IMG/VR virus record: IMGVR_UViG_3300044655_001360
DNA: 64,000 nucleotides
Reading direction: 5' to 3' (one strand)
From: a virus
In this document: positions 1 through 64,000 of the stretch, piece by piece
How the letters are laid out: every line of letters begins with the position of its first letter
How positions within the stretch are numbered: position 1 is the stretch's first letter
The notes under the pieces: model-generated
Told to the model about the DNA's origin: nothing
Databases searched by the model: none
What the model saw: the letters and a program-made list of their open reading frames with translations, nothing else
Program-made: the position numbers and the translations under genes

Positions 1-89
1 GAATTACTGATCTATTATCTTTTAGTTATGATGTTCTTATAGATGATCTTATTGATGTGAGTTATTAATTGAATTATCTTTTAGTTTAA

Positions 90-226
90 AATGTATGTGT
101 TCGTATGGAGTTTATAATGTATGTGTTCATTTGGTAAAAAGCTATAAGGGAATCTAAAATGTATGTGCGCGAATGGAAACAGCTAAAATGTATGGGTTCG
201 AATGCATCTAAAAATGTATGTGCGCG
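90..226. repeat. Five copies of AATGTATG(T/G)G(T/C)(T/G)C(G/A) in AT-rich DNA (iteron-like)
   Basis: Copies start at 90, 116, 158, 187 and 213; same orientation; no ORF here. Confidence 0.75.
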
Positions 227-374
227 TGGCTTAAGCAGGTATCTATTAGGTACATTATCTTTTAGAATTCATTTAATCTTATATGCTCCTACAATTATTA
301 AAATCAATAATTAAATCTATTATTAAAGCGACGCGCCAGCGGAGCCCTCACTGCGGGTTGTGGAGCTGAACATC

Positions 375-800
375 TTAACCCGAAAAACTCGGGTTAATTC
401 AAAGGACAATGGACATTTCTAATTGTGGAACTAAAATGTCCAAGGGTTCTGCGTACAAGCATCGCATCACAGTAGCATGTAGAGCATTACAGAGGCGGTC
501 AGCCGGTACCTCGAGCTCAGTCTTATTAATCTGACGGTGGCCACGTAAACAACAGCTACCTCATCTACGTGACGTGGGTTTTCTCAACCCATCTTTAGCC
601 TTGGTTATTCGTTTTTGCTATAGTTCAAATGGGTTGTATGAAGGCATATCCCATAACTCATCTGGTGGGGTAGTGAACTATATCTCCGTTGCTAATGTCG
701 GAACTTCCATCCCCTGTGATTCAAGTAGACCAGGGTTTAAGGGCACGTAATGGTCGCCTGTGCGCGGCTTTCTTAGCAATTCTCTCACCTTTCTATGTTC
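375..800 (-). ncRNA. Candidate large structured non-coding RNA (family unassigned)
   Basis: ORF-free, GC-richer than flanks. Nested helices: 712-716/731-735, 619-627/674-682, 575-580/586-591, 540-549/564-573 (G-U pairs only on minus strand), 482-485/515-518 enclosing 492-495/509-512, 410-418/434-442, 375-383/389-397. Lies downstream of minus-strand promoters. Confidence 0.6.
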
Positions 801-869
801 TATCTAGTAATTCGGTGAGCAAGTTTGGCGGGTGCCTAAAAGATAATTGAGTAATTGCTTTTGTGCGAG

Positions 870-1075
870 TAGACTTTGTGTCGGTAAGAATTGAGATGGT
901 CTCTGTAAGTAAAAGAAATTATAGACTTTGTGTCGGTAAGAATTGAGATGGTCTCTGTAAGTAAAAGAAATTATAGACTTTGTGTCGGTAAGTATTGAGA
1001 TGGTCTCTGTGAACTGCTTTTGTGTAAGTAGACTTTGTGTCGGTAAGTATTGAGATGGTCTCTGTAAACTGCTTT
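870..1075. repeat. Tandem array, 4 x ~37-bp unit TAGACTTTGTGTCGGTAAG(A/T)ATTGAGATGGTCTCTGT, period 52/52/55
   Basis: Units start at 870, 922, 974 and 1029; partial copy TTGAGATGGTCTC near 1146-1158; linkers are short and repeated. Confidence 0.95.
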
Positions 1076-1098
1076 TGGGTAATTCTTTAGTATGGTTA

Positions 1099-1127
1099 AT
1101 TGTAACTTAGTTAATCCCTGTTGTCAA
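1099..1127 (-). promoter_or_regulatory. sigma70-type promoter TTGACA-17-TACAAT firing into the repeat array and ncRNA
   Basis: Minus strand reads TTGACA acagggattaactaagt TACAAT. Confidence 0.75.
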
Positions 1128-1189
1128 TACTTATGTGAATTTATTTTGAGATGGTCTCGGTAATGTTCTTGTATAGATTGATTATACTC

Positions 1190-1196
1190 TATTTAG
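1190..1196 (-). promoter_or_regulatory. Late-type promoter core CTAAATA upstream of the non-coding locus
   Basis: Same motif precedes structural genes elsewhere in the window. Confidence 0.45.
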
Positions 1197-1251
1197 CAGA
1201 GAAAAACAGCATTTATTGTTAACTATTAAGAAAATAATAGTCAACAAACAG

Positions 1252-1671
1252 TTAACAATACTCAATAGCTCGCATAGCCAGTTCATCAGCACGTTCATTG
1301 CCAGGAATTCCTGAATGGCCTTTGATCCATTGCCAAGTGACATTGTGAGGTTTAGCTGCTGCAGCCAGTGCATGCCATAAGTCTGGATTAACGAAATTGG
1401 TACGACCATTCTTAATCCAATTAGGATACCATTTAGTGATTCCATCTACAACATATTTTGAATCACTATAGATTGTGACATCACATGGTCTGGTTAAGGC
1501 ATTTAATGCTTGGATTGCTGCCATTAGTTCCATGCGGTTATTAGTAGTACCATCTACACCACCAAAGAGTTCTTTTTCTTTGTTGTTGCACATAAGTACA
1601 GCACCCCAACCACCCTTTCCGGGATTAGGAATGCATCCACCATCAGTATATACGATTACCTTGTCTTTCAT
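1252..1671 (-). CDS. rnhA: Ribonuclease HI (bacterial type)
   Basis: [52 protein letters not shown] motifs. Confidence 0.97.
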
Positions 1672-1702
1672 AATATTACATTTGATAAGAATAAAATGAT
1701 AT

Positions 1703-2224
1703 TTAGTCTGGCGAAATAGTGCTTAATTGCTTGACTAATTGATGATTATGTTGCCAAAAAGAATCATAATCAAAGATTTGCCAGTGACCAAACTTAACTG
1801 AAGTGTAATTGGTATGAGGGTGTGATAAGTCCCATCCTTTGTCAGATTCAACCGCAACGTACTTTCCTTTACGTGTGATCTTAAACATGAGAATATTCAT
1901 ATCATTTGGATCTGCCACTTGAACCAATTGACCTAGCCAAGTTTCAAGTTGTTTGACTTCACCTGAGTATAATTGATGAAAAGGAAAATCTGCATAGTTC
2001 TTGGCTTCACTATTAAAGGAAGTCCATTCGGTTGGTGGGATAATATCACCTTTGAAACTTTGGATTTGACCAGCATCTAATACGGCTTTTCGCTGCGTGT
2101 TTTTACCTCCAACAAAGGCACCACTACCTTGGCATCTCAAAAATTTTAGATTGTAAATGGAGGATAAGTGATTTGCAATCTCACGTTCCCATGTATTGCC
2201 TTTGTTTTTTGATTTGCTGGTCAT
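1703..2224 (-). CDS. Holliday-junction resolvase-like PD-(D/E)XK nuclease
   Basis: [12 protein letters not shown]-terminus, GSGA, GDI...SEAK motif typical of phage Hjc-like resolvases. Confidence 0.75.
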
Positions 2225-2323
2225 AGTAGGTTCACTTGTTTCGGTTAGTAGTGAACCTATTTATCAGGTGGGATTTTGCTAAAAGATAATACTACCGCAG
2301 TGAGTTAATCATCTTTTAGACAA

Positions 2324-2349
2324 CAAAAAGCCCAGAATTATCTGGGCTT
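2324..2349 (-). terminator. Intrinsic terminator after gp46
   Basis: AAGCCCAGA/TCTGGGCTT stem with a minus-strand U-tract. Confidence 0.8.
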
Positions 2350-2367
2350 AGTGGATTCGATTATCTT

Positions 2368-4137
2368 TTAGACTATATCCACGTCAGTGGCATAATGAGT
2401 AAACCCACCTTCCTTGATAACTTTCAGCACGTGATTAACTCTACTAGTTAAGTCATCTCTGTGTGAAATCAAGAACACATTTTTGTTACGTTCACGAGTC
2501 ATTTGTTTTAGAACAGAGATACTGCATTCAACACCAGATGAATCTAAACCAGAATCTAGCAACTCATCGATGAATAACAAATTGATTGGTTGATATAAGT
2601 TCTCCCAAACATCTCTAAAAGACCAGCTTAAAGACAAGATTAAACGATTCATCTCACCACGAGATAGGTTGTAGAAATCTAAATCTTGACCTAATTGGGT
2701 AATCGATACAGATAAATCATTTTGGAATTCTACTTGATGTGGTAGACCCAATTGACCTAAGTAAACAGAAAGTCTTTGATTCAAGAATGCCAAGTTTTGA
2801 TCGATTATACGTTTACGAATAAAACTATTCTTGTTAGTTAACAAGTTATAGAGAAAGTCTTGATGCTCTTTAACTCGAACCAATTCATTCATTTTATCCC
2901 ATGAAACATCTTGGATAGCAGTCGTTTTCAAGTCTTCGATTTGTTCTAAGTACGGATTGGTTTCAGCTAACTTACTAGTCAACTCTTTCTCCAGTGAAGC
3001 AATTGTATTCTTGTGATTCAAGGCTTGTTCTAGGGTATCATACTTAACAGTTGGACAAGGACCAATCTCACCTAAAGTAATGATAGCTTCATCTAACAAG
3101 TCTAATTCTTCTTTATGTGAAGCAATTGACTTTAAACTAGTTTGGTATTGTTCACTTTTAGTAGCTAATAACTGTTCATGTTTGTCGTCATGTAACTCTT
3201 GACCACAGGCATGGCATTTATGTTCTGCTAAGTGAACTAACTCTTGCTCTAGTGATTTAAGAACACGTTCTTCTCGTTCAACTGCAGTAGATTGCTTTGC
3301 AATTAATGAGTTAATACTATCACGTTCTTTCTTACTAGCATGCCAAACAGTATACTCTCGTTGTGCTTGAATCTCGGCATCAATGTCAATTGGACTTAAT
3401 CGTTCAATATCTTTGTTGATAGAAATAACTGCTCTATCACGAGTTTCATTCCACATCTTTTCTTTACGAATTAAGGCTTCGATGCTTTGTTGAATACGGT
3501 CATTCGATGCTTGTACTGTAGTAATACGAGTGTTTTCATAGGTGATTGCATCTTTAGATTCCTTAACAAGAACCTTTAAGACTTCTGCTTTTTCACTCAA
3601 TTGGGTAATACCAAGTAACTGTTCAATGATTTCTCGTTGTTCGCCTGGTTTCATTCCTAAGAATGGAACTGTGAAGGTATTCAGAGCAATAATATGCTTG
3701 AACATCTCATGTTTCATGCCTAAGATTTCTTCAATAGCCTTTTGGGTTTCTCTTGAATCACCTTGGCTTTCATCTAAATCCTGTAGAACTTGATCCTTGC
3801 CATTGATAGAAAACTTCAAGATATTTGGTTTTCTACCACGTTCAATCCGGTATTCAACACCATCTTTATCAAATGTAACAGTAGCTAACATAGCTTTACC
3901 GTTAATCTTATTGATAAGGTTTTCACGTTTGATATTAGTCAGTGCAGAACCAAATAAAGCATAGCTTAAGCCATTGACGATACTGGTTTTACCAACTGAG
4001 TTTCGTTTATCAGTACCACCCAAGTCTAAGTTTTCACCTAAAACTAAGGTAAGTAAACCTTGGTCAAAGGCAATGCTTTGTGTTTGATTCCCAATCGATA
4101 GGAAGTTTTTAATCGTAAGATTCTTAATTGTTATCAT
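2368..4137 (-). CDS. gp46: Rad50/SbcC-like recombination ATPase (T4 gp46-like)
   Basis: KNFLSIGN start, Walker A ...VGKTS, zinc hook CHAC, signature LSRGE, Walker B FIDE, LISH. Confidence 0.95.
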   Translation of the reverse strand: MITIKNLTIKNFLSIGNQTQSIAFDQGLLTLVLGENLDLGGTDKRNSVGKTSIVNGLSYALFGSALTNIKRENLINKINGKAMLATVTFDKDGVEYRIERGRKPNILKFSINGKDQVLQDLDESQGDSRETQKAIEEILGMKHEMFKHIIALNTFTVPFLGMKPGEQREIIEQLLGITQLSEKAEVLKVLVKESKDAITYENTRITTVQASNDRIQQSIEALIRKEKMWNETRDRAVISINKDIERLSPIDIDAEIQAQREYTVWHASKKERDSINSLIAKQSTAVEREERVLKSLEQELVHLAEHKCHACGQELHDDKHEQLLATKSEQYQTSLKSIASHKEELDLLDEAIITLGEIGPCPTVKYDTLEQALNHKNTIASLEKELTSKLAETNPYLEQIEDLKTTAIQDVSWDKMNELVRVKEHQDFLYNLLTNKNSFIRKRIIDQNLAFLNQRLSVYLGQLGLPHQVEFQNDLSVSITQLGQDLDFYNLSRGEMNRLILSLSWSFRDVWENLYQPINLLFIDELLDSGLDSSGVECSISVLKQMTRERNKNVFLISHRDDLTSRVNHVLKVIKEGGFTHYATDVDIV

Positions 4138-4162
4138 AGTAGTCGAGGTAGTTAAGTGAAAG

Positions 4163-4525
4163 TTATGTTAACAGGAAATTAGTACAACGGTCAACAACTT
4201 CTTGTCGATTGGCGTTAAAATCAGATTCCCAAACAACCAGTAAAGAATAACCATTGTCAATGGCGTATTGATTCTTGTGATAATCAGAAGTCCACGTCTC
4301 AAAAGCAGTTTTCTTTGTAGTTGGATTAACAAAGTCTTCGGCATAAAGCAATGGATGCGCATGCCAGAAATCACCATGAAACTCAATTATCTTGTTTTCA
4401 TATCGAAAGTCATATCGATAATGCCTTTTTGAACCACTACGAACATACGGTATATAGAATTGCTTTTCAATCTCTGGGAATACAGAACGAAACTGTTCAA
4501 ACAAATAGGTTTCTTGTATACTCAT
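4163..4525 (-). CDS. Vsr/DUF559-like endonuclease (homing-endonuclease catalytic domain)
   Basis: YDF...IIEFHGDFWH...GY.LLVVWE; ATG at 4525 preceded by GGAGG. Confidence 0.8.
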   Translation of the reverse strand: MSIQETYLFEQFRSVFPEIEKQFYIPYVRSGSKRHYRYDFRYENKIIEFHGDFWHAHPLLYAEDFVNPTTKKTAFETWTSDYHKNQYAIDNGYSLLVVWESDFNANRQEVVDRCTNFLLT

Positions 4526-4534
4526 CAACACCTC

Positions 4535-5551
4535 CTACAGTTCTTGATAGATTGCCATCAACAAATTCTTATCAAATGATTCAGTATCAATTGATTCAAT
4601 TTGACTCATAACAATAGTATCAACTGTTTCAAAACTAATATCAACTGGAGTTAAGTCAGGATTAATATCTGCTTTAGAAGGAACCAAGTGCATCTCACGA
4701 AGATTGTATTGCGGTATGAAAGTTTCCTTGATGAAGTTTGCTTCTTCAAATGTAATAGGAATATCAATAGTTACACGGCAATGCATACCTTCTTTAAGCA
4801 ACTTATCGGGTTCACTGATAACTTCACTTAACTTGTATGATCTATAAGTAGGTTGTTTAGGCCATGAAAGATATTGAGGTTCACCACCCCATTCTAAAAT
4901 CATCATACCACGGGCATCATCACCAGCATCCGCATAATTGTGTGGAAACGCATTGCCAATGTAGTTGATATTGCCATTAGATTGTCTTTGATGGAAATGT
5001 CCACTAAATCCAAGTTCGTATGGTTTGAACTGTTCATTACGAATTTCACCGGTATCTGGCATTCTTACCATAGAGTTTAAGAAGAAACCAGGCAGTTCAA
5101 AATGACCAAAGATATATCGACCACCTGTCTTACCAACAGTTTTCCATTCATCACCAATCAACCAAGGACAAAGAGTCACATTACCAATAGTCATTGGTTT
5201 TTCAACGATTGTAATCCCTGGTATGAACTTACTATAGATAACACTGCATACGTCTCTACGATCTTTTAAGTACAAATCGTGGTTGCCTGGTAAGAAATAG
5301 AACTTTTCAAATGCAGCACCCATTTTTTCAAGGCATCGTACACTGTAATCCATAGATAGAATATTAAGTGAACTTCTATTGTGGTGGAAGTCACCTAAGA
5401 ACATACCAACTTCACAGCCATTAGCCTTTGCTGTTTCGATAAACCAATCGATGAATTGTTCACAATCTTCATTGTGAGTGGTTGAATTAGACTTAGCACC
5501 AATGTGCAAATCTGTGAATACTGCTACTTTCTTAAAAAGATTATCTGTCAT
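4535..5551 (-). CDS. gp47: Mre11/SbcD-like nuclease (T4 gp47-like)
   Basis: Metallophosphoesterase motifs FTDLH, LGDFH, GNHD, GHFE, SGHFH. Confidence 0.95.
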   Translation of the reverse strand: MTDNLFKKVAVFTDLHIGAKSNSTTHNEDCEQFIDWFIETAKANGCEVGMFLGDFHHNRSSLNILSMDYSVRCLEKMGAAFEKFYFLPGNHDLYLKDRRDVCSVIYSKFIPGITIVEKPMTIGNVTLCPWLIGDEWKTVGKTGGRYIFGHFELPGFFLNSMVRMPDTGEIRNEQFKPYELGFSGHFHQRQSNGNINYIGNAFPHNYADAGDDARGMMILEWGGEPQYLSWPKQPTYRSYKLSEVISEPDKLLKEGMHCRVTIDIPITFEEANFIKETFIPQYNLREMHLVPSKADINPDLTPVDISFETVDTIVMSQIESIDTESFDKNLLMAIYQEL

Positions 5552-5581
5552 ATTGATCTTCAGGTTAGTTAGGATTGGTGA

Positions 5582-5610
5582 ATTGTATAAGGTATGTAGT
5601 GGTTTGTCAA
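5582..5610 (-). promoter_or_regulatory. sigma70-type promoter TTGACA-17-TACAAT for gp47/gp46
   Basis: TTGACA aaccactacatacctta TACAAT. Confidence 0.7.
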
Positions 5611-5614
5611 GTGA

Positions 5615-5827
5615 CTATTCGGTATACCGCATGATAAACATAAGTCTATCTGATTCATTGAGAAAGTAGAAATTCGTAAGCGATGGTCTGACGTTCCTCT
5701 CACCGAAAGTATTAATACACCAAGTTCGCATTTCTTTGATAGGGTCACGAGTTGTATCTGAATCGCAATCGTATACGGACACACCGTATTTTTCTTTGAT
5801 TAGCGCATCGAATGGTTCTATTTTCAT
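5615..5827 (-). CDS. Hypothetical protein
   Basis: ORF with AGGA SD; W...TFG...F.F.NE.D...F..R pattern common in small phage proteins. Confidence 0.6.
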   Translation of the reverse strand: MKIEPFDALIKEKYGVSVYDCDSDTTRDPIKEMRTWCINTFGERNVRPSLTNFYFLNESDRLMFIMRYTE

Positions 5828-5858
5828 AACAATGTCCTAGTTTGGTTAAGATGCTGGT

Positions 5859-5940
5859 ATTATAGCTAAAAGATAATGGAAGTCAATTGTGATTTAATTA
5901 TCTTTTAGGTATTGACTATAGGTTTATTATACTATATAGT
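5859..5940. promoter_or_regulatory. Divergent sigma70-type promoters containing two ATTATCTTTTAG motifs
   Basis: Minus: TTGACT-16-TATAAT; plus: TTGACT-17-TATAGT; motif at 5866-5877 (-) and 5897-5908 (+). Confidence 0.65.
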
Positions 5941-5969
5941 AACGGCTCATTCAACTAACGAGGTGTACC

Positions 5970-6341
5970 ATGAACGCAATTAACATTATTGAGATTTACA
6001 ATTACCACGGCGTATGGGTATTTGATGACGAAACAACTGGCTTGAACAAAGAAGCATTTGTGTCAGGTGCTGATTTGATTATTGATGCAATGGTTAGTCA
6101 TATTCCAAATGCACACGATGGATTCCTTTGTATCTTTTCTAAAAACCCATTTCCATCCTATAAATATAAGTTAGAATTGAAAACACGTGGAAATGAAGAA
6201 ACCGGCAACTGGTACGTTTGTAAAGCACTAGGTATAGATGGTTGGTTGTGCGGTGCATTGTACAAATACTTCGACGTGGAACCAGAAGCGATCTATATCC
6301 AAGTAAAGGAAAAACAGAATGCAAATGCGAGAATTGCTTGA
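5970..6341 (+). CDS. Conserved hypothetical protein
   Basis: GAGG SD; WVFDD...L..EAFV.GAD..ID and GWLC.AL..YF motifs of a bacterial/phage DUF. Confidence 0.75.
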   Translation: MNAINIIEIYNYHGVWVFDDETTGLNKEAFVSGADLIIDAMVSHIPNAHDGFLCIFSKNPFPSYKYKLELKTRGNEETGNWYVCKALGIDGWLCGALYKYFDVEPEAIYIQVKEKQNANARIA

Positions 6342-6768
6342 CATAATTGACAACATTGATCTAGTGGAGGCGTTAGATACTCCACTAGAATACAAACAAA
6401 CTGACCCGAATATTTTTGAGTTTGCGTTTGATACGCCATCTGGTGAACAGCATTCGGGTATGGTTTTGTTTCACAGAAATAAATCTAACTATGCTACTTT
6501 AATATACGAAATTAATGATTCGTTTGACGGATTCAATACAGAAGGTTTTGCTCGTAAGATACTATCAACCGTGATAGCAAGTGCACTGGATTGGATCAAA
6601 CAGAATCCAAAAGTTATCTATATTGGATATTCTGCAGATAAAGATGATGGAACTAATGATAGACGTAGAGTATACCAATCATTAACACAGCAGTTAAGTA
6701 AAAAGTACGGATTTGCTGTGGTAAAGAATGATCCAAGTTCAGGTGAGTATATAGTACAGGTTAGGTAA
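6319..6768 (+). CDS. Hypothetical protein with capsid-targeting-like leader (MRELLDII...LVE|A)
   Basis: ORF; leader resembles those in the 56-61 kb operon. Confidence 0.65.
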   Translation: MQMRELLDIIDNIDLVEALDTPLEYKQTDPNIFEFAFDTPSGEQHSGMVLFHRNKSNYATLIYEINDSFDGFNTEGFARKILSTVIASALDWIKQNPKVIYIGYSADKDDGTNDRRRVYQSLTQQLSKKYGFAVVKNDPSSGEYIVQVR

Positions 6769-6793
6769 GAAAAAGCCCAGCTTCGCTGGGCTT
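6768..6793. terminator. Terminator between convergent genes
   Basis: AAGCCCAGC-TTC-GCTGGGCTT hairpin preceded by an A-run. Confidence 0.8.
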
Positions 6794-6813
6794 AGTAGTG
6801 GATCGATTGTCTT

Positions 6814-7662
6814 TTAGTCAACGTCAATCCAAGTATAACCATCATTCGTCCTTTCTCCATAGGTATCCGAGTTCATTCTTGTATGACTAGGATTTAAACC
6901 TGCACTTTCAAGAATGTCATCACGAATTTCACGATTTCTTTTCTCTATGTTTATCACACGTAAGAAGGCGTTTGTGCAACATTGTGTGTAGAAACTGAAT
7001 GGATTTGATGATTTAGACTCGTCAAATTGAAGAGCAACCTGCGATAATTGTAGGATTGCTTGCCCTCGCATCTCATCTATGTAGGTGTAGCCACGGACGT
7101 TACTACGCGAAGAATAGCGATCAGCCAATTTCATTAACATCTTACCTAATAAGTTAGACATCTGACCTTTTGTGATACTGAAATGGCCGGTATCGACATC
7201 ACCATCCCAATGGCTTTTACCAACACAAACCAACTCTTTATTCTCATTGAATTTCCAATGTTGGAAAGGTGGGAAGTTTACTTTAGCACGACCATCAGCA
7301 ACAGTTTTAACCGTTTTCTTACGGTCTGGCTGCAGGGGAATGTGGTCAAACGTCATGATTCTGAATATTAAATCATTTTCACAAATTGTGGTGTAATCGA
7401 CTTCAAATTCGATTGCTGGAATTTTCTTACCAGCTTCTAGTTGGGCTTTCTCGTGCGCTGCTCTTGATAAGCGAGTAGCACGGCTTTGTTTAGCATCGTT
7501 TATTGTATCTTCATTAATTTCACCGATATCAGTTACGATGCAATCATAGAATCCGAATTCAGGTTTTGTATATGAACAAAAAGTGTTTTTACTTGCATGA
7601 ATTGCTTTTAGTAACTCTTTGTTCGTCAAATACTTTGCTTTTGGTACTACGTGGTCAGCCAT
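6814..7662 (-). CDS. gp55: Late-transcription sigma factor (T4 gp55-like)
   Basis: YL.NKELL, RGYTY.DEM, FDE.KS.NPF.FYTQ...NAFLR.I..EK; start moved to MADH (GGAGAG SD). Confidence 0.88.
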   Translation of the reverse strand: MADHVVPKAKYLTNKELLKAIHASKNTFCSYTKPEFGFYDCIVTDIGEINEDTINDAKQSRATRLSRAAHEKAQLEAGKKIPAIEFEVDYTTICENDLIFRIMTFDHIPLQPDRKKTVKTVADGRAKVNFPPFQHWKFNENKELVCVGKSHWDGDVDTGHFSITKGQMSNLLGKMLMKLADRYSSRSNVRGYTYIDEMRGQAILQLSQVALQFDESKSSNPFSFYTQCCTNAFLRVINIEKRNREIRDDILESAGLNPSHTRMNSDTYGERTNDGYTWIDVD

Positions 7663-7712
7663 TAACTCTCTCCAAATGAATATATAAGACCTATTATACC
7701 ACAAAAAATAGT

Positions 7713-7720
7713 AATAAATA
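7713..7720 (+). promoter_or_regulatory. Late promoter (TAAATA) at the head of the tail operon
   Basis: AATAAATA ~25 nt before the ATG; other copies at 13656, 30647, 36002, 36012 (+) and 1700, 2258, 45682, 49434, 55801, 61277 (-). Confidence 0.7.
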
Positions 7721-7743
7721 GTACTAATAGGAGAATATTTATC

Positions 7744-8811
7744 ATGGCATTACCATCAATTTCATTTGCAGATTTAGCTGCATCACAAGCACCGCCGTCT
7801 GCATCACAGGCAGCGATAAGCAGTGCTATTACGCCAACGTTTTCGAATACTACTAATACTGTCTCTAATGCTAGTGAAATGGCTAACTTGGATGGAATGG
7901 CTTTTGGGCGTGCAAATGGCAGTAGCACTGGATCTGGTTTAATTGCCGGTGCTGGTGACTTAGCTAATGAAGCATTGGGTGGTGTCGGTGGTGTTTTATC
8001 AACTGCATTTGGTGCAGTCGGAGGTGGCGTTTCTTCTGCGTTATCTGCTGTAACCAGTTTAGCATCCGGTGATATTTCTGGTTTTGCTAGTCAGATATCA
8101 AAAGCGGCTGGTAACTTGAATGATCTACTAAGTATGAAGCGAAGTTCCAATTTACCATCTGGTGCAGAATTGTTTGCGGAACAACGAGCAACCGTTCTTG
8201 TATCACCCGGAACAGAGAACGATTGGCGTGTACGAATCGATGCACCGTGGGAGCAGTTTAATTCACCTTTATTCAGTAAGCATCTGGAAAATACTGGAGG
8301 TGTTGTTTGGCCATATCTACCGAATATAACAGTAGCATCAAAAGCAAATTATTCAAATCCAGATATAACACATAGCAACTATGCAATTCAAGCGTATAAA
8401 AATAGCCAAGTGGAAGATATCCAAATTTCAGGTGAGTTCACCTGTGAAACAGAAACAGATGCACAGTATTGGTTAGCTGCAACGACTTTCTTTAAAACAG
8501 CAACTAAAATGTTTTTTGGACAAGGTGCACATGCTGGTAACCCACCCGTAGTATGTTGGTTATCTGGGTATGGACCAGGAGTATTCAATCGAGTTCCGAT
8601 TGTCATTAAATCATTCAGCGTAGAACTAAAAGATTCGGTAAATTACATTCGATGTAATTCTGAGAGTGGTGGAGCACCTACTTGGGTTCCAATTATTAGC
8701 ACCGTGACTGTTACAGTTAGTCCAATATATAACAGAACAACAATTCGTAAATTCAGTCTAACTGATTACGCTAAAGGTAATTTAACAACAAATGGAGTAG
8801 GATTCTTATAA
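7744..8811 (+). CDS. Baseplate/tail-tube initiator-like structural protein
   Basis: G.VWPY.P.I......Y......H.NY....Y.NS.V..I.ISG.F and G.PP.V..LSGYG..VF..VP.VI.SF motifs; position before gp53-like gene. Confidence 0.7.
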   Translation: MALPSISFADLAASQAPPSASQAAISSAITPTFSNTTNTVSNASEMANLDGMAFGRANGSSTGSGLIAGAGDLANEALGGVGGVLSTAFGAVGGGVSSALSAVTSLASGDISGFASQISKAAGNLNDLLSMKRSSNLPSGAELFAEQRATVLVSPGTENDWRVRIDAPWEQFNSPLFSKHLENTGGVVWPYLPNITVASKANYSNPDITHSNYAIQAYKNSQVEDIQISGEFTCETETDAQYWLAATTFFKTATKMFFGQGAHAGNPPVVCWLSGYGPGVFNRVPIVIKSFSVELKDSVNYIRCNSESGGAPTWVPIISTVTVTVSPIYNRTTIRKFSLTDYAKGNLTTNGVGFL

Positions 8812-9110
8812 TGGCAACGTATTCAAACTTATCGCCTTGGTATGCAACTCCACAAAATAACTTATACCTAGATTTAATGGTTATGAGACCGGTTCCTGCA
8901 GAAGCAGACGACCATGTTTATTCTATTGAGCAGCAATATCGGCATCGACCAGACTTATTAGCATACGACTTGTATGGCACGCCAAAACTATGGTGGGTGT
9001 TTGTTCAGAGAAACATGAGTACAATAAAAGATCCAATTTACGATTTCGAAACTGGTGTTTCGATATATCTACCAAAGAAAAGCAATTTAATGAAATACTT
9101 AGGTTTATAA
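8811..9110 (+). CDS. gp53: Baseplate wedge protein, gp53-like (LysM-like)
   Basis: YRHRPDLLAYDLYG..LWWVF motif. Confidence 0.8.
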   Translation: MATYSNLSPWYATPQNNLYLDLMVMRPVPAEADDHVYSIEQQYRHRPDLLAYDLYGTPKLWWVFVQRNMSTIKDPIYDFETGVSIYLPKKSNLMKYLGL

Positions 9111-9111
9111 C

Positions 9112-11634
9112 ATGGCAGAAGCTATCACATTTCCGTTACAAGAACCTGGTTCTACTATAACAATGACCCAAATGATTAGGGTTGGTACTGGTACAACCCC
9201 AGTACCTGCTAATATCACGCAGGGTATTGCCAATAGAATTACTCCTGAATTTGAATCAACGAAAACTCAAGACCATAAGGCTACGTCAAAAGCATCTGAA
9301 TTACCTAATGTATTTCCAAATATACTTGAAAACTTTGCAACAATTAATCACTTGTTCACATTTGCTTGTTTAACTAAAGAACAGCACAATGACCCGGCAT
9401 CCTATCGCAATAACCCCGGAGATTTGGAAAAGATGCCAGATGGCAAAGGTTTGATCGTGTTTGCATCGGCTGGAAGATATGACGCTTCGAGGGTGCGTAC
9501 TTATCACGGAACTCCAGAGTATTTTGTGGATAACTTTATCATCAATAACGTAATATCTTCTGGACCGCAGAACGGTGTTTCACCAGCTGCTAATTTCACG
9601 TTTGATGTTTATGAACCGTATTCGTTGGGTATTTTATTAGAAAGTATGCAGAATGCTGCTGTGAAAGCAGGATATTCTAGCTACGGAGAAGCACCTTTTT
9701 TAATGAGGATCGATTTTCAGGGGTATGGTGATGATGGTACCGAATTGAGTCTTATAAAAAGTAAGTATTTTCCAATTCGATTGACTACAGTTAAGTTCAA
9801 GGCAAACGAATCTGGTAGTACATATAAAGTTACTGCAGTTCCTTATAATCATATTGGATTTAGTGGACTTTATAATACGTTGTACACGGATGTGAAGTTA
9901 GTTGCTGCAAAAGAATCATCTGTAGCGGAATTATTGAAAACAGGTGAAGGTAGTCTAGTAAATTATCTAAATGAGCTAGAGGCAAGTGCTGTTAAAAATG
10001 GGCAACGTAAGATAAAGAACATATTTGATATACAGTTCCCACCAAAATCGGCTGATCACACCTCGATGAAAGACCCAGAATCGCAACTAAAAAAAGGCGA
10101 TACTGCGAGTAAAGCCACGTTTAATCCATACCAATCATCACAATCTACTACAGTTGGTGGTAATACTGACGCGGCCAACGGTACTACGTTGATGAATGAT
10201 ATTGGGTTATCGACATTTGATTTCACTGAAGGTAGTGGTGGTATCGTACCAATGGCAAGAGCAGGGGTAGCATTTGATGAAAAGACTGCGATTATAGACA
10301 AGAAGAAAGTAAACTGGGATAAAACCACACGAGCGTTTCAATTTCCAGGTGGTATGTCAGTAACTGATGTAATATCACAAACTGTTCTTAGTTCGTCTTA
10401 TATACGAAATGCGATAGAAGAAGGCAAAAAGACCAATGGTATGGTGAAATACTTTATGATAGATGTTCAGGTAGAATTGCTTGAGTATGATATTGTAACA
10501 AATGACTTTGCTAAAAAGGTAACATTTAGGGTTGTGCCGTATTCAGTAGACCAAGCTATGTTTTCAAATCCAGCAGCCAATCTAACAGCAGAACAACACA
10601 TTAAACTGAATATTTGCAAAGGTTACGAATACATATATACCGGTAAGAATACTGACATTCTCAAATTTGATATTGAGGTTAATAATCTGTTTTTCAAACC
10701 GATGAACCCATCGACCGAGCAAATCACTGGTAAAGGAACAAAAGCAAATCCAGATCAAGGTGGTATCGTCGATACGCCGATGAAACAAACAAATCTTCAA
10801 GTTGGTGCTAAACCTGAAAATTTAACAGACCTACATGCACCGCTATTGAAAAACCCAGCAGCAGTTGATTCTGCTATACAAGCAGGTGGTTCTGGTATAG
10901 AAACAACTGAGATGCAAATTGCAAAAGCCTACCATGAAGCATTTATTGACTCTGGTACGGCTGACATGGTTAAGTTGAATCTGGAGATATTAGGAGATCC
11001 ATACTGGCTAAGTGATCACGGGATTGGAAACTATTACGTTGAAGAATCAACGGATTCGTCACTAAAAACTAAAGATGGTACTATGAACTATCAGGATGCG
11101 CAGGTATATGTTTATCTACGATTTAGATCACCGATTGATGTTAATACAACATACAACGGCGGTGACTCACGTGGTTTGTATCTTTTTGCTAGTGATGATG
11201 TTGCGATGAAAGAAAACGATTTTAGTGGAATCTATCGAGTAACCAGGTGTGAAAGTATATTCTCTGGTGGTGTTTTTAAACAAAAGTTGACCTGCTTGAG
11301 ACAACCAAAACTATCAGTCGATGCACCAAAAACTGGTAATGATACCACGAATAACGCAATGGTTAATTTGGGTGGAGATCAGCCATTACCATCTTCATTG
11401 AACGAACAAATGAATTTGGCTATTCCACCAGAAACCACGCCAACACCAACGGAACAAACTACTTCAACTGGGCAATCGTACAATATTATTGATCGATATA
11501 AACCAGAAGACAAGGCGAGAGTTACTAAAATGTTAAATTCACAACCAGGAAGTAACGATCCGTTGAGTATGGGAAGTGTTTTACCACAGCATACCACAAC
11601 GTCGTATAATGCGGATAACAGTACTAAAATTTAA
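9112..11634 (+). CDS. Baseplate hub-like protein (gp27-like)
   Basis: F.VYEPYS.G, L.ILGDPYW, FSG.YRV......F.GG.FKQ.L motifs; located before the gp5-like gene. Confidence 0.6.
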   Translation: MAEAITFPLQEPGSTITMTQMIRVGTGTTPVPANITQGIANRITPEFESTKTQDHKATSKASELPNVFPNILENFATINHLFTFACLTKEQHNDPASYRNNPGDLEKMPDGKGLIVFASAGRYDASRVRTYHGTPEYFVDNFIINNVISSGPQNGVSPAANFTFDVYEPYSLGILLESMQNAAVKAGYSSYGEAPFLMRIDFQGYGDDGTELSLIKSKYFPIRLTTVKFKANESGSTYKVTAVPYNHIGFSGLYNTLYTDVKLVAAKESSVAELLKTGEGSLVNYLNELEASAVKNGQRKIKNIFDIQFPPKSADHTSMKDPESQLKKGDTASKATFNPYQSSQSTTVGGNTDAANGTTLMNDIGLSTFDFTEGSGGIVPMARAGVAFDEKTAIIDKKKVNWDKTTRAFQFPGGMSVTDVISQTVLSSSYIRNAIEEGKKTNGMVKYFMIDVQVELLEYDIVTNDFAKKVTFRVVPYSVDQAMFSNPAANLTAEQHIKLNICKGYEYIYTGKNTDILKFDIEVNNLFFKPMNPSTEQITGKGTKANPDQGGIVDTPMKQTNLQVGAKPENLTDLHAPLLKNPAAVDSAIQAGGSGIETTEMQIAKAYHEAFIDSGTADMVKLNLEILGDPYWLSDHGIGNYYVEESTDSSLKTKDGTMNYQDAQVYVYLRFRSPIDVNTTYNGGDSRGLYLFASDDVAMKENDFSGIYRVTRCESIFSGGVFKQKLTCLRQPKLSVDAPKTGNDTTNNAMVNLGGDQPLPSSLNEQMNLAIPPETTPTPTEQTTSTGQSYNIIDRYKPEDKARVTKMLNSQPGSNDPLSMGSVLPQHTTTSYNADNSTKI

Positions 11635-11642
11635 GGACTACG

Positions 11643-13205
11643 ATGGCGAATATATCAAGACCAGCAGATAACACGCAAGGTGGAGCCAAGTTAGGTTCTG
11701 GTGTTTATGAAGCTAGGATTATCAATAACATAGACCCAACATACATGGGTTGTTTAGAAGTTACATTGCTTAAATCTCAGGGAAATGAGATTGGTAATGA
11801 AAAACAATCATATAACGTAAAGTACGCATCACCTTTCTTTGGGTACACAACGCATGAACATATGGGTCAAAATACGGCTGATAAATCAACTACATTGGAT
11901 TCATTCAACGATACCCAGAAAAGTTATGGGATGTGGTTTGTTCCACCAGATATCGGTGTTACTGTTCTCGTTATTTTTGTTGACGGTGATGCATCAAAAG
12001 GTTATTGGTTTGCATCAGTACCAGCGAGATTTGCTAATCACATGGTTCCTGGAATTGCTGGGTCATCTATGGTTGATATGGACAAAACCGATTCCGGTTC
12101 GTTTGATACTAAAAGTCCATTACCTGTTGGCGAAGTCAATAGACGAGCCAATACTAAAGAACGAATCGCTGACCCAGAAAACATAAAAAAGGCATTACAT
12201 CCAATGGCTGCCTGTTACTTGGAGCAAGGCTTAGTTGAAGATGATATCAGAGGCGTGACAGACAGTTCTAGCCGCAGAGAAGCCCCTAGTATGGTATTTG
12301 GTATCTCAACACCAGGACCACTTGATAGACGCAAAGGTGCTAAAAAAACAAAGATTGGATCTAACCAAAGTCAATCACCATCAGCAGTTCCAGTAAGTAG
12401 ATTGGGTGGTACACAGTTTATCATGGATGACGGTCATGATGGAAAGAGAAGAGAATCACATGCATCTACCGGTCCAATGAAATACGTTGACGTTGTTGCT
12501 AGCGGTGGCAAAGGTGATTCCAACATTCCATATAACGAGCACTTTAGAGTAAGAACAAGAACCGGCCATCAAATATTGATGCACAACTCGGAAGACTTGA
12601 TTTACATCGGCAATGCCAGAGGAACTGCTTGGATTGAACTTACCAGTAACGGTAAAATTGATATATATGCACAAGATTCTATATCAATTCATACAGAAAA
12701 TGATTTCAATATTAGAGCAGACCGCGATATCAACATGGAAGCTGGTAGAAATTTCAACTTGAGTGCCGGTGCTGATTCTGGTTTAGGTGGAATTCACATG
12801 GAAAGTGCTGGTAACACTAGTATTGTTATTGGTGCTAATGGGCAAATAACAACAGCAACTAATTTGGATATTGCCACTGGGTCGTCTAATAAATTTTCGG
12901 CTGGTTCATCTACGCATATCAAGAGCGGTGCTAGTATGGTAGCAACTGCTGATCAAATTCATATGAATGGCATTGCAGCAGCCGATGCAAACCCAGCAGT
13001 TCCATTAAAAGTTCATGACAACCCATTGACTAGTTCAAGTAATGCTTGGAAAACTGATAGGTATCAGGCAAAGAAACCATTTCAAAGTATACTAAAAAGA
13101 ATTCCAATGCACGAGCCTTGGTCGATGCACGAGAATTTAGATCCAACAAAGGTTGTTCCAGACAAAACAGATATAGCGAAGGAAGGGAAAAAACGTGGCG
13201 AGTAA
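11643..13205 (+). CDS. gp5: Baseplate central spike, gp5/VgrG-like (OB fold plus beta-helix)
   Basis: DP.YMG.LEV, SYGMWFVPPD.G..VLV.F..GD, RTRTGHQI.M, ~8-residue beta-helix repeats; no lysozyme domain seen. Confidence 0.8.
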   Translation: MANISRPADNTQGGAKLGSGVYEARIINNIDPTYMGCLEVTLLKSQGNEIGNEKQSYNVKYASPFFGYTTHEHMGQNTADKSTTLDSFNDTQKSYGMWFVPPDIGVTVLVIFVDGDASKGYWFASVPARFANHMVPGIAGSSMVDMDKTDSGSFDTKSPLPVGEVNRRANTKERIADPENIKKALHPMAACYLEQGLVEDDIRGVTDSSSRREAPSMVFGISTPGPLDRRKGAKKTKIGSNQSQSPSAVPVSRLGGTQFIMDDGHDGKRRESHASTGPMKYVDVVASGGKGDSNIPYNEHFRVRTRTGHQILMHNSEDLIYIGNARGTAWIELTSNGKIDIYAQDSISIHTENDFNIRADRDINMEAGRNFNLSAGADSGLGGIHMESAGNTSIVIGANGQITTATNLDIATGSSNKFSAGSSTHIKSGASMVATADQIHMNGIAAADANPAVPLKVHDNPLTSSSNAWKTDRYQAKKPFQSILKRIPMHEPWSMHENLDPTKVVPDKTDIAKEGKKRGE

Positions 13206-13635
13206 ACTATACAATCAAACAAAGGTTGCAACGAATACCGTATCAATGGGTGATGTAAACAATGGTGCGTTTGTTTATAAAGGTTTTTCGACCTTAAACG
13301 ACTCAAATAATACACAAGCGTATGATATCAACTTGGTTAAACGAGATTTGATTAATCACTTTTATATTCGTAAAGGTGAGAAGTTAGAAAATCCAGCATT
13401 TGGTACTATCATTTGGGATATGTTGTTTGAACCAATGACGACTCAAACTAAGAAACTAATCGCTGACGACGTACAAGCTATTGTTAATTATGATCCAAGA
13501 ATGCAAGTTAACAGCGTATCGGTTACAACCACTGACATGGGCATCCAGATTGCAGTTAATTTAACTTATCTGCCATTCAATGTCAACGAGCAGATGACTT
13601 TAAATTTTGATAAAAACAATGCAATCCTAGTCTAA
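13195..13635 (+). CDS. gp25: Baseplate wedge gp25-like protein
   Basis: RKGEK..NP.FG..IWD.LFEP...YDPR motif. Confidence 0.9.
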   Translation: MASKLYNQTKVATNTVSMGDVNNGAFVYKGFSTLNDSNNTQAYDINLVKRDLINHFYIRKGEKLENPAFGTIIWDMLFEPMTTQTKKLIADDVQAIVNYDPRMQVNSVSVTTTDMGIQIAVNLTYLPFNVNEQMTLNFDKNNAILV

Positions 13636-13680
13636 AATCTAGCTAAAAAACTGGCTAAATAGTTGAATCAAGGAGTAACA

Positions 13681-16600
13681 ATGACCACGACTACACGCCA
13701 AAACGATCTAATATTAAACGAGGATTGGACTAGAATATACCAAACCTTTAAGAATGCTGATTTCAAATCTTATGATTTTGAAAATCTACGCAGGGTAATC
13801 ATTACCTATATACGAGAAAACTACCCTGAAGATTTCAATGATTACATCGAATCATCGGAATATATGGCATTAATTGATGCCATGGCGTTTCTCGGCCAGT
13901 CATTATCTTTTAGAATCGATTTAGCTAGTCGTGAAAACTTCTTAGAACTAGCAGAAAGAAAAGCAAGTGTACTCAGAATTGCACAGATGCTGAGTTACAA
14001 ACCAAAAAGAAACATAGCAGCTAGTGGGTTGTTGAAATTCACATCTATTACCACGTCTGAAGAAATATTAGATAGTAATGGTAAAAATCTAGCACAGCAG
14101 TACATCACTTGGAATGACCCAACCAATTCTAATTGGTATGAGCAATTCATCTTAGTGTTAAATTCAGCAATGACTCCTAATACTGAATTTGGTCGTAGTC
14201 AAGGAACAGCAACCATTGGTGGTGTAACAACAGACCAATATCGTTTTAATACTGTTACGACGGACGTACCAATCTATTCTTATACAAAATCAGTTGCTGG
14301 TCGTACCATGGCATTTGAGATTGTCAGTACATCATTCAAAAATAGTGAAACTATCTACGAAGAACCACCATTGGCTGGTAATCAGATGGGTTTTGTGTAT
14401 CGTAATGATGGAAGTGGACCAAGTAGCACCGATTCTGGTTTCTTTATGTTATTCAAGCAAGGGAGTTTAGAACTTGCTGATTTTGCAATTGATGTACCAA
14501 CAACCAATGAAAAGGTAGCCGTTGATACAGCCAATATCAATAATGATGATATCTGGCTATTCGGGTTGAGTTCAGCCGGAGCCCAATCAAATCAATGGGC
14601 TCAAGTAGACAATCTAGTTGGTAGTAATATTGCATACAACAGTATTTCACGTAGCATTCGTAACATTTTCAGTGTAACAACCAAAGAAAACGACGCAGTT
14701 GATTTAATATTTGCTGATGGCGTTTATGGTAATTTACCACAGGGTAAGTTTAGACTATTCTATAGAGTAAGTAATGGTCTTACATATACAGTATCACCAA
14801 CTGAAATGACTGGTATTAACATTGCAGTTCCGTATATAAACAAAGATGGTGCTGCGCATACAGCAACGATTGGATTGGCATTACAATCTACGGCTTCTAA
14901 TGCAACTGCGACTGAAAGTGTGGATAGTATTCGTACAAATGCACCTGCTACATATTATACACAAAACCGTATGATAACAGGTGAAGATTACAACTTAGCT
15001 CCACTTTCTAGTTCACAAGACATTTTAAAAATAAAAGCAGTTAATAGAACATCTAGTGGTATTTCAAGAAACTTTGAAATAATTGATGTTAGTGGTAAGT
15101 ACAGTTCGATTAACGTATTTGCTGATGATGGTTTTATCTACAAAGAAGCAACCGAAAGAGCATTGTCTTTTAAGTTCAGTAATAAACTAGACATCATTAA
15201 CTTCATTAGAAAGTCAGTTGAACCTGCATTGGCTGGTACTGACGTTTATAACTTTTATCTTACTAAGTTTACAAAGAAATCATTCGATACGGTTTCACCG
15301 ACAACCTGGGTATTGAAAACATCAGATGTCAATTTGTCAACTGGTTATTTGCAAAGTACCGATGGTACTCCAGAAATTAAAAGAGTAGGATTATCGTATG
15401 GTACTGGTAACTATACGTATATTTCGTATGGTGCGATGGTTAAGTTCACACCACCAGCAACTTTTGCGTTTAAAAATGGACAACTGGTTACGGCAAACGC
15501 AAGTGATCCATTACAAACAGATAGAATCTGGGCAAAAGTAATCAGAGTCGTTGGTGATGGATCGAATGGTGGAGTTGGTGTATTAGCAAACGGTATGGGA
15601 GCCATTTCATTTAATGACGTAATACCAGATGGTTCTATATTAACACAGGTTGTTCCAAAATTTGTTAATGATTTACCTGCTGCGTTAGAAACTGAAATGG
15701 TTAATCTGGCATTTCAAAATTTAAACTTTGGGTTGCGTTACTCGGTGGATGATGCTTCATGGCATATAGTTTCCGCATCAAATATAGACTTAACTACTAA
15801 CTTTAGCTTAACAAATGCTGGTAATACATCGGATACTAACGTAGACGCATCTTGGATAATTGCCTTTGTAAAAGAGGCTGATCAATATTCAGTAAGAATA
15901 CGAGGATTGGATTATGTATTTGGTAGTGTTGCGCAGAATAGATTCTATTTTGATTCACACGAAAAACGATATAATGACCAAGTAGGTAAAGTTGTAAAAG
16001 ATAGTATTAAGATACTCGGTATTAATACTGCAAGTGATCTATCTAATCAATTGAAGTCAGACATTCCATTTGAAATCAATGATGTTGTTCAGTATGATGA
16101 TGGTTACGAAAGTAATGTCGAAGTTAAGTTAGCATTTAGTGATAGTGATAGCGATGGAGTTATCGATAATCCAGATGCATTCGAAATTATTGTCGGACCG
16201 GATGTTACTCGTAATTATCTATTCTTCAAAGAAGTCAAAGACGGTGCTGGTAGTATTGTATTTGAGTTAGTTGATACTACGGTAGAACCAGTAATTGTAA
16301 TGGAAACTGAAAAAACAATTGATTTGTCATTGTATACTGATGGACAACTCATTTACTTCTACACAGAAGCCGAAGATTATATAAAACGAGTTAATCAAAC
16401 TACCAAATCATTAGTAATGGAAAGCACGTACAAAGCTAACATAGGTAGATCGGGTTTGAAATTTCAATACTTACACAACGCAAGTTCAAGTAGAAGAATT
16501 GATCCAAGTGCAAGTAACATTATGGACATTTCTATTATGACTCGTTCTTATGATGATGCATTTAGAACCTATTTGGCTGGCGGTTCAACTATAGAACCAA

Positions 16601-17094
16601 CACCACCTAGTAGTGATATGCTTAGAATCAACTTTGGTTCTAAACTGAATGCAATTAAATCCATTAGCGATGAGATCATTTACCACCCGGTTAAGTATAA
16701 AATCTTATTTGGTGCAACTGCTGATCCTAAATTACAAGGACAGTTCAAAGTAGTTAAGAACCCAAACAAAACAATCAATGACAACGACCTTAAAGTTCGT
16801 ATTATCACCGCGATTAATACATTCTTTAATATTGCGTATTGGGATTTTGGTGATCGCTTCTTCTTAACTGAGCTAACTACTTATGTATTGAACACAGTAT
16901 CACCTGATATTAGCAATTTTGTTCTTGTACCAAGACAAACAGACCAAGTATTCGGTAGTTTATTTGAGATTCAAAGTAAACATGATGAAATCTTAATCAG
17001 CGGTGCAACCGTTGATAATATTGACATCGTAACATCAATCTCAGCAACCGAAGTTAGAGCAGAATCGACTGCAATCACCACAACAACGAACTAG
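13681..17094 (+). CDS. gp6: Baseplate wedge gp6-like protein
   Basis: DF..LR....Y.....DF.D, ENFL..A....SV..IA..L.Y.P, FADG.YG..P.G, ES..SIR.NAP..Y.TQNR..T..DY; ATG at 13681 after AGGAG. Confidence 0.88.
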   Translation: MTTTTRQNDLILNEDWTRIYQTFKNADFKSYDFENLRRVIITYIRENYPEDFNDYIESSEYMALIDAMAFLGQSLSFRIDLASRENFLELAERKASVLRIAQMLSYKPKRNIAASGLLKFTSITTSEEILDSNGKNLAQQYITWNDPTNSNWYEQFILVLNSAMTPNTEFGRSQGTATIGGVTTDQYRFNTVTTDVPIYSYTKSVAGRTMAFEIVSTSFKNSETIYEEPPLAGNQMGFVYRNDGSGPSSTDSGFFMLFKQGSLELADFAIDVPTTNEKVAVDTANINNDDIWLFGLSSAGAQSNQWAQVDNLVGSNIAYNSISRSIRNIFSVTTKENDAVDLIFADGVYGNLPQGKFRLFYRVSNGLTYTVSPTEMTGINIAVPYINKDGAAHTATIGLALQSTASNATATESVDSIRTNAPATYYTQNRMITGEDYNLAPLSSSQDILKIKAVNRTSSGISRNFEIIDVSGKYSSINVFADDGFIYKEATERALSFKFSNKLDIINFIRKSVEPALAGTDVYNFYLTKFTKKSFDTVSPTTWVLKTSDVNLSTGYLQSTDGTPEIKRVGLSYGTGNYTYISYGAMVKFTPPATFAFKNGQLVTANASDPLQTDRIWAKVIRVVGDGSNGGVGVLANGMGAISFNDVIPDGSILTQVVPKFVNDLPAALETEMVNLAFQNLNFGLRYSVDDASWHIVSASNIDLTTNFSLTNAGNTSDTNVDASWIIAFVKEADQYSVRIRGLDYVFGSVAQNRFYFDSHEKRYNDQVGKVVKDSIKILGINTASDLSNQLKSDIPFEINDVVQYDDGYESNVEVKLAFSDSDSDGVIDNPDAFEIIVGPDVTRNYLFFKEVKDGAGSIVFELVDTTVEPVIVMETEKTIDLSLYTDGQLIYFYTEAEDYIKRVNQTTKSLVMESTYKANIGRSGLKFQYLHNASSSRRIDPSASNIMDISIMTRSYDDAFRTYLAGGSTIEPTPPSSDMLRINFGSKLNAIKSISDEIIYHPVKYKILFGATADPKLQGQFKVVKNPNKTINDNDLKVRIITAINTFFNIAYWDFGDRFFLTELTTYVLNTVSPDISNFVLVPRQTDQVFGSLFEIQSKHDEILISGATVDNIDIVTSISATEVRAESTAITTTTN

Positions 17095-17098
17095 AACT

Positions 17099-20000
17099 AT
17101 GACAGATCAATTATACCCAAAAAGCCAACTGCCAATTAGAAAAACTGAAGAGTTATTGCCAGGGGTTTTCCAAACAGATGCAAATAAGAAATTCATGTCA
17201 GCCGTGGTTGACCCATTGGTACAGCCTGGTCTATTAGAAAAGACCGTTGGTTATGTTGGTCGTCGATATGGAAAAACCTTTGTTGGCTCTGACATTTACT
17301 TAGATTCTGACAACTCATTGCGTAGTAGATATCAATTAGAGCCAGGTGTTGTTTTCAATAACAATGGAACTATTGATAACTTCTATGATTACATTGATTT
17401 CAAGAATCAATTGAAGTTCTTTGGTAATACCGTTGAACGTGATGATTTAATTACTTCACAGGAACATTATTCTTGGAACCCACCAATTGTTTGGGATAAA
17501 TTCATTAACTATAGAGAGTACTATTGGGAACCAAATGGCCCATTGTCAGTTCCAGTTAACGGTGAGTTGAATACTTTCGTTGTTAGTGAATATGATGTAT
17601 CTATCGATAGTAATTCGTTTGTGTTTAATCCAAAGTCGGAAATACCATTAAACAATCCAACGATCAACTTGTATCGTGGTCAAACTTACAAATTTAATGT
17701 AAATGCACCAAAAGAAGGTTTTATTATACGGAATAAGTATGATACTGGTTCATTGATGTATAACTACATGTATTCTTATATCAATGGACAGTTGGCTGTT
17801 TATGACAATCAGTTATTGAGAGCAAAACATACTATACCATCACATTCAGTTCCAACTTTACCAGATACCGTTCTTGATTGGGAAGTAGTTCAGTTCATTT
17901 ACCAAGCGGAGATTTCTTATTACAATCCATCAACGGAATATACCGTTGGTGAATTCGTTGTATTTGATGATTTCTTATGGCAAGCTACTGTAAACATTCC
18001 AGTTAATACAACTACGACTGTTACTACCGACAAATGGCGTAACTTTGGTGTTGTTGTTAACACACCAACATTAGATTACACTAAAGGAATTACTAATAAC
18101 GGAACTTCATCTGGTACAATTACTTTTGTTGTTCCATTTGATGCACCAGATGAACTATATTACCAAAGCCCAATCGACCCAAATAAGTTTGGTCGATTCA
18201 TAATTGATGACATCACTACTAATACGAAAACAATTGAAGTTGATAAAACCATAATTGGGATGAAAAACTACACAAGTGGTGATGGGATTGTGCTTACCAA
18301 CGGTATGGTAATTCAATTCTATGGATCAGTATCTCCCGCCAAATATGCATCAGATACTTGGTTGGTTAATGGGGTTGGTAGTGCAATAACATTGATTAGA
18401 TTTTCAGATTTAACAACTCCGACTATTTCAAAAGATGTACCTACTGTTATGTTTGATAACAGTGGTTTTGATACTGAACCATTTGATAACGCTGCATCAT
18501 ATCCGGGTTCACAAGATTATATTACTATTTCACATGCTAGTGTAGATTCAAACCCATGGAGTAGATACAATCGTTGGTTCCACCGATCAGTTTTAGAATA
18601 TTCGTGCAAACTTCGTGGCGTAGAATACTCTGCACCTGAAGAAATGCGTGCAAAACGACCAATCATCGAGTTCACAGCCAATCTTCAATTGTTTAACCAT
18701 GGTACACATGCTAAACAAGCAGTTGACGCGGTTGATAATATTACTACCGACGTATTTTCAACAATCGAAGGTGCTCGTTCATACAATATTGATGGATTTG
18801 AATTATCATCAGGTGTTAGAATACTAATTACGGCAGATAAAGACGGATTAGCTAATAACAAAATCTACAAAGTAACTTTTGTTGCCGACCAGCAAACAAA
18901 TGCACCTGTGATACATTTAGTTGCAGTTGATGATACTAATCCAATTATTGGGGAATGTGTACTAGTTAAATCTGGTAAGGAATTTGGTGGGTCCATGTAC
19001 CATTTTGATGGTACTTCTTGGAAACTAAGCCAAGCCAAAACCAGTCTGAATCAAGCACCACTGTTCGATATTTTTGATGAAAATGAAGTAAGTTTGGCAA
19101 ATACTGAAACTTACCCAGCAAGTAACTTTACTGGATCTAAGATTTTAAGTTATAAAGTTGGTAATGGTAGAACCGATTCTCATTTGGGATTCAGTTTAAG
19201 TTACTTGAACATCAATAACATCGGTGATATTCAATTTAACTGGAATTTTGGCACAGATACCTACATTTTCGTCGAAAATAACAACAAAATCACGAGAAAA
19301 GTAGCAACTGGATATTACAGAACTAACTTCATTGGTTCTGAATACGCTAATGGCTGGATTGCAACTGATAATAAGTACATTCAACCTGTTATTGACAGCT
19401 TTGTTGTAAAAGAAGCAACTAACGAAATCAATTTCACACCTATTAACTTCTATGAATCTATTCAAGATGCGTGGACAGTTAAGTTTTACTTGAATGGTGA
19501 GCCATTAACTGCGAGCTATACTCGTGATCAAAACCTGTTTACATTCAGTCAAACATTTACAATTGGTGATGTGGTATCAATTAAGGTAATTTCAGCAAAT
19601 GACCCAGATACTGGTTACTATGAAATACCAGTTGGGTTGGAAAAGAATCCGTTGAATACTGAATTAGATACATTCACCCTAGGTCAAGCAGATGATCATG
19701 TTAAATCAGCAGTTGATTTTCATGACAGATTTACAGGTACTATTCCAGGAATATCGAATTTAAGAGATATTGACAACTATCAACAGTTTGCTACCAGATT
19801 CTTAAAACATTCTGGTATAACTCCACTTGCTATTAGTACATTATGTGATAAAGACCAGAATATTATCAAAGCATTACGATATGCTAAGAAAATGTACATT
19901 GAATTTAAGAATAACTTCTTAGATAGAGCAGTTATGATGCCATTATTACCAGCAGCAGACACTGTTGATGATATTATTGCATCTTTGACGAAAACAAAAA

Positions 20001-23000
20001 CGGTTGATAGCCCATTTGCCTATTCAGATATGATTGGTAGTGGTGCGTATACGAAATTAACCTATACAGTTGATAATACGGACGTCACTACCTATGCATT
20101 ATCTAATAAGTTTAACCTAATAGACTTGAGCAATAATGCTGTCTATGTATACATTAACCGACTGAATTTAAAAGGTACATACACTAAAACTCAGTTATTA
20201 AACACCAAAGATTATCAGTTTAATGATGTTTATGGGTATGTTACGATTTCGTATGCACTGAATGTTGGTGATATTATTGAAATCAGAGAATATGTTTCAA
20301 CTGCTATCAATTATATACCAACAACACCATCTTCTATTGGTTTGCACAAAGCATACACGCCAATGATCTTTACAGATGATACTTATACAACACCAAGATT
20401 AGTCATTCAAGGTCACGATGGTAGTATCACTGCAGCATATGGGGATTTTAGAGACGAATTGCTGTTAGAATTGGAAATGCGTATCTATAACAACATAAAA
20501 CAGCAATATGACCCTGCTATTTTTGATATCGATGCGATTTTAGGTGGTTATTATAACACAGGAATGTACACTAAACAACAATTAGATAGTTTAATTCAGT
20601 CAGAATTCTACAAATGGATAACTCCATCTAATATTGACCATGTTCATAATAATTGGTATGAAGAGTTAAATGCATTTACTTATACCTATAATCAATCATT
20701 AGATCCAACGCTTACTCAAAAGTTGCCTGGTTACTGGCGTGGAATCTATAACTGGTTCTATGATACCGATCGACCACATCGATGCCCTTGGGAAATGCTT
20801 GGTTTTTCAGAACAGCCATCTTGGTGGGAATCAGAATACGGTTCTGCACCCTATACCAGTGAAAACTATATTCTATGGGAAGATTTGCGTGATGGTACTA
20901 TAAGACATGGAGTCCGTAAAGGAACATATGCGAGATATTCTCGTCCAGATTTACTAAATCATATCCCAGTTGATGGAAATGGTAAACTTATTGACCCAAT
21001 TGCATCTGGATTAGTCAATGATTTCAACACATTTACACAACAAGACAACTTTGCAGTGGGTGATATAGCTCCTGTTGAATATTCGTGGCGTTCAAGTTCA
21101 GATTGGCCATTCGTAATCAGCATTGCTCTTTGTTTATTGAAACCATTTGAGTACATTACTGATCGATTCGATATTTCAAGAACTAAACTGAATAAATTAG
21201 GACAAACTGTTCATAAAGATACTTCATTGTTTGTTACCTTGGATGATATTGTAGTACCAACTAACAATGAATTCTCAGTTGGCTTGGGTACATACTTAGT
21301 TGATGAAATTAAATCAAAAGGTATCGATGCTGCGATTATCGAAAAGAAAATTAAGAATTTGGATGTAAGATTATCGACAAGAATGTCAGGGTTTGTGGTT
21401 ACAGATCAGCAGCATTATCTTTTAGATAGTAAACACCAATCAGCGGTTGGTAATGTTTTTGTGCCACCTGAAAATGTTGATATCATTTTCAATGTTAGTT
21501 CATCCGTTAAAACTATTACTTATAGTGGTGTTATTGTTGAAAAAACAAATGGCGGATGGTTTATATCTGGTTACGATCGTAATAATCAATTCTTCAACTA
21601 TTATGGTGTTAATCCAGCAAACAATGACCCACAAATCACATTAACACCGGTTGATAACTCGTTATTGATGTCAGTTGGTGGTGTAAGCCAACCATTCACT
21701 GAATGGCAACCAAATGTTACTTATAAGAATGGTGAAATCGTTAAGTATCAAACCAAATTCTTTAAAGCATTGCGAACTAATATTAGTGAAACATTTGATA
21801 ATACGTATCATGACTGGCAAATGATGAAAAACTTACCAACAACTGGTGAGGTAACTGCACTTAAGCGAACATCATATAATAAATTTAGGCTTAAAGTGTT
21901 AAATTATGGTACTAAACTTGGTTCTATCCAAGAAGTTATTGATTTCTTATTTGGATATGAAGAATACCTGAAGAGCGTTGGCTTTGTATTTGATGGTTAT
22001 GATACTGCGACTCAATCTCCAATTAACTGGACAACAAGTGCCAAAGAACTTATGTTCTGGACAAAAAGTAACTGGGCGGAAGGTTCGTTAATCACATTAA
22101 GTCCAATTGCATCTAAAATTGATATTTCAATGGGTGGCGGTGTTGCTGAAAGTGTAATTGATGGATTTTACGAATATGAAATATTAAAAGCTAATGGGCA
22201 ACCTTTCCAGTTGAATGAAATCGATATCACTCGTTCATTCCAAAAGATAACTGTTTCACCTAATGCTAGTACAGATGGTATCTATTATTTGAATTTGTAT
22301 TGTGTGCTAAAAGAGCATGTTGCTATTTTTGATGATAGAACTGTATTCAATGATGTAATTTACGATAAGCCAACTGGTTATAGACAAGGTCGTATTAAAT
22401 CACAAGGTTATAGAACTGTTGATTGGGATGGTGATTACACCAGCCCAGGATTCTTGTTTGATAACGTGACTATTTCAACCTGGGCTCCATACACTGATTA
22501 TAAAATGGGAGATATCGTAGCATATCGTTCTAATAATTGGACAAGTTCAGCAAATCAATTAGGAACTGCTAATTTCGACGATACCGCATGGACTAAATTA
22601 GATTCAACACCCACTAAACAGTTGATTGCCAATTATGATTATAAGGTAAACCAGTTTGAGGATTTTTATGATGTAACCTCGGAAGGTATCGGTGAAAATC
22701 AACGTAGTTTGGCTAGACATGCTATTGGTTATCAAACCAGAGAATATTTGCAAGCACTAGCACCAGATCCAGTAACTCAATTCCAATTATATCAAGGATT
22801 TATTCGAGAAAAAGGAACGGCAAATGCAATTAACAAGGTATTTGATAAACTAAGCCGTTCTGGTGATTCTAGTATAGTTATGAATGAAGAATGGGCATTC
22901 CGAGTTGGTCAATTTGGTGGATTAGATCAATTGCGTGAAGTTGAATTCCAAGTTCAAAAAGGAATGTTTAAACTGAACCCACAGGCAATCGAAATAGCAA

Positions 23001-26000
23001 CTGCTGTTACGACACCAGCAAACGATCAAAAATATCAGATAGTGAAAGATAATTTCACGATTGCACCAACACCATACGTTACAAACATTCATCCAGTCAC
23101 GAAAAATGAACCGGTGAGAACTGCTGGTTATGTAAAAACTGATCATGTTGATGTTACAGTTAAATCACGAAATGACATTTTAGCGTTAGATATCACCAAG
23201 ATATACGAAAATGACCACATATGGGTGACATTTAACGATTATTCATGGGATGTATTACGATATAATCAAACTAATCTTAGAATCACTGCACTTGCTGCTA
23301 GTGGAACAAGTTATATGTTGACGTTATCTGAAAGACATGGATTGAACGTTGATGATATTATTGGTATTAAACCAATCAATGTAATAACAGAATTAACTGG
23401 ATTCTTTAAAGTAACTGCAATTGAATGGAATGCTATCACAATTGATGGTAGCGCAATCACAGGAACACCAACCTTACCTGATATTAAACCATTGCATATT
23501 AGTGTATTGACGACTGCCAGATTCAGTAATTATGATAAGGTTGATCCAGAAATGGCTGCTACTTATGTAAAAGGTGCTAAACTATGGATTGATAACAATT
23601 CAACCGGTGATTGGGAAGTTGTTGAGAAACAAAATACTTATACTGATTATGGTTTAAAAGAAACAAATTATGGTATAACGGGAACTCCGTTAAATGCCGG
23701 AACTGCGGTTGCGTATTCAAGTGAATTGGGACAAACCATGGTCGGTGTTGCTGGTTCTGATTATGTGTTGGTATACGAAGGAACTTCTTTTACAAAAAGA
23801 AAAATCTTAATCAACCCACCAACTAGTTTGGGTGAACACTTAAATGGATCATTTGGTGCGACAATCACCTTATCACCAGATTCACGATTCATGGCTATTG
23901 GTGCACCAAAAGCAAGTTACGTGCATAGTAACTTCAATGACAGACCTTACCTACCAGCCAATGATTATTCGTATGGTGATATTGTACTGTATGATGACAT
24001 GATATGGGAAGCAACCTTAGATATTATTACAGATGGAAGTTCAAATTCAATTTATTCCGAAGATTGGAGACCAGCATCAATAGTACCAGCGACATCAGTT
24101 GGTAGAAATTCCGGTTATGTAAATCAAGGTGCAGTCGCAATCTATGAAAATACCGATATTGGTTGGAAGTTAATGCGTACATTCATTAGCCCAAGACCAG
24201 CCGATGACAAATTCTTTGGATCAGAAATAGCAATTGGTGTTGCAACTGATGGCACGTATACGATGGCCGTTACTTCAACGAATGGTACTGGCCAAGTTTA
24301 TATGTATGAATTCCTTGGAACTACATGGAAACATTACAGACATGCCACTACCGTAAATCAATACAATCCTTTCTTAACTAATGGACTTTCAGTTGCAATT
24401 AGTAAGGATTGTTCAACTGTATTAGTTGGAAAACCAAATACAGGCAATGGCGAAGTTATTCCATATGTACTTCATTCTAATCATCAATATGCTGCAATTG
24501 CAACTATTGGAAATACTACAGGTAATGTAGGAGACCTGTTTGGTTATAAAGTTGCATTGAGTGAAGATGGATCCACTGCCATTGTTTCTAGCCCTAATGC
24601 TGATGTTATGGTACCAGATCAAGGTTCCGTTTATGTAATTCCTAAATTAAACGGGGTTTATGACAGAACAAAAGAGCAACAATTACAGAGCTTTGATGCT
24701 TTATCTAATGAACTGTTTGGTACTTCATTATCTTTTAGTGCGACTGGTAACACTCTAGCTGTTGGTGCTAAAAATACATTATTCACACAATACTATACAT
24801 TTGATAGTGGTAAAACTGTATTCGATGAAGATAATACACAATTTGTAACATCAATTGGTAGTGCTGGTGGAGTTTATGTATTTGAAAAGAAAGGGTCTAA
24901 GTATTTCTTAACCTCCAAACCAACACCATCTGACATTGCTATGGTTCCATATGAATCATATGGTCATGCAGTTGCTTGTACTGACGATGTTGTCGTTGTC
25001 GGATCACCAACTTATGTGGCTCAAGGTGCCAGTGACCAGATTGGTATGGTTCGTTTATTTGCACAGGACAAATTCGTTAACTCGTGGAATACAATTGCAC
25101 ATCAATCTGCAGTGGTTGATATTACAAAAATCAAAAGTGTTGAGCTATACGATGACGTTAAGAATATCAAAATACAAGATTTGGATTATGTTGATCATGC
25201 AAAATTGAAAGTTCTTAACTACGCAGAGCAAGCAATTACCTATAAAACATTATATGACCCAGCGGTATATACAAATGGTACTGATGATACAACGCAAATT
25301 ATTGAACCATCACAATCTTGGGAAGATTCACATGTTGGTAAATTGTGGTGGGATGTATCTTCTGTAAAATGGGTATATGCTGAACAAGGCGATTTTGCAT
25401 ACAGAACAGGCCATTGGAATCAAATGGCAACTGGTTCTAGTGTAGATATCTATGAATGGGTTAAAACCAAGTTATTACCGTCGGAATGGGCTTCGTTGGC
25501 TGATACAAATGAAGGTATATCTGTAGGAGTTTCAGGGAATCCATTGTATCCTAATGATGATGTATTAACAGTTAAAACTTTATACAATACTGTTACTGGT
25601 GTTGCGACCGATACATTCTATTATTACTGGGTTAAAAATCCTGTAATAATACCAAGTGGATCAACTAGAACAGTGTCTGCATCGGATGTTTCAACGGCTA
25701 TTTCAAACCCAATTGGGACTGGTATTGCATTTGTTGCATTTACTGGTGAAAATGAATTATTAACATTCAACCTTGGTGCTAAAATGTCATCTGACACGGC
25801 ATTAATTAATACCATCTATTACAAAGATGATTCTGCGTTGATACCAGTTCATAATGAATATCAATTACTAACAGAAGGTGTAGCATCTAGTATACCATCA
25901 CCTCAATTGGAATTAAAATGGATTGATAGTTTAATTGGTGCTGATTCAGCAGGTAACAGAGTTCCTGATGATAGATTACCGGTAAAACAACGTTATGGAT

Positions 26001-29000
26001 TATCTTTTAGACCAAGACAAAGTATGTTTATTGATAGAACTAATGTTCTACAATCTGCAATTGAGCATATTAATGGCGTGTTAGTAAAAGCACCATTCAC
26101 AAGCAGTGTTAATTTTGAAATCTTGAATTCAATTGATCCGGTACCAACCGTTGAATCTAATAGATATGATACGGTAGTTGATTCATTTATCGACTTACAA
26201 TACGTTAATACTGGTAATGCACAACAAGCTGTTCTTGAACTTGGGTTGACCAATGGAAAAGTAACAGAAGTTACTATTGTAAACCAAGGTTATGGATACA
26301 AACCATCAATCCCAGTTTATGAAAACTTAGATTTACCATTATACAACTACAAAGGCACTGGTTATAAAGGACCATTGGTAACGGTTAACGGGAATGGTTC
26401 TGGTGCAGTTATTGAATTGATTATCGACAATTACGGTCGTGTAATCATGGCTAAAATCAAGTACAGTGGTAAAAAGTACAGCATTGCGTCTGCAAACGTT
26501 AGACCGTTATCTGTATTGGTTAGAGCAGATGAAACTGTTGATAATTTCTGGAGTATCTATGAATGGAATGCTAATATTAATCAATTTAGCCGTACTGCCA
26601 CCCAACAATACGATGCTACTAGATATTGGTCTTATATCGATTGGTGGAAATCTGGTTACGGATTATCATCAAGAATAGTCAAAGAAATCCAAAATATCGT
26701 TTCGATGAATGATTTAGAAACCGAGGTTGGTGACTTAATCAGAATCAAAGAATACGAAAATGGTGGATGGGCTGTATTTGAAAGAATCGCAGCTGAAGGA
26801 GAGCTTACTGCTGTAACTAATTATGATTTAGCAGTATTCTCTGACTACTACACAATAGTTGGTCGTGAAAATGGAACTATCCAATTGAGTGATATTCTAT
26901 ATAAAACTACATTTGGATATGATGGAGTTTCCCCGTTTGATGGTATTTCATACGATAGAGATTTTACACGAGAACTTCGTTTGATTTTACAAGCAGTAAA
27001 ACAAGATATCTTTACTAGTGAATACACGGTTGAATGGAATAACTTGTTCTTCTCAAGTATACGTGCAGCATTTGCTGAACAGATGTACATCGATTGGGCA
27101 TTTAAAACAAGTTTCATTACGGCTACCCATAATATTGGTCCGTTCAAACAATCATTGCATTATAATAGTGATAACTTGAGTAGTTTTGAAAGTTACATCA
27201 ACGAAGTTAAACCATATAGAACTACTGTTAGAGAATACATTAGTAAGTATGATTCAATTGAAATGGCAGTAACTGGTATGTCTGATTTTGATTTACAACC
27301 AGCGTATAATTACGAATATGGTAAAATCATGCCAATGAATAGTTTAACTACATTTAGTGGATATCCATGGAAATGGTGGTCTGATGATCATGCTTATTCA
27401 GTTACTGAAATCGTAGTCCACGATCAAGGTTCTGGTTATGAAATGGCACCCGCAGTTAAAATATCAGGTAGTGGAACTGGTGCAATCGCAAAGGCGTATA
27501 TCGCTAACGGAAAAGTAACCAAAATCAAAATAACTTCGGGTGGTTTTGGATACTTGGCTGCACCAAAAGTAGAATTATCTGGTGGCAATCCAATAAGCAA
27601 TGCAACAGCAGTGGCATTCATTGGTGATAGTAATGCTCGTATGTTTGATTTAACCATGAAATTTGATAGGATTTCAAAAACAGGATCAGTTGAAGGTTTC
27701 ACTTATACAGATTCATTCCCAATAGTAAGCGGTGATTCATCATCTTTTAGATTGACGTTCCCAGCAAATGAACAAAAATCTAAAATAAAAGTAACTAAGA
27801 ATGGTAATGTTATTTTAGGTGATTCGTTTAGTATAGTAACTACTGCAGTTAATGATCTTTTGGTGAGTGATTTGGTATTGAACGAAATACCAAAAGCTAA
27901 TGATTCAATCGTTATAACTTACGAGAAAACTGATGCTATTTTAGATGCGGTTGATAGAGTTGAAAAGTATTACGATCCAACTGCTGGAATGAAAGGTAAA
28001 CAATTATCGCAATTGATTACTGGTATCGATTTTGGTGGTGTTCAAATACAAGGTGCAACTTTCGATGTATCTGGTGGTTGGGATGCGATGCCATGGGCTA
28101 CTGATACATGGGATAGTATTGAATCTGATAATACTCACTGGCATTATTGTGAAGCTATTGACGAGAATCACCCAGAGATTCCAGATAATACCTTGCAAAT
28201 TACGTTACCGTATACACCAGCTACTGGTCAGCACATCAACGTTTATATCAAACCAGCTGATCCAAATAGAATTTTAAAATTGCAACCATATGGCTTGAAA
28301 GCATCACCATATTCTAAACCACCTGAAATCATAAGAATTGATGATATTGCCTATACTCCACAGTGGGATTCTGCTAGTACGGTAAACCCATATGCTGTTA
28401 TGCCAACTTTTGTTGGTGATGGATCTAATAAAGTGATTTCAATCGGTTCGCATATTAGTACATTTAAAGGTGATATTATCATACTTAGAATGGCTACTAG
28501 TGATGGCTCAATGGCGATTGATGATCCAAGTATCATCGATACAAATTTACAAGGTGGAACATTAGCATATATGAATGGTGCATATTCAACTGCAACTGGA
28601 TTAACAGCAGATGAAATTGCTATTGATGGTGGTGTGTTTATTAGTAAAGCTCATGTACCTGCAACTGAAGAAAATATTCCAGGACAAGTATTAGATAGTG
28701 TTAGCATTCGTGTATTTGATGAATCTGCAAATAGCGCAGCACCATTGCATAGCAGATATACAACTGGTGATGACGTAACATCTACTTTTGAGATTGGTAT
28801 GAAAGTAATTGACTCAACCGCTGTTATTGTAACAGTTGATGGTATTAAACGTAAGTTAGGAACTGACTACACCTTAGATGTTGTAAGCAGTACAATTACA
28901 TTCAAAACACCACCAGTTTCTGGTAAATTGATTTCGATTGATGCGATTGGTGTCGGTGGATTGGGTATTATAGCTAGTAATACATTTACTGCTAATGGTA

Positions 29001-30649
29001 AAACTACTAAATTTACAACAGCTGCGGCATTCAAGGATACAACTTCAGTATATGTGACAGTTGATGGTGTTGAGACAGCTGCAAGTTTTGGATCGACTGG
29101 TAACAAATCCAGTGGTAAAACCTATGTAGAATTGGCGAATAAACCAGTTAGTGGTTCAGTGATAAATGCTGTGTGTTTCAGTGGAACTAATGATCAATTT
29201 AATTCATCCATTATTCAACTAAAAAACCAAACGGTTGCATACTCAGGAAATCCAGTTATCACAGTTCAACTGTTCGATAAAACACCAACAACGACATCAC
29301 CAATTCCAGCAATTGTTGAATTAAATGGTGGGATATTAACTGGTAACGATTCGATATATGCGATATATGATGGGGTTGTTAATACGTTCTATATCGAGAA
29401 AAAGCAAAACTCAATCGTACCAGCTAACATCAAAGTTTATGTGAATAACCAACTAATTGCATTTATCAATGATTATGATTTTAGTGTGGATATGACTAGT
29501 TTAACTATCAACAAAGCATTGACGGTTGGTGATACCATTCTGATTACCAACGACTTTGAAGCACAATATTCTATAGTTGGTAATCAAATCACGTTTAATA
29601 CCGCTAAAGTGCAATTGACAACTGGTGATTCCATATCGGTTACTTGGTTTACTAACTACGAAAGTATGCAATTAGTTATTGACGAGACTGTTGGGGGTAA
29701 AGTGAAATATTACCTACCGTTTAAACCAATCGCATCTAGTTACCTCTGGGTATACAAAAATGGAATTAAGATGATTGCGGATAAAGACTATTCCGTAACC
29801 AATAATTACATGGTATTTGAGTCTATAACGAATGCCACTGATGCTATTAAGATTATCATATTCGGTGCAAATTTGAGACGTGAAGCCTGTGCATTTGAGA
29901 TAACCAAGGATATGTTTAATACAAGTGGTTATTATCGTTATTCAATGAATTCCGTGAAATTAGCCACTGACTTGAATTATTACGATACTTCGCTACAAGT
30001 TACTGATGCGAGTAATTTATACGTTCCACAACCTATGAGTAATGCTCCTGGTGTAGTTTGTATAAATGGTGAACGAATCCAGTATTTTAAAGTCACTGGT
30101 AATGTACTATCGCAATTGCGTCGTGGTGTGTTAGGTACATCAATCGCTGCGGTACATAAAGCAGATAGTTACGTTGTTGATGCTAGTTTATTAGAAAAAT
30201 TACCGTACTCAGATACTGAAGAACGTATCGATGTTATTTCTGGTAGTTTATCTAAGGAAATACCAGTTGATTTTTTACCAATTAAATCGAATAGAACTAA
30301 TTGGACTAGAGATGCAAAATCGACAATTCCTGCTAATTTTGGGCCTTGTGATCAAATTGAAGTCTTTGTGGCTGGTCGTAGATTACACAAAAACCCAATG
30401 ATGATGTTTGATGCTTCAACAAACTCTGATGTATTTGTAGATGCAGAATTTTCCGTTGATGGAACAACAAGAGTAGTTAGATTAACAACACCAGCACCAG
30501 TAGGTACTCGAGTCACTATCTTCCGTAAAGTTGGAAAAGTTTGGTACGATCAAGGTAGTTCAACTGCTAGTAATGGCGAGACTTTACTTGAAAATTCAAC
30601 ACCAGTAGCTAAGTTTATTGCCTTAAAAACGTCGATGGTTCCCGACTAA
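17099..30649 (+). CDS. Giant virion structural protein (gp7-like wedge with appended domains), 4516 aa
   Basis: Follows gp6; LLP..FQT..NKKF start; CBM-like aromatic repeats, 7 FG-GAP-like blades, G.GY repeats, YINEVKPY.T. Confidence 0.75.
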   Translation: MTDQLYPKSQLPIRKTEELLPGVFQTDANKKFMSAVVDPLVQPGLLEKTVGYVGRRYGKTFVGSDIYLDSDNSLRSRYQLEPGVVFNNNGTIDNFYDYIDFKNQLKFFGNTVERDDLITSQEHYSWNPPIVWDKFINYREYYWEPNGPLSVPVNGELNTFVVSEYDVSIDSNSFVFNPKSEIPLNNPTINLYRGQTYKFNVNAPKEGFIIRNKYDTGSLMYNYMYSYINGQLAVYDNQLLRAKHTIPSHSVPTLPDTVLDWEVVQFIYQAEISYYNPSTEYTVGEFVVFDDFLWQATVNIPVNTTTTVTTDKWRNFGVVVNTPTLDYTKGITNNGTSSGTITFVVPFDAPDELYYQSPIDPNKFGRFIIDDITTNTKTIEVDKTIIGMKNYTSGDGIVLTNGMVIQFYGSVSPAKYASDTWLVNGVGSAITLIRFSDLTTPTISKDVPTVMFDNSGFDTEPFDNAASYPGSQDYITISHASVDSNPWSRYNRWFHRSVLEYSCKLRGVEYSAPEEMRAKRPIIEFTANLQLFNHGTHAKQAVDAVDNITTDVFSTIEGARSYNIDGFELSSGVRILITADKDGLANNKIYKVTFVADQQTNAPVIHLVAVDDTNPIIGECVLVKSGKEFGGSMYHFDGTSWKLSQAKTSLNQAPLFDIFDENEVSLANTETYPASNFTGSKILSYKVGNGRTDSHLGFSLSYLNINNIGDIQFNWNFGTDTYIFVENNNKITRKVATGYYRTNFIGSEYANGWIATDNKYIQPVIDSFVVKEATNEINFTPINFYESIQDAWTVKFYLNGEPLTASYTRDQNLFTFSQTFTIGDVVSIKVISANDPDTGYYEIPVGLEKNPLNTELDTFTLGQADDHVKSAVDFHDRFTGTIPGISNLRDIDNYQQFATRFLKHSGITPLAISTLCDKDQNIIKALRYAKKMYIEFKNNFLDRAVMMPLLPAADTVDDIIASLTKTKTVDSPFAYSDMIGSGAYTKLTYTVDNTDVTTYALSNKFNLIDLSNNAVYVYINRLNLKGTYTKTQLLNTKDYQFNDVYGYVTISYALNVGDIIEIREYVSTAINYIPTTPSSIGLHKAYTPMIFTDDTYTTPRLVIQGHDGSITAAYGDFRDELLLELEMRIYNNIKQQYDPAIFDIDAILGGYYNTGMYTKQQLDSLIQSEFYKWITPSNIDHVHNNWYEELNAFTYTYNQSLDPTLTQKLPGYWRGIYNWFYDTDRPHRCPWEMLGFSEQPSWWESEYGSAPYTSENYILWEDLRDGTIRHGVRKGTYARYSRPDLLNHIPVDGNGKLIDPIASGLVNDFNTFTQQDNFAVGDIAPVEYSWRSSSDWPFVISIALCLLKPFEYITDRFDISRTKLNKLGQTVHKDTSLFVTLDDIVVPTNNEFSVGLGTYLVDEIKSKGIDAAIIEKKIKNLDVRLSTRMSGFVVTDQQHYLLDSKHQSAVGNVFVPPENVDIIFNVSSSVKTITYSGVIVEKTNGGWFISGYDRNNQFFNYYGVNPANNDPQITLTPVDNSLLMSVGGVSQPFTEWQPNVTYKNGEIVKYQTKFFKALRTNISETFDNTYHDWQMMKNLPTTGEVTALKRTSYNKFRLKVLNYGTKLGSIQEVIDFLFGYEEYLKSVGFVFDGYDTATQSPINWTTSAKELMFWTKSNWAEGSLITLSPIASKIDISMGGGVAESVIDGFYEYEILKANGQPFQLNEIDITRSFQKITVSPNASTDGIYYLNLYCVLKEHVAIFDDRTVFNDVIYDKPTGYRQGRIKSQGYRTVDWDGDYTSPGFLFDNVTISTWAPYTDYKMGDIVAYRSNNWTSSANQLGTANFDDTAWTKLDSTPTKQLIANYDYKVNQFEDFYDVTSEGIGENQRSLARHAIGYQTREYLQALAPDPVTQFQLYQGFIREKGTANAINKVFDKLSRSGDSSIVMNEEWAFRVGQFGGLDQLREVEFQVQKGMFKLNPQAIEIATAVTTPANDQKYQIVKDNFTIAPTPYVTNIHPVTKNEPVRTAGYVKTDHVDVTVKSRNDILALDITKIYENDHIWVTFNDYSWDVLRYNQTNLRITALAASGTSYMLTLSERHGLNVDDIIGIKPINVITELTGFFKVTAIEWNAITIDGSAITGTPTLPDIKPLHISVLTTARFSNYDKVDPEMAATYVKGAKLWIDNNSTGDWEVVEKQNTYTDYGLKETNYGITGTPLNAGTAVAYSSELGQTMVGVAGSDYVLVYEGTSFTKRKILINPPTSLGEHLNGSFGATITLSPDSRFMAIGAPKASYVHSNFNDRPYLPANDYSYGDIVLYDDMIWEATLDIITDGSSNSIYSEDWRPASIVPATSVGRNSGYVNQGAVAIYENTDIGWKLMRTFISPRPADDKFFGSEIAIGVATDGTYTMAVTSTNGTGQVYMYEFLGTTWKHYRHATTVNQYNPFLTNGLSVAISKDCSTVLVGKPNTGNGEVIPYVLHSNHQYAAIATIGNTTGNVGDLFGYKVALSEDGSTAIVSSPNADVMVPDQGSVYVIPKLNGVYDRTKEQQLQSFDALSNELFGTSLSFSATGNTLAVGAKNTLFTQYYTFDSGKTVFDEDNTQFVTSIGSAGGVYVFEKKGSKYFLTSKPTPSDIAMVPYESYGHAVACTDDVVVVGSPTYVAQGASDQIGMVRLFAQDKFVNSWNTIAHQSAVVDITKIKSVELYDDVKNIKIQDLDYVDHAKLKVLNYAEQAITYKTLYDPAVYTNGTDDTTQIIEPSQSWEDSHVGKLWWDVSSVKWVYAEQGDFAYRTGHWNQMATGSSVDIYEWVKTKLLPSEWASLADTNEGISVGVSGNPLYPNDDVLTVKTLYNTVTGVATDTFYYYWVKNPVIIPSGSTRTVSASDVSTAISNPIGTGIAFVAFTGENELLTFNLGAKMSSDTALINTIYYKDDSALIPVHNEYQLLTEGVASSIPSPQLELKWIDSLIGADSAGNRVPDDRLPVKQRYGLSFRPRQSMFIDRTNVLQSAIEHINGVLVKAPFTSSVNFEILNSIDPVPTVESNRYDTVVDSFIDLQYVNTGNAQQAVLELGLTNGKVTEVTIVNQGYGYKPSIPVYENLDLPLYNYKGTGYKGPLVTVNGNGSGAVIELIIDNYGRVIMAKIKYSGKKYSIASANVRPLSVLVRADETVDNFWSIYEWNANINQFSRTATQQYDATRYWSYIDWWKSGYGLSSRIVKEIQNIVSMNDLETEVGDLIRIKEYENGGWAVFERIAAEGELTAVTNYDLAVFSDYYTIVGRENGTIQLSDILYKTTFGYDGVSPFDGISYDRDFTRELRLILQAVKQDIFTSEYTVEWNNLFFSSIRAAFAEQMYIDWAFKTSFITATHNIGPFKQSLHYNSDNLSSFESYINEVKPYRTTVREYISKYDSIEMAVTGMSDFDLQPAYNYEYGKIMPMNSLTTFSGYPWKWWSDDHAYSVTEIVVHDQGSGYEMAPAVKISGSGTGAIAKAYIANGKVTKIKITSGGFGYLAAPKVELSGGNPISNATAVAFIGDSNARMFDLTMKFDRISKTGSVEGFTYTDSFPIVSGDSSSFRLTFPANEQKSKIKVTKNGNVILGDSFSIVTTAVNDLLVSDLVLNEIPKANDSIVITYEKTDAILDAVDRVEKYYDPTAGMKGKQLSQLITGIDFGGVQIQGATFDVSGGWDAMPWATDTWDSIESDNTHWHYCEAIDENHPEIPDNTLQITLPYTPATGQHINVYIKPADPNRILKLQPYGLKASPYSKPPEIIRIDDIAYTPQWDSASTVNPYAVMPTFVGDGSNKVISIGSHISTFKGDIIILRMATSDGSMAIDDPSIIDTNLQGGTLAYMNGAYSTATGLTADEIAIDGGVFISKAHVPATEENIPGQVLDSVSIRVFDESANSAAPLHSRYTTGDDVTSTFEIGMKVIDSTAVIVTVDGIKRKLGTDYTLDVVSSTITFKTPPVSGKLISIDAIGVGGLGIIASNTFTANGKTTKFTTAAAFKDTTSVYVTVDGVETAASFGSTGNKSSGKTYVELANKPVSGSVINAVCFSGTNDQFNSSIIQLKNQTVAYSGNPVITVQLFDKTPTTTSPIPAIVELNGGILTGNDSIYAIYDGVVNTFYIEKKQNSIVPANIKVYVNNQLIAFINDYDFSVDMTSLTINKALTVGDTILITNDFEAQYSIVGNQITFNTAKVQLTTGDSISVTWFTNYESMQLVIDETVGGKVKYYLPFKPIASSYLWVYKNGIKMIADKDYSVTNNYMVFESITNATDAIKIIIFGANLRREACAFEITKDMFNTSGYYRYSMNSVKLATDLNYYDTSLQVTDASNLYVPQPMSNAPGVVCINGERIQYFKVTGNVLSQLRRGVLGTSIAAVHKADSYVVDASLLEKLPYSDTEERIDVISGSLSKEIPVDFLPIKSNRTNWTRDAKSTIPANFGPCDQIEVFVAGRRLHKNPMMMFDASTNSDVFVDAEFSVDGTTRVVRLTTPAPVGTRVTIFRKVGKVWYDQGSSTASNGETLLENSTPVAKFIALKTSMVPD

Positions 30650-30682
30650 ATATAGGATATAACTAACTTTTAAGGGCTACTA

Positions 30683-30820
30683 ATGGCAGAAATTGACAAC
30701 TCTACCGGTGAACAACCGGTAGAACCTAAACCAGATGAAATGAATGGCTTTCACTGCGAAGGCCATCTCAAGATTTTCGACCCAGAAACTGAAGAAGTTT
30801 TCGTTTCAGCAAGAGCCTAA
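30683..30820 (+). CDS. 45-aa protein homologous to the N-terminus of the next gene (absent from ORF track)
   Basis: MAEIDNSTGEQPVEPKPDEMNGFHCEGHLKIFDPETEEVFVSARA; preceded by CTAAATA and AAGGG. Confidence 0.7.
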   Translation: MAEIDNSTGEQPVEPKPDEMNGFHCEGHLKIFDPETEEVFVSARA

Positions 30821-30840
30821 CACAACAACCGGTATAATAG

Positions 30841-31437
30841 ATGCGATTAATGTACAAAATTCTTGGTCATATTAAGATATTTGACCCAATCACAAACGAA
30901 GTCTTTGAAGACAAAGACAACGCCATTCATTATGAAAATATGAGTGTTGCAATGGCAAATAGCCTATCTAAATCTGGGCTTGGTATCAATACCATGGCTT
31001 TTGGAACAGGTGGAACGTTGGTAGATCCAACTGGGTTGATTTCTTATCTAACACCAAACACAGTTGGCGTTAATTGTAGTTTATACAACCAAACCTATTC
31101 TAAACGAGTAACCGACGATATTCATAATTCAGACCCAGTTCGTAATAAAATGGAAGTTCGCCATGTTAGTGGTGCAACGTTCAGTGATATTATCGTATCG
31201 TGTTTGCTTGATTACGGTGAACCAACCGGCCAAGAAGCATTTGATAACAGTGTAGACATGAATGGAAACTTCGTATTTGATGAACTAGGCTTGATGACCG
31301 TTAATGATGATGGTAGTTCTCGGTTATTAACACACGTTGTTTTTCACCCAGTGCAAAAGTCATTGAATAGATTACTTCAAATCGACTACACAATCCGTAT
31401 TCAAAGTTTAACTGGTTTTAATGAGGTATCTGCGTAA
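30841..31437 (+). CDS. Virion structural (baseplate) protein
   Basis: GHIKIFDP, NAIHYEN, FDELGL, LLTHVVFHPVQKSLNR...IDYT.RI; position in tail operon. Confidence 0.7.
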   Translation: MRLMYKILGHIKIFDPITNEVFEDKDNAIHYENMSVAMANSLSKSGLGINTMAFGTGGTLVDPTGLISYLTPNTVGVNCSLYNQTYSKRVTDDIHNSDPVRNKMEVRHVSGATFSDIIVSCLLDYGEPTGQEAFDNSVDMNGNFVFDELGLMTVNDDGSSRLLTHVVFHPVQKSLNRLLQIDYTIRIQSLTGFNEVSA

Positions 31438-33023
31438 TGAATTACTACAATATCAAACATGCAAATACATCTATACCAGATTATACCGTATATGATAATA
31501 CAACTAATACAGATACCAGTTTAAAGTTTCCTGGTAGATTCGTTGCTGGATATGGTCAAGCAATTGCTGAAAACTTCTTGCATTTACTTGAGAATTTCGC
31601 GAGCGCTAGCGAGCCTAGTAGTCCGCAAATTGGACAACTTTGGTACGATACGGCTAGTGGATATTTACGAGTACACAGCGGTACTGGTTCGTCAGTAGCC
31701 GCTAGATGGAAAGCTGCTAGTGGTATCGAGTACAACGATGTTAATCCAGGAACTGCTGTTACTGGTCAACTTTGGGTTGATACCGCAAATAGACAACTTA
31801 ATATCTATACCGGTTCTAGTTGGATGGTTATTGGTCCAACTATTAGCACCAGAGACGGACTCAAAAATGGACCGTTAGTTGAAGAAATACTGGATGATTC
31901 AAATACCACTCGGTCAATATTATCGGTTTACATTGCTGATATCCGAGTTCTTATTGTTAGTAAAGATACATTCCAACCTAAGTTGGGTATTCCAGGATAT
32001 GGTAAAATTAATTCGGGTGTAAACTTAAACAACCCAGTTACTATATTAGACAAAGCTAACTTCCATGGTGGTTTACCAGTATTTTCAGGAACAGCAACTG
32101 CTGCAACTCAGTTAATTGTTGGAAAAGAAACTGTTGAATCTTCTAAGTTCTTACGTACTGATAAAATTAACAACACCGAGTATGCAATTAACATTAAACA
32201 TAACGATGGACTTGCAATTGGTACTGATAGAAATCTAATAGTTACGTATAGTGCTAGTACAAAAGCTGCTGCTTTATACAATAGCAGTGAAGGTAGCATC
32301 GAATTACAAACCAAAATCGACCATGCACCAAAAACCGTATTAAAAGTTACTGGTACAACAGTCGGAATTAATACCGAACACCCAGCTGCTGAATTGGATG
32401 TAACTGGAAATGCTAAAGTAAGTGGAAAACTAACAATTGCTGGAATTAATGGTGATGGCCTTGATATTACCGGTAAAGTGACAAAAGGGTTAATCGTAGA
32501 TCAAACGCAAAAAGATAGTGTTCTACCTACTGATACGATATTAATGTATCGTGATGGCGATTATTTGAGCAAAACTACAGTCGCTAATCTTTTAGCAAGT
32601 GTACAACCTCAACAGCAAGTATCAAACGCGTTGCCTGCTAGAAAAACCCTACAACAAACTACTACCAATCTAGCAGCTGGTGCTTCTATTAAGTTAACAT
32701 TACCTGGTGGATATAAAGGATACGCATTGTATTCGATTAATGTATCATCCTCTGCGTGGGTTAGAGTTTATACAACCAGCACTGATGCAACTTCATTTGC
32801 CGAAGTGAATCGAGTAGAAGGAACACCAGCAGCAGCAAATTCAGGGGTTGTTGCGGAGATATCAACTACTACTGATAACGAAACCATCAAATTTACACCT
32901 GCACTAATCGGGTATAATTCCGAAACAAACCCAAATAATGATGTTGTTATACGATTGAAAAATAAAGGTGCATCTGCAGTGGATATTACCGTTAAGTTAA
33001 CTATTTTACAATTGGAGGCATAA
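31437..33023 (+). CDS. Tail-fibre/baseplate attachment paralogue 1
   Basis: GYG..IAENFLHLLENFA...P..P..GQLWYD. Confidence 0.75.
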   Translation: MNYYNIKHANTSIPDYTVYDNTTNTDTSLKFPGRFVAGYGQAIAENFLHLLENFASASEPSSPQIGQLWYDTASGYLRVHSGTGSSVAARWKAASGIEYNDVNPGTAVTGQLWVDTANRQLNIYTGSSWMVIGPTISTRDGLKNGPLVEEILDDSNTTRSILSVYIADIRVLIVSKDTFQPKLGIPGYGKINSGVNLNNPVTILDKANFHGGLPVFSGTATAATQLIVGKETVESSKFLRTDKINNTEYAINIKHNDGLAIGTDRNLIVTYSASTKAAALYNSSEGSIELQTKIDHAPKTVLKVTGTTVGINTEHPAAELDVTGNAKVSGKLTIAGINGDGLDITGKVTKGLIVDQTQKDSVLPTDTILMYRDGDYLSKTTVANLLASVQPQQQVSNALPARKTLQQTTTNLAAGASIKLTLPGGYKGYALYSINVSSSAWVRVYTTSTDATSFAEVNRVEGTPAAANSGVVAEISTTTDNETIKFTPALIGYNSETNPNNDVVIRLKNKGASAVDITVKLTILQLEA

Positions 33024-33026
33024 TCA

Positions 33027-34223
33027 ATGGCTTATACTATTAATGTAGCAGGAAACCAAGACATTATTGTTAATGACGGTACTGTTGATAAAGATTCTAC
33101 CGATTTAACCCTAATTGGTAAAAACTATTCTGGGTTTGGTCAGTCATTAAATGAGAATTTCATAAAGCTATTGGAAAACTTCTCATCTGATGAAGCTACA
33201 CCAGTTAACCCAATCACCGGACAACTCTGGTATGATAAAAAAATAGCAAAACTAAAAGTGTATAGCGGAACCGCGTTTGTACCAGTTAGTTCTACTACAG
33301 TAGCCGCACAGCAACCACTTAACATGGGTGTTGGTGATATGTGGTATAATACAACTACTAAACAATTAAACTTCTGGGATGGTAGTTCTATTATCTTATT
33401 AGGACCAACTTATACTTCAACCCAAGAAAAAAGTGGATTTGCAGTATACACGGTAAAAGATAACGTTGGGCAAGATAAAGTTATCACCTGTATCTATAAC
33501 AATGGTTTACTAGCTGGATTATTTGCAAATGAATCATTTACACTTCAAGACCCAACAATTATCACTGGATATTCACCAGATGGTATTATTCGTGCTGGAT
33601 TTAACCAAGGTACAATTCCAAATTTTAAGTTTAACGTTAATGCAGTAGATTCAGAAAAGCTAGGTGGTAATCCAGAATCAGCTTATATCAGAAGTGGTCG
33701 TGATGGTATTTTAGATCATCGTTTATATATCGACAGCAATGATGGCTTGTCTATTAAAATGGGTAACTTGAATATCGATTCAAATGCAGTTGTTTTGGAA
33801 AATACATTTTCTAATCAACCTCTCAAGTTAAAAGCTAAACATAGTAATACTATGGATACTGCGATTGATATACAACCTGGTAGTAGAACGGTGTATATTG
33901 GCAGTTCTGATGTACCCTATCAACTGAATTTGTATCAAGACCCAGTAATTAATAGCAGTGTCACTAATAAGACATACGTTGATCGTGAAATTTTAAAAAG
34001 AACAATGCTGTTGAGTATTATAGTAGATAACAGCACATCTGATTCTCAGCTTTTAAATATTGTTACCAAAATGGCACCTCTTGATAATCATTATCCAACA
34101 GATACCGCATTTAGACTACTTTGTTCACCTGCTAATCCAAGTGCACAAAAAACAATCAGAGTTTATCGAATAAACAGTTCTGGTATTTGGGAGTTCCGCC
34201 CATTAGAAACTGTGACAGTATAG
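33027..34223 (+). CDS. Tail-fibre/baseplate attachment paralogue 2
   Basis: LIGKNY.GFG..LNENFIKLLENF...GQLWYD. Confidence 0.75.
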   Translation: MAYTINVAGNQDIIVNDGTVDKDSTDLTLIGKNYSGFGQSLNENFIKLLENFSSDEATPVNPITGQLWYDKKIAKLKVYSGTAFVPVSSTTVAAQQPLNMGVGDMWYNTTTKQLNFWDGSSIILLGPTYTSTQEKSGFAVYTVKDNVGQDKVITCIYNNGLLAGLFANESFTLQDPTIITGYSPDGIIRAGFNQGTIPNFKFNVNAVDSEKLGGNPESAYIRSGRDGILDHRLYIDSNDGLSIKMGNLNIDSNAVVLENTFSNQPLKLKAKHSNTMDTAIDIQPGSRTVYIGSSDVPYQLNLYQDPVINSSVTNKTYVDREILKRTMLLSIIVDNSTSDSQLLNIVTKMAPLDNHYPTDTAFRLLCSPANPSAQKTIRVYRINSSGIWEFRPLETVTV

Positions 34224-34236
34224 GAGCCAATGAATA

Positions 34237-35997
34237 ATGTCTTACCCAATCAATAAATCAAACGGCGATCCGCTTGTTACGTTAGAAGATGGTCAACTTA
34301 ATACCGATACCAGCGTTGGTTTAGTCGGTCGTAATTACGTCGGTTATGGCGAAATACAAAATGAAAACTTCTTACATTTACTTGAAAACTTTGCAAGTAG
34401 TGGACCACCAACTAAACCAATCAGTGGACAACTTTGGTTTAATACTTCACAGAAAATACTAAACATCTACGATGGGTCAGTTAAATCATGGAACCCAGTT
34501 GGTGGTTCTGCTACGGTAGCACAGGCATCACCTAACACACCATCAGCTGGTCAACTCTGGTATAATTCCAAAAACAATCAACTTAATGTCTATACTGGAT
34601 CTAGTTGGGTAGTTGTTGGCCCAGAAGCAATTGCAGATTTTGGTGAAACTAAAGCCAAAGCCTCTGTGTTATTGGATACAACTAATACAAAAAGACCTGT
34701 TGTTTTATTAGTAGTTAATAATAAGGTAATAGCTGTTATTGCAACCGATACCTTTAGAATAAATTCGTCCAATTCGATCAATGGTTTTGAAAGCATTGTT
34801 CCAGGTATCAATATATCAACAACCGTTGAATTTAATGGTACCTTGAACGGAACTGCCGATTATGCAAATAGATTAACCAGAGCAGCAAGAATCAATAATG
34901 TTGGTTTTGATGGTGCGGCTGATATTACAGTAAAAGCAAGTACATCAAAATCGTTAAAGATAGGCAATTATCTTTTAGGTAGTGATTTTGATGGTTCTGC
35001 TGAAGTTACTTTAGCTGTTAAAGCAGGTACTGCTAATACACCGAATACACTTGTTGCACGAGATGCATCTGGTAACTTTGTTGCCAATGAAATCACTGCT
35101 ACCTTAAAAGGTCAAGTAAATGCACCTTCTGGAACTAGCACGTTTGATAATATCACCTTTAATTCTATTACTGGTAATGGTGTTATTCAAGGAACAACTT
35201 CTTCTGCTAGCAGATTAAATCCAGGTGCAAGAATCAACGGTGTATTATTTGATGGATCTGCGGATAAGTTAATTCCTGCTGATGCTAATACCTTAACTGG
35301 TACCAATATAAATGCAACTGTAGTTGATTCAAGTTTACGAACTGTTGGTGTCTTACAATCTTTAAATGTAGGTGATGCTACACGTAAATTAACTGTAAAT
35401 CTAGTATCAAATGTACCAACAATAAGTGCATCTACCGGTAAATTGACAATCACAGCTGGTTCAACTGGTTCAGCTTTGACATTCTTGGATTCTGCGCAGT
35501 CAACTGCTGCAGGGTTGTCGAAAGTTTCAATTATACCGTCAGCTGATACTAACTTAGGCTCTTCTACTAATAAGTTCAATGAGATTCATGCAACTGAATT
35601 TAAAGGCGTTGCAACATCTGCATATTATGCTGATTTGGCAGAATGTTATGTATCAGATGAAGATTATAAAGCAGGTACAGTTGTTCAATTTGGTGGTGAT
35701 TATGAAGTAACCATTGCTAGAAATAAAACATCAAAGGTTGCAGGAGTTGTGTCAACTAATCCAGCATATTTGATGAATTCATTACAAGAAGGCGAACATG
35801 TAGTTGCGGTTGCATTACAAGGTAAAGTACCATGTAGAGTTGCAGGTTATGTGTCTAAAGGTGACATGATGGTTAGTGGAGGACAAGGATATGCTATGTC
35901 ATGCGATAATCCAACAATTGGTACCGTCATTGGCAAGGCGTTGGAGGATTTTCATGGTGAATTCGGCGTAATTAACATTGTTGTTGGTCGAGTATAG
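34237..35997 (+). CDS. Tail-fibre paralogue 3 with C-terminal intramolecular chaperone-like domain
   Basis: ENFLHLLENF; AR.IN.V.FDG.ADI fibre repeats; YADLAE.Y..D....GTVV.FGG..EV, GVVSTNPAY.MN, VAL.G.VPC.V. Confidence 0.78.
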   Translation: MSYPINKSNGDPLVTLEDGQLNTDTSVGLVGRNYVGYGEIQNENFLHLLENFASSGPPTKPISGQLWFNTSQKILNIYDGSVKSWNPVGGSATVAQASPNTPSAGQLWYNSKNNQLNVYTGSSWVVVGPEAIADFGETKAKASVLLDTTNTKRPVVLLVVNNKVIAVIATDTFRINSSNSINGFESIVPGINISTTVEFNGTLNGTADYANRLTRAARINNVGFDGAADITVKASTSKSLKIGNYLLGSDFDGSAEVTLAVKAGTANTPNTLVARDASGNFVANEITATLKGQVNAPSGTSTFDNITFNSITGNGVIQGTTSSASRLNPGARINGVLFDGSADKLIPADANTLTGTNINATVVDSSLRTVGVLQSLNVGDATRKLTVNLVSNVPTISASTGKLTITAGSTGSALTFLDSAQSTAAGLSKVSIIPSADTNLGSSTNKFNEIHATEFKGVATSAYYADLAECYVSDEDYKAGTVVQFGGDYEVTIARNKTSKVAGVVSTNPAYLMNSLQEGEHVVAVALQGKVPCRVAGYVSKGDMMVSGGQGYAMSCDNPTIGTVIGKALEDFHGEFGVINIVVGRV

Positions 35998-36038
35998 ACC
36001 CTAAATACTACTAAATATATTCCCACGGAGTCCAAGTA

Positions 36039-37895
36039 ATGGCATACACAGTAAACAAATACAATGGTGATGTGATTGCAACCGTACTAGATGGTACAGT
36101 CGATCACACTACCGATTTAACTTTTATCGGTAAGAACTACGCAGGTTATGGAGATGTTCAGAACGAAAACTTCTTACATCTACTTGAAAACTTTGCAAAT
36201 ATAACCGAACCACCAAAACCAGTAGAAGGTCAGATTTGGTACGACAAAACATCCAAAGTTTTGAAATTCTACAATGGACTGCGTTTTAAAGCATCTGCAG
36301 TTGAATATGGCCCAACTATACCAACTGATCCATCACTTGGAGATTTATGGTTGGATTCAGTATTAAACAAATTATATTCATATACTGGATCTGGTGAGCG
36401 AAGTGGGTTTCATTTGGTTGGTCCTGATAATAATACAAGTCATACTTCACTTCAGGTAAGAACGATTCGTGATACAACAAGTGCTGACTCAGTGCATGAT
36501 ATCGTTCAAATTATTGCAAATGATGTGGTAGTTGCTATCTTTAATAGTGATGATGCGTTTGATGTGGTTGAAACCGACCCAATTGATGCAAGAGACCCTG
36601 ATGCATTTAGATCAATCAAAAAAGGTATTACACTACGTCACACCAATGCAAGTGGTGCTAGTTACTCAGTGGGTAATCCATGGCAATTCTGGGGTACTGC
36701 ATCTGATGCAAATACATTAGGTGGCGTTTCCTCTAATTTATTTGCGTTAACTACTGGTGCGACGTTTACTGGAGTTACTGATTTTAATGCTGGTTTAACT
36801 GTAAAATTGTTGACAGTTTCTGAAGATGTCAATAATAACACTGTATTTGCAAAAACTGGTGCGAATCCAATCAAGTTTACCGTTAATTCGTTATCCAATT
36901 TGGTTATTTCTTCAACATCAGTTGCACCTGACACAAATGCCACCTTGAATACTGGTACAATTGATTTAGGAACTTCGACTGCTAAATGGAAAGATATTTG
37001 GGCTAGTGGCACGGTCTCGGCAAACGCATTCTCTGGGGCTTTAACTGGTAATGTAAAAGATTCAACTGGTGCAGTCTTATTAGATAATACTGCTAAAATG
37101 TTCAAAGGTAGTATTAAAGCATCAGATGATACAACATTATTAGATAATACATCTAAAACGTTTAAAGGTAGTATTAAAGCATCTGATGATTCACCAGCAT
37201 ACGATTATACAACAAAAACTTTTACGGGTACATTAGTTGGTAGTTCAACCACTACAACTTCATTAAAAAAACAAACAACTGAAACTGCAGGTACTTCAGA
37301 TAGTTTCCTACCAGCAATTACAGAATTAGCATACACGGTAGTTGTTAGAGATGCCGATGGTAAAATCAACGTTGGTGCTATTGGTGGTAATGCTGAAGGT
37401 GCTAAAACACTATACCTACCAGGTGTTAATCTTTATAAACCTGCTGATATTGCTACAACCGCAAGCACTATTGCTGCTAGAGATACCAATGGAAATCTTG
37501 CAGCTGTTGAATTCAAAGGTACTGCATCATCGGCATACTATGCAGACTTAGCAGAAAAATACGTAGCAGATGCTGAATATGAAACAGGAACAGTGGTTGT
37601 TGTTGGCGGTTCTGAAGAAGTAACAGCGTGTTCAGTTGGTGGTTTTGCGATTGGTGTTGTTAGTAAAAACCCGGCATATATGATGAATAGTGGATTAGCT
37701 AACGGTACTTATATTGCTCTAAAAGGACGAGTTCCAACAAAAGTAGTTGGTGCGGTTAATAAAGGTGACAGATTGATTGCCGCTGCCGATGGGTGTGCAA
37801 CTGCCAATAACAGCACAGCCAACCATTGTTTTGGTATTGCTTTAGAAAGCAGTTCTGATATAGCAGTTAAATTAGTTGAAGTTTTGGTATTATAG
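36039..37895 (+). CDS. Tail-fibre paralogue 4 with C-terminal intramolecular chaperone-like domain
   Basis: ENFLHLLENF; YADLAEKY..D..YE.GTVV..GG..EV, IAL.GRVP.KV. Confidence 0.78.
   Translation: MAYTVNKYNGDVIATVLDGTVDHTTDLTFIGKNYAGYGDVQNENFLHLLENFANITEPPKPVEGQIWYDKTSKVLKFYNGLRFKASAVEYGPTIPTDPSLGDLWLDSVLNKLYSYTGSGERSGFHLVGPDNNTSHTSLQVRTIRDTTSADSVHDIVQIIANDVVVAIFNSDDAFDVVETDPIDARDPDAFRSIKKGITLRHTNASGASYSVGNPWQFWGTASDANTLGGVSSNLFALTTGATFTGVTDFNAGLTVKLLTVSEDVNNNTVFAKTGANPIKFTVNSLSNLVISSTSVAPDTNATLNTGTIDLGTSTAKWKDIWASGTVSANAFSGALTGNVKDSTGAVLLDNTAKMFKGSIKASDDTTLLDNTSKTFKGSIKASDDSPAYDYTTKTFTGTLVGSSTTTTSLKKQTTETAGTSDSFLPAITELAYTVVVRDADGKINVGAIGGNAEGAKTLYLPGVNLYKPADIATTASTIAARDTNGNLAAVEFKGTASSAYYADLAEKYVADAEYETGTVVVVGGSEEVTACSVGGFAIGVVSKNPAYMMNSGLANGTYIALKGRVPTKVVGAVNKGDRLIAAADGCATANNSTANHCFGIALESSSDIAVKLVEVLVL
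37077..37190 (+). repeat. 60-bp-period in-frame duplication (LLDNT.K.FKGSIKASDD x2)
   Basis: Near-identical DNA copies inside the fibre gene. Confidence 0.85.
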
Positions 37896-37904
37896 GATAT
37901 TAAT

Positions 37905-40900
37905 ATGTCAACTCAAATTACAATCAATAGATACAATACTTTACAATCAGCAATAAATGAAATTCTAGGAACCGGTGCTACTGGATATGGGCAAGTTTTA
38001 AAAAGTTCACAGTTATCAATTCCAAGTGGTACCAGTAGATTGATTTATGCACAAGATGTTAACAACTTAGTTGCTGATTTGCGTAGAATACTACAACATC
38101 AAGATGGTGTTGATTATTCTACTAATATACCAACGGTTACCGCTGGTACAACAAAAGCAGCTGAAACAACATATGTAAATTTAGAAACTTACTTAGCACA
38201 AGCAACTACTAATCGTTGGAAAATGTCAGGTGATGCTTCGCAGTCAGCTACTGTTACTGGTGTTACAACACAAAGAACAACTAATTGGAATAGTGAAATA
38301 TACCATGAAGCAGTTGCAAATTTTAGTTCAGAATTGAATGCAAAGTATTTCTTTAATGCTGGTGGCGAGCTGATTGTGTCAACTTCAATGACTGGACAAT
38401 CTGGTGATAAAAGTAATGCATGGGCGCAGATGTTAAATTCAGTTGGTAATGTGACGATGAATTATACCACTACGTCAACTGGTACTAGTGTTTCTCAGAT
38501 TGGATTTAACGATTTGACTTCTGCATATCAGCTGTTGTATTCAGGGGCATGTAGTGCACCTTATACTACCAATACTTATACAGTGTCTGCTAAAAAAGAT
38601 GGTCAGTTTGTGTATTTTAAAATGACATATACAGATGCTGTCTCCGGTACACCAGATGAATTAATCAATGGTACTATTACAAGCACTGTGAAATATAGAG
38701 GTGCAGTCGGCGCAAGTGTCGTAGCACCCGTACCAACTATCACGACATTAAATGGCCTAGATTCTGGTGGTGTATCACAAGGATATACAGTATTATTATC
38801 TCCAAATTCAGTATCAGAAGGTAATGACATTCATGTTACCATTAGTTCATATCCACCAGTAGCCAGTGTCTGGTATGAAATTACAGGTGATGGACCAGGT
38901 GTTACGGTTGATGATTTCGATGATGGTAAAGTGAAAGAAAGTAAAACATTAACAAACGGTGGAATTCAATTTAATAAAGCGGTAGCAGTTGATGTATTAT
39001 CAGATTCATCAAACGTCACGATGAAGCTATATGATAAAGATCCAGCGATACCAGGCGCAGTTTTACTTAAAACCAGTAATACAATTTTGATAAATGACGG
39101 TAATCTTGATTTAACGCTATCGTTGGTTTCACCACTTACTCCAGTATTAGACGAATCAAGTAATAATATTGGTAATTTTGCAGTGGTTGGAACTGGTTTA
39201 CCAGCCACGACAACTGCTACTTGGACTGCAACTGGAACTGGAGCGACACATTTAACTAAAACAACCGATACGTTCACGATTAGTGGTGGTTCTGGAACCT
39301 TTGCAGTAACCGTTAGTCCAGATCATAAAACAACTGGCGATTTACCAGTGCAGGTTAAAGTATCTATTGGTGCAATCCAATCTAATACTATAGATTTAAC
39401 TATTAATGATACTTCTAAGCCAATTATAACGTATCATTCAACGAAAGATCCAGATTTTGGACTCTCTGCGTTTACATACGACGCGGATTTGTATTTCACG
39501 ATCACTGGTGGACCTCCAGGTGGTACATTCACGTTTACTCGTGATACCAATGAAACACCGGTGACTTATACATTGGGTAATACTGGTATATTCCCGCATG
39601 GTAGTTTTGATAATAAGATCGCTGCACTGACTTCACCTGGAACATTACACACAAAAATTGTATTTGCTGGTGAATCCCATGATTACCTACATGATATCGC
39701 ATTCACGAATGATGTTCAGGAAATAACAATACCATCGATACCCCCAGATATTACTAGTGGAAAAACATTACAAATTGATTTTTCATTGTCAAAATGCTAT
39801 ACACCTGCGATTATCAATTGGGAATTGATTGCACCAATTCCACCAATTCCAAATGGTATATACAAATCCGGTACTACAACAACTAGTGGTACTATAACAA
39901 CTACTGTAAACACTGGTAATGGTCTTGGTAGCCTTATATTAGAAGCTAATAGTGCAACGGTGGTCAAAGGAACTTCATTTACTGTTAAGTTTACGTTGAG
40001 TACACTTACCACAATTAATGCAACTACATCTGCTATTCGAATTATTGACGCGTTCCCATACACGACAAATGTCGATGCCCAAGTATTCTTACCAACGTTA
40101 GCTTCTGCTGTTACTATTAAAGCACGCGGTGGTGCTGGTGGTGGCGGTGGCCGTGATGGTAGCAATGGTGATGGTGGTGACGGTGCTTCAGCAAATACTA
40201 TCATAACAAAAGAACCAGTTGGTTCTGTTAGAACATTATCGGCTGTTATCGGTAAAGGTGGGAATCCAGGTACATCGAATGCAACTTCTGCTGGTGGTGG
40301 ATTGGGCGGTACTGGCTACAAAAAAGGTGGCGATGGTGGTGCGGTTCGTAATGATAATACTAGCGGTGGTGGTGCTGGTGGTGGTGGAGCGACAGCCGTT
40401 TCAGCTGATACTACCGTTTTAGTGGTTGCTGGTGGTGGAGGCGGTGGTGCCGGTGGTAGTTTGGATAGAGACGGAATAGACGCAACCGGTACAAATACCA
40501 CCGTTACTGTTTTAACAGGAACTGATGGTATTGCAGGTGACGGTGGTGGAAGCGGTGACGGTGGTGGTGCAGGTGGTAGTGGTGGTTTTGTCACAACTAT
40601 TGGAACTAACCTTAAAGGTGCTGATAGTAGCAGAAGTGCGACTGCTGGAACATCTGGTAACATTGCGTATAATAACTCACAACCAGCTGTGACCGGCACA
40701 CCTATTATATTATTAAATTCCTATACTGGTGGTTTGGGAGCTACTACTAAAATAGCAAGTACTGCTGGGTTAGACGGTGAAGTAACTATTTACGTTCAGC
40801 CAATGGCGCCTCAATATCCAGTCGCCGAATTACATCTAGGGTTGTCTGGTGCGGAAGAGTATTATATCAATGCCGATACACCATTAAAAGATGGTTCTGC

Positions 40901-42344
40901 ACCTGTTGATAATTACACAGTTACTGGTAGTAGTCCAGTAAACGGTGTTATTTCTGATACTGGTGCACTACCGATGACTGATTTCACATTTACTACCGGA
41001 CAACGTGCTGCGTTCAAAATAGCTGCAAATAACGTTTTTGGTAAAGGTGTCGAAATAGCAGTGCCAGTTCAAACGTTTAAAATAACAGACAACACAACGT
41101 TAGGTTCGAATATCGGGATTTCAGCTGCGATGTCTGGAGATGGTAATTATTTGGTAGTTGGCGCACCGTATGCTAATACTAAAGGATGCGCCTATGTGTA
41201 TCAGAGAAGTGGAAATAGATGGATTCAATCGGATATTTTGTTTGGGTTTGACACGGTTTCAGGTGATAGATTTGGTTATTCCGTCGATATTTCATATGAT
41301 GGTAGTAGAGTTATCGTTGGGTCTCCTGATAAAGCATTTATTGTTGGTGGAACGTCTTATCCAAAAACTGGAGCAGCCCATATATTCTTACGACTTCCTT
41401 CTGGGAAATACCTCGAAGAAGTTTTCTTAGAAAGCGGGAATAGTGATCACGATTTAACACCAATCGACAAACCAAATGATTTCTTCGGTACAGATGTGAA
41501 AATAAGTAGTGATGGAACCGTGGTGTTAATTGGTGCACCAGGTGATGATAGTGGTTCTACCTATAGTATTGGTTATATATGGCACTATTATATTAATTCA
41601 ACGACAAATTCATGGGCTGGCGTTTCTGGTACCACCGGTTCGAATTATTTACCAACTGGTGCTACTGAAGCACAGGCGTTGCACGGTTCATCGTTAGCAA
41701 TATCGTCAAATATGTTAGTTTGCGCTGAAGGCGCACCAGGCGATAATAACAAAGGTTGGTTTGCATCTGTATCTGTTGATTTGAACAATGCCGGTACGGT
41801 TTGTCTATTTAAAAGATCAAGCACGGCTGCTAAAACTTGGTCTGCGTTGAAAACTTACATGTATTCACCAACCCCGATTATTGACGGAAACTTTGGTTCA
41901 AGCATAGCATTAAATTCTACTGGTACTATATTAGTTGTTGGTGCACCTGGTGAATCTGCTTTTGGATTAGCCAAAGCTGGTGTAGTTCATATATTTGCTG
42001 GTTCTGGTACTGTTTGGGATATTCAAGCGAAATTAACCGCATCTGATGCACAAGCAGGTGCTAATTTTGGAACATCAGTATCTATCAATGACGCTGGTGA
42101 TGTCATATTAGTTGGTGCAAATAACGCGACTGCTGGTGGTAGAACTGGGTCTGGTATAGTTTATAAATATGTGAAAACTGGAACTACTTGGATTCAGGAT
42201 GCGATTATTACACCGTATGACAAAGCAGCAACCGATGCATTTGGTACTTCAGTTTCATTGAATTCAACTGGTGATTTGGCAGTTATCGGTGCACCAAACA
42301 CAGACCCAACGAAAGCAGGTGCTGCATACACCTTCCAAATTTAG
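37905..42344 (+). CDS. Virion adhesin/fibre: Ig-like modules, glycine-rich domain, C-terminal FG-GAP beta-propeller
   Basis: FFNAGG N-domain, GGAGGGGG runs (~40130-40590), repeated FG.SV.IS.DG....VGAP blades. Confidence 0.8.
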   Translation: MSTQITINRYNTLQSAINEILGTGATGYGQVLKSSQLSIPSGTSRLIYAQDVNNLVADLRRILQHQDGVDYSTNIPTVTAGTTKAAETTYVNLETYLAQATTNRWKMSGDASQSATVTGVTTQRTTNWNSEIYHEAVANFSSELNAKYFFNAGGELIVSTSMTGQSGDKSNAWAQMLNSVGNVTMNYTTTSTGTSVSQIGFNDLTSAYQLLYSGACSAPYTTNTYTVSAKKDGQFVYFKMTYTDAVSGTPDELINGTITSTVKYRGAVGASVVAPVPTITTLNGLDSGGVSQGYTVLLSPNSVSEGNDIHVTISSYPPVASVWYEITGDGPGVTVDDFDDGKVKESKTLTNGGIQFNKAVAVDVLSDSSNVTMKLYDKDPAIPGAVLLKTSNTILINDGNLDLTLSLVSPLTPVLDESSNNIGNFAVVGTGLPATTTATWTATGTGATHLTKTTDTFTISGGSGTFAVTVSPDHKTTGDLPVQVKVSIGAIQSNTIDLTINDTSKPIITYHSTKDPDFGLSAFTYDADLYFTITGGPPGGTFTFTRDTNETPVTYTLGNTGIFPHGSFDNKIAALTSPGTLHTKIVFAGESHDYLHDIAFTNDVQEITIPSIPPDITSGKTLQIDFSLSKCYTPAIINWELIAPIPPIPNGIYKSGTTTTSGTITTTVNTGNGLGSLILEANSATVVKGTSFTVKFTLSTLTTINATTSAIRIIDAFPYTTNVDAQVFLPTLASAVTIKARGGAGGGGGRDGSNGDGGDGASANTIITKEPVGSVRTLSAVIGKGGNPGTSNATSAGGGLGGTGYKKGGDGGAVRNDNTSGGGAGGGGATAVSADTTVLVVAGGGGGGAGGSLDRDGIDATGTNTTVTVLTGTDGIAGDGGGSGDGGGAGGSGGFVTTIGTNLKGADSSRSATAGTSGNIAYNNSQPAVTGTPIILLNSYTGGLGATTKIASTAGLDGEVTIYVQPMAPQYPVAELHLGLSGAEEYYINADTPLKDGSAPVDNYTVTGSSPVNGVISDTGALPMTDFTFTTGQRAAFKIAANNVFGKGVEIAVPVQTFKITDNTTLGSNIGISAAMSGDGNYLVVGAPYANTKGCAYVYQRSGNRWIQSDILFGFDTVSGDRFGYSVDISYDGSRVIVGSPDKAFIVGGTSYPKTGAAHIFLRLPSGKYLEEVFLESGNSDHDLTPIDKPNDFFGTDVKISSDGTVVLIGAPGDDSGSTYSIGYIWHYYINSTTNSWAGVSGTTGSNYLPTGATEAQALHGSSLAISSNMLVCAEGAPGDNNKGWFASVSVDLNNAGTVCLFKRSSTAAKTWSALKTYMYSPTPIIDGNFGSSIALNSTGTILVVGAPGESAFGLAKAGVVHIFAGSGTVWDIQAKLTASDAQAGANFGTSVSINDAGDVILVGANNATAGGRTGSGIVYKYVKTGTTWIQDAIITPYDKAATDAFGTSVSLNSTGDLAVIGAPNTDPTKAGAAYTFQI

Positions 42345-42353
42345 GTAATACTC

Positions 42354-44318
42354 ATGAGTGGATTTTTATCAGTATTAGTTTCATATGGCGCTACCGCAGT
42401 GAAGGCCGCGTATCAAAAGATAATTGCATCTGACACTGCTTCGCAGACAGGTGCAAACTTTGGTTCTGCCGTTGCATTGAGTGGTAATGGTAATTACATC
42501 GTCGTTGGATCCGCATTAGCTGGTTCGGCTGACGACGGTGCAGTCTATGTTTATTATAACAATAGCGGAACTTGGGAAGAACAGGCTAAATTGGTTGCAT
42601 CCAATGCCGTTGTTGGTGATTGGTTTGGTTGTGCAGTTGATATTACCAAAACCGGTGATAGAATTATCGTTGGTGCTCAGAAAGCCAACGCATTACCTTA
42701 CAACCAAGATAACTCAGGTGCTGCTTATATATTTCAACGGTCTGGTACTACATGGACTGAAGAATTATATTTGCCTGGTGGTAATGGTGGTTCTAATGAT
42801 TACTGTGGTAATTCGGTAGCAATTAATGACAATGGTACTGCTATTTTTGTTGGTGCCTATGGTGATGAAGGTGACGGTACTAATGTAGGGTTTGTGCACA
42901 CGTTTCTAATAAAAGGCAATACTTGGGCTGGATTAAAATGGAACACTGATGATGATATGTTACCAACATCAGCAACTGAAAGTAATTCTCATCATGGATG
43001 GTCGGTTGCATGCAATGCCAATGGTGAAAGATGTATCGAAGGTGGGCCAGGTGATAATAATCAAGGAAAAACTAATTCTGGTGTAGTTACTATTCATCGG
43101 AGAGCTAGTCTCACTGGGGCATGGACTAGAGATATCTGGTTAGAACCACCATACCCATCAAATGACGGTCAGTTTGGTTGGAGTGTTGCGATGGATGCTA
43201 TAGGTGATCGAGTTGTTATTGGTGCAATAGGTGAAAGTCCAACTGGAATTATAAGTGCTGGTGCTGCTTATATCTACAAAAGAACCGGCACCGTATGGGC
43301 TTTAGAAGCGCAATTGACTGCGGATGCCAAAGAAGCTGGTGATAAGTTCGGTTATTCGGTATCTATCAATGCAGCAGGTGATAAAGTTACCGTTGGAACG
43401 ATATACGCGAATATACCAACTAAAGCAGCTGCTGGCGTTGTGTATGTGTTTGAACGTAGTAGTTCAATCTGGACTCAGTCATCAAAACTAACAGCTGGTG
43501 ATGCTGAAGCTGGTGATAACTTAGGTAGTGCGGTATCATTAGATGATGCAGGAACGGGTGTAGTCGTTGGTTCACTTGGTAATGACCCGTTTGGTAGTAT
43601 AGATTCAGGCGCTGCGTATTATTTTCCGTTAACGGTTACGCCGCCATATGTTCCAGTAGATCCTTATTGGAATGATGTAGTGTTGTTAATAACTGCTGAC
43701 AATGGTGCACAAGGAAGTAAAATATTCGTTGATTTGTCAAAAAATAACATCGGATTGACTTCACATTTAGCGGTCGTCACAGATACCAGTATTAAGAAAT
43801 TTGGTTCTGGATCGATTGCATTCCCTACTGCTGGTTACCTGATAACACCAACTACTAGTATTTTAGATTTCACTGACGCGCTGATGACCATCGAGGCTTG
43901 GGTATATCCAACCTCATTCGCGGCACCGCACAGCTGTATCGTAATGAATCCGTCTGCTGCTTCTGGGAAAGGTTGGGAATTGCAAGTCGAAGACAATTCC
44001 CGGTTGACTTTTCAATATAATTTTGCAGTATCTGGTTCAGTATTAACCGGTGACCCGTTAAATCTTAACGAGTGGAATCACGTTGCTGTTACTTACGATG
44101 GTAGTACCATTCGATTGTATTCAAATGGCGTCTTGGGTAATTCTATCACAACCACATTACGTATGGGAACTGGTGGTATTCGGATTGGATGGCATGCTAG
44201 TACCGGAGGTGGTGATGCCGATTATCGAGGATTCATGGATGAAGTGCGAATAACGAAAGGTGTTGCTAGATATACCGGTGCAACTTACACTATTCCAACA
44301 AACTCATTCTATTCTTAA
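42354..44318 (+). CDS. FG-GAP beta-propeller plus LamG/ConA-like lectin domain protein
   Basis: Seven FG-GAP-like blades; TIEAWVYP, W.HVAVTYDG...LY.NG, G.MDEVRITKGVARY. Confidence 0.85.
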   Translation: MSGFLSVLVSYGATAVKAAYQKIIASDTASQTGANFGSAVALSGNGNYIVVGSALAGSADDGAVYVYYNNSGTWEEQAKLVASNAVVGDWFGCAVDITKTGDRIIVGAQKANALPYNQDNSGAAYIFQRSGTTWTEELYLPGGNGGSNDYCGNSVAINDNGTAIFVGAYGDEGDGTNVGFVHTFLIKGNTWAGLKWNTDDDMLPTSATESNSHHGWSVACNANGERCIEGGPGDNNQGKTNSGVVTIHRRASLTGAWTRDIWLEPPYPSNDGQFGWSVAMDAIGDRVVIGAIGESPTGIISAGAAYIYKRTGTVWALEAQLTADAKEAGDKFGYSVSINAAGDKVTVGTIYANIPTKAAAGVVYVFERSSSIWTQSSKLTAGDAEAGDNLGSAVSLDDAGTGVVVGSLGNDPFGSIDSGAAYYFPLTVTPPYVPVDPYWNDVVLLITADNGAQGSKIFVDLSKNNIGLTSHLAVVTDTSIKKFGSGSIAFPTAGYLITPTTSILDFTDALMTIEAWVYPTSFAAPHSCIVMNPSAASGKGWELQVEDNSRLTFQYNFAVSGSVLTGDPLNLNEWNHVAVTYDGSTIRLYSNGVLGNSITTTLRMGTGGIRIGWHASTGGGDADYRGFMDEVRITKGVARYTGATYTIPTNSFYS

Positions 44319-44320
44319 AC

Positions 44321-44356
44321 AAAAAAGCCCATCACGTTTTATGTGATGGGCTTTTC
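44321..44356. terminator. Bidirectional terminator at the strand switch
   Basis: AAAAGCCCATCAC/GTGATGGGCTTTT hairpin. Confidence 0.9.
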
Positions 44357-44367
44357 AACATTCAAAC

Positions 44368-45141
44368 TTATACGTCAGAAGTTTCCTTTGATTCAACTAC
44401 TTTAGAAGTAGTCTTAGCAACGGTTTTAGCTACTGTTTTTACAGGAGCTTTAGTAGCAGTCTTTGCAGCAGGTTTAGCCTGTGCTTTTACTGCTGGTTTG
44501 GCTTCAACTGCTGCAACCACATCAGGTGGATCTAAGTCATCAGCTTGTTTTCGTAACTCAGCAGCCTCTTTCAAAAGAGATTCTGCTTGGCTACGATAGC
44601 TTTTAGCAATATCTGCATCTGATAATACAGCATTTGCATTGGCTTGTAGCGGCGCAACTGCGGCTTGTGCTCTAGCTGGTTCACCAACATCACGACCAAC
44701 ATCTTTAACTGGTTCAGCGGCTTCATTTGCAGCAGCATTTGCTTTAGCACCAGAAACAAACTGGCACAAATCATCAACTGCACAATTACGTTGTTCTGCA
44801 ATTAAAACATTCAAATCTGACAACAAGATTTCATCATTCAACGTAGGCATCATCATAACTGAATCAGTTGGTACTTTATGTAACAACCCATCAGCACGTA
44901 ATGCACGTAACATTGGACGACCATCTGGGAACATACGAGTGAATAAGATTTCACCAAACTCAAATGATTCTTGTGCTTGAATTGTTTCAACCAACTGATT
45001 AACTGCATCATGATACAAATCTGACAAACCAGCAGTTGGTAATACTAAAGCACTGTCTGAATCACCTGGTAATGTTCTGAATATAACAAGAACATTTTCC
45101 TTGGTTTTTGCAATTTTACCAATGTGTTTGAGAGTTCTCAT
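44368..45141 (-). CDS. Hypothetical protein with Lys/Ala-rich histone-like tail
   Basis: ORF; C-terminal AKP/AKT repeats. Confidence 0.75.
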   Translation of the reverse strand: MRTLKHIGKIAKTKENVLVIFRTLPGDSDSALVLPTAGLSDLYHDAVNQLVETIQAQESFEFGEILFTRMFPDGRPMLRALRADGLLHKVPTDSVMMMPTLNDEILLSDLNVLIAEQRNCAVDDLCQFVSGAKANAAANEAAEPVKDVGRDVGEPARAQAAVAPLQANANAVLSDADIAKSYRSQAESLLKEAAELRKQADDLDPPDVVAAVEAKPAVKAQAKPAAKTATKAPVKTVAKTVAKTTSKVVESKETSDV

Positions 45142-45147
45142 GATTGA

Positions 45148-45420
45148 TTAGCCTTGTGATGCAGCAGCGTCTAAGAAAGTAGATAATTTGTTGAATGCTT
45201 TACCAACAGATTCCAATTCAGCTGCTTTGAATGTACCACGTTGTGATGCCACTTCAATGATTTGACGTAATACAGCTAAGTCATTTAAAGTTAATTCAGG
45301 AGCAGGTGCTGCATCAGCTGCTTGTGTAGATGCTTCTGCTGCGGTTGTAGTAGTTGTAGTATCAACAGTTTCTGTAGATTCTACGGTTGCGGTTGTTGCT
45401 TCTAATACAGCTTCAGTCAT
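45148..45420 (-). CDS. Hypothetical protein
   Basis: GAGG SD; L..L..II.VA.QRG.FKA.E...VG..F.KL motif. Confidence 0.75.
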   Translation of the reverse strand: MTEAVLEATTATVESTETVDTTTTTTAAEASTQAADAAPAPELTLNDLAVLRQIIEVASQRGTFKAAELESVGKAFNKLSTFLDAAASQG

Positions 45421-45421
45421 T

Positions 45422-45679
45422 TTAATTTCCTCTAAAGAATGTGCATGCTAACGCGAAATACGTGAGTTCATGCATGTTTTCAAAAGCCACATATGTGGCG
45501 GTTTTTCCAGAATCCTTGTTATTACTAGGATATCTAACTATACAAAATCGTCCTGAAAGTCTATTTCGAATCCATTCTCTTACTTCAGATTCCTTATCAT
45601 AACACATCTCGATTTTATGGAAATGTGGTGGTAAGGTTTTTAATTCTCTTTTCTTTACAATATCTAGTGGAGTATACAC
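45422..45679 (-). CDS. Hypothetical protein
   Basis: Tightly packed ORF preceded by CTAAATA. Confidence 0.6.
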   Translation of the reverse strand: MYTPLDIVKKRELKTLPPHFHKIEMCYDKESEVREWIRNRLSGRFCIVRYPSNNKDSGKTATYVAFENMHELTYFALACTFFRGN

Positions 45680-45684
45680 GATAT

Positions 45685-46080
45685 TTAGTCTCCGATTTCT
45701 TGCTGGAATTTCTTAGCAGATGCTTTGTTATTACCCATCTTCTTAAGATCACCATCGAATATCATCAATTCAAATGCCATTTTCTCACAGAATACAACAA
45801 TTATACCATGTTTTGCGAACCATGGGCAAGTAATAAACTCATCTAATTGCAACAAAAGTTGAGCAGTTACATCACCTTCGATCTTTAAATTGACTTCATA
45901 AGATGTAATATTAGCACGATAAAGTAAAAATTGCAACCCTTTTTCGGTTAATCTTAAACCTCGATTAGTTGCTCTTAGGTTGGCCCACCAGCGACTTCTA
46001 TGTTCTTTAACAGAAATGTCGTCAACTGGCAGTCCTGCTACCTCGAGGAATATCCTAGTGTACTTGGATTTCAAGTCCAC
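45685..46080 (-). CDS. Hypothetical protein
   Basis: ORF coupled to upstream stop; WW.N.R....GLRLT..G motif. Confidence 0.7.
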   Translation of the reverse strand: MDLKSKYTRIFLEVAGLPVDDISVKEHRSRWWANLRATNRGLRLTEKGLQFLLYRANITSYEVNLKIEGDVTAQLLLQLDEFITCPWFAKHGIIVVFCEKMAFELMIFDGDLKKMGNNKASAKKFQQEIGD

Positions 46081-46316
46081 TAGAAACCACCACCATCAAA
46101 CTTAACTTCAACTGATGTAGAAGATTCTTTGATTTCAGCCAACATGCTATGAATTTCAGTAACTGTTTTACCTAGATTCATAGTCATACCAGCCAATTCA
46201 GTGGCTAACTCACGAGCTTCTTGTATAGAAAGTCGAATATCTTTCTGTTGAGATTTCTCAGCAGCTGCAACTCGTTGAAACAATCTTTCAATTGTCGGCA
46301 AAGTCATGTTGCTCAT
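46080..46316 (-). CDS. Hypothetical coiled-coil protein
   Basis: GGAG SD; ends in DGGGF. Confidence 0.7.
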   Translation of the reverse strand: MSNMTLPTIERLFQRVAAAEKSQQKDIRLSIQEARELATELAGMTMNLGKTVTEIHSMLAEIKESSTSVEVKFDGGGF

Positions 46317-47307
46317 GTTTTACTCCGTTTGTGGTATATGAAGCACCTAATGGAGATGCATACTTAATGGATTGGTCTGAAATCTTCTTTAAATCATACA
46401 ATCCGCAAAACTTAATTAACCTAGAACCCACTTGATTAATAGACTTTGGTTCAACTGACCGAATAGTTTCATCAATAATAGCACGTACATCAGCTGGCTG
46501 TTTAGTCAAATCAATCAGGGTACAATTACGATTATAATCATCTAAAACACGATGGTCAGTACCGTTGTGATCTGTCCATTTCTGCAACATTAGATTATTC
46601 CAACTGAAACCTTTATGTTTTTTGTCTTCAAATGCTTCAAGTAAACCAACTTTGTTTTTAGTTCCTTTGGTACGAACCCCAGGATAAGCAGAAAACACAT
46701 TATCTGACGTATCACCACGTATACATTTTTCAAATAGCAACCATTGTGGATCTGGTGGTGGTTTTGGTAAGTTTGTTTTCTTATCAATAACTAACTTACC
46801 TTTTACATCAAAGAAACCACTTTCACATACGGTAGTTTCACTAACACCGTTATACTGACGTACATTCGGTGCAATTAACTGATAAAAATCACTATCTGTA
46901 CTAATAATAACATGATTATCATTGGGATGGTTTTGAATCCAACCAGCAATCAAGTCATCTGCTTCTAAACGAGGATGTTGTAATACTGTACAGTTAGTCT
47001 TTTCAGTTAAGAAGTTTGCTAACTTTTCATACGCTTCCCAGAAAACCTTTTCTTCAATGGCTTCTTTTTCAGTGTGTGCTGCTCTGGTATCAGAACGATT
47101 ACGTTTATAAGGTGGATAGAAGTCTTTACGCCAACTACGACCTTCTAAGAAGACAACCACATGACTGCCATCGAAGTCTTCCCATGCTTTCTTGATAGAA
47201 TGCAACGTAATATGAAATGCCATACCTAATTTAAGGTCAACATCCCCATTAATAGAGAATCTTGCTCTATAAAACGTATTTGATAAATCAACTAGGATGT
47301 GGCTCAT
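46288..47307 (-). CDS. 5'-3' exonuclease / flap endonuclease (T4 RNase H-like)
   Basis: LVD..N.FYRA, SWRKD.YP.YK.NR, EADDLIA, STDSDF.QL, GDTSDN. Confidence 0.92.
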   Translation of the reverse strand: MSHILVDLSNTFYRARFSINGDVDLKLGMAFHITLHSIKKAWEDFDGSHVVVFLEGRSWRKDFYPPYKRNRSDTRAAHTEKEAIEEKVFWEAYEKLANFLTEKTNCTVLQHPRLEADDLIAGWIQNHPNDNHVIISTDSDFYQLIAPNVRQYNGVSETTVCESGFFDVKGKLVIDKKTNLPKPPPDPQWLLFEKCIRGDTSDNVFSAYPGVRTKGTKNKVGLLEAFEDKKHKGFSWNNLMLQKWTDHNGTDHRVLDDYNRNCTLIDLTKQPADVRAIIDETIRSVEPKSINQVGSRLIKFCGLYDLKKISDQSIKYASPLGASYTTNGVKHEQHDFADN

Positions 47308-47798
47308 GCGTTTGCTCTCAAAACAGAGGCAATATCAAGTGTACCAGTAGTAATGTCACTTGGGTAATCATCTTCCATTACAACATTAGCACATAATTCT
47401 TTAAACCAACGATCGATAATACTTTCATCAGAATCGCCATTAGCACCATAGCCGTTATTTCTCAATTGGGTGATAAACATATCATTCCAATCAAGTTCAA
47501 AGAACCCATTACGGATATTATCAGCATTTACATGAGTTTCAAGTACACCAACCCAAGGTTCGCCATTGGCGGTTGCCTTATCTTTAGGTGATGCGTAATT
47601 GGCTTGTTGCTGCTCTGCTTTGATAATAGCTTCTTCTGCTTCGGCTTTTGCTTGTTCAGCAGCTTTAGTTGCTTTCTCAGCAGACTTAATCTTTTTCTGA
47701 AGTCTAGCCTCTGCTTCTTCTAATTGTTTAATAGTTGCTGCTGCAGTTTCTTCCATTGCAGCAATACCTGTTATCTTTCTAAGTGCGTCTTTAATCAT
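47304..47798 (-). CDS. Hypothetical protein
   Basis: Coiled coil plus EPWV...GFFELDWN..F domain. Confidence 0.7.
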   Translation of the reverse strand: MIKDALRKITGIAAMEETAAATIKQLEEAEARLQKKIKSAEKATKAAEQAKAEAEEAIIKAEQQQANYASPKDKATANGEPWVGVLETHVNADNIRNGFFELDWNDMFITQLRNNGYGANGDSDESIIDRWFKELCANVVMEDDYPSDITTGTLDIASVLRANA

Positions 47799-47850
47799 TA
47801 TTGATTCCCGTATTGGTGGAAAACCGTGGGTAGATAACTACCCACACGTA

Positions 47851-48183
47851 TTACTTTGTATTTAATATGAACTGAGCAGACCAACCAGCTTTGACTGGCG
47901 TTAATTTCGTCAAACCTTTCATGGTTTCATAATACACCACTGAATCTACTGGAGTCAAGTCTAATGGCCAGTCAATGATCTCATCATACGAACTAAAGTC
48001 TAATTGCGTAGAATCTACCACATAATCAACTCGTTTAATAGTCCAAGATCCATCTTTATTATCAATCCATTCTACGTCATCACCACCGTTTAAGTCAACT
48101 GTATCTAAAAGATCATCAGGTAAGATGATAAAGTGTGAATCGGTTGTTTCGTCGTATTGTACTTCTGTTGTCCACTGCTTCAT
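47851..48183 (-). CDS. AbrB/MazE-like small DNA-binding protein
   Basis: I.LPDDLL....L..GD.VEW.DN.DGSW.I; ATG at 48183 overlaps upstream stop. Confidence 0.55.
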   Translation of the reverse strand: MKQWTTEVQYDETTDSHFIILPDDLLDTVDLNGGDDVEWIDNKDGSWTIKRVDYVVDSTQLDFSSYDEIIDWPLDLTPVDSVVYYETMKGLTKLTPVKAGWSAQFILNTK

Positions 48184-48689
48184 ACTTGCCACCATCTTGA
48201 ATAAGGAAAAGTTATAAGGTATTCTTCTTTTTGGTAATGCATTTCAAAACCACAAAAGTCAATATTTTTGTTAAACTTACTAGTGGTATTATCAGCTACT
48301 ACTGCAAATTTAACGTTTGAGTTCCAAATGGAATCCCATTCAGGAGAATCTGGTAAACAAGCAGATTGCCAATCATCAACAATCCAGTTTAGGGTTTCAC
48401 CAGTTTCGTTTAAGTCATCAACTACTAGGATATTATTACGTTCACCTGATTCACCAAACACATCACATGGAATCCAGCAGTTATGCTCAGTATTTGAATG
48501 GGTGTGCAAGTTTACGCCAACTGAATGGTAGGGCACATCAAAATATTGGCTAATCATTACTGCTGGAACTGCACCACCACGGCCAATACCAACAACATAA
48601 TCAGGTTTCCAATTGGTTTTTGCGATTTTTCTACAGATATTAGCAACATATCCGTTAAACTCTCGCTGGTCAATTGTTATTAATTCCAT
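48180..48689 (-). CDS. Purine phosphoribosyltransferase-like protein
   Basis: PD.VVGI.RGG.VPA, PRPP motif ILVVDDL.ETG.T, I.FP..W end. Confidence 0.85.
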   Translation of the reverse strand: MELITIDQREFNGYVANICRKIAKTNWKPDYVVGIGRGGAVPAVMISQYFDVPYHSVGVNLHTHSNTEHNCWIPCDVFGESGERNNILVVDDLNETGETLNWIVDDWQSACLPDSPEWDSIWNSNVKFAVVADNTTSKFNKNIDFCGFEMHYQKEEYLITFPYSRWWQV

Positions 48690-48717
48690 CTTTCACCTCT
48701 TGATTTGTAAAAGCCTA

Positions 48718-48746
48718 GTTTAGTCTAAAAGATAATAGAAGTCAAC
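48718..48746 (-). promoter_or_regulatory. sigma70-type promoter TTGACT-17-TAAACT with ATTATCTTTTAG in the spacer
   Basis: TTGACT tctattatcttttagac TAAACT, nearly the same as the promoter at 5859-5886. Confidence 0.65.
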
Positions 48747-48748
48747 CA

Positions 48749-49102
48749 TTAAATCCATCCGCATGGAGTATACCGTTCAGCCCATCGCCAATAAAGACCT
48801 ACCTTTGGTATATGCTTATCAGCAAATCTTCTTTCAGCAGAAGTCCATTTTGATTGAATCGGTAATGGTGCATGATAAGCTAGATAATGCAATTGACCAT
48901 GTATTTTCATCAAGGTTTTGCGATTTATAGTAGTTTGACTTTCCCAACCATAATACTTCTCAAACGCATAGTTTTCCCATTGACCTCTAAGTTTGGCTTT
49001 AAGTTTGAATATTGGACAGAAATACTGTGGTCTAAATCTAATAGTATAAGGAGCAGTGTCGTTTTCAACTGCATCGAAGAATTCTTCAGGAGTCATAATC
49101 AC
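48749..49102 (-). CDS. Hypothetical protein
   Basis: ORF with GAGG SD. Confidence 0.6.
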   Translation of the reverse strand: MIMTPEEFFDAVENDTAPYTIRFRPQYFCPIFKLKAKLRGQWENYAFEKYYGWESQTTINRKTLMKIHGQLHYLAYHAPLPIQSKWTSAERRFADKHIPKVGLYWRWAERYTPCGWI

Positions 49103-49145
49103 CTCAAATTAAAAGAGCAGATTATCTAATCTGCTCTTGTCTGTT

Positions 49146-49376
49146 TTACGAATTTTGGTATTTCTTGTTTCTAGGATTATTACCTAGATACGGTTTTCGC
49201 GGACGTTTACTTGTAAGATAGGCAGTGTAATTTGCAGAATCTCTGCGATATAACTCCGCTGGGTTGTACTCTCTTAACTCTAAACGGCAGAAATCAAGAT
49301 ATGAATCTAAATCGTCAAAGATTTGGTCAACTGTACGTCGTCCATGATAAAAAACTGATGGTTCAATAGTAGCCAT
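49146..49376 (-). CDS. Hypothetical protein
   Basis: AGGA SD, upstream CTAAATA, downstream terminator 49111-49140; IFDDLD.Y..FCR...YN..LY motif. Confidence 0.7.
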   Translation of the reverse strand: MATIEPSVFYHGRRTVDQIFDDLDSYLDFCRLELREYNPAELYRRDSANYTAYLTSKRPRKPYLGNNPRNKKYQNS

Positions 49377-49443
49377 TGTTTGGTTCCTAATTGTGTTATT
49401 GAAAAGGGTTTAAATTGCTTACTTAAGCAATAGTATTTAGCCC

Positions 49444-50040
49444 TTACAATGACTTCGTTGTTATTGTCATCCTTCGCATTTTCCCAACTTTTGCAGGAGT
49501 CCAGATAATATCACCCATCTTAGCATAGAATGATTTCCAATATCCTACGTCTGGAATGTGCTGCGTCGTTCGTTTTTCAAAATCAACGTAGTACACCTGT
49601 AGACCCTTATCAAATGCCTTTGGGATTAGACCCATCCAATATCGCGCACCGTCCCAAGACTGTCGAGAGTCAGTTAATACGGTTCCGTATGTCGGTATTA
49701 AATATTCAAAGAACACCTTATCAGGTAATCCGGTGGTGATTGGATCAATCTTAGAATGCCACACACTAGCTTGCCACACAAAGGTACCAATCAACGGATC
49801 GGTTTTTGTATTAAATTCCATATCATACGTCACTCGTTGGATGCTAGAATCTAAACAATAGATTTCCTTCGAATGAATATAAACCTTTGAAGTAGCTGAT
49901 AATGAAAATAATTCATCCTTGTTTGGCATTCGAGAAAACTGCAAATACAATTCATGATTATTTTCTTTGTTATGCAACTCATTTGGTTTATACGTGCTAA
50001 ACGTCTGTGGCATTTCGTTAATGAATTCCGATGCTTTCAT
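49444..50040 (-). CDS. Putative head-packaged protein (leader MKASEFINE), GNAT-like fold, paralogue of 59784..60404
   Basis: Leader similar to T4 internal-protein CTS; TVLTDSRQSWDGARYW, GLQVYYVD. Confidence 0.65.
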   Translation of the reverse strand: MKASEFINEMPQTFSTYKPNELHNKENNHELYLQFSRMPNKDELFSLSATSKVYIHSKEIYCLDSSIQRVTYDMEFNTKTDPLIGTFVWQASVWHSKIDPITTGLPDKVFFEYLIPTYGTVLTDSRQSWDGARYWMGLIPKAFDKGLQVYYVDFEKRTTQHIPDVGYWKSFYAKMGDIIWTPAKVGKMRRMTITTKSL

Positions 50041-50043
50041 AAA

Positions 50044-50235
50044 TCACCAATTACTCACATCTGTAATATCAATCGTAATTTGCAATGAACCATGTTCAAA
50101 CTTAACATAATCATTAACCCCAATACCAGATTCGGATTTCTCCCAAATCTCAAACTGTGGTATATCTTCAAACCTATCAGCGATTTCACTCAACTTACTG
50201 ATCTGTTCACGGGTTAATATCGTAACTCTTTGCAT
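50044..50235 (-). CDS. Hypothetical protein
   Basis: GGAG SD; SGIG...DITDVSNW motif. Confidence 0.65.
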   Translation of the reverse strand: MQRVTILTREQISKLSEIADRFEDIPQFEIWEKSESGIGVNDYVKFEHGSLQITIDITDVSNW

Positions 50236-50276
50236 AATGTCTCCGAAAAAGGGTGGCTATTAACCACCCTAAAAGA

Positions 50277-51017
50277 TTACTTACTAGATAATGCAGGTAA
50301 GATGTACTTATATACCGCAATACCACTATCAACAATAATTTGCATCGCACCAACATCAGAAATGTTCATAGTTTTAGTACCAGCTAATCCAAGAATCTGA
50401 ATGATTTGATGCACTGGCCAAGACCAAGTATATTTTAAGGATTCAGTAGCAGTAACTGTATGGAATATAAAACTACCAGCATGAGTAGATGCATCACCAA
50501 AACTAACGATTAAGTTATTGTTCTTTGTACTTATTTCCAGAACTGGTTCTTGTGAATGAGCCGTACTTTGATACTTCAAACGCGTAATACTTGCAATAGT
50601 CGGTTCAAATGAAATCTTCCATTGTGCGCCATTGAATATAGCATTCTTGATCTTTTCGTTAATAACCGCAGTACTCATAAAACGGTAGTCATTTGAAAAG
50701 TCACCTGCTGCATTTTCAAAATGTAGGGAAGTAGGTACTTCAACTCCGTCACGTACTTCACGTACAACTTCAATTTTGCCATCTTCACGGTATTCAGGAC
50801 ATTTTAAATGAATGTTTAGTTTATCTAAGTTGGGTAAACCAAATACACCTTCGAATTCTGCAACTGGCTTATGTACTTCAGCCTGCAAAATAACCGATTT
50901 ATCTTCGGCAATAGATTCAATAGAAGTTGAAGTTGGTGTTCCAGTTACTTTTACTGTTGGTAAAATGCCTAATGAATGAGTGTGTGCTACGATGTCTTGT
51001 AGAGTATCTTTAATCAT
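50277..51017 (-). CDS. gp45: DNA polymerase sliding clamp (gp45-like)
   Basis: Downstream of polymerase, ~246 aa, G.FG...L..L and G...I...SG...Y.YILPA pattern; own promoter TTGACA-17-TAAACT at 51084-51112. Confidence 0.6.
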   Translation of the reverse strand: MIKDTLQDIVAHTHSLGILPTVKVTGTPTSTSIESIAEDKSVILQAEVHKPVAEFEGVFGLPNLDKLNIHLKCPEYREDGKIEVVREVRDGVEVPTSLHFENAAGDFSNDYRFMSTAVINEKIKNAIFNGAQWKISFEPTIASITRLKYQSTAHSQEPVLEISTKNNNLIVSFGDASTHAGSFIFHTVTATESLKYTWSWPVHQIIQILGLAGTKTMNISDVGAMQIIVDSGIAVYKYILPALSSK

Positions 51018-51181
51018 AATATAATCTCGAGGTTTGAAGTTAAAATAATCCACATATAAGTGGAATCTGGTACTGCTTTGTGTAGTTTAATAGTTTGTCA
51101 CTGGATTGTCAAGTTAAATATGTACCTAGTGGATACTAGGTACAATATACCAATGCGAGGCGCGTTAGTGCCGAGCCTTAG

Positions 51182-52180
51182 TTAAAAAGAAAACAACGAA
51201 TTGAAGAAGTTATCCTGACGAGTTTCACTCAAATCCCAGTTGAGTACACCAATCAAGTTGTCCAACTTGTCATCAATCAACTTCTCTTCCATGATAGCTT
51301 CATCAAATGGAAGTTCCTTAAACCATTGAGGTAAACGTTGTTCATCAACTGGATACGCTACGCTCTTGAATCCCATCGGGTTATCTTTAAGTGTACAAAC
51401 CACCACTTTGGAACCATCGATAATAGACATAGTATACTTGTCACTATTCATGCGTTTTAAGGTATTCCAATTGATACTAGCTCTGACTTGACCTGGCATC
51501 GTTGCTTTGCCTTTATCGGTTAATAACGTACCATACTTGGTAATGTTATTAGCTCGTTTTGGTGAACCCTTTTCCCAACCATTCCATTTCTTGAATTCTT
51601 GTCTGAATTCGGTAATGTAATTGATTGTATCCTCTTGTGGTTTGCCATTGAGAACCATATCTAATACATTACTTAAGAAGTCTTGAATTGCCGGTGGCGT
51701 GTCAGATCGTCTTAAGTCCAAACCCATTGCTTTTACTTTACCAGCTTTGCCATTCACATCCATACGTTTACCTTCCTTGTCGAAGTAAAGAACCGCGTAT
51801 CGTTTTTTGGTGATGAACAGCGCTTTAGAACCAATGATCTCGCGGCCTGCTTTGATTACTGAACCACGTGCTTTTGGGCAATGAAATGCAGTAGACATGA
51901 ATTTTGGGAAAGTCTCGTTAACTTCCTCACCAATCGCATCATAAAACTGAATGATTGATTCTTTATCCCATGGGATTTGACCAGAATCAATCAATGGTTT
52001 CAATGTTGGGTATGCAGAGAAATACACCGAGTTATGAATTAAAATGTCGTTACCAAAAAACCATGGATGATCTTCGTTTTTCATACCAATGTCATATACA
52101 TATTCATCCTCTGCTTTTCTTAGAAGTTTAACTGACTTCACTTTTCCACGGTGTAAACTTATTGTGTTAGTTTGTTGCAT
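51182..52180 (-). CDS. gp43: DNA polymerase B C-terminal fragment led by a 50-aa C-intein (IntC 52031-52180)
   Basis: IntC: YVYDI.M......FFGNDILIHN|SVYF; extein: TKKRYA, KAMGLD.RRSD; ATG at 52180 after AAGGAA. Confidence 0.92.
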   Translation of the reverse strand: MQQTNTISLHRGKVKSVKLLRKAEDEYVYDIGMKNEDHPWFFGNDILIHNSVYFSAYPTLKPLIDSGQIPWDKESIIQFYDAIGEEVNETFPKFMSTAFHCPKARGSVIKAGREIIGSKALFITKKRYAVLYFDKEGKRMDVNGKAGKVKAMGLDLRRSDTPPAIQDFLSNVLDMVLNGKPQEDTINYITEFRQEFKKWNGWEKGSPKRANNITKYGTLLTDKGKATMPGQVRASINWNTLKRMNSDKYTMSIIDGSKVVVCTLKDNPMGFKSVAYPVDEQRLPQWFKELPFDEAIMEEKLIDDKLDNLIGVLNWDLSETRQDNFFNSLFSF

Positions 52181-53171
52181 AATACCATTCCTTAATTTCA
52201 TTGATGACAGTCTCTTTGTCTTTATACCATGCTTTTTCCCAGATTACAAATACTTCATATCCTTGATTATTGGCATATGTACGTTTTGCTTGATCGCGGG
52301 ACCAAATGAAATAAGCATGTTGTCCTTTTTGTTTAAAGTAAAAATCTCTATCATATAAGTCTGGATCAGCATGCCAGTATGATCCATAAAACTCAATCAA
52401 CTTCTTACGCGATGGATCACCGTAATCATATGGTCCAATATGTGGATTATCTAGTCTAAAGGATAATTGTAAATCTGGCATTACTGCAACTAAATCCTCA
52501 TATGCAGATAATTCGATTTTTGATTGTATTCGTTCAACCGATGCACGACCAATACAAAACGCATCATACTTTTCAGTTCCATCTTCAAGACCATAAGTTT
52601 CCACAAAATATTCCAATGACGTGGTATATCGTTGTTGCTCGCAGTATATATTCCAATTAACCATACCAGCAACTACACCATGGCGGTCTATCATGTTTTG
52701 TATCGTTTGAGATCTTGAATTATTATACGCATTGAATTCATCAATAGTCATACCATATTTTGCTTCCTTGTACTCGAAGGTGTTAGTTTCTGCCTGTACA
52801 TCACAGTAACTTTTCCATCTGATCTTTCCTTCTTCTTCGCCGTATTTTTCAATCATCGCGGCTTCTGTAACACCGCACAATTCTTTTAAGTTTTCTGACA
52901 CGATTGGCGATGTTGGATACCTATGTATATATTCCGCTATTGTAATACTTTCAACACATTTACTTTTCAAATGGGTTGGTGTGATACGTTTATATGATTT
53001 CCCACACATTGCACATTTCACTTGGCTATTTGGGTCCGCAGAATCGACGGATCTTCTACTAACACCATACTTGTTAGTCTTTATGGTTATCCCATTAACA
53101 GGGGGGTTAACGCCCAACGAGTTCAATAACTCACCATACAACTGTTTTGTTTCATCGTCAACATTGTTCAT
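52167..53171 (-). mobile_element. Free-standing homing endonuclease (Zn-finger, YG repeats, Vsr-like domain) between the split-intein halves
   Basis: C..CGK.....H; three (K/R/T)(Y/H)G...G...(W/Y)..(Y/F)C repeats; YDY....KLIEFYGSYWH...GY.V.VIWE. Confidence 0.85.
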
Positions 53172-53183
53172 GCTATATCCTTA

Positions 53184-55370
53184 TTAGTTTATAAAATCTG
53201 AGTGTTTCACCGATATCAATATATCAGTCTCTAAAATGTCAATCGGTTTAGTTTCAATTAAATTACCATCTCTCTCAACCATAACTGAATGGTCTTCAGT
53301 TACAATTATGGTGTTTCCAAGTTCATCTTCAATTTCGTACAAATCCTTTGATACTTTATGTCGGTATATGTAGTTAATATTACCATAATACGGTGCATCA
53401 TCTTTTAGACTATACGATAAAACTTGTAGATCTGGGTTACATGCATACTCCTTATCACCATTATTCCAAAACTCAGTACACCCGTTAAACAACTCTTCGA
53501 TTGTCTTAACTCCTTGATTTGTATGGTGTTTCGTTTCGGAAAATTCGGAATCCGTGTCGTTATAAATGATTGATTTTCCTAGATAATTATATTCACCACA
53601 TACAATCTCGTTAACTTGTGCTGTCATATGACGGGTAATCGACCGTCCAGTTAATGTTGTACTTTGACCAATGCGTTTATCGAAAAACCTACAACCACTG
53701 TTCAAAATCGCCCCATAGCAGGAGTTCAAAAGTAATTTGGTATACTGTTCTTTAATACTCCAGTATCTTTCCTCGATGTCAAGTCCAGCATCCCGAGCAA
53801 CTTTCATTTTTTTCTGCATTACTTGACGATCAGCATACCATTGTTTTAACAAACCGGGAATGATTCCCTCTTTTTCAAAAGTAAAGATAGTACCATTTGC
53901 ACTTAACATCCATGATTGACCAGATTTGAAAATTAAATCATAGGTTTGAGCAGCACTAAGTTCATCACTACTACCCTCTTCCCAATCTATAGTAAGCATA
54001 CGATTCGAATCTCTTGACATAACATCATCATATTCTAAAGTCGAAAATACGCCTTCCCAACATGAAGCAAACTTCTTACCTGTAGCCATTTGATCCGCAA
54101 TAAACTTATCAGTTGCCACTGGTCTAAGTTGACCGATAATAGTCTCTGGACTCATATTAAGTGCACGGATTGTACTAGGGTACAGCGAGTTGATATCTAA
54201 TGAAGCAACCCAATCATGTAGACCTTTTTTGGGATAAGCAACATACGCACCAGCAGCTTGCGTGTTTTCATTATCATTACGTGGCTTTCTATTAGGTGCA
54301 ATCTGCCCTTTACTATGCGCCTCATTGATAATAGCTTGTTCAATAGCTGCAACGGAACCTAACGTAGTTGGTAACAATACAGTACAACCATGAGCAGTCG
54401 TATTAGCCAAATCCATAAACTTCAACTTCTTATCCATTCTATCTAACAGTGCAACGTCTTGTCGGTTATATTCGATAAAAGTCTTAAAGTCTTGATTGTA
54501 TAGCTGTTCTAACGTACCATCATAAACAGTTTTATGGTCACCTAATTCATATTCAGCAATCGCATCTAATCGATAAGATGGCTTTTCTTCATGAGTATAC
54601 TTACGATAAATGTCCAAGTAATCCATATGAACTCGACCAACCAAATCGAAAGTAGTCGAAACCTTACCAAACTTCTCGAATTCACGTTTCTTAGGAGATT
54701 GATCCCATAAACAGAATCGACGAGTATCGTTCTTACTTAAAACCTTAGCAACACGATTAACGGTATATGGAATATCGAATGATTCAGAATTCCAACCACT
54801 TAATACATCAGCATCTTCGATAATAGTAAGGAACGTATCTAATAATTCCTTTTCTGTTTTAAAGATAAACGTATTCTCAAACTCAGCTACTTGCTCTTCA
54901 GCTTCTTTGATACTCATATGTTTTGGTGGAATTGCCAAACAAATCATAGTTTCAGACCACTGTAGATATACAGCAATAGAAACAATTGGCATAAAAGGAT
55001 CATCTGGTGCGGCATAGCCGCGTTCAGGACACATACTGGTCTCGATATCGAAATACGCGACATTGAGTTTAGGTGCATCTGCGTTAAGGTAATGGTCTTC
55101 AAGACAACGATAGGTAACATTGATATCACTTTCATATAACTTCTTGGTTTGACCAAATATAGCAATATTCTTATGATGTTCTTTGTGGGTTTTACTTTTA
55201 ACCCTAGACAATGGTTTACCTTTCATTGAATGATGGTTACCATTTGGGTCTTCGTAATAAAAGACATAGTTTGCTGGAAATTCTCGGTAATGGCGAATGC
55301 CATCTGTATCACGTTCAACTACGTGGATAATATCGCGATCTTTTTCATAAAAAGCATCTACATAACTCAT
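53184..55370 (-). CDS. gp43: DNA polymerase B N-terminal fragment ending in a 121-aa N-intein (IntN 53187-53549)
   Basis: Exo FDIET, GWNS..FDIPY, YN.QD; motif A SLDINSLYPS; motif B K..LNSCYG; YNDTD|S then intein with block B IVTEDHSVMV. Confidence 0.93.
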   Translation of the reverse strand: MSYVDAFYEKDRDIIHVVERDTDGIRHYREFPANYVFYYEDPNGNHHSMKGKPLSRVKSKTHKEHHKNIAIFGQTKKLYESDINVTYRCLEDHYLNADAPKLNVAYFDIETSMCPERGYAAPDDPFMPIVSIAVYLQWSETMICLAIPPKHMSIKEAEEQVAEFENTFIFKTEKELLDTFLTIIEDADVLSGWNSESFDIPYTVNRVAKVLSKNDTRRFCLWDQSPKKREFEKFGKVSTTFDLVGRVHMDYLDIYRKYTHEEKPSYRLDAIAEYELGDHKTVYDGTLEQLYNQDFKTFIEYNRQDVALLDRMDKKLKFMDLANTTAHGCTVLLPTTLGSVAAIEQAIINEAHSKGQIAPNRKPRNDNENTQAAGAYVAYPKKGLHDWVASLDINSLYPSTIRALNMSPETIIGQLRPVATDKFIADQMATGKKFASCWEGVFSTLEYDDVMSRDSNRMLTIDWEEGSSDELSAAQTYDLIFKSGQSWMLSANGTIFTFEKEGIIPGLLKQWYADRQVMQKKMKVARDAGLDIEERYWSIKEQYTKLLLNSCYGAILNSGCRFFDKRIGQSTTLTGRSITRHMTAQVNEIVCGEYNYLGKSIIYNDTDSEFSETKHHTNQGVKTIEELFNGCTEFWNNGDKEYACNPDLQVLSYSLKDDAPYYGNINYIYRHKVSKDLYEIEDELGNTIIVTEDHSVMVERDGNLIETKPIDILETDILISVKHSDFIN

Positions 55371-55375
55371 TTAAA

Positions 55376-55435
55376 CTCCTGATTGTTTATGGCCAATCTT
55401 ACCGTATAATCCGACACTTATGGCGGTCGTAAACC
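55376..55435 (-). promoter_or_regulatory. Tandem GCCAUAA-loop hairpins abutting the polymerase SD
   Basis: CGAC-cGCCATAAgt-GTCG and GATTG-GCCATAAa-CAATC immediately followed by AGGAG. Confidence 0.6.
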
Positions 55436-55449
55436 TTATTGATTATAAC

Positions 55450-55692
55450 TTATTTGCCGTGTTTTAAGCAATACATAGTCACCAGTGGATTTTCTTCCAT
55501 TACGATTAAGTCAAACTGATACTTGCGATAATGCCTATTACGCTCTCTGTCTATTTCTGTTATCATGATTAGTTTTGGGCATACCTTAGTTACTACGCCA
55601 ACTCGTAAGTCGTTATGATGTGCAAATGCTACGAAGTTACCTGCTACTACTGGTCTACCTAGTTTGTCACTTTGTTCGATTATTTTAGCCAT
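55450..55692 (-). CDS. Hypothetical protein (SH3/KOW-like)
   Basis: DKLG..V..G.FVAF.....L..G.V.K...K pattern; AGGA SD. Confidence 0.6.
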   Translation of the reverse strand: MAKIIEQSDKLGRPVVAGNFVAFAHHNDLRVGVVTKVCPKLIMITEIDRERNRHYRKYQFDLIVMEENPLVTMYCLKHGK

Positions 55693-55713
55693 TTTGAATC
55701 CTAATATCAGTTA

Positions 55714-55792
55714 AGCTCGCACCTAGCGGTGCTCGCAAGGTACGAGCAATGCACAAGTGAGGTACGAGTGAGGTACGAGCAAGGTACTAGCG
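55714..55792. repeat. 23-nt hairpin element followed by AGGTAC(G/T)AG x4
   Basis: AGCTCGCACCTAGCGGTGCTCGC; related copies at 51155, 61305 and 61378. Confidence 0.75.
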
Positions 55793-55860
55793 TAAACTAA
55801 TATTTAGACTCAAAATTAACTATTACAAAAAGAGCAGCCTGTAGGCTGCTCTATAATAGA

Positions 55861-56118
55861 TTAATCTAACCGTTTAGTGATATCAAGGATAGCTTCAACT
55901 TCTTCCCAGTCTTCATTAAAGGTAGACCAATTGCCTTTGTGAGCAATCTTGATGGCTTTGTTGATAATAGAAGGTTTGATTTGAAGTTCTTCAGCTACTG
56001 CTTTTACAGTATCTTTAAGACCCATAGAAAGGTCTTCAACTTCACGTAGTACGTTAGAACCTTCATTGATTAAACGTTCTAATTTTGCTTTTTCTTCTGG
56101 ACCGTAGATTTTTGACAT
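55861..56118 (-). CDS. Small dsDNA-binding protein (T4 DsbA/GapR-like)
   Basis: LK..VK..AEEL..KP..INK..KI.HK pattern; promoter TTGACA-17-TACAAT at 56148-56176; terminator 55826-55851. Confidence 0.65.
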   Translation of the reverse strand: MSKIYGPEEKAKLERLINEGSNVLREVEDLSMGLKDTVKAVAEELQIKPSIINKAIKIAHKGNWSTFNEDWEEVEAILDITKRLD

Positions 56119-56236
56119 TTGATTCTCTCGTTGTGGTTAAAAATGATATTGTAAGTGAGTGGTTGGTAGTTGTCAAGCGTTATTTTTAGATACTTGAAAC
56201 TGCCAACTGAGAATGCAGTATAACATAGTAAAAACT

Positions 56237-56262
56237 AAAAAGCCAGCACGGTGGCTGGCTTC
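56237..56262 (-). terminator. Terminator ending the leader-protein operon
   Basis: AAGCCAGC/GCTGGCTT stem with a minus-strand U-tract. Confidence 0.75.
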
Positions 56263-56283
56263 TTGTTCGATTATCTTTTAGAA

Positions 56284-57690
56284 TTAACGAAGTTTGTAGT
56301 GAACTGGGCGTTCATAACGACCGTCTGTTTCACGAGTTACTGAAATAAGGCGTTCACCATCATTTGATTTTACACGCACAGTTTGACCATATGAAATGTT
56401 ACGACCAGTTGGCCATTGGTCAACCAAACCTTCTGATTCTAATGCTGCGTTTAGAGTTTCAAACCAGTTTTGTTTAGCTTGATGTTTACCAAATGCTTCT
56501 TCGAATTCTTCGTCGAATGATTCTTGGAATGAATCGCCGATCATATCATCACTTGCTTGTTTTTGATAATGACCTTTGTTTTGTTGCATATACTGGTCAA
56601 TAGCATTACCATAAAGGTCTTTAACAACATGAACCAGTTGGGCTACTGCGTTAGCATCATTTTGGTTAGTAACGTGAGCTCTACCAATTGCTTTAATAGC
56701 ATCAACAAAGTCAACTGATTCATCGAAGTTATGCCATGCAAAGTCATAGAAATCTTCATCGAAGTCGGCAACAACATTATCAGGAACTGAATGATCTTGT
56801 TCACCACGGTTTGCTAAATCCATTTGTCTAGCCATTTGTGGGCGAGTTAATGTCGCTTCCGATAACACATCGAACATACGGAATTCACCACCCATGTTTT
56901 CGTATACCATACCAGCATAAAGTTCTTGTTTAACACCTTCGTATTTGGCACTAGCAACGCGTTGTGCCCATGCAAACAATTCAGTATCAACTGCATCAAT
57001 TTGTTGTTGACCACCGCTTTCTTGAACTAAAGTGACCATTTGTTTGAAAGTTAGTTTAGGTTCGATTGATTCCTTAACTGCTTTCTTTTTAGCTTGGCCT
57101 TTCCACATAGCGGCTGCTGCAACTGCTTTAGGGTCTTTAGCTCCACTTTTCGCTGCTGCTTTTTCAACTTTCTCGAAGCCTTTACCTTTTTTGCCAATAT
57201 CCTTACCGGCAACTGCTTTCTTAACTACTGCAGATTTCTCTTTTTTAGTTAAACCAGCACTTGGTTTAGAATCTTCTTTCATGTGTTGATCGAGTTCTTT
57301 TTTGAATGCTGCACCACCTTTACCATCTGGTTTTTTACCTTTACCAGATTGTGATTTTAATGCGTCGGTTGCAGTACCAGATTTAGCGGTTGGTGAAACT
57401 TTAGTAACTAAGTTTTTGAATTTTTCTTGTGCTGCGATTTGAGCAGCAGATTCTTCCAAATCTTCTTCCATGTCATCATCCAAACATTCAACTTGTTGTT
57501 CTTCGACTTTTTCTTCTTTCTTAGCTTTTGGTTTCTTTACCTTAGCTGCTTCAGTTAAAAGTGAAGATTGGCCTGCTAGTACACGTAATTGTGCACTTTC
57601 ATCCAATTGAATTGGTGATGGTAATGTGGGTGCTGCTACACCAGCTACTGGTGTTTCGATTGCATCGAGTTTATCTAAAATGTCTTTCAT
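56284..57690 (-). CDS. Modular putative head/internal polyprotein (start MKDILDKLDAIE)
   Basis: AAGGA SD before 57690; alternating acidic and Lys/Ala-rich modules separated by hydrophobic-x-E sites. Confidence 0.7.
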   Translation of the reverse strand: MKDILDKLDAIETPVAGVAAPTLPSPIQLDESAQLRVLAGQSSLLTEAAKVKKPKAKKEEKVEEQQVECLDDDMEEDLEESAAQIAAQEKFKNLVTKVSPTAKSGTATDALKSQSGKGKKPDGKGGAAFKKELDQHMKEDSKPSAGLTKKEKSAVVKKAVAGKDIGKKGKGFEKVEKAAAKSGAKDPKAVAAAAMWKGQAKKKAVKESIEPKLTFKQMVTLVQESGGQQQIDAVDTELFAWAQRVASAKYEGVKQELYAGMVYENMGGEFRMFDVLSEATLTRPQMARQMDLANRGEQDHSVPDNVVADFDEDFYDFAWHNFDESVDFVDAIKAIGRAHVTNQNDANAVAQLVHVVKDLYGNAIDQYMQQNKGHYQKQASDDMIGDSFQESFDEEFEEAFGKHQAKQNWFETLNAALESEGLVDQWPTGRNISYGQTVRVKSNDGERLISVTRETDGRYERPVHYKLR

Positions 57691-57700
57691 TTTGGGGTCC

Positions 57701-57955
57701 TTAAGGTTGTCTTTTGATGGGAGTTCCACCAAATAAGTTATCTTTTATATTTAGTGCGTTTTTAGCCGTACCATCTGAATTCGTTGGTTGAACCACTTTG
57801 GGTGGTTTCGGTGCTTTTGTTCCGGGTTTACCTGGGCTACCTGCGTAACTTTTTGATCTTTTACCAATGGCAAGATTTGGATTGTATACTGCCGCTATAT
57901 CACCTGCACTGGTTGCACCGGCACTAGCTTCTTCAAATAATTCGTGCAATCTCAT
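57701..57955 (-). CDS. Small putative head protein (MRLHELFEE|ASAGATSAG)
   Basis: GGAG SD; leader motif. Confidence 0.7.
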   Translation of the reverse strand: MRLHELFEEASAGATSAGDIAAVYNPNLAIGKRSKSYAGSPGKPGTKAPKPPKVVQPTNSDGTAKNALNIKDNLFGGTPIKRQP

Positions 57956-58164
57956 TGCTTGTCTCCAAATGGTGATTCACCAGTTAAGTGTGTTTGTGCA
58001 AACCAAAGTCTAAACCATTCTGGAGTTCCAGGTTGGATGTTATTTGATTTTTCAAAATCACGTTTCATAGTAGCAGTTGCGTGTTGTTCTGATGGCTGGT
58101 ATGTGGATAATCCAGCAAATGGCTTAATCCCTGCCAATAGTTTAATTCGTTCTAGTTCGTCCAT
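57952..58164 (-). CDS. Hypothetical protein
   Basis: DELERIKLLAGI...NIQPGTPEWFRLWF. Confidence 0.7.
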   Translation of the reverse strand: MDELERIKLLAGIKPFAGLSTYQPSEQHATATMKRDFEKSNNIQPGTPEWFRLWFAQTHLTGESPFGDKQ

Positions 58165-58740
58165 TTACCTATTCTCGTGTATTTTATTTGATTGCTGGCT
58201 AAAAGATCCGGTATTACCAATAGCAGACTTTGCTTGATTTGATTTAAACGCAACGTAAGTTCCAATAGTTGGGTAATATAGTCCATCATGCCCAGCTTTT
58301 TCAACTTCAATCCGTGCGTATCTAGCACCATCAGTACCGTGTTTTTTGATAAGATCACGCAAGAACTCTTCAGGTTCGTCCACAATCACTGGGTTTTTGA
58401 TTGATAGAAACATTGGTTTTACGTTACCATTTTCTCTTTTCGCATAATCACTTGCAACTTGCGTGTCCGATGAAAAGAAAAATCCACCATCAAATGTATA
58501 GAATCCAGGTGAGACTTTATCACGATCATACTCATCAAAATCGCTAGGAGATCCGTTATAAACCACTAAGGGTTCACCGTTTCCATCAACCACTTTACTA
58601 TCACCAAACCATGATTTGAATTCAGGTGTTCTTACTTGTTGGTATTGAACCGGATTCAAATTACTTGGCTTTCCATTTGGTGCTAGTAATTGCTCAGATT
58701 CAAGTAACTTTAATTTGTCTAAAAGATAACGGATTTCCAT
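58165..58740 (-). CDS. ADP-ribosyltransferase-like (ART-PolyVal-type) domain protein with leader
   Basis: LAPNGKPS.L, VRTPEFK.WFGD, GEPLVVY.G, GFFFSSD...A..YA, FL.IKNP, G.DG, VAF..NQ.KSAIGN. Confidence 0.7.
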   Translation of the reverse strand: MEIRYLLDKLKLLESEQLLAPNGKPSNLNPVQYQQVRTPEFKSWFGDSKVVDGNGEPLVVYNGSPSDFDEYDRDKVSPGFYTFDGGFFFSSDTQVASDYAKRENGNVKPMFLSIKNPVIVDEPEEFLRDLIKKHGTDGARYARIEVEKAGHDGLYYPTIGTYVAFKSNQAKSAIGNTGSFSQQSNKIHENR

Positions 58741-59552
58741 TAGAGTTCCTCGTGCATTTTGTCAGATTTGGTACTGAATCCTACATTACCAATCGCAGAT
58801 TTAACTTGGTTTGGGTTGAATGCAACGACGATTGCACCTTCATGTTTATTTTCGAGGAACATCATACCATCATAGCCAGCTGATATTAAATCATTACGTA
58901 GTAATGAACCACCACCGGTTAAGTATTTGTGGGTATCATGTAAATCAAATGAGGAACGGACACCATTCAAATAATTGACGATACTATCCAATGTATCAGA
59001 TGATAATGACACATTAGCGGTTTTCATTAATTTAACAAACTCGTCCATATCAGAAATGTATTCTTGCCGTAATCTTATTGGATTTCTTATATTTAAAAAT
59101 ACGGCTTGTGTATTACCCGTGTCACCTGTGTAATGGGTGGCATCGCTCGAGTCTGTACTAAAGAAAAATCCAAATGTATTACTTACTGATTTATGTGTTA
59201 GGTTTTGCTTATCATAAGAGAATGTATCACCAAAATCTTCGACGTTGCCTCGATAGCATACTAATGGTTCTTCATTCGCGCCAACGATTTCACTAGATTG
59301 ATACTTATGTTCATCGTGTTCCCAATCACCAAACCATGCTTTGAATTCAGGGGTTCTTACCATGCGGTATTGACCAGCATTTAATTTGGAAGGTTTTCCA
59401 TTTGGTGCCAATCGTTGTTCTGGTTTATCAACCTTTTGAGGTTCTTGTTTGACTGGTTCTGCCTTAACGGGTTCTTGAACTTCATCATCTTTTGGCTGTT
59501 CTACCTCAGATTCAATCAACTTTAATTTGTCTAAAAGATAACGGATTTCCAT
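58740..59552 (-). CDS. ADP-ribosyltransferase-like (ART-PolyVal-type) paralogue with identical leader
   Basis: Same motif series; real start MEIRY at 59552. Confidence 0.7.
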   Translation of the reverse strand: MEIRYLLDKLKLIESEVEQPKDDEVQEPVKAEPVKQEPQKVDKPEQRLAPNGKPSKLNAGQYRMVRTPEFKAWFGDWEHDEHKYQSSEIVGANEEPLVCYRGNVEDFGDTFSYDKQNLTHKSVSNTFGFFFSTDSSDATHYTGDTGNTQAVFLNIRNPIRLRQEYISDMDEFVKLMKTANVSLSSDTLDSIVNYLNGVRSSFDLHDTHKYLTGGGSLLRNDLISAGYDGMMFLENKHEGAIVVAFNPNQVKSAIGNVGFSTKSDKMHEEL

Positions 59553-59553
59553 A

Positions 59554-59787
59554 CTATTTCTTCTTTTTCTCAGGTAGGCCTTTATGCTTAGTGCTAGCAA
59601 AGTCTTTAACATCTGATTTACTAATTGACTTAGCCATCTTTGCTATTTTAGGGCTGGATGCATCACCAGTTTCTTGGGCATGTTTAACCGCACCAAACAA
59701 CCGTTGTTGTGCTTTACTCAACGACTTTTCAGCTAGTATTTCTGATTCAATCAAATCCAGTTTATCAAGTATATCTCTCATGTTCAT
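59554..59787 (-). CDS. Small basic protein (DUF3008-like) with leader
   Basis: MRDILDKLDLIESE, then EKS.SKAQQR.FG....DFASTKHKGLPEKK. Confidence 0.7.
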   Translation of the reverse strand: MNMRDILDKLDLIESEILAEKSLSKAQQRLFGAVKHAQETGDASSPKIAKMAKSISKSDVKDFASTKHKGLPEKKKK

Positions 59788-60404
59788 TCCGTCACTCTCA
59801 GTTTTTTGCTCGAAATAACAAAAACCTTTTCAAGTGAAGATTCTGCTCTGGTCCAAACACCATAAGCAAAGTCATAACGACTAATATCACCCGGTTTCTG
59901 TAATTGCTTTAATACATTTTTGTTTAAATCGGCATAGTAGACATTCAAACCACTACCAAATGCTGTATGTAGTTGTCGCATCCAGAACTTTTTACCATCG
60001 GGTGTTTGTTCTGAATCCGCAATAACCGTAAAGTAATCATCTATAAGTTCATTAAACATGCGAGTTGGAAGATTACCAAGTTCGCCTTTATACGCTTTAT
60101 CCATCCATAACCAACGTTGGATAGCAAATTCACCTAATAGTCTATTTGAATCTCGTTCAAATTCCATTAAGTAAACAACTTTATCATCACCGTCAACGCC
60201 TTCACTTTTAGCTGCCATGTAAACATTTCTGGTATTACCTTCGCCGTAGTACAATGTAATCGTATCGGATAGTTTCTCAACTGGCTCGCAAAAACGTCTG
60301 TATTTTGCGAACATCGAGTTATCGGCTTGGCTTGCCATCTTGGGAGTCACTGGATCGATGATCTGTGACATTTCACGGACATTAAACAATTCTAAAAGTA
60401 ACAT
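59784..60404 (-). CDS. Putative head-packaged GNAT-like protein (MLLLELFNVRE|M)
   Basis: Start moved to 60404, just after upstream stop; TVIADSEQTPDGKKFW, GLNVYYAD. Confidence 0.65.
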   Translation of the reverse strand: MLLLELFNVREMSQIIDPVTPKMASQADNSMFAKYRRFCEPVEKLSDTITLYYGEGNTRNVYMAAKSEGVDGDDKVVYLMEFERDSNRLLGEFAIQRWLWMDKAYKGELGNLPTRMFNELIDDYFTVIADSEQTPDGKKFWMRQLHTAFGSGLNVYYADLNKNVLKQLQKPGDISRYDFAYGVWTRAESSLEKVFVISSKKLRVTE

Positions 60405-60405
60405 A

Positions 60406-60897
60406 TTAAACCAACTTAAAAGCCTTAAGGTTTTTCCGAATAGTGCCTGGTCCAACATCTTTTGTTGAGTTTTGTTTGGTAACAATACCAACACCAGCTG
60501 CGTCTTCCATGTTAACCGAGTTCAAATACTCGCCATTACGAATATGCTCTTCTTGTTCAGCAGCGATGTGTCTTGCCAATTCTCTTATTAAAGAATCTGG
60601 GAATTTCTCATCTCGATCTTCAATATCAAAATGATCACAGTATTGGTCAATACTGGTTAATATAGGTTTGATGTAGATTTTATAGATATTTGCATTACCA
60701 ACATACTTGAGATGTTTCTTGGTAACTGGAAAGAAGTGGTTATTCAGTAACTTATCGTCATTATCGATATAGAACTTTAGGTCACCGAGCCAATCAATAT
60801 CCTGCGAATCATCTTCTGATGGGGCACCAATAGGAGAATACTCCTTAGCGTCTTCTGTTAATCGTTTGGTCGATGCGAATAATTCTAGTAATTGCAT
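60406..60897 (-). CDS. Putative head protein with leader (MQLLELF...LTE|D)
   Basis: AAGGA SD; leader; terminal module E|DAAGVGIVTKQNST.DV. Confidence 0.7.
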   Translation of the reverse strand: MQLLELFASTKRLTEDAKEYSPIGAPSEDDSQDIDWLGDLKFYIDNDDKLLNNHFFPVTKKHLKYVGNANIYKIYIKPILTSIDQYCDHFDIEDRDEKFPDSLIRELARHIAAEQEEHIRNGEYLNSVNMEDAAGVGIVTKQNSTKDVGPGTIRKNLKAFKLV

Positions 60898-60918
60898 TTG
60901 TATTCCTTTTTCTTGGTA

Positions 60919-61272
60919 CTAAATCTGATACCGGATTTGTACGATAGTACCTTGTTCTAGTTGATAAGCAGCCCTAATCCAAATGAATTTACCCCAGAAT
61001 GTATATGAGGAATTTGCACTGGATATATATGAACTATCACCACCTAATAAAGTTTCGGGCACGTCAAACCAATCCTGTTCACCCGGATATAACTCTAGGG
61101 TTGCTTGGATTTTAACTGTACCTTTAAACTGGTCAAATTGATAAACAACGAGATGACTTCCATCGTTATTATGTTGATAACCTGCACCTTTTTGCTTAGA
61201 AGTATAGGCAAATTCGGTAGGCATCGAATCATTTGAGTAGTTTGATATTAATATTTGACTTTCTTTTTGCAT
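60919..61272 (-). CDS. Small beta-sandwich virion protein, first gene of late operon
   Basis: ATG at 61272 just after CTAAATA; F.G.VKIQATL...P...DWFDV, F.G.F.WIRA. Confidence 0.65.
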   Translation of the reverse strand: MQKESQILISNYSNDSMPTEFAYTSKQKGAGYQHNNDGSHLVVYQFDQFKGTVKIQATLELYPGEQDWFDVPETLLGGDSSYISSANSSYTFWGKFIWIRAAYQLEQGTIVQIRYQI

Positions 61273-61304
61273 ACCGTATTTAGCTTGAAAGTTCGGTATT
61301 TCTA

Positions 61305-61400
61305 GGCTCGCTCCTAGCGGAGCTCGCATATTATGCGTATATATTGATATATACAAGTTTAACTCTAATATTGGATAGCGAGTGCCGATAGGCACGAGCC
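61305..61400. repeat. Inverted pair of 23-nt hairpin elements
   Basis: GGCTCGCTCCTAGCGGAGCTCGC (+) and GGCTCGTGCCTATCGGCACTCGC (-). Confidence 0.75.
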
Positions 61401-61438
61401 ATAAAAAAAGGGCAGTACCTGAGTACCACCCTTTGGGG

Positions 61439-62098
61439 TTAAGTTACGACATGTTCATAGATTCTACCGATAATGGCTTGGTTTCGCATCCTTAGCATCA
61501 AAAGAGTTTGCTCATCTTCTACTAGGATATATCTTGCATCACCAGACCATCTTGTATACATAATCCAATCTTGGATTGCTTCAGAGAATGTAATACGAGG
61601 TACTTGTGTATTCATCCACTTGATATATTCCTGCTTTTCAGCTGGATCAAGTATCTTATGTGGTTTCAAGAAAACCTTGAACCTATACTTACCATATGGT
61701 AATTTCTTAACAGAAATAACATTGGGTGTATCCAATATAGGATTTGTTAAGTCAGGTTCCCATCTTTCTAAGATTGGAAACTTAGCACTAATCGCATTAT
61801 ACATATTCACGTCATTTGTAAAGATAGAAATATCAAATTCCGTTCTAGCAGTCCAATCCGTTTTTGGATACATATCTACAAAATCAATCAATTCAATGAT
61901 TGCATCTTTATGGAGGTTCAACAAACGTTGTTGATGTTTGGAAAAACTCCAACAATAAGAACCGTTTTCGCAGAATTCTTTCATACGATTGCGGAACTTA
62001 TTGAAGTTTAACAACGCAGCACTGTATTGACTAACATCTATTGTGACTTTGTAAAGCCACTTGTCATAATACTTCTTAGTTGTCGTCTGCGTGATCAT
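61439..62098 (-). CDS. Hypothetical protein
   Basis: ORF overlapping clpA stop; terminator at 61403-61433. Confidence 0.7.
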   Translation of the reverse strand: MITQTTTKKYYDKWLYKVTIDVSQYSAALLNFNKFRNRMKEFCENGSYCWSFSKHQQRLLNLHKDAIIELIDFVDMYPKTDWTARTEFDISIFTNDVNMYNAISAKFPILERWEPDLTNPILDTPNVISVKKLPYGKYRFKVFLKPHKILDPAEKQEYIKWMNTQVPRITFSEAIQDWIMYTRWSGDARYILVEDEQTLLMLRMRNQAIIGRIYEHVVT

Positions 62099-64000
62099 CA
62101 GCTAATACCAATTGCCCATCTTCAACGATCAGTTTTTGATCTGATTCCACTACTGGTTTAACATACTCAGAAACTGTGAAAACGGGTTCGTCATTTTCGA
62201 TAGTAACTTTAACATGACCACCGTTAACCAAATCACCGAATAAAACACGACGACTTAATGGACTTTTCAGTTTAGTATCGATTACTCTTGAAAGAGGTCT
62301 AGCACCCATTTTCTTATCGTATCCAAGTTTAGCTAACCATTCAGCTGTAGTTTCATCGATTTCAATTAAGATATCTTTGTCTTTTAACTGGGCGTTTAAT
62401 TCACCAATGAATTTATCCACGATTTTAAGAACTGTACTATGTTCTAATGGAGCAAACTTGATGATAGCATCTAAACGATTGCGGAATTCAGGTGCAAAGT
62501 ATTCATTAATTGCTTTATCATCTTCACCAGTTCTAGCTAAATCACCAAACCCAATAGTATTACGTTCACTGTCACGAGCACCCAAGTTACTCGTCATAAT
62601 AAGAATACAGTTACGACCATCTGCTTGTTTGCCGTTAGAACCAGTTACAAAGCCATTATCCATGAATTGTAACATGATATTTGTTACATCAGGATGTGCT
62701 TTTTCGATTTCATCGAGTAGAAGAACACAGTGTGGATTTTCTTGCAGTTTAGTAATTAACTGACCTGCGTTGTCTTCAAATCCAACATAACCAGGAGGTG
62801 AACCAATCAATCTTGCCACTGAGTGTTTCTCTTGATATTCACTCATGTCAAAACGAACTAATGGCATGTGCATGTACTTAGCAAGTTGCATAGAAAAATT
62901 TGTTTTACCAACGCCGCTGGGTCCTGGGGCAAGAAAACATCCAATTGGTTTGTTAGGAGCTTTCATACCAGCTTGTGATAAGAAGATTTTATCAACCATT
63001 TTCTCAATAGCTTCGTCTTGTCCAAAGATAACCGATTTCAAATGAGGTTCTAATTCTTGCAAATCCGAACTTTCACGTTGATTCATTGATTCAAGTGGCA
63101 TACCTAGCATTTTAGACAATTCAAATGAAATCTGTTCGATGTCAACTATTTCAGTTACACCTTCAGTTGTCGGATCATCGTTCAATTTGAATCGAGCAGA
63201 AGCACAATCCAAGATATCAATTGCTTTATCTGGAAGTTGCTTGTCATTGATATACTTAACGGACAATTTAACTGCTTGTTCGATAGCTGCTGTAGTAATT
63301 TTCACATTATGATGTGCTTCATAATACTTACGAATACCTTTTAAGATTTTAACTGCCATTTCTGGTGATGGCTCATCCGCAGTAACTCGTTGGAAACGAC
63401 GCATTAATGCACGGTCATTTTCAAAGTGTTTGCGATAATCTTCCCATGTAGTAGAAGCAACAATTTTGATAGTACCTTTAGTTAATAAAGGTTTCAACAT
63501 ATTAGATAAATCATTAGCACTATTACTTGATGCACCAGCACCTTGCATCATATGAGCTTCATCAATGAATAATATAATTTTACCTTTTTTCACTAATGCT
63601 GCCAACACGCCTTTGATGCGTTCTTCAAAATCACCACGATACTTGGTACCAGCTAGTAACGAACTGATATCCAATGAATAAACTTCGTGGTCTTGAATGA
63701 ACTTAGGTACATCTTTCTCGTGAATTTTACGGGCTAGGCCAGCTATAATGGAAGTTTTTCCAACTCCTGGTGAACCGATTAAAAGTGCATTACACTTATG
63801 TCTACGAGCAAGAATCAATTGGATTTCTTCTAACTCGGTTTCACGACCGATAACTGGATCTATTTTGTTATCACGAGCAAGAGCACTCAAGTTAGTGCAA
63901 TACGCATCCAATAACTTATCTGGGTTTTTCGCACTACCAACTGCTTGATCACCCAAGTCACCATCTTCACGATTGGCATTGAAGTGTTTAGCAAACTTTT
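62076..64000 (-). CDS. clpA: ClpA-like AAA+ chaperone (5'-truncated by the window)
   Basis: IDPVIGRE.E, G.PGVGKT, AGTKYRGDFEER, FIDEAH, LPDKAID, GPSGVGKT, DMSEYQE.HSVARLIG.PPGYVG, IGF loop, GARPL; frame open to window end. Confidence 0.95.
   Translation of the reverse strand, partial: KFAKHFNANREDGDLGDQAVGSAKNPDKLLDAYCTNLSALARDNKIDPVIGRETELEEIQLILARRHKCNALLIGSPGVGKTSIIAGLARKIHEKDVPKFIQDHEVYSLDISSLLAGTKYRGDFEERIKGVLAALVKKGKIILFIDEAHMMQGAGASSNSANDLSNMLKPLLTKGTIKIVASTTWEDYRKHFENDRALMRRFQRVTADEPSPEMAVKILKGIRKYYEAHHNVKITTAAIEQAVKLSVKYINDKQLPDKAIDILDCASARFKLNDDPTTEGVTEIVDIEQISFELSKMLGMPLESMNQRESSDLQELEPHLKSVIFGQDEAIEKMVDKIFLSQAGMKAPNKPIGCFLAPGPSGVGKTNFSMQLAKYMHMPLVRFDMSEYQEKHSVARLIGSPPGYVGFEDNAGQLITKLQENPHCVLLLDEIEKAHPDVTNIMLQFMDNGFVTGSNGKQADGRNCILIMTSNLGARDSERNTIGFGDLARTGEDDKAINEYFAPEFRNRLDAIIKFAPLEHSTVLKIVDKFIGELNAQLKDKDILIEIDETTAEWLAKLGYDKKMGARPLSRVIDTKLKSPLSRRVLFGDLVNGGHVKVTIENDEPVFTVSEYVKPVVESDQKLIVEDGQLVLADDHADDN

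What the first reader, a model, noticed from the sequence alone, without database searches (positions are those of the whole stretch)
375..1196. Promoter-driven ~700-nt non-coding transcript: repeat array, ornate RNA fold and AT-rich iterons next to RNase HI
Seen: a near-consensus TTGACA-17-TACAAT promoter (1099-1127) and a CTAAATA late motif (1190) both point left into 1.1 kb with no ORF. The transcript would carry four ~37-nt repeats, each with a small GAGA/UCUC hairpin, then a ~400-nt domain of nested helices. G-U pairs work only on the minus strand, and there is a possible pseudoknot (loop GGUAG at 556-560 with CUACC at 669-673). Two strong hairpins close it. It lacks the tmRNA, RNase P and group I/II core motifs I know. 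Inference: either an undescribed large phage ncRNA, or a ColE1 RNA II / T4 R-loop-like replication primer RNA matured by the adjacent RNase HI, with the AT-rich iterated region (1-300) as the unwinding zone.
Basis: partly seen in the sequence, partly recalled or inferred. Interest (0 to 1): 0.85.

Follow-up and report, generated by a model that had tools for sequence, protein, structure and literature searches.

The report
Full-length Polynucleobacter-1 phage RNA gene
The gene-free stretch next to RNase HI in this giant T4-like phage encodes a real, heavily knotted non-coding RNA of about 400 bases. Its first third is the catalogued but unexplained Rfam motif Polynucleobacter-1, and nothing supports the idea that it primes DNA replication.

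Summary
Window 618-768 (minus strand) matches Rfam RF01718, Polynucleobacter-1 RNA, at 80 bits against a cut-off of 37. A profile of the uncatalogued 3' part of the family, built without this window, hits only 611-465 (E 1e-22). About 114 viral contigs and 10 Polynucleobacter-type bacterial genomes carry relatives. On 66 representatives, 88 proposed pairs in 18 helices, including four pseudoknot-type pairings, are 92% paired against 77% in shuffles. The TTGACA-17-TACAAT promoter is conserved in a related phage. The leader behind it is a hypervariable tandem array with a 52-55 nt period, not 37. RNase HI adjacency is specific to this lineage. In 105 of 118 loci the upstream gene is a small GIY-YIG nuclease, and here it is PD-(D/E)XK plus RNase HI. 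I found no support for a ColE1/T4-type primer or origin. The function is unknown. My best reading is a folded, trans-acting RNA. This scan had already met the family on other DNA (131 notes). This copy is a divergent variant with its own promoter, a repeat leader and no recognisable "twin boxes".

The parts
1252..1671 (-). RNase HI gene (context, not part of the RNA)
   Evidence: Pfam PF00075, E 1.6e-46. The adjacency is kept only in L004.
1190..1196 (-). CTAAATA motif about 55 nt after the rnh stop codon
   Evidence: Read. It is kept in L001, L002 and L004. No function has been shown.
1099..1127 (-). Sigma-70-type promoter TTGACA-17-TACAAT pointing towards the RNA
   Evidence: It matches 11 of 12 positions. 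L004 has the same hexamers and spacer length at the same relative place, although the DNA around it no longer aligns.
851..1083 (-). Tandem array with a 52-55 nt period and 4.4 copies; each unit carries GAGACCATCTC. It would form the leader of the transcript.
   Evidence: Repeat finders. The five exact cores occur nowhere else in the 64 kb. Copy number differs between near-identical contigs (3 cores in L001, 5 in L002 and WIN). L004 has nine 14-nt repeats instead.
1148..1158 (-). Fifth GAGACCATCTC core, upstream of the -35 hexamer
   Evidence: It lies outside the predicted transcript, which favours a role of the cores at the DNA level.
836..847 (-). ATTATCTTTTAG on the RNA strand, between the leader and the RNA. 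It is one copy of a 12-mer found 23 times in the window.
   Evidence: 23 sites against 0.8 expected by chance. Its role is unknown.
773..779 (-). 5' strand of pseudoknot PK1 (UUGCUAA), pairing with 695-689 (UUAGCAA). This is the start of the conserved RNA.
   Evidence: Covariation in the family (ACGG/CCGU, GCAG/CUGC, GUAG/CUAC, UUAUCGA/UCGAUAA). Conservation between WIN and L004 starts at 781.
618..768 (-). 5' domain, the match to Rfam RF01718 Polynucleobacter-1. Helices: S1 768-766/758-756, P1 763-760/746-743, P2 734-728/722-713, P3 702-699/688-685, P4 680-675/626-621, P6 654-650/633-629.
   Evidence: cmscan gives 80.1 bits against a gathering score of 37, E 2e-15, covering model positions 1-141.
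465..611 (-). Uncatalogued conserved 3' core. Helices: H7 591-587/579-575, H8 571-561/552-542, PK3 560-555/476-471, PK2 535-531/502-498, H9 518-509/495-482 with the conserved loop GGUACCGG..ACCGCC.
   Evidence: An nhmmer profile built without this window gives E 1e-22 and is the only hit in the window.
411..441 (-). Long AU-rich hairpin at the position of the family's H11 hairpin
   Evidence: Fold of -11.2 kcal/mol, z -3.3. There is no sequence similarity to the family here.
330..397 (-). Two closing hairpins (397-375 with 9 bp, and 374-330, weaker). This is the likely 3' end region.
   Evidence: Neither has a U-tract. Most relatives have two different conserved hairpins at this position.
14..265 (.). 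AT-rich iterated region: five copies of TAAAATGTATGTG on the + strand (87-222) and three copies of CTAAAAGATAAT on the - strand (14-25, 73-84, 254-265)
   Evidence: It lies upstream of the next gene, a 798+ aa ORF seen in L002. It is not conserved in the RNA family.

Best explanation
Window 781 to about 375, minus strand, is a gene for a large folded non-coding RNA. It is the full-length form of the Rfam motif Polynucleobacter-1; earlier notes of this scan call it the 'twin-box' phage RNA.

Shown:
- It is homologous to more than 100 phage copies and 10 bacterial copies.
- It has a covariation-supported architecture of about 18 helices with four pseudoknot-type pairings (S1, PK1, PK2, PK3).
- These helices surround nearly invariant unpaired stretches: GGGAUGGAA, CACUAYCC, AAGGC-AAAGA and GGUACCGG..ACCGCC.

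Inferred:
- In this lineage the RNA is made from the conserved sigma-70-type promoter at 1127-1099, through a repeat-bearing leader of about 300 nt, giving a primary transcript of about 700 nt.
- It ends at the hairpins at 397-330.
- The mature RNA is about 400 nt long.
- It acts in trans as a folded RNA, either as a binding platform for a protein or ligand or as a ribozyme-like core, during the DNA-metabolism phase of infection. It does not act as a replication primer.

The identity and the fold are well supported (about 0.9). The mode of action is a guess (about 0.35).
For: - RF01718 scores 80.1 bits against a cut-off of 37 over the full model.
- An independent 3'-domain profile gives E 1e-22 at 611-465.
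- About 114 of the 118 viral contigs found with a degenerate pattern carry the RNA.
- 92.0% of cells are paired against 77.2% in shuffles and 34-43% when the partners are slid. 71 of 88 pairs show changes on both sides, and no shuffle out of 500 reaches the observed values.
- Many G-U pairs would be A-C on the other strand.
- The RNA is better conserved between WIN and L004 (85-86%) than the flanking genes (76%). The substitutions cluster as compensatory changes in P1, P4, H7, H8 and PK3.
- The promoter is kept in L004 although the leader is not.
- The region has 44-50% GC in a 36-37% GC genome.
- The RNA keeps its structure in three different contexts: after a GIY-YIG gene, after PD-(D/E)XK with or without RNase HI, and next to DUF6641 in bacteria. 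This argues for an autonomous gene.
Against: - The start, the end and any processing of the leader are therefore inferred.
- No canonical terminator was found.
- Folding energy is not exceptional.
- In most relatives the RNA abuts the stop codon of the upstream nuclease gene, which would also fit a role in cis.
- The last 90 nt or so here have no sequence similarity to the family, and the family's twin boxes are not recognisable.
- Nothing identifies a partner or an activity.
Confidence: 0.8

Rival explanations
1. Replication primer or origin. The transcript forms an R-loop, the adjacent RNase HI trims it to a primer, and the AT-rich iterons at 1-300 melt.
For: A promoter, an RNase HI gene, an AT-rich iterated tract and local repeat arrays sit together here and, except for the iterons, in L004.
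Against: - RNase HI adjacency is confined to this lineage.
- Covarying pseudoknots show selection on the RNA fold, not on a hybrid with DNA.
- The same RNA sits singly in bacterial chromosomes beside DUF6641.
- The iterons and repeat arrays are not conserved in the family and are replaced even in L004.
- GC skew changes only where gene orientation changes.
Confidence: 0.05
2. A cis-acting 3' element of the upstream nuclease or DNA-metabolism operon. The fold would stabilise, terminate, process or insulate the mRNA at the border with convergent late genes.
For: In 105 loci the RNA begins at the stop codon of the GIY-YIG gene and is followed by convergent baseplate genes. No separate promoter is evident in those loci.
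Against: - Here and in L004 the RNA is detached from any ORF, by 458 nt after rnh in this window, and has its own conserved promoter.
- The bacterial copies are divergent from their neighbouring gene.
- About 18 helices, pseudoknots and invariant loops are far more than a 3'-end stabiliser needs.
Confidence: 0.1
3. An RNA partner (guide, activator or inhibitor) of a small nuclease that has no DNA-binding domain.
For: - A GIY-YIG-only protein of 142 aa lies directly upstream in 105 loci.
- A PD-(D/E)XK protein takes that place in L065 and lies one gene away here.
- One bacterial copy is followed by a protein with a GIY-YIG-type N-terminus that matches defence candidate PDC-S14.
Against: - The GIY-YIG protein occurs in 496 cultured phages. 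In the four cultured-phage loci I inspected there was no match to the RNA, and in the three annotated ones there was no room for it downstream.
- Nine of the 10 bacterial copies have no such neighbour.
- No complementary target of the twin boxes was found, and this window lacks the boxes.
Confidence: 0.05
4. The repeat arrays (GAGACCATCTC five times at a spacing of about 52 nt, and TAAAATGTATGTG five times) are DNA-level protein-binding sites. They would be operators, iterons or a centromere-like array that controls the promoter or the neighbouring gene, independent of the RNA's function.
For: - The 52-55 nt spacing is about five helical turns.
- One core lies upstream of the -35 hexamer, outside the transcript.
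- The cores occur nowhere else in the 64 kb.
- The RNA hairpin they could form is negligible.
- The arrays vary in copy number and are swapped for another repeat in L004.
Against: No binding protein has been identified. Hypervariable arrays may be neutral products of replication slippage.
Confidence: 0.3

Closest known systems
Polynucleobacter-1 RNA motif (Rfam RF01718; Weinberg et al. 2010, Genome Biol 11:R31, PMC2864571)
   Same: The window matches the full model at 80 bits, with the same helices and the same invariant GGGAUGGAA and CACUAYCC. The family comes from fresh water. Most members lie downstream of the GOS11034-type gene, which is the GIY-YIG gene here.
   Different: - The Rfam model covers only 141 nt, whereas the RNA is about 400 nt long with three further long-range pairings (PK1, PK2, PK3).
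- The 2010 paper found no copy in any purified phage. Here it sits in contigs of T4-like phages up to 345 kb long.
- This copy is a divergent member, less than 48% identical to every other cluster.
- It has no GIY-YIG neighbour.
- It has its own sigma-70-type promoter and a repeat leader.
- Its tail is specific to this lineage.
Large ornate bacterial and phage RNAs of unknown function (GOLLD, ROOL, HEARO and similar)
   Same: It is several hundred nucleotides long, has many pseudoknots and invariant loops, is associated with phages, and has no known function. This comparison rests on my own knowledge.
   Different: No Rfam family other than RF01718 matches window 1-1300 at E up to 1. I saw no sequence or architectural similarity.
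ColE1 RNA II and T4 oriF/oriG R-loop primers
   Same: A promoter-driven non-coding transcript of several hundred nucleotides lies next to an RNase H gene.
   Different: The link to RNase H is not conserved. The selection is on the RNA's tertiary fold. The family also has chromosomal copies in bacteria. There is no evidence for an origin.
Type III toxin-antitoxin antitoxin arrays (ToxI-like)
   Same: A promoter is followed by a tandem array of short direct repeats.
   Different: No toxin ORF follows the array; the structured RNA follows it instead. The array is not conserved even in the nearest relative.

Membership tests
Rfam RF01718 Polynucleobacter-1 RNA | Covariance-model score above the curated gathering score, over the whole model | tested here: met
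   80.1 bits against 37, model positions 1-141 of 141, window 768-618 minus strand
Rfam RF01718 Polynucleobacter-1 RNA | Consensus helices and the invariant unpaired GGGAUGGAA and CACUAYCC | tested here: met
   The cmscan alignment shows all helices with a few non-standard pairs, and both motifs are present. The helices covary in the family.
Rfam RF01718 Polynucleobacter-1 RNA | Usual context: directly downstream of the GOS11034-type (GIY-YIG) gene | tested here: not met
   The upstream genes here are RNase HI and PDDEXK_15. The context is met in 105 of 118 related loci. Context does not define an RNA family.
Extended ('twin-box') form of the family | Conserved 3' core (H7, H8, PK2, PK3, H9 with the loop GGUACCGG..ACCGCC) | tested here: met
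   nhmmer E 1e-22 at 611-465. The pairings are present in the window sequence.
Extended ('twin-box') form of the family | Two identical 7-nt boxes about 53 nt apart, flanking hairpin H11 | tested here: not met
   In 64 relatives the boxes are 97-98% identical to each other. In the window the profile alignment stops at 465 and no identical pair is found. The best candidates are CCUUGGA and CCUUUGA, which agree at 4 of 7 positions as written, or 6 of 7 with a one-base gap.
ColE1 RNA II / T4 R-loop replication primer | Conserved functional link to RNase H and to an origin | tested here: not met
   The adjacency is kept only in WIN and L004. L005-L011, which have RNase HI, lack the RNA nearby, and most RNA loci lack rnh.
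ColE1 RNA II / T4 R-loop replication primer | Replication starts at or just downstream of the transcript | not testable with these tools
   GC skew follows gene orientation and is uninformative. This needs nascent-strand or S9.6 mapping.
tmRNA, RNase P, group I/II introns and other catalogued RNAs | A match to the family's covariance model | tested here: not met
   A permissive scan of 1-1300 at E up to 1 returns only RF01718. ARAGORN finds no tRNA or tmRNA.
Type III toxin-antitoxin (ToxIN-like) | A repeat array followed by a toxin ORF | tested here: not met
   There is no ORF of 60 aa or more downstream on that strand before the RNA.

The most novel reading that the evidence does not exclude
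The RNA is the RNA subunit of a nuclease system. Small nucleases without a DNA-binding domain (GIY-YIG in most phages, PD-(D/E)XK in this lineage and in L065) would depend on this folded RNA for targeting or control. The family's fast-changing twin boxes would serve as the specificity code.
Probability: 0.04. Interest if true: 0.9.

Novelty: new variant of a known kind. Interest (0 to 1): 0.55.

Why it matters
- An RNA of about 400 nt with this many covarying pseudoknots and invariant loops is in the size and complexity class of ribozymes and ribonucleoprotein cores.
- It is common in uncultured freshwater T4-like and giant phages and also sits in Polynucleobacter chromosomes. Only its first third is catalogued, and its function is unknown.
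- This window adds a natural experiment. The RNA is uncoupled from the usual GIY-YIG gene and has its own host-type promoter, which argues that it is an autonomous gene.
- The window also shows which parts of the RNA are dispensable or replaceable: the tail, the twin boxes and the terminal hairpins.
- It removes the attractive but unsupported idea of a replication primer.

Tried and rejected
- blastn of the region and of a typical family member against 50,697 cultured-phage records gave no match.
- Minimum free energy z-scores do not discriminate the region or the strand.
- The RNAalifold pairing of the two twin boxes with each other was rejected, because variants such as GCAUAAU in both boxes break it.
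- I looked for a covarying partner of the twin boxes inside the RNA. Only the other box and lineage-linked columns came up.
- The large proteins downstream of the RNA (bacterial 799 aa, phage 762 aa and 798 aa) are not homologous to one another.
- The defence-candidate PDC-S14-like neighbour occurs in only one of the 10 bacterial loci.
- DUF6641, the constant bacterial neighbour, is absent from the window, from the fetched phage loci and from cultured phages.
- The regions next to the GIY-YIG homologue in the cultured phages I scanned (Melnitz, Variovorax phage V45v66, C48C1) have no RF01718 match.
- Literature searches found nothing beyond Weinberg 2010.
- An earlier first-stage note reports a second, L004-like copy 5.3 kb past the window's end. 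I could not read that DNA. L004 itself is a collinear orthologous region of a related phage, so the second copy may be another contig of the same data set.

Full report
**What is in the window**

Genes 1252-5551 lie on the minus strand. They encode:
- RNase HI (PF00075);
- a PD-(D/E)XK nuclease (PF24608);
- a Rad50/SbcC-like protein and an Mre11/SbcD-like protein, of the T4 gp46/gp47 type.

Below 1252 there is no ORF longer than 58 aa. Contig L002 of the same phage shows that the next gene starts about 350 nt beyond window position 1, so the gene-free stretch is about 1.6 kb long. IMG/VR contigs of this phage are 37-51 kb long and are rated 9% complete, so the genome is very large.

**Identity of the folded domain**

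A scan of the whole window against Rfam gives one match: RF01718, Polynucleobacter-1 RNA, at 768-618 on the minus strand. It scores 80.1 bits against a gathering score of 37 and covers the full model. A permissive scan of 1-1300 finds nothing else.

The motif was described from freshwater metagenomes and one Polynucleobacter genome. Its function is unknown. It was mostly found downstream of a gene family called GOS11034, and it was expressly not found in any purified phage (PMC2864571). The raw alignment in that paper already shows conserved flanks and a 'tail'.

**Relatives**

About 114 of them carry the RNA, in contigs up to 345 kb long.

Conservation relative to the window runs from about 795 down to about 395 and is strongest at 513-474. 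The window's RNA is less than 48% identical to every other cluster, so it is a divergent member.

A profile of the uncatalogued 3' part, built without the window, hits only 611-465 on the minus strand in the 64 kb, at E 1e-22. It also hits 114 of the fetched sources. The last 90 nt or so of the window's RNA (464-375) are specific to this lineage.

**Structure**

I worked on a MAFFT alignment of 66 representatives that are less than 93% identical to one another. On it I proposed 88 pairs in 18 helices. These include four pairings that cross other helices:
- S1, which forms an H-type knot with P1;
- PK1, between the 5' leader and the P3 loop;
- PK2, between GUUGU-type and ACAAC-type segments, the latter in the loop of the most conserved hairpin;
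- PK3, between the H8 loop and a segment about 80 nt downstream.

The counts are:

| Measure | Observed | Control |
|---|---|---|
| Cells paired | 92.0% | 77.2% in shuffles; 34-43% with partners slid |
| Pairs with changes on both sides | 71 of 88 | – |
| Covariation score | 0.426 | 0.169 in shuffles |
| Shuffles reaching the observed values | 0 of 500 | – |

Caveats apply. I chose the structure on this same alignment, and the shuffle control ignores phylogeny. The slid-partner control and the many pair types per position are the stronger evidence.

Frequent G-U pairs fix the strand as minus.

In window coordinates the helices are:
- PK1 779-773/695-689
- S1 768-766/758-756
- P1 763-760/746-743
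- P2 734-728/722-713
- P3 702-699/688-685
- P4 680-675/626-621
- P6 654-650/633-629
- H7 591-587/579-575
- H8 571-561/552-542
- PK3 560-555/476-471
- PK2 535-531/502-498
- H9 518-509/495-482

MAFFT misplaced the divergent window sequence by one register in several 5' helices, so I read those helices from the cmscan alignment.

Positions 669-673 belong to the nearly invariant CACUAYCC and do not compensate when the loop changes, whereas 476-471 does.

**The nearest relative, L004**

L004 is collinear with the window from the gp47-type gene to rnh, at 76% nucleotide identity. Its RNA is 85-86% identical to the window's. The differences cluster as compensatory changes in P1, P4, H7, H8 and PK3. 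Similarity starts at window position 781, just before PK1.

L004 keeps CTAAATA and a TTGACA-17-TACAAT promoter after rnh. Its leader, however, is nine copies of a 14-nt repeat plus one GAGACCAACTC. Near-identical contigs of the window's own phage differ in the number of cores: L001 has three, and L002 and the window have five. So the promoter is conserved and the leader is hypervariable.

The window's array has a period of 52-55 nt. Its five exact GAGACCATCTC cores occur nowhere else in the window, and one of them lies upstream of the -35 hexamer. As RNA the small hairpin is negligible. I read the cores as possible protein-binding sites on DNA, or as products of replication slippage. This is inference.

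**Context across the family**

In 105 of 118 loci the gene directly upstream, on the same strand, is a 142-aa protein. Its stop codon abuts PK1. The protein consists only of a GIY-YIG domain (PF19835, E 1e-32). Recombination-nuclease genes of the gp46/gp47 type lie further upstream, and convergent baseplate genes lie downstream.

That protein has homologues in 496 cultured phages. In the three annotated records I inspected it follows the ribonucleotide reductase genes in two (Melnitz, C48C1), and none leaves room for the RNA downstream. By size, fold and position it resembles T4 endonuclease II (DenA). That comparison rests on my own knowledge and was not tested.

Locus L065 has the PD-(D/E)XK protein directly before the RNA. 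In the window lineage the order is PD-(D/E)XK, RNase HI, promoter, leader, RNA. Seven other phage loci with RNase HI show no copy of the RNA within 4 kb. The RNase HI adjacency is therefore a feature of this lineage only.

**Bacterial copies**

An exact 25-mer from the published alignment found 10 genomes. They are Polynucleobacter isolates and related metagenome-assembled genomes, some with contigs of 0.3-3 Mb. The four I scanned score 86-93 bits on RF01718. All ten have a divergently oriented DUF6641 gene next to the RNA, in otherwise variable surroundings.

DUF6641 is absent from the window, from the phage loci and from cultured phages. The bacterial 3' domain differs from the phage one. 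The two terminal hairpins of the phage majority type are also present in the bacterial copies.

**Twin boxes**

In the majority type two 7-nt boxes (consensus GGAUGAU) lie 53 nt apart, on either side of hairpin H11. They are 97-98% identical to each other while varying between phages. No complementary partner is detectable within the RNA. I noticed this before consulting earlier notes of the scan, which report the same feature and also found no reader for the boxes. The window lacks a recognisable pair of boxes.

**The origin model**

I found nothing specific in its favour. GC skew flips only where gene orientation flips, near 5.9 kb and 44.3 kb. The AT-rich iterated tract at 1-300 is local to this phage. 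It lies upstream of the next gene together with copies of a 12-mer that occurs 23 times in the window.

**Conclusion**

The finding is a real RNA gene and a divergent member of a partly catalogued family. I judge that it most probably works as a folded RNA in trans. The primer reading is unlikely (about 5%). The function remains unknown, and expression data could not be obtained.

Noticed in passing
window, 23 sites (e.g. 14-25, 836-847, 2279-2290, 2360-2371, 5866-5877, 5897-5908, 6806-6817, 56270-56281): The 12-mer CTAAAAGATAAT occurs 23 times with at most one mismatch, against 0.8 expected by chance. Inside genes the coding strand reads ATTATCTTTTAG in 10 of 11 cases. At three gene ends the motif covers or abuts the stop codon and is followed by a strong hairpin with a T-run. 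Two intergenic pairs are inverted repeats with spacers of 17-19 nt. Neither a promoter nor a terminator reading fits all sites.
   Followed up: partly
L134-L143 (Polynucleobacter and related genomes): Chromosomal copies of the RNA always lie head-to-head with a 145-170 aa DUF6641 gene, in otherwise variable, IS-bearing surroundings. In P. rarus the RNA is followed by a protein of more than 799 aa whose N-terminus has GIY-YIG-type motifs and matches defence candidate PDC-S14 (E 1.5e-51).
   Followed up: partly
L001 against L002 and the window, between rnh and the RNA: Near-identical contigs of the same phage differ by about 110 nt in the tandem array (three cores against five). They also differ in the number of downstream TAAAATGTATGTG-type repeats. 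Both arrays are therefore polymorphic within natural populations.
   Followed up: partly
relatives L012-L129, about 240 and 293 nt after GGGAYGGAA: Two 7-nt boxes (consensus GGAUGAU) lie 53 nt apart and are 97-98% identical within each RNA, yet differ between phages. Each is preceded by GUGAC. No complementary partner was found in the RNA.
   Followed up: partly
window 17099-30649 (+): A single open reading frame of 4516 aa. It carries four antisense copies of the 12-mer.
   Followed up: no
window 4163-4531 (-): A 122-aa ORF is inserted between the gp46-type and gp47-type genes. It has no Pfam match. An orthologue about 70% identical sits at the same place in L004, and part of L004's copy also matches window 52203-52430 weakly (34% identity over 76 aa by tblastx). 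It could be a free-standing homing-endonuclease-like gene, but I did not test this.
   Followed up: no
beyond the window's end (not readable): An earlier first-stage note reports a second, L004-like copy of the promoter plus RNA about 5.3 kb past position 64000. It could be a paralogue or another contig of the same data set.
   Followed up: no

Follow-up and report, generated by a model that had tools for sequence, protein, structure and literature searches.

A split-intein cassette with a free-standing Vsr-like nuclease in the family-B DNA polymerase gene of an uncultivated giant phage

Results

Organization of the interrupted polymerase gene

The analyzed DNA, referred to here as the window, is a stretch of 64,000 nucleotides from the IMG/VR virus record IMGVR_UViG_3300044655_001360. 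The host is an uncultivated giant T4-related phage, and the gene described here encodes its replicative family-B DNA polymerase (PolB). Three ORFs lie on the minus strand in the order PolB N-piece, Vsr-like nuclease and PolB C-piece (Table 1), each with its own ribosome-binding site. An ORF ending in the N-terminal intein half (IntN), a free-standing endonuclease ORF and an ORF beginning with the C-terminal half (IntC) are therefore adjacent on one strand, which is the arrangement of the fractured genes described by Dassa et al, 2009 (PMC2677866). The N-extein matched the Pfam families DNA_pol_B_exo1 (2.1e-21) and DNA_pol_B (3.5e-26). An earlier note on this DNA had described a YNDTD/SEFSET junction (slashes mark intein junctions), a 121-aa IntN with two cysteines and a separate endonuclease ORF, and all of these were found at the positions it gave.

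Table 1 Features of the interrupted polymerase locus (window coordinates).
Feature	Start	End	Strand	Remarks
PolB-N ORF, 728 aa	53184	55370	-	607-aa extein and 121-aa IntN
PolB N-extein, 607 aa	53550	55370	-	Exonuclease domain, palm motifs A and B, YNDTD of motif C
IntN, 121 aa	53187	53549	-	SEFSET to DFIN; stop codon 53184-53186
Nuclease ORF, 334 aa	52167	53171	-	AAGGA ribosome-binding site 12 nt past the IntN stop
Putative CCHC zinc finger (C53, C56, H67, C72)	52956	53015	-	Ros/MucR-like; inferred
Three helical repeats (YGxEEGxxxWxxYC-like)	52527	52874	-	Presumed DNA-binding region; repeats visible in sequence
Vsr-like catalytic domain (D249, E260, W266-H267, D293, E312)	52170	52478	-	Profile and fold
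PolB-C ORF	51182	52201	-	IntC and 282-aa C-extein
IntC, 50 aa	52031	52180	-	14-nt overlap with the end of the nuclease ORF
PolB C-extein, 282 aa	51185	52030	-	Ser+1 (SVYFSAY) first; KKRY motif, thumb; Pfam DNA_pol_B; stop 51182-51184
Terminator-like hairpin 3' of PolB-C	51121	51144	-	Consensus scan only

The length of IntC depends on the start codon, being 57 aa from the first ATG and 50 aa from the second (52180). The second ATG has an AAGGA Shine-Dalgarno sequence 8 nt upstream, and the same start is present in a 93%-identical relative (P0189); with this start, the previously described 50-aa, Cys-free IntC ending in IHN/SVYF holds. In a consensus scan, neither of the gaps separating the three ORFs held a terminator-like hairpin; this is compatible with a single transcript, and the ORFs are probably co-transcribed. 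A sigma-70 promoter scan gave nothing above shuffled sequences, and no step in base composition indicative of foreign DNA was seen at the cassette.

Excision boundaries and sister alleles

Removal of the 1519-bp cassette (53549..52031) yielded an 889-aa polymerase. The joined exteins aligned without gaps to the uninterrupted 889-aa PolB of a sister contig (L005) with 93.0% identity (827/889), so the cassette is inserted in frame and the intact host protein is regained when it is taken out. The N-extein was identical to this empty allele at 563 of 607 positions and to a second sister contig (L004) at 596 of 607, while the C-extein shared 264 of 282 residues with L005. DNA homology to L005 broke at 53537 and 52025, 5–13 nt from the codon-defined ends at 53549 and 52031, an offset explained by microhomology at the junctions. 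Since the cassette ends match, to the base, the homology break against an empty sister allele, the layout is real rather than a chance pattern, and it has the appearance of a functional locus. The L005-type empty site reads TACGGTGACACTGAT/TCTTCGTAC, and YGDTDS.YF spans the insertion site in all 76 of the 76 intein-less relatives.

The L004 contig, with a 98% identical N-extein, carries at the same codon an IntN of only 44% identity and a 583-aa Hef-like endonuclease. A different intein and nuclease at the same codon indicate that the site has been invaded repeatedly. This second cassette, present in both L004 and L006, is of the type found in the Pseudomonas phages MIJ3 and PA5oct, and the sister phages hence display one empty and two differently occupied alleles. 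In a check for co-conversion, the first 60 nt of the C-extein were 62% identical to L005 versus 89% overall, with comparably low 30-nt bins elsewhere. No match was returned when the locus was compared by megablast with 50,697 phage records, the phage being uncultivated and its relatives recognizable at the protein level only.

These comparisons also bear on whether a selfish insertion has turned the polymerase gene into a decaying pseudogene, with the phage replicating by means of a polymerase encoded elsewhere. We consider this very improbable, given that the exteins are full-length, free of gaps and stops and 93–98% identical to the sister alleles, that motifs A, B and C as well as KKRY are intact, and that hundreds of phage contigs retain this layout.

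Sequence features of the intein halves

The N-extein ends in ...IIYNDTD and is followed by an IntN with Ser1, block A (SEFSETKHH), an NX motif (YRHK), block B (VTEDH) and exactly two cysteines. The Cys-free IntC consists of a basic N-terminal strand (HRGKVKSVKLLRK), block F (VYDIG) and block G (ILIHN), and ends in ILIHN/SVYF. Together the halves carry every residue required of a Class 1 intein (HINT) in the cysteine-independent Ser1/Ser+1 group: Ser1, Thr-x-x-His in block B, Arg-His in the NX motif, Asp in block F, and His-Asn in block G followed by the nucleophile. An NX motif in which the His is preceded by Arg or Lys is specific to Ser1 inteins (PMC10189870). Among 35 IntN relatives, S608 (Ser1), R670-H671 (NX), T691 and H694 were invariant, as were E26, V28, Y29, D30, H49, N50 and S51 among 36 IntC relatives, and all of these residues are present here. 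The HN/S junction was found in 62 of 62 IntC relatives. The Pfam model Intein_splicing (PF14890) scored 33.5 bits for the IntN half alone, compared with a gathering score of 35.8; the same match is precomputed for most relatives. Against the PDB, IntN matched the Aes intein (9hth) with E=2.6e-11, bearing out the likeness to Aes123 PolB1 drawn in the earlier note. The annotations of the Aeromonas phages Aes508, Aes123 and AS-gz show this layout as well. Contiguous mini-inteins of 160–205 aa occupy the same site in 20 of 68 relatives; their linker is located where the window intein is split, which fits the gene-breaking model of Dassa et al. The unspliced precursor still reads DTDS, with the intein's own Ser1 completing the motif.

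Block A is unusual, and nothing like the usual block A was seen by eye in the other two frames. A decayed intein was considered as an explanation and dropped, because the pattern S-E-x-x-x-T-x-H is conserved in 41 of 66 relatives, and some of these are contiguous inteins. Glu2 and His8 replace two residues that are usually hydrophobic, and the window block A additionally has Lys7. The two positions covary: at least two sublineages have lost both residues jointly and returned to the usual type (C/L; F,V,L/I). No member of this Glu2/His8 subclade was found among characterized inteins. The window intein thus belongs to a subclade that is large and apparently uncharacterized.

A structural model of the IntN–IntC complex scored 0.82, compared with 0.00 for the best control. 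Of the 80 solved complexes used as a reference, 58 attained this mark, as did 2 of the 110 mismatched pairs; as similar complexes have already been solved, the pass may reflect the model's prior knowledge of them. The runs agreed in at least 83% of contacts, and partner pLDDT was at least 69. The model supports association of the halves into one HINT fold.

In a rival reading, the halves would be splicing-dead and serve only as a non-covalent clasp on the two polymerase chains, much like the intein-less split gp43 or NrdA of some T4-like phages. Non-covalent split polymerases and split NrdA are described for T4-like phages (PMC3045599), block A is unlike that of characterized inteins, and the complete DTDS of the precursor would suit an unspliced protein. 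We nevertheless judge a clasp improbable. All catalytic residues are kept and are invariant across the family, the odd block A is shared with contiguous mini-inteins that must splice to give polymerase, and a clasp alone has no need for Ser1, Asn50 or Ser+1.

Joining at the RNA level, through a group I intron with an endonuclease ORF or through ribosomal bypass, appears even less plausible, and we assign it almost no probability. In Aes508 this gene does contain a group I intron at another position, and group I introns also house Vsr-like endonucleases. The insert here encodes in-frame intein blocks whose protein sequence is conserved. Positions 50800-55800 were scanned permissively with Rfam (E up to 1) and gave no intron, its sole match being a sub-threshold snoRNA (E=0.4), and RNA folds at the two ORF junctions were no better than shuffles (z -1.3 and -0.03). 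RNA splicing, which the earlier note had named as the competing outcome, is thus unsupported.

The intervening nuclease

The nuclease belongs to phrog_22677, the family of the intervening ORFs of Aes508 and KP13-7, with at least 209 homologues and at least 418 copies in IMG/VR. In every one of the 80 viral loci examined the nuclease lies between IntN and IntC, in the order seen here, and PolB is the interrupted gene at 78 of these loci. As a single sequence it gave nothing meaningful against the PDB, and only profile and fold searches reached Vsr. Its profile (A3) matched E. coli Vsr (1cw0) with E=0.004, aligning D249, E260, W266-H267 and D293 with Vsr D51, F62, W68-H69 and D97. The Asp/Glu/Trp-His/Asp set is complete, with a spacing of 11/7/26 compared with 11/7/28 in Vsr. 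The top Foldseek matches, with weak E-values, were 1cw0 (E=4.9e-3, probability 1.00) and 3r3p (TM 0.72 to target), pointing to a Vsr or type II restriction-like catalytic fold.

For the N-terminal two thirds, comprising the putative zinc finger and the three helical repeats, a solved counterpart was not found. C53, C56 and C72 of the zinc finger are nearly invariant, PF05443 is precomputed in some relatives, and the match to 2jsp was weak (E=0.37). Within the repeats, G198 is invariant and there is conservation at G111, G115, W119, Y122, G165, G169, W173, Y176 and G194, and the AF2 model over this region is all-helical with pLDDT ~90. The repeats presumably form the DNA-binding region.

Comparison with known systems

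The Aes123 PolB1 split intein of the Aeromonas salmonicida T4-like phages Aes123, Aes508 and AS-gz (9HTH; PMC11923092) shares host gene and insertion point (Y.DTD/S ... HN/S) with the window intein; its relatives are CP21 PolB1, LCGC14 PolB2 and GOM-OPS-1 PolB2 (PMC12707363). Common to this group and the window are Ser1/Ser+1, an Arg/Lys-His NX motif, an IntN of ~120 aa, an IntC of ~40–50 aa and a phrog_22677 nuclease between the halves. Identity was only ~33% over an aligned stretch of 132 residues, and block A is SE..T.H in the window compared with SV.GD(T/S)II in the Aes group. The Aes gene is, in addition, split upstream and carries a group I intron, whereas the window host is a giant uncultivated phage.

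The closest cultured relatives are two jumbo Pseudomonas phages, MIJ3 and PA5oct, whose PolB intein is likewise split, and Salicola phage SCTP-2, which has a mini-intein (PMC6892783). Identity was 49% by tblastn (residues 3-721) and 47% across the intein stretch. The insertion codon and the order of the blocks are shared, and blocks F and G of IntC are nearly identical to those of the window. MIJ3 and PA5oct differ in having a 560-aa endonuclease annotated as Hef-like/HNH (phrog_559/3339) instead of the 334-aa Vsr-like one, and a block A of the SV type.

The layout is identical in the genes reported as fractured by Dassa et al, 2009 (PMC2677866), where a split intein is accompanied by a free-standing endonuclease of the Vsr-like or GIY-YIG type, and the overlap of the endonuclease and IntC ORFs is found there too. 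Their Vsr-like motifs, with Glu at the position of Vsr Phe62, are present in the window nuclease. Those loci have a hairpin ahead of the endonuclease ORF; none was detected at this position here, and PolB is not among the eight host enzymes of that paper (PMC2677866). I-Bth0305I and E. coli Vsr (3R3P, 1CW0) have the same catalytic-domain fold and the same Asp/Glu/Trp-His/Asp set, although I-Bth0305I is intron-encoded, unlike the window nuclease.

Discussion

Our results make it highly probable that the locus is a mobile cassette of a split intein and a Vsr-like homing endonuclease in motif C, with PolB assembled by trans-splicing and the nuclease acting in homing. The earlier proposal, in which the gene is fractured, the intein is split and the Vsr-like endonuclease stands free, stood up to all the computational tests. 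The 1519-bp cassette, made up of IntN, the nuclease gene and IntC, sits codon-exactly in motif C, and a single transcript would probably yield all three ORFs. IntN, through its acidic tail (net charge -14), and IntC, through its basic N-terminal strand, would capture each other to form one HINT domain. Ser1 would then undergo an N-O acyl shift, aided by the block B Thr/His and the Arg-His of the NX motif; attack of Ser+1 on the ester, cyclization of IntC Asn50 and an O-N shift would release the 889-aa polymerase reading YNDTD-SVYF. The nuclease would take no part in splicing; most likely it cuts intein-less alleles of the L005 type during co-infection, whereupon repair copies the cassette in, and the empty and differently occupied alleles of the sister phages support this indirectly.

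Several observations serve as counterpoints: Pfam sees the N half only, below the cut-off, block A is unusual, and the E-values to Vsr are weak (0.004 for the profile and 0.005 for the fold). The Aes123 PolB1 intein, crystallized as 9hth, trans-splices in vitro (PMC11923092). Natural relatives may splice poorly, the wild-type Aes intein reaching ~30% (PMC11923092).

The locus introduces no new principle and adds a further example to a kind that is known and very common. Within this very large family, nothing is out of the ordinary about Ser1/Ser+1, a Cys-free IntC or a residue other than Gly at -4, and the specialness attributed to the locus in the earlier note was overstated. The modestly new point is the Glu2/His8 subclade, with its pair next to the Ser1 nucleophile. 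It is conceivable, if rather unlikely, that the Glu-His pair sits beside Ser1 and helps to activate it, giving the subclade a distinct drive for oxyester chemistry; if so, its split inteins could be orthogonal to existing tools, namely Aes/CL, LCGC14 and PolB16. As to the suggested interest for orthogonal protein ligation, the family has already been mined for cysteine-less tools (PMC11923092, PMC12707363, PMC10189870), while the subclade is apparently unsampled by the groups developing them. In practical terms, the locus provides a Ser/Ser intein that is naturally split, has no Cys in IntC and has only two in IntN.

For the biology of these phages, the locus is a clean natural example: near-identical giant phages carry three alleles of one essential gene, namely empty, with this cassette, and with another intein/nuclease cassette, so that direct tests of homing, of cassette replacement and of how the target site evolves are possible.

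A polymerase gene in two pieces, with a nuclease ORF between them

Three minus-strand ORFs occupy 51182..55370 (see table). The first carries polymerase motifs A and B up to ...IIYNDTD, continues for 121 aa more (SEFSET...DFIN) and then stops, while the start region of the third overlaps the end of the second. P0189, a 93% identical protein relative, begins ORF 3 at the position matching the second ATG of the window. Read from this ATG, ORF 3 encodes a 50-aa Cys-free segment ending in ILIHN, followed by SVYFSAY... and a polymerase part of 282 aa with KKRY and the thumb. Base composition showed no step across the cassette, which comprises the N-terminal intein half (IntN), the nuclease ORF and the C-terminal half (IntC). 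The earlier note had described a PolB split at motif C by a Ser1/Ser+1 split intein with a nuclease between the halves. Its counts (121-aa IntN, two Cys, 50-aa IntC, YNDTD) were all correct on recounting the sequence; its observation was confirmed overall, and its fractured-gene/split-intein interpretation is supported.

Scanning viral contigs with the C-piece yielded three very close relatives, the IMG/VR sister contigs L004, L005 and L006, whose flanking DNA is 89–97% identical to the window. The L005 polymerase is uninterrupted at 889 aa, and the polymerase parts (exteins) of the window, when joined, also amount to 889 aa (607 + 282). The two align without gaps at 93.0% identity (827/889), with YNDTD-SVYF at the window junction versus YGDTD-SSYF in L005. 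DNA homology to L005 ends at ~53537 and restarts at 52025, with a few bases of microhomology, and this break brackets the 1519-bp cassette. The excision boundaries are exact. A dead polymerase gene is very unlikely, as the exteins are intact and gap-free. An RNA intron as a rival route to a joined polymerase is also very unlikely: a permissive Rfam scan of 50800-55800 found none, and folding of the RNA at the junctions did not exceed that of shuffled sequences.

Another 75 relatives, more distant at 56–69% identity, are likewise uninterrupted and read YGDTDS.YF at the insertion position. Counted without regard to kinship, the motif C Gly (YGDTDS) is invariant in intein-less alleles (76/76), but only 37/66 intein-bearing alleles retain it, the others including Asn (11), Cys (8), Ser (7) and Gln (3). 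Possible causes of this difference are co-conversion, the splicing context and target immunity. Asn stands here in both occupied sister alleles, as in the window, and Gly in the empty one.

Coordinates of features in the window and in related contigs
Feature	Position	Strand	Description
ORF 1, PolB N-part	53184..55370	-	728 aa; Pfam DNA_pol_B_exo1 2.1e-21, DNA_pol_B 3.5e-26
ORF 2, nuclease	52167..53171	-	334 aa; start 12 bases past ORF 1, AAGGA ribosome-binding site in front
ORF 3, second ATG	52180	-	AAGGA 8 nt upstream
Cassette	53549..52031	-	1519 bp
Asn of YNDTD	53559-53561	-	
Alternative cassette at same codon	L004:1058-5954, L006:613-5275		116-aa IntN and 574-583-aa Hef-like endonuclease
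KP13-7 cassette	L001:3698-5650		Two residues earlier
Aes508 polymerase	L002:952-6274		Three protein pieces
Extra DNA in sisters	L004:128-626, L004:5960-6372, L005:1156-3123		180-aa ORF upstream, 113-aa ORF downstream, ~2 kb in L005
Window sites without this DNA	~55824-55827, 55460-55463, 51114-51179		
Single large ORF	17099-30649	+	4516 aa; grouped with other large ORFs of the plus strand (840, 1143, 1479 aa)
T4-type replication/repair module and ClpB-like ATPase	46288-47307, 55861-56118, 2368-4137, 62076-63956	- (all)	

Intein halves and nuclease

From its conserved residues, the insert is predicted to be a split class-1 Ser/Ser intein. IntN can be aligned with the split inteins of Aeromonas phage Aes508, PA5oct and Klebsiella phage KP13-7, and matches 9hth, the crystallised Aes123 PolB1 intein (PMC11923092), at E=2.6e-11. 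Invariant in 35 aligned N-pieces are Ser1 (S608), the NX motif R670-H671, a signature of Ser1 inteins (PMC10189870), and block B T691 and H694; in 36 C-pieces the block F Asp (D30), H49, N50 and Ser+1 are invariant, and HN|S occurs in 62/62 relatives. A non-splicing clasp is unlikely, since all catalytic residues are retained. Net charge is -14 for IntN and +4 for the first half of IntC, consistent with capture-and-collapse, the route by which split inteins are described to assemble. Modelled as a complex, IntN (+10 extein residues) and IntC (+12) reached 0.82 versus 0.00 for the best control; that mark was attained by 58/80 solved complexes and 2/110 mismatched pairs. Runs showed at least 83% contact agreement and partner pLDDT of at least 69, and the lowest-error contacts paired the acidic IntN strand YEIED with the IntC strand KSVK. 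Because similar split-intein complexes are already solved, the model shows likeness rather than proof. The IntC ORFs of most relatives (P0190-P0243; L003:8085-8500) carry an extra, PA5oct-like N-terminal extension of 30–40 aa, giving 77–88 aa before the junction; a short form of 44–50 aa is seen in the window, in P0189 and in a few others.

ORF 2 falls in phrog_22677, as do the ORFs that separate the two polymerase parts in Aes508 (annotated VSR-like) and KP13-7. Among 41 homologues there is no variation at D249, E260 or G263, and little or none at W266, H267, D293 and E312. Their profile matches E. coli Vsr (1cw0) at E=0.004, pairing conserved residues with Vsr D51, F62, W68-H69 and D97; the same constellation, including Glu at the Phe62 position, was described by Dassa et al (PMC2677866). 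For the AlphaFold model (pLDDT 88), Foldseek ranked Vsr and the catalytic domain of I-Bth0305I highest, with probability 1.00 and weak E-values. The middle ORF is a predicted Vsr-like homing endonuclease, whose N-terminal two thirds, with a putative CCHC finger followed by three helical repeats, presumably provide long DNA recognition.

A divergent block A

Block A reads S-E-F-S-E-T-K-H-H in the window and S-V-x-G-D/S-T-I-I/L in Aes, PA5oct, CP21 and LCGC14. The pattern Ser1-Glu2...Thr6-x-His8 recurs in 41/66 metagenomic relatives, some of them contiguous mini-inteins, which must splice because the polymerase would otherwise not exist. On these alignments the odd block A marks a clade rather than decay. 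Relatives with an aliphatic residue 8 have a hydrophobic residue 2 (His in one case), and within the E/H clade both positions switched jointly in at least two sublineages: to C/L in P0011, P0017 and P0030, which form the window's sister group, and to F, V, L or H with I/V in P0016, P0046, P0045 and P0029. The string DTDSE is absent from the supplementary sequences of two papers characterising new cysteine-less PolB inteins; the Glu2/His8 subclade therefore seems uncharacterised.

Turnover at the insertion site

The N-extein of L004 is 98% identical to that of the window, but its cassette, like that of L006, is of another type: the IntN is only 44% identical, the Hef-like endonuclease is of the PA5oct type (phrog_559/3339), and for IntC, DNA homology with the window is confined to the last 80 nt. 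Contiguous mini-inteins of 160–205 aa make up 20/68 relatives, their variable linker lying exactly where the window intein is split. In a tree of the IntN part, rough and built on few columns, split and contiguous forms are interspersed, and its well-supported branches call for at least 6 changes. Together, these observations fit Dassa's model, in which endonucleases repeatedly invade a resident mini-intein and are lost from it, and indicate that turnover at this site is ongoing in the phage group to which the window belongs.

A related cassette sits two residues earlier in KP13-7 and proteins P0252-P0257. There the reading is YGD|S ... HN|TDSVYF, which makes Thr the +1 nucleophile and places the catalytic TD of motif C on the C-piece. 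The Aes508 record annotates its polymerase in three protein pieces, with a GIY-YIG Seg-like gene at a first split, a group I intron and, after these, the split intein with the VSR-like ORF; this one gene thus hosts selfish elements of three kinds.

Genomic neighbourhood and distribution

The sisters carry extra DNA beside the polymerase without counterpart in the window, and Pfam gave no match on it where tested. The polymerase gene borders are indel hot spots. The large plus-strand ORFs, also without a Pfam match where tested, probably encode virion or injected giant proteins. The T4-type module includes a 5'-3' exonuclease/RNase H-like protein, a DsbA-like transcription factor and a Rad50/gp46-like SMC_N ATPase; the ClpB-like double AAA+ ATPase in the same neighbourhood is unusual for a phage.

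IMG/VR holds at least 418 confirmed copies of the nuclease family. In the best 80 of these loci, IntN upstream and/or IntC downstream was found in 80/80; 78 lie within PolB and 70 have all five parts. Aeromonas phage records annotate the same layout. It has also been published from two jumbo phages, MIJ3 and PA5oct, the mini-intein of SCTP-2 being a relative (PMC6892783), and is the paradigm of Dassa's fractured genes (PMC2677866). The window locus belongs to a known, abundant kind; the two small leads that it offers are the E2/H8 subclade and the polymorphism of three alleles.
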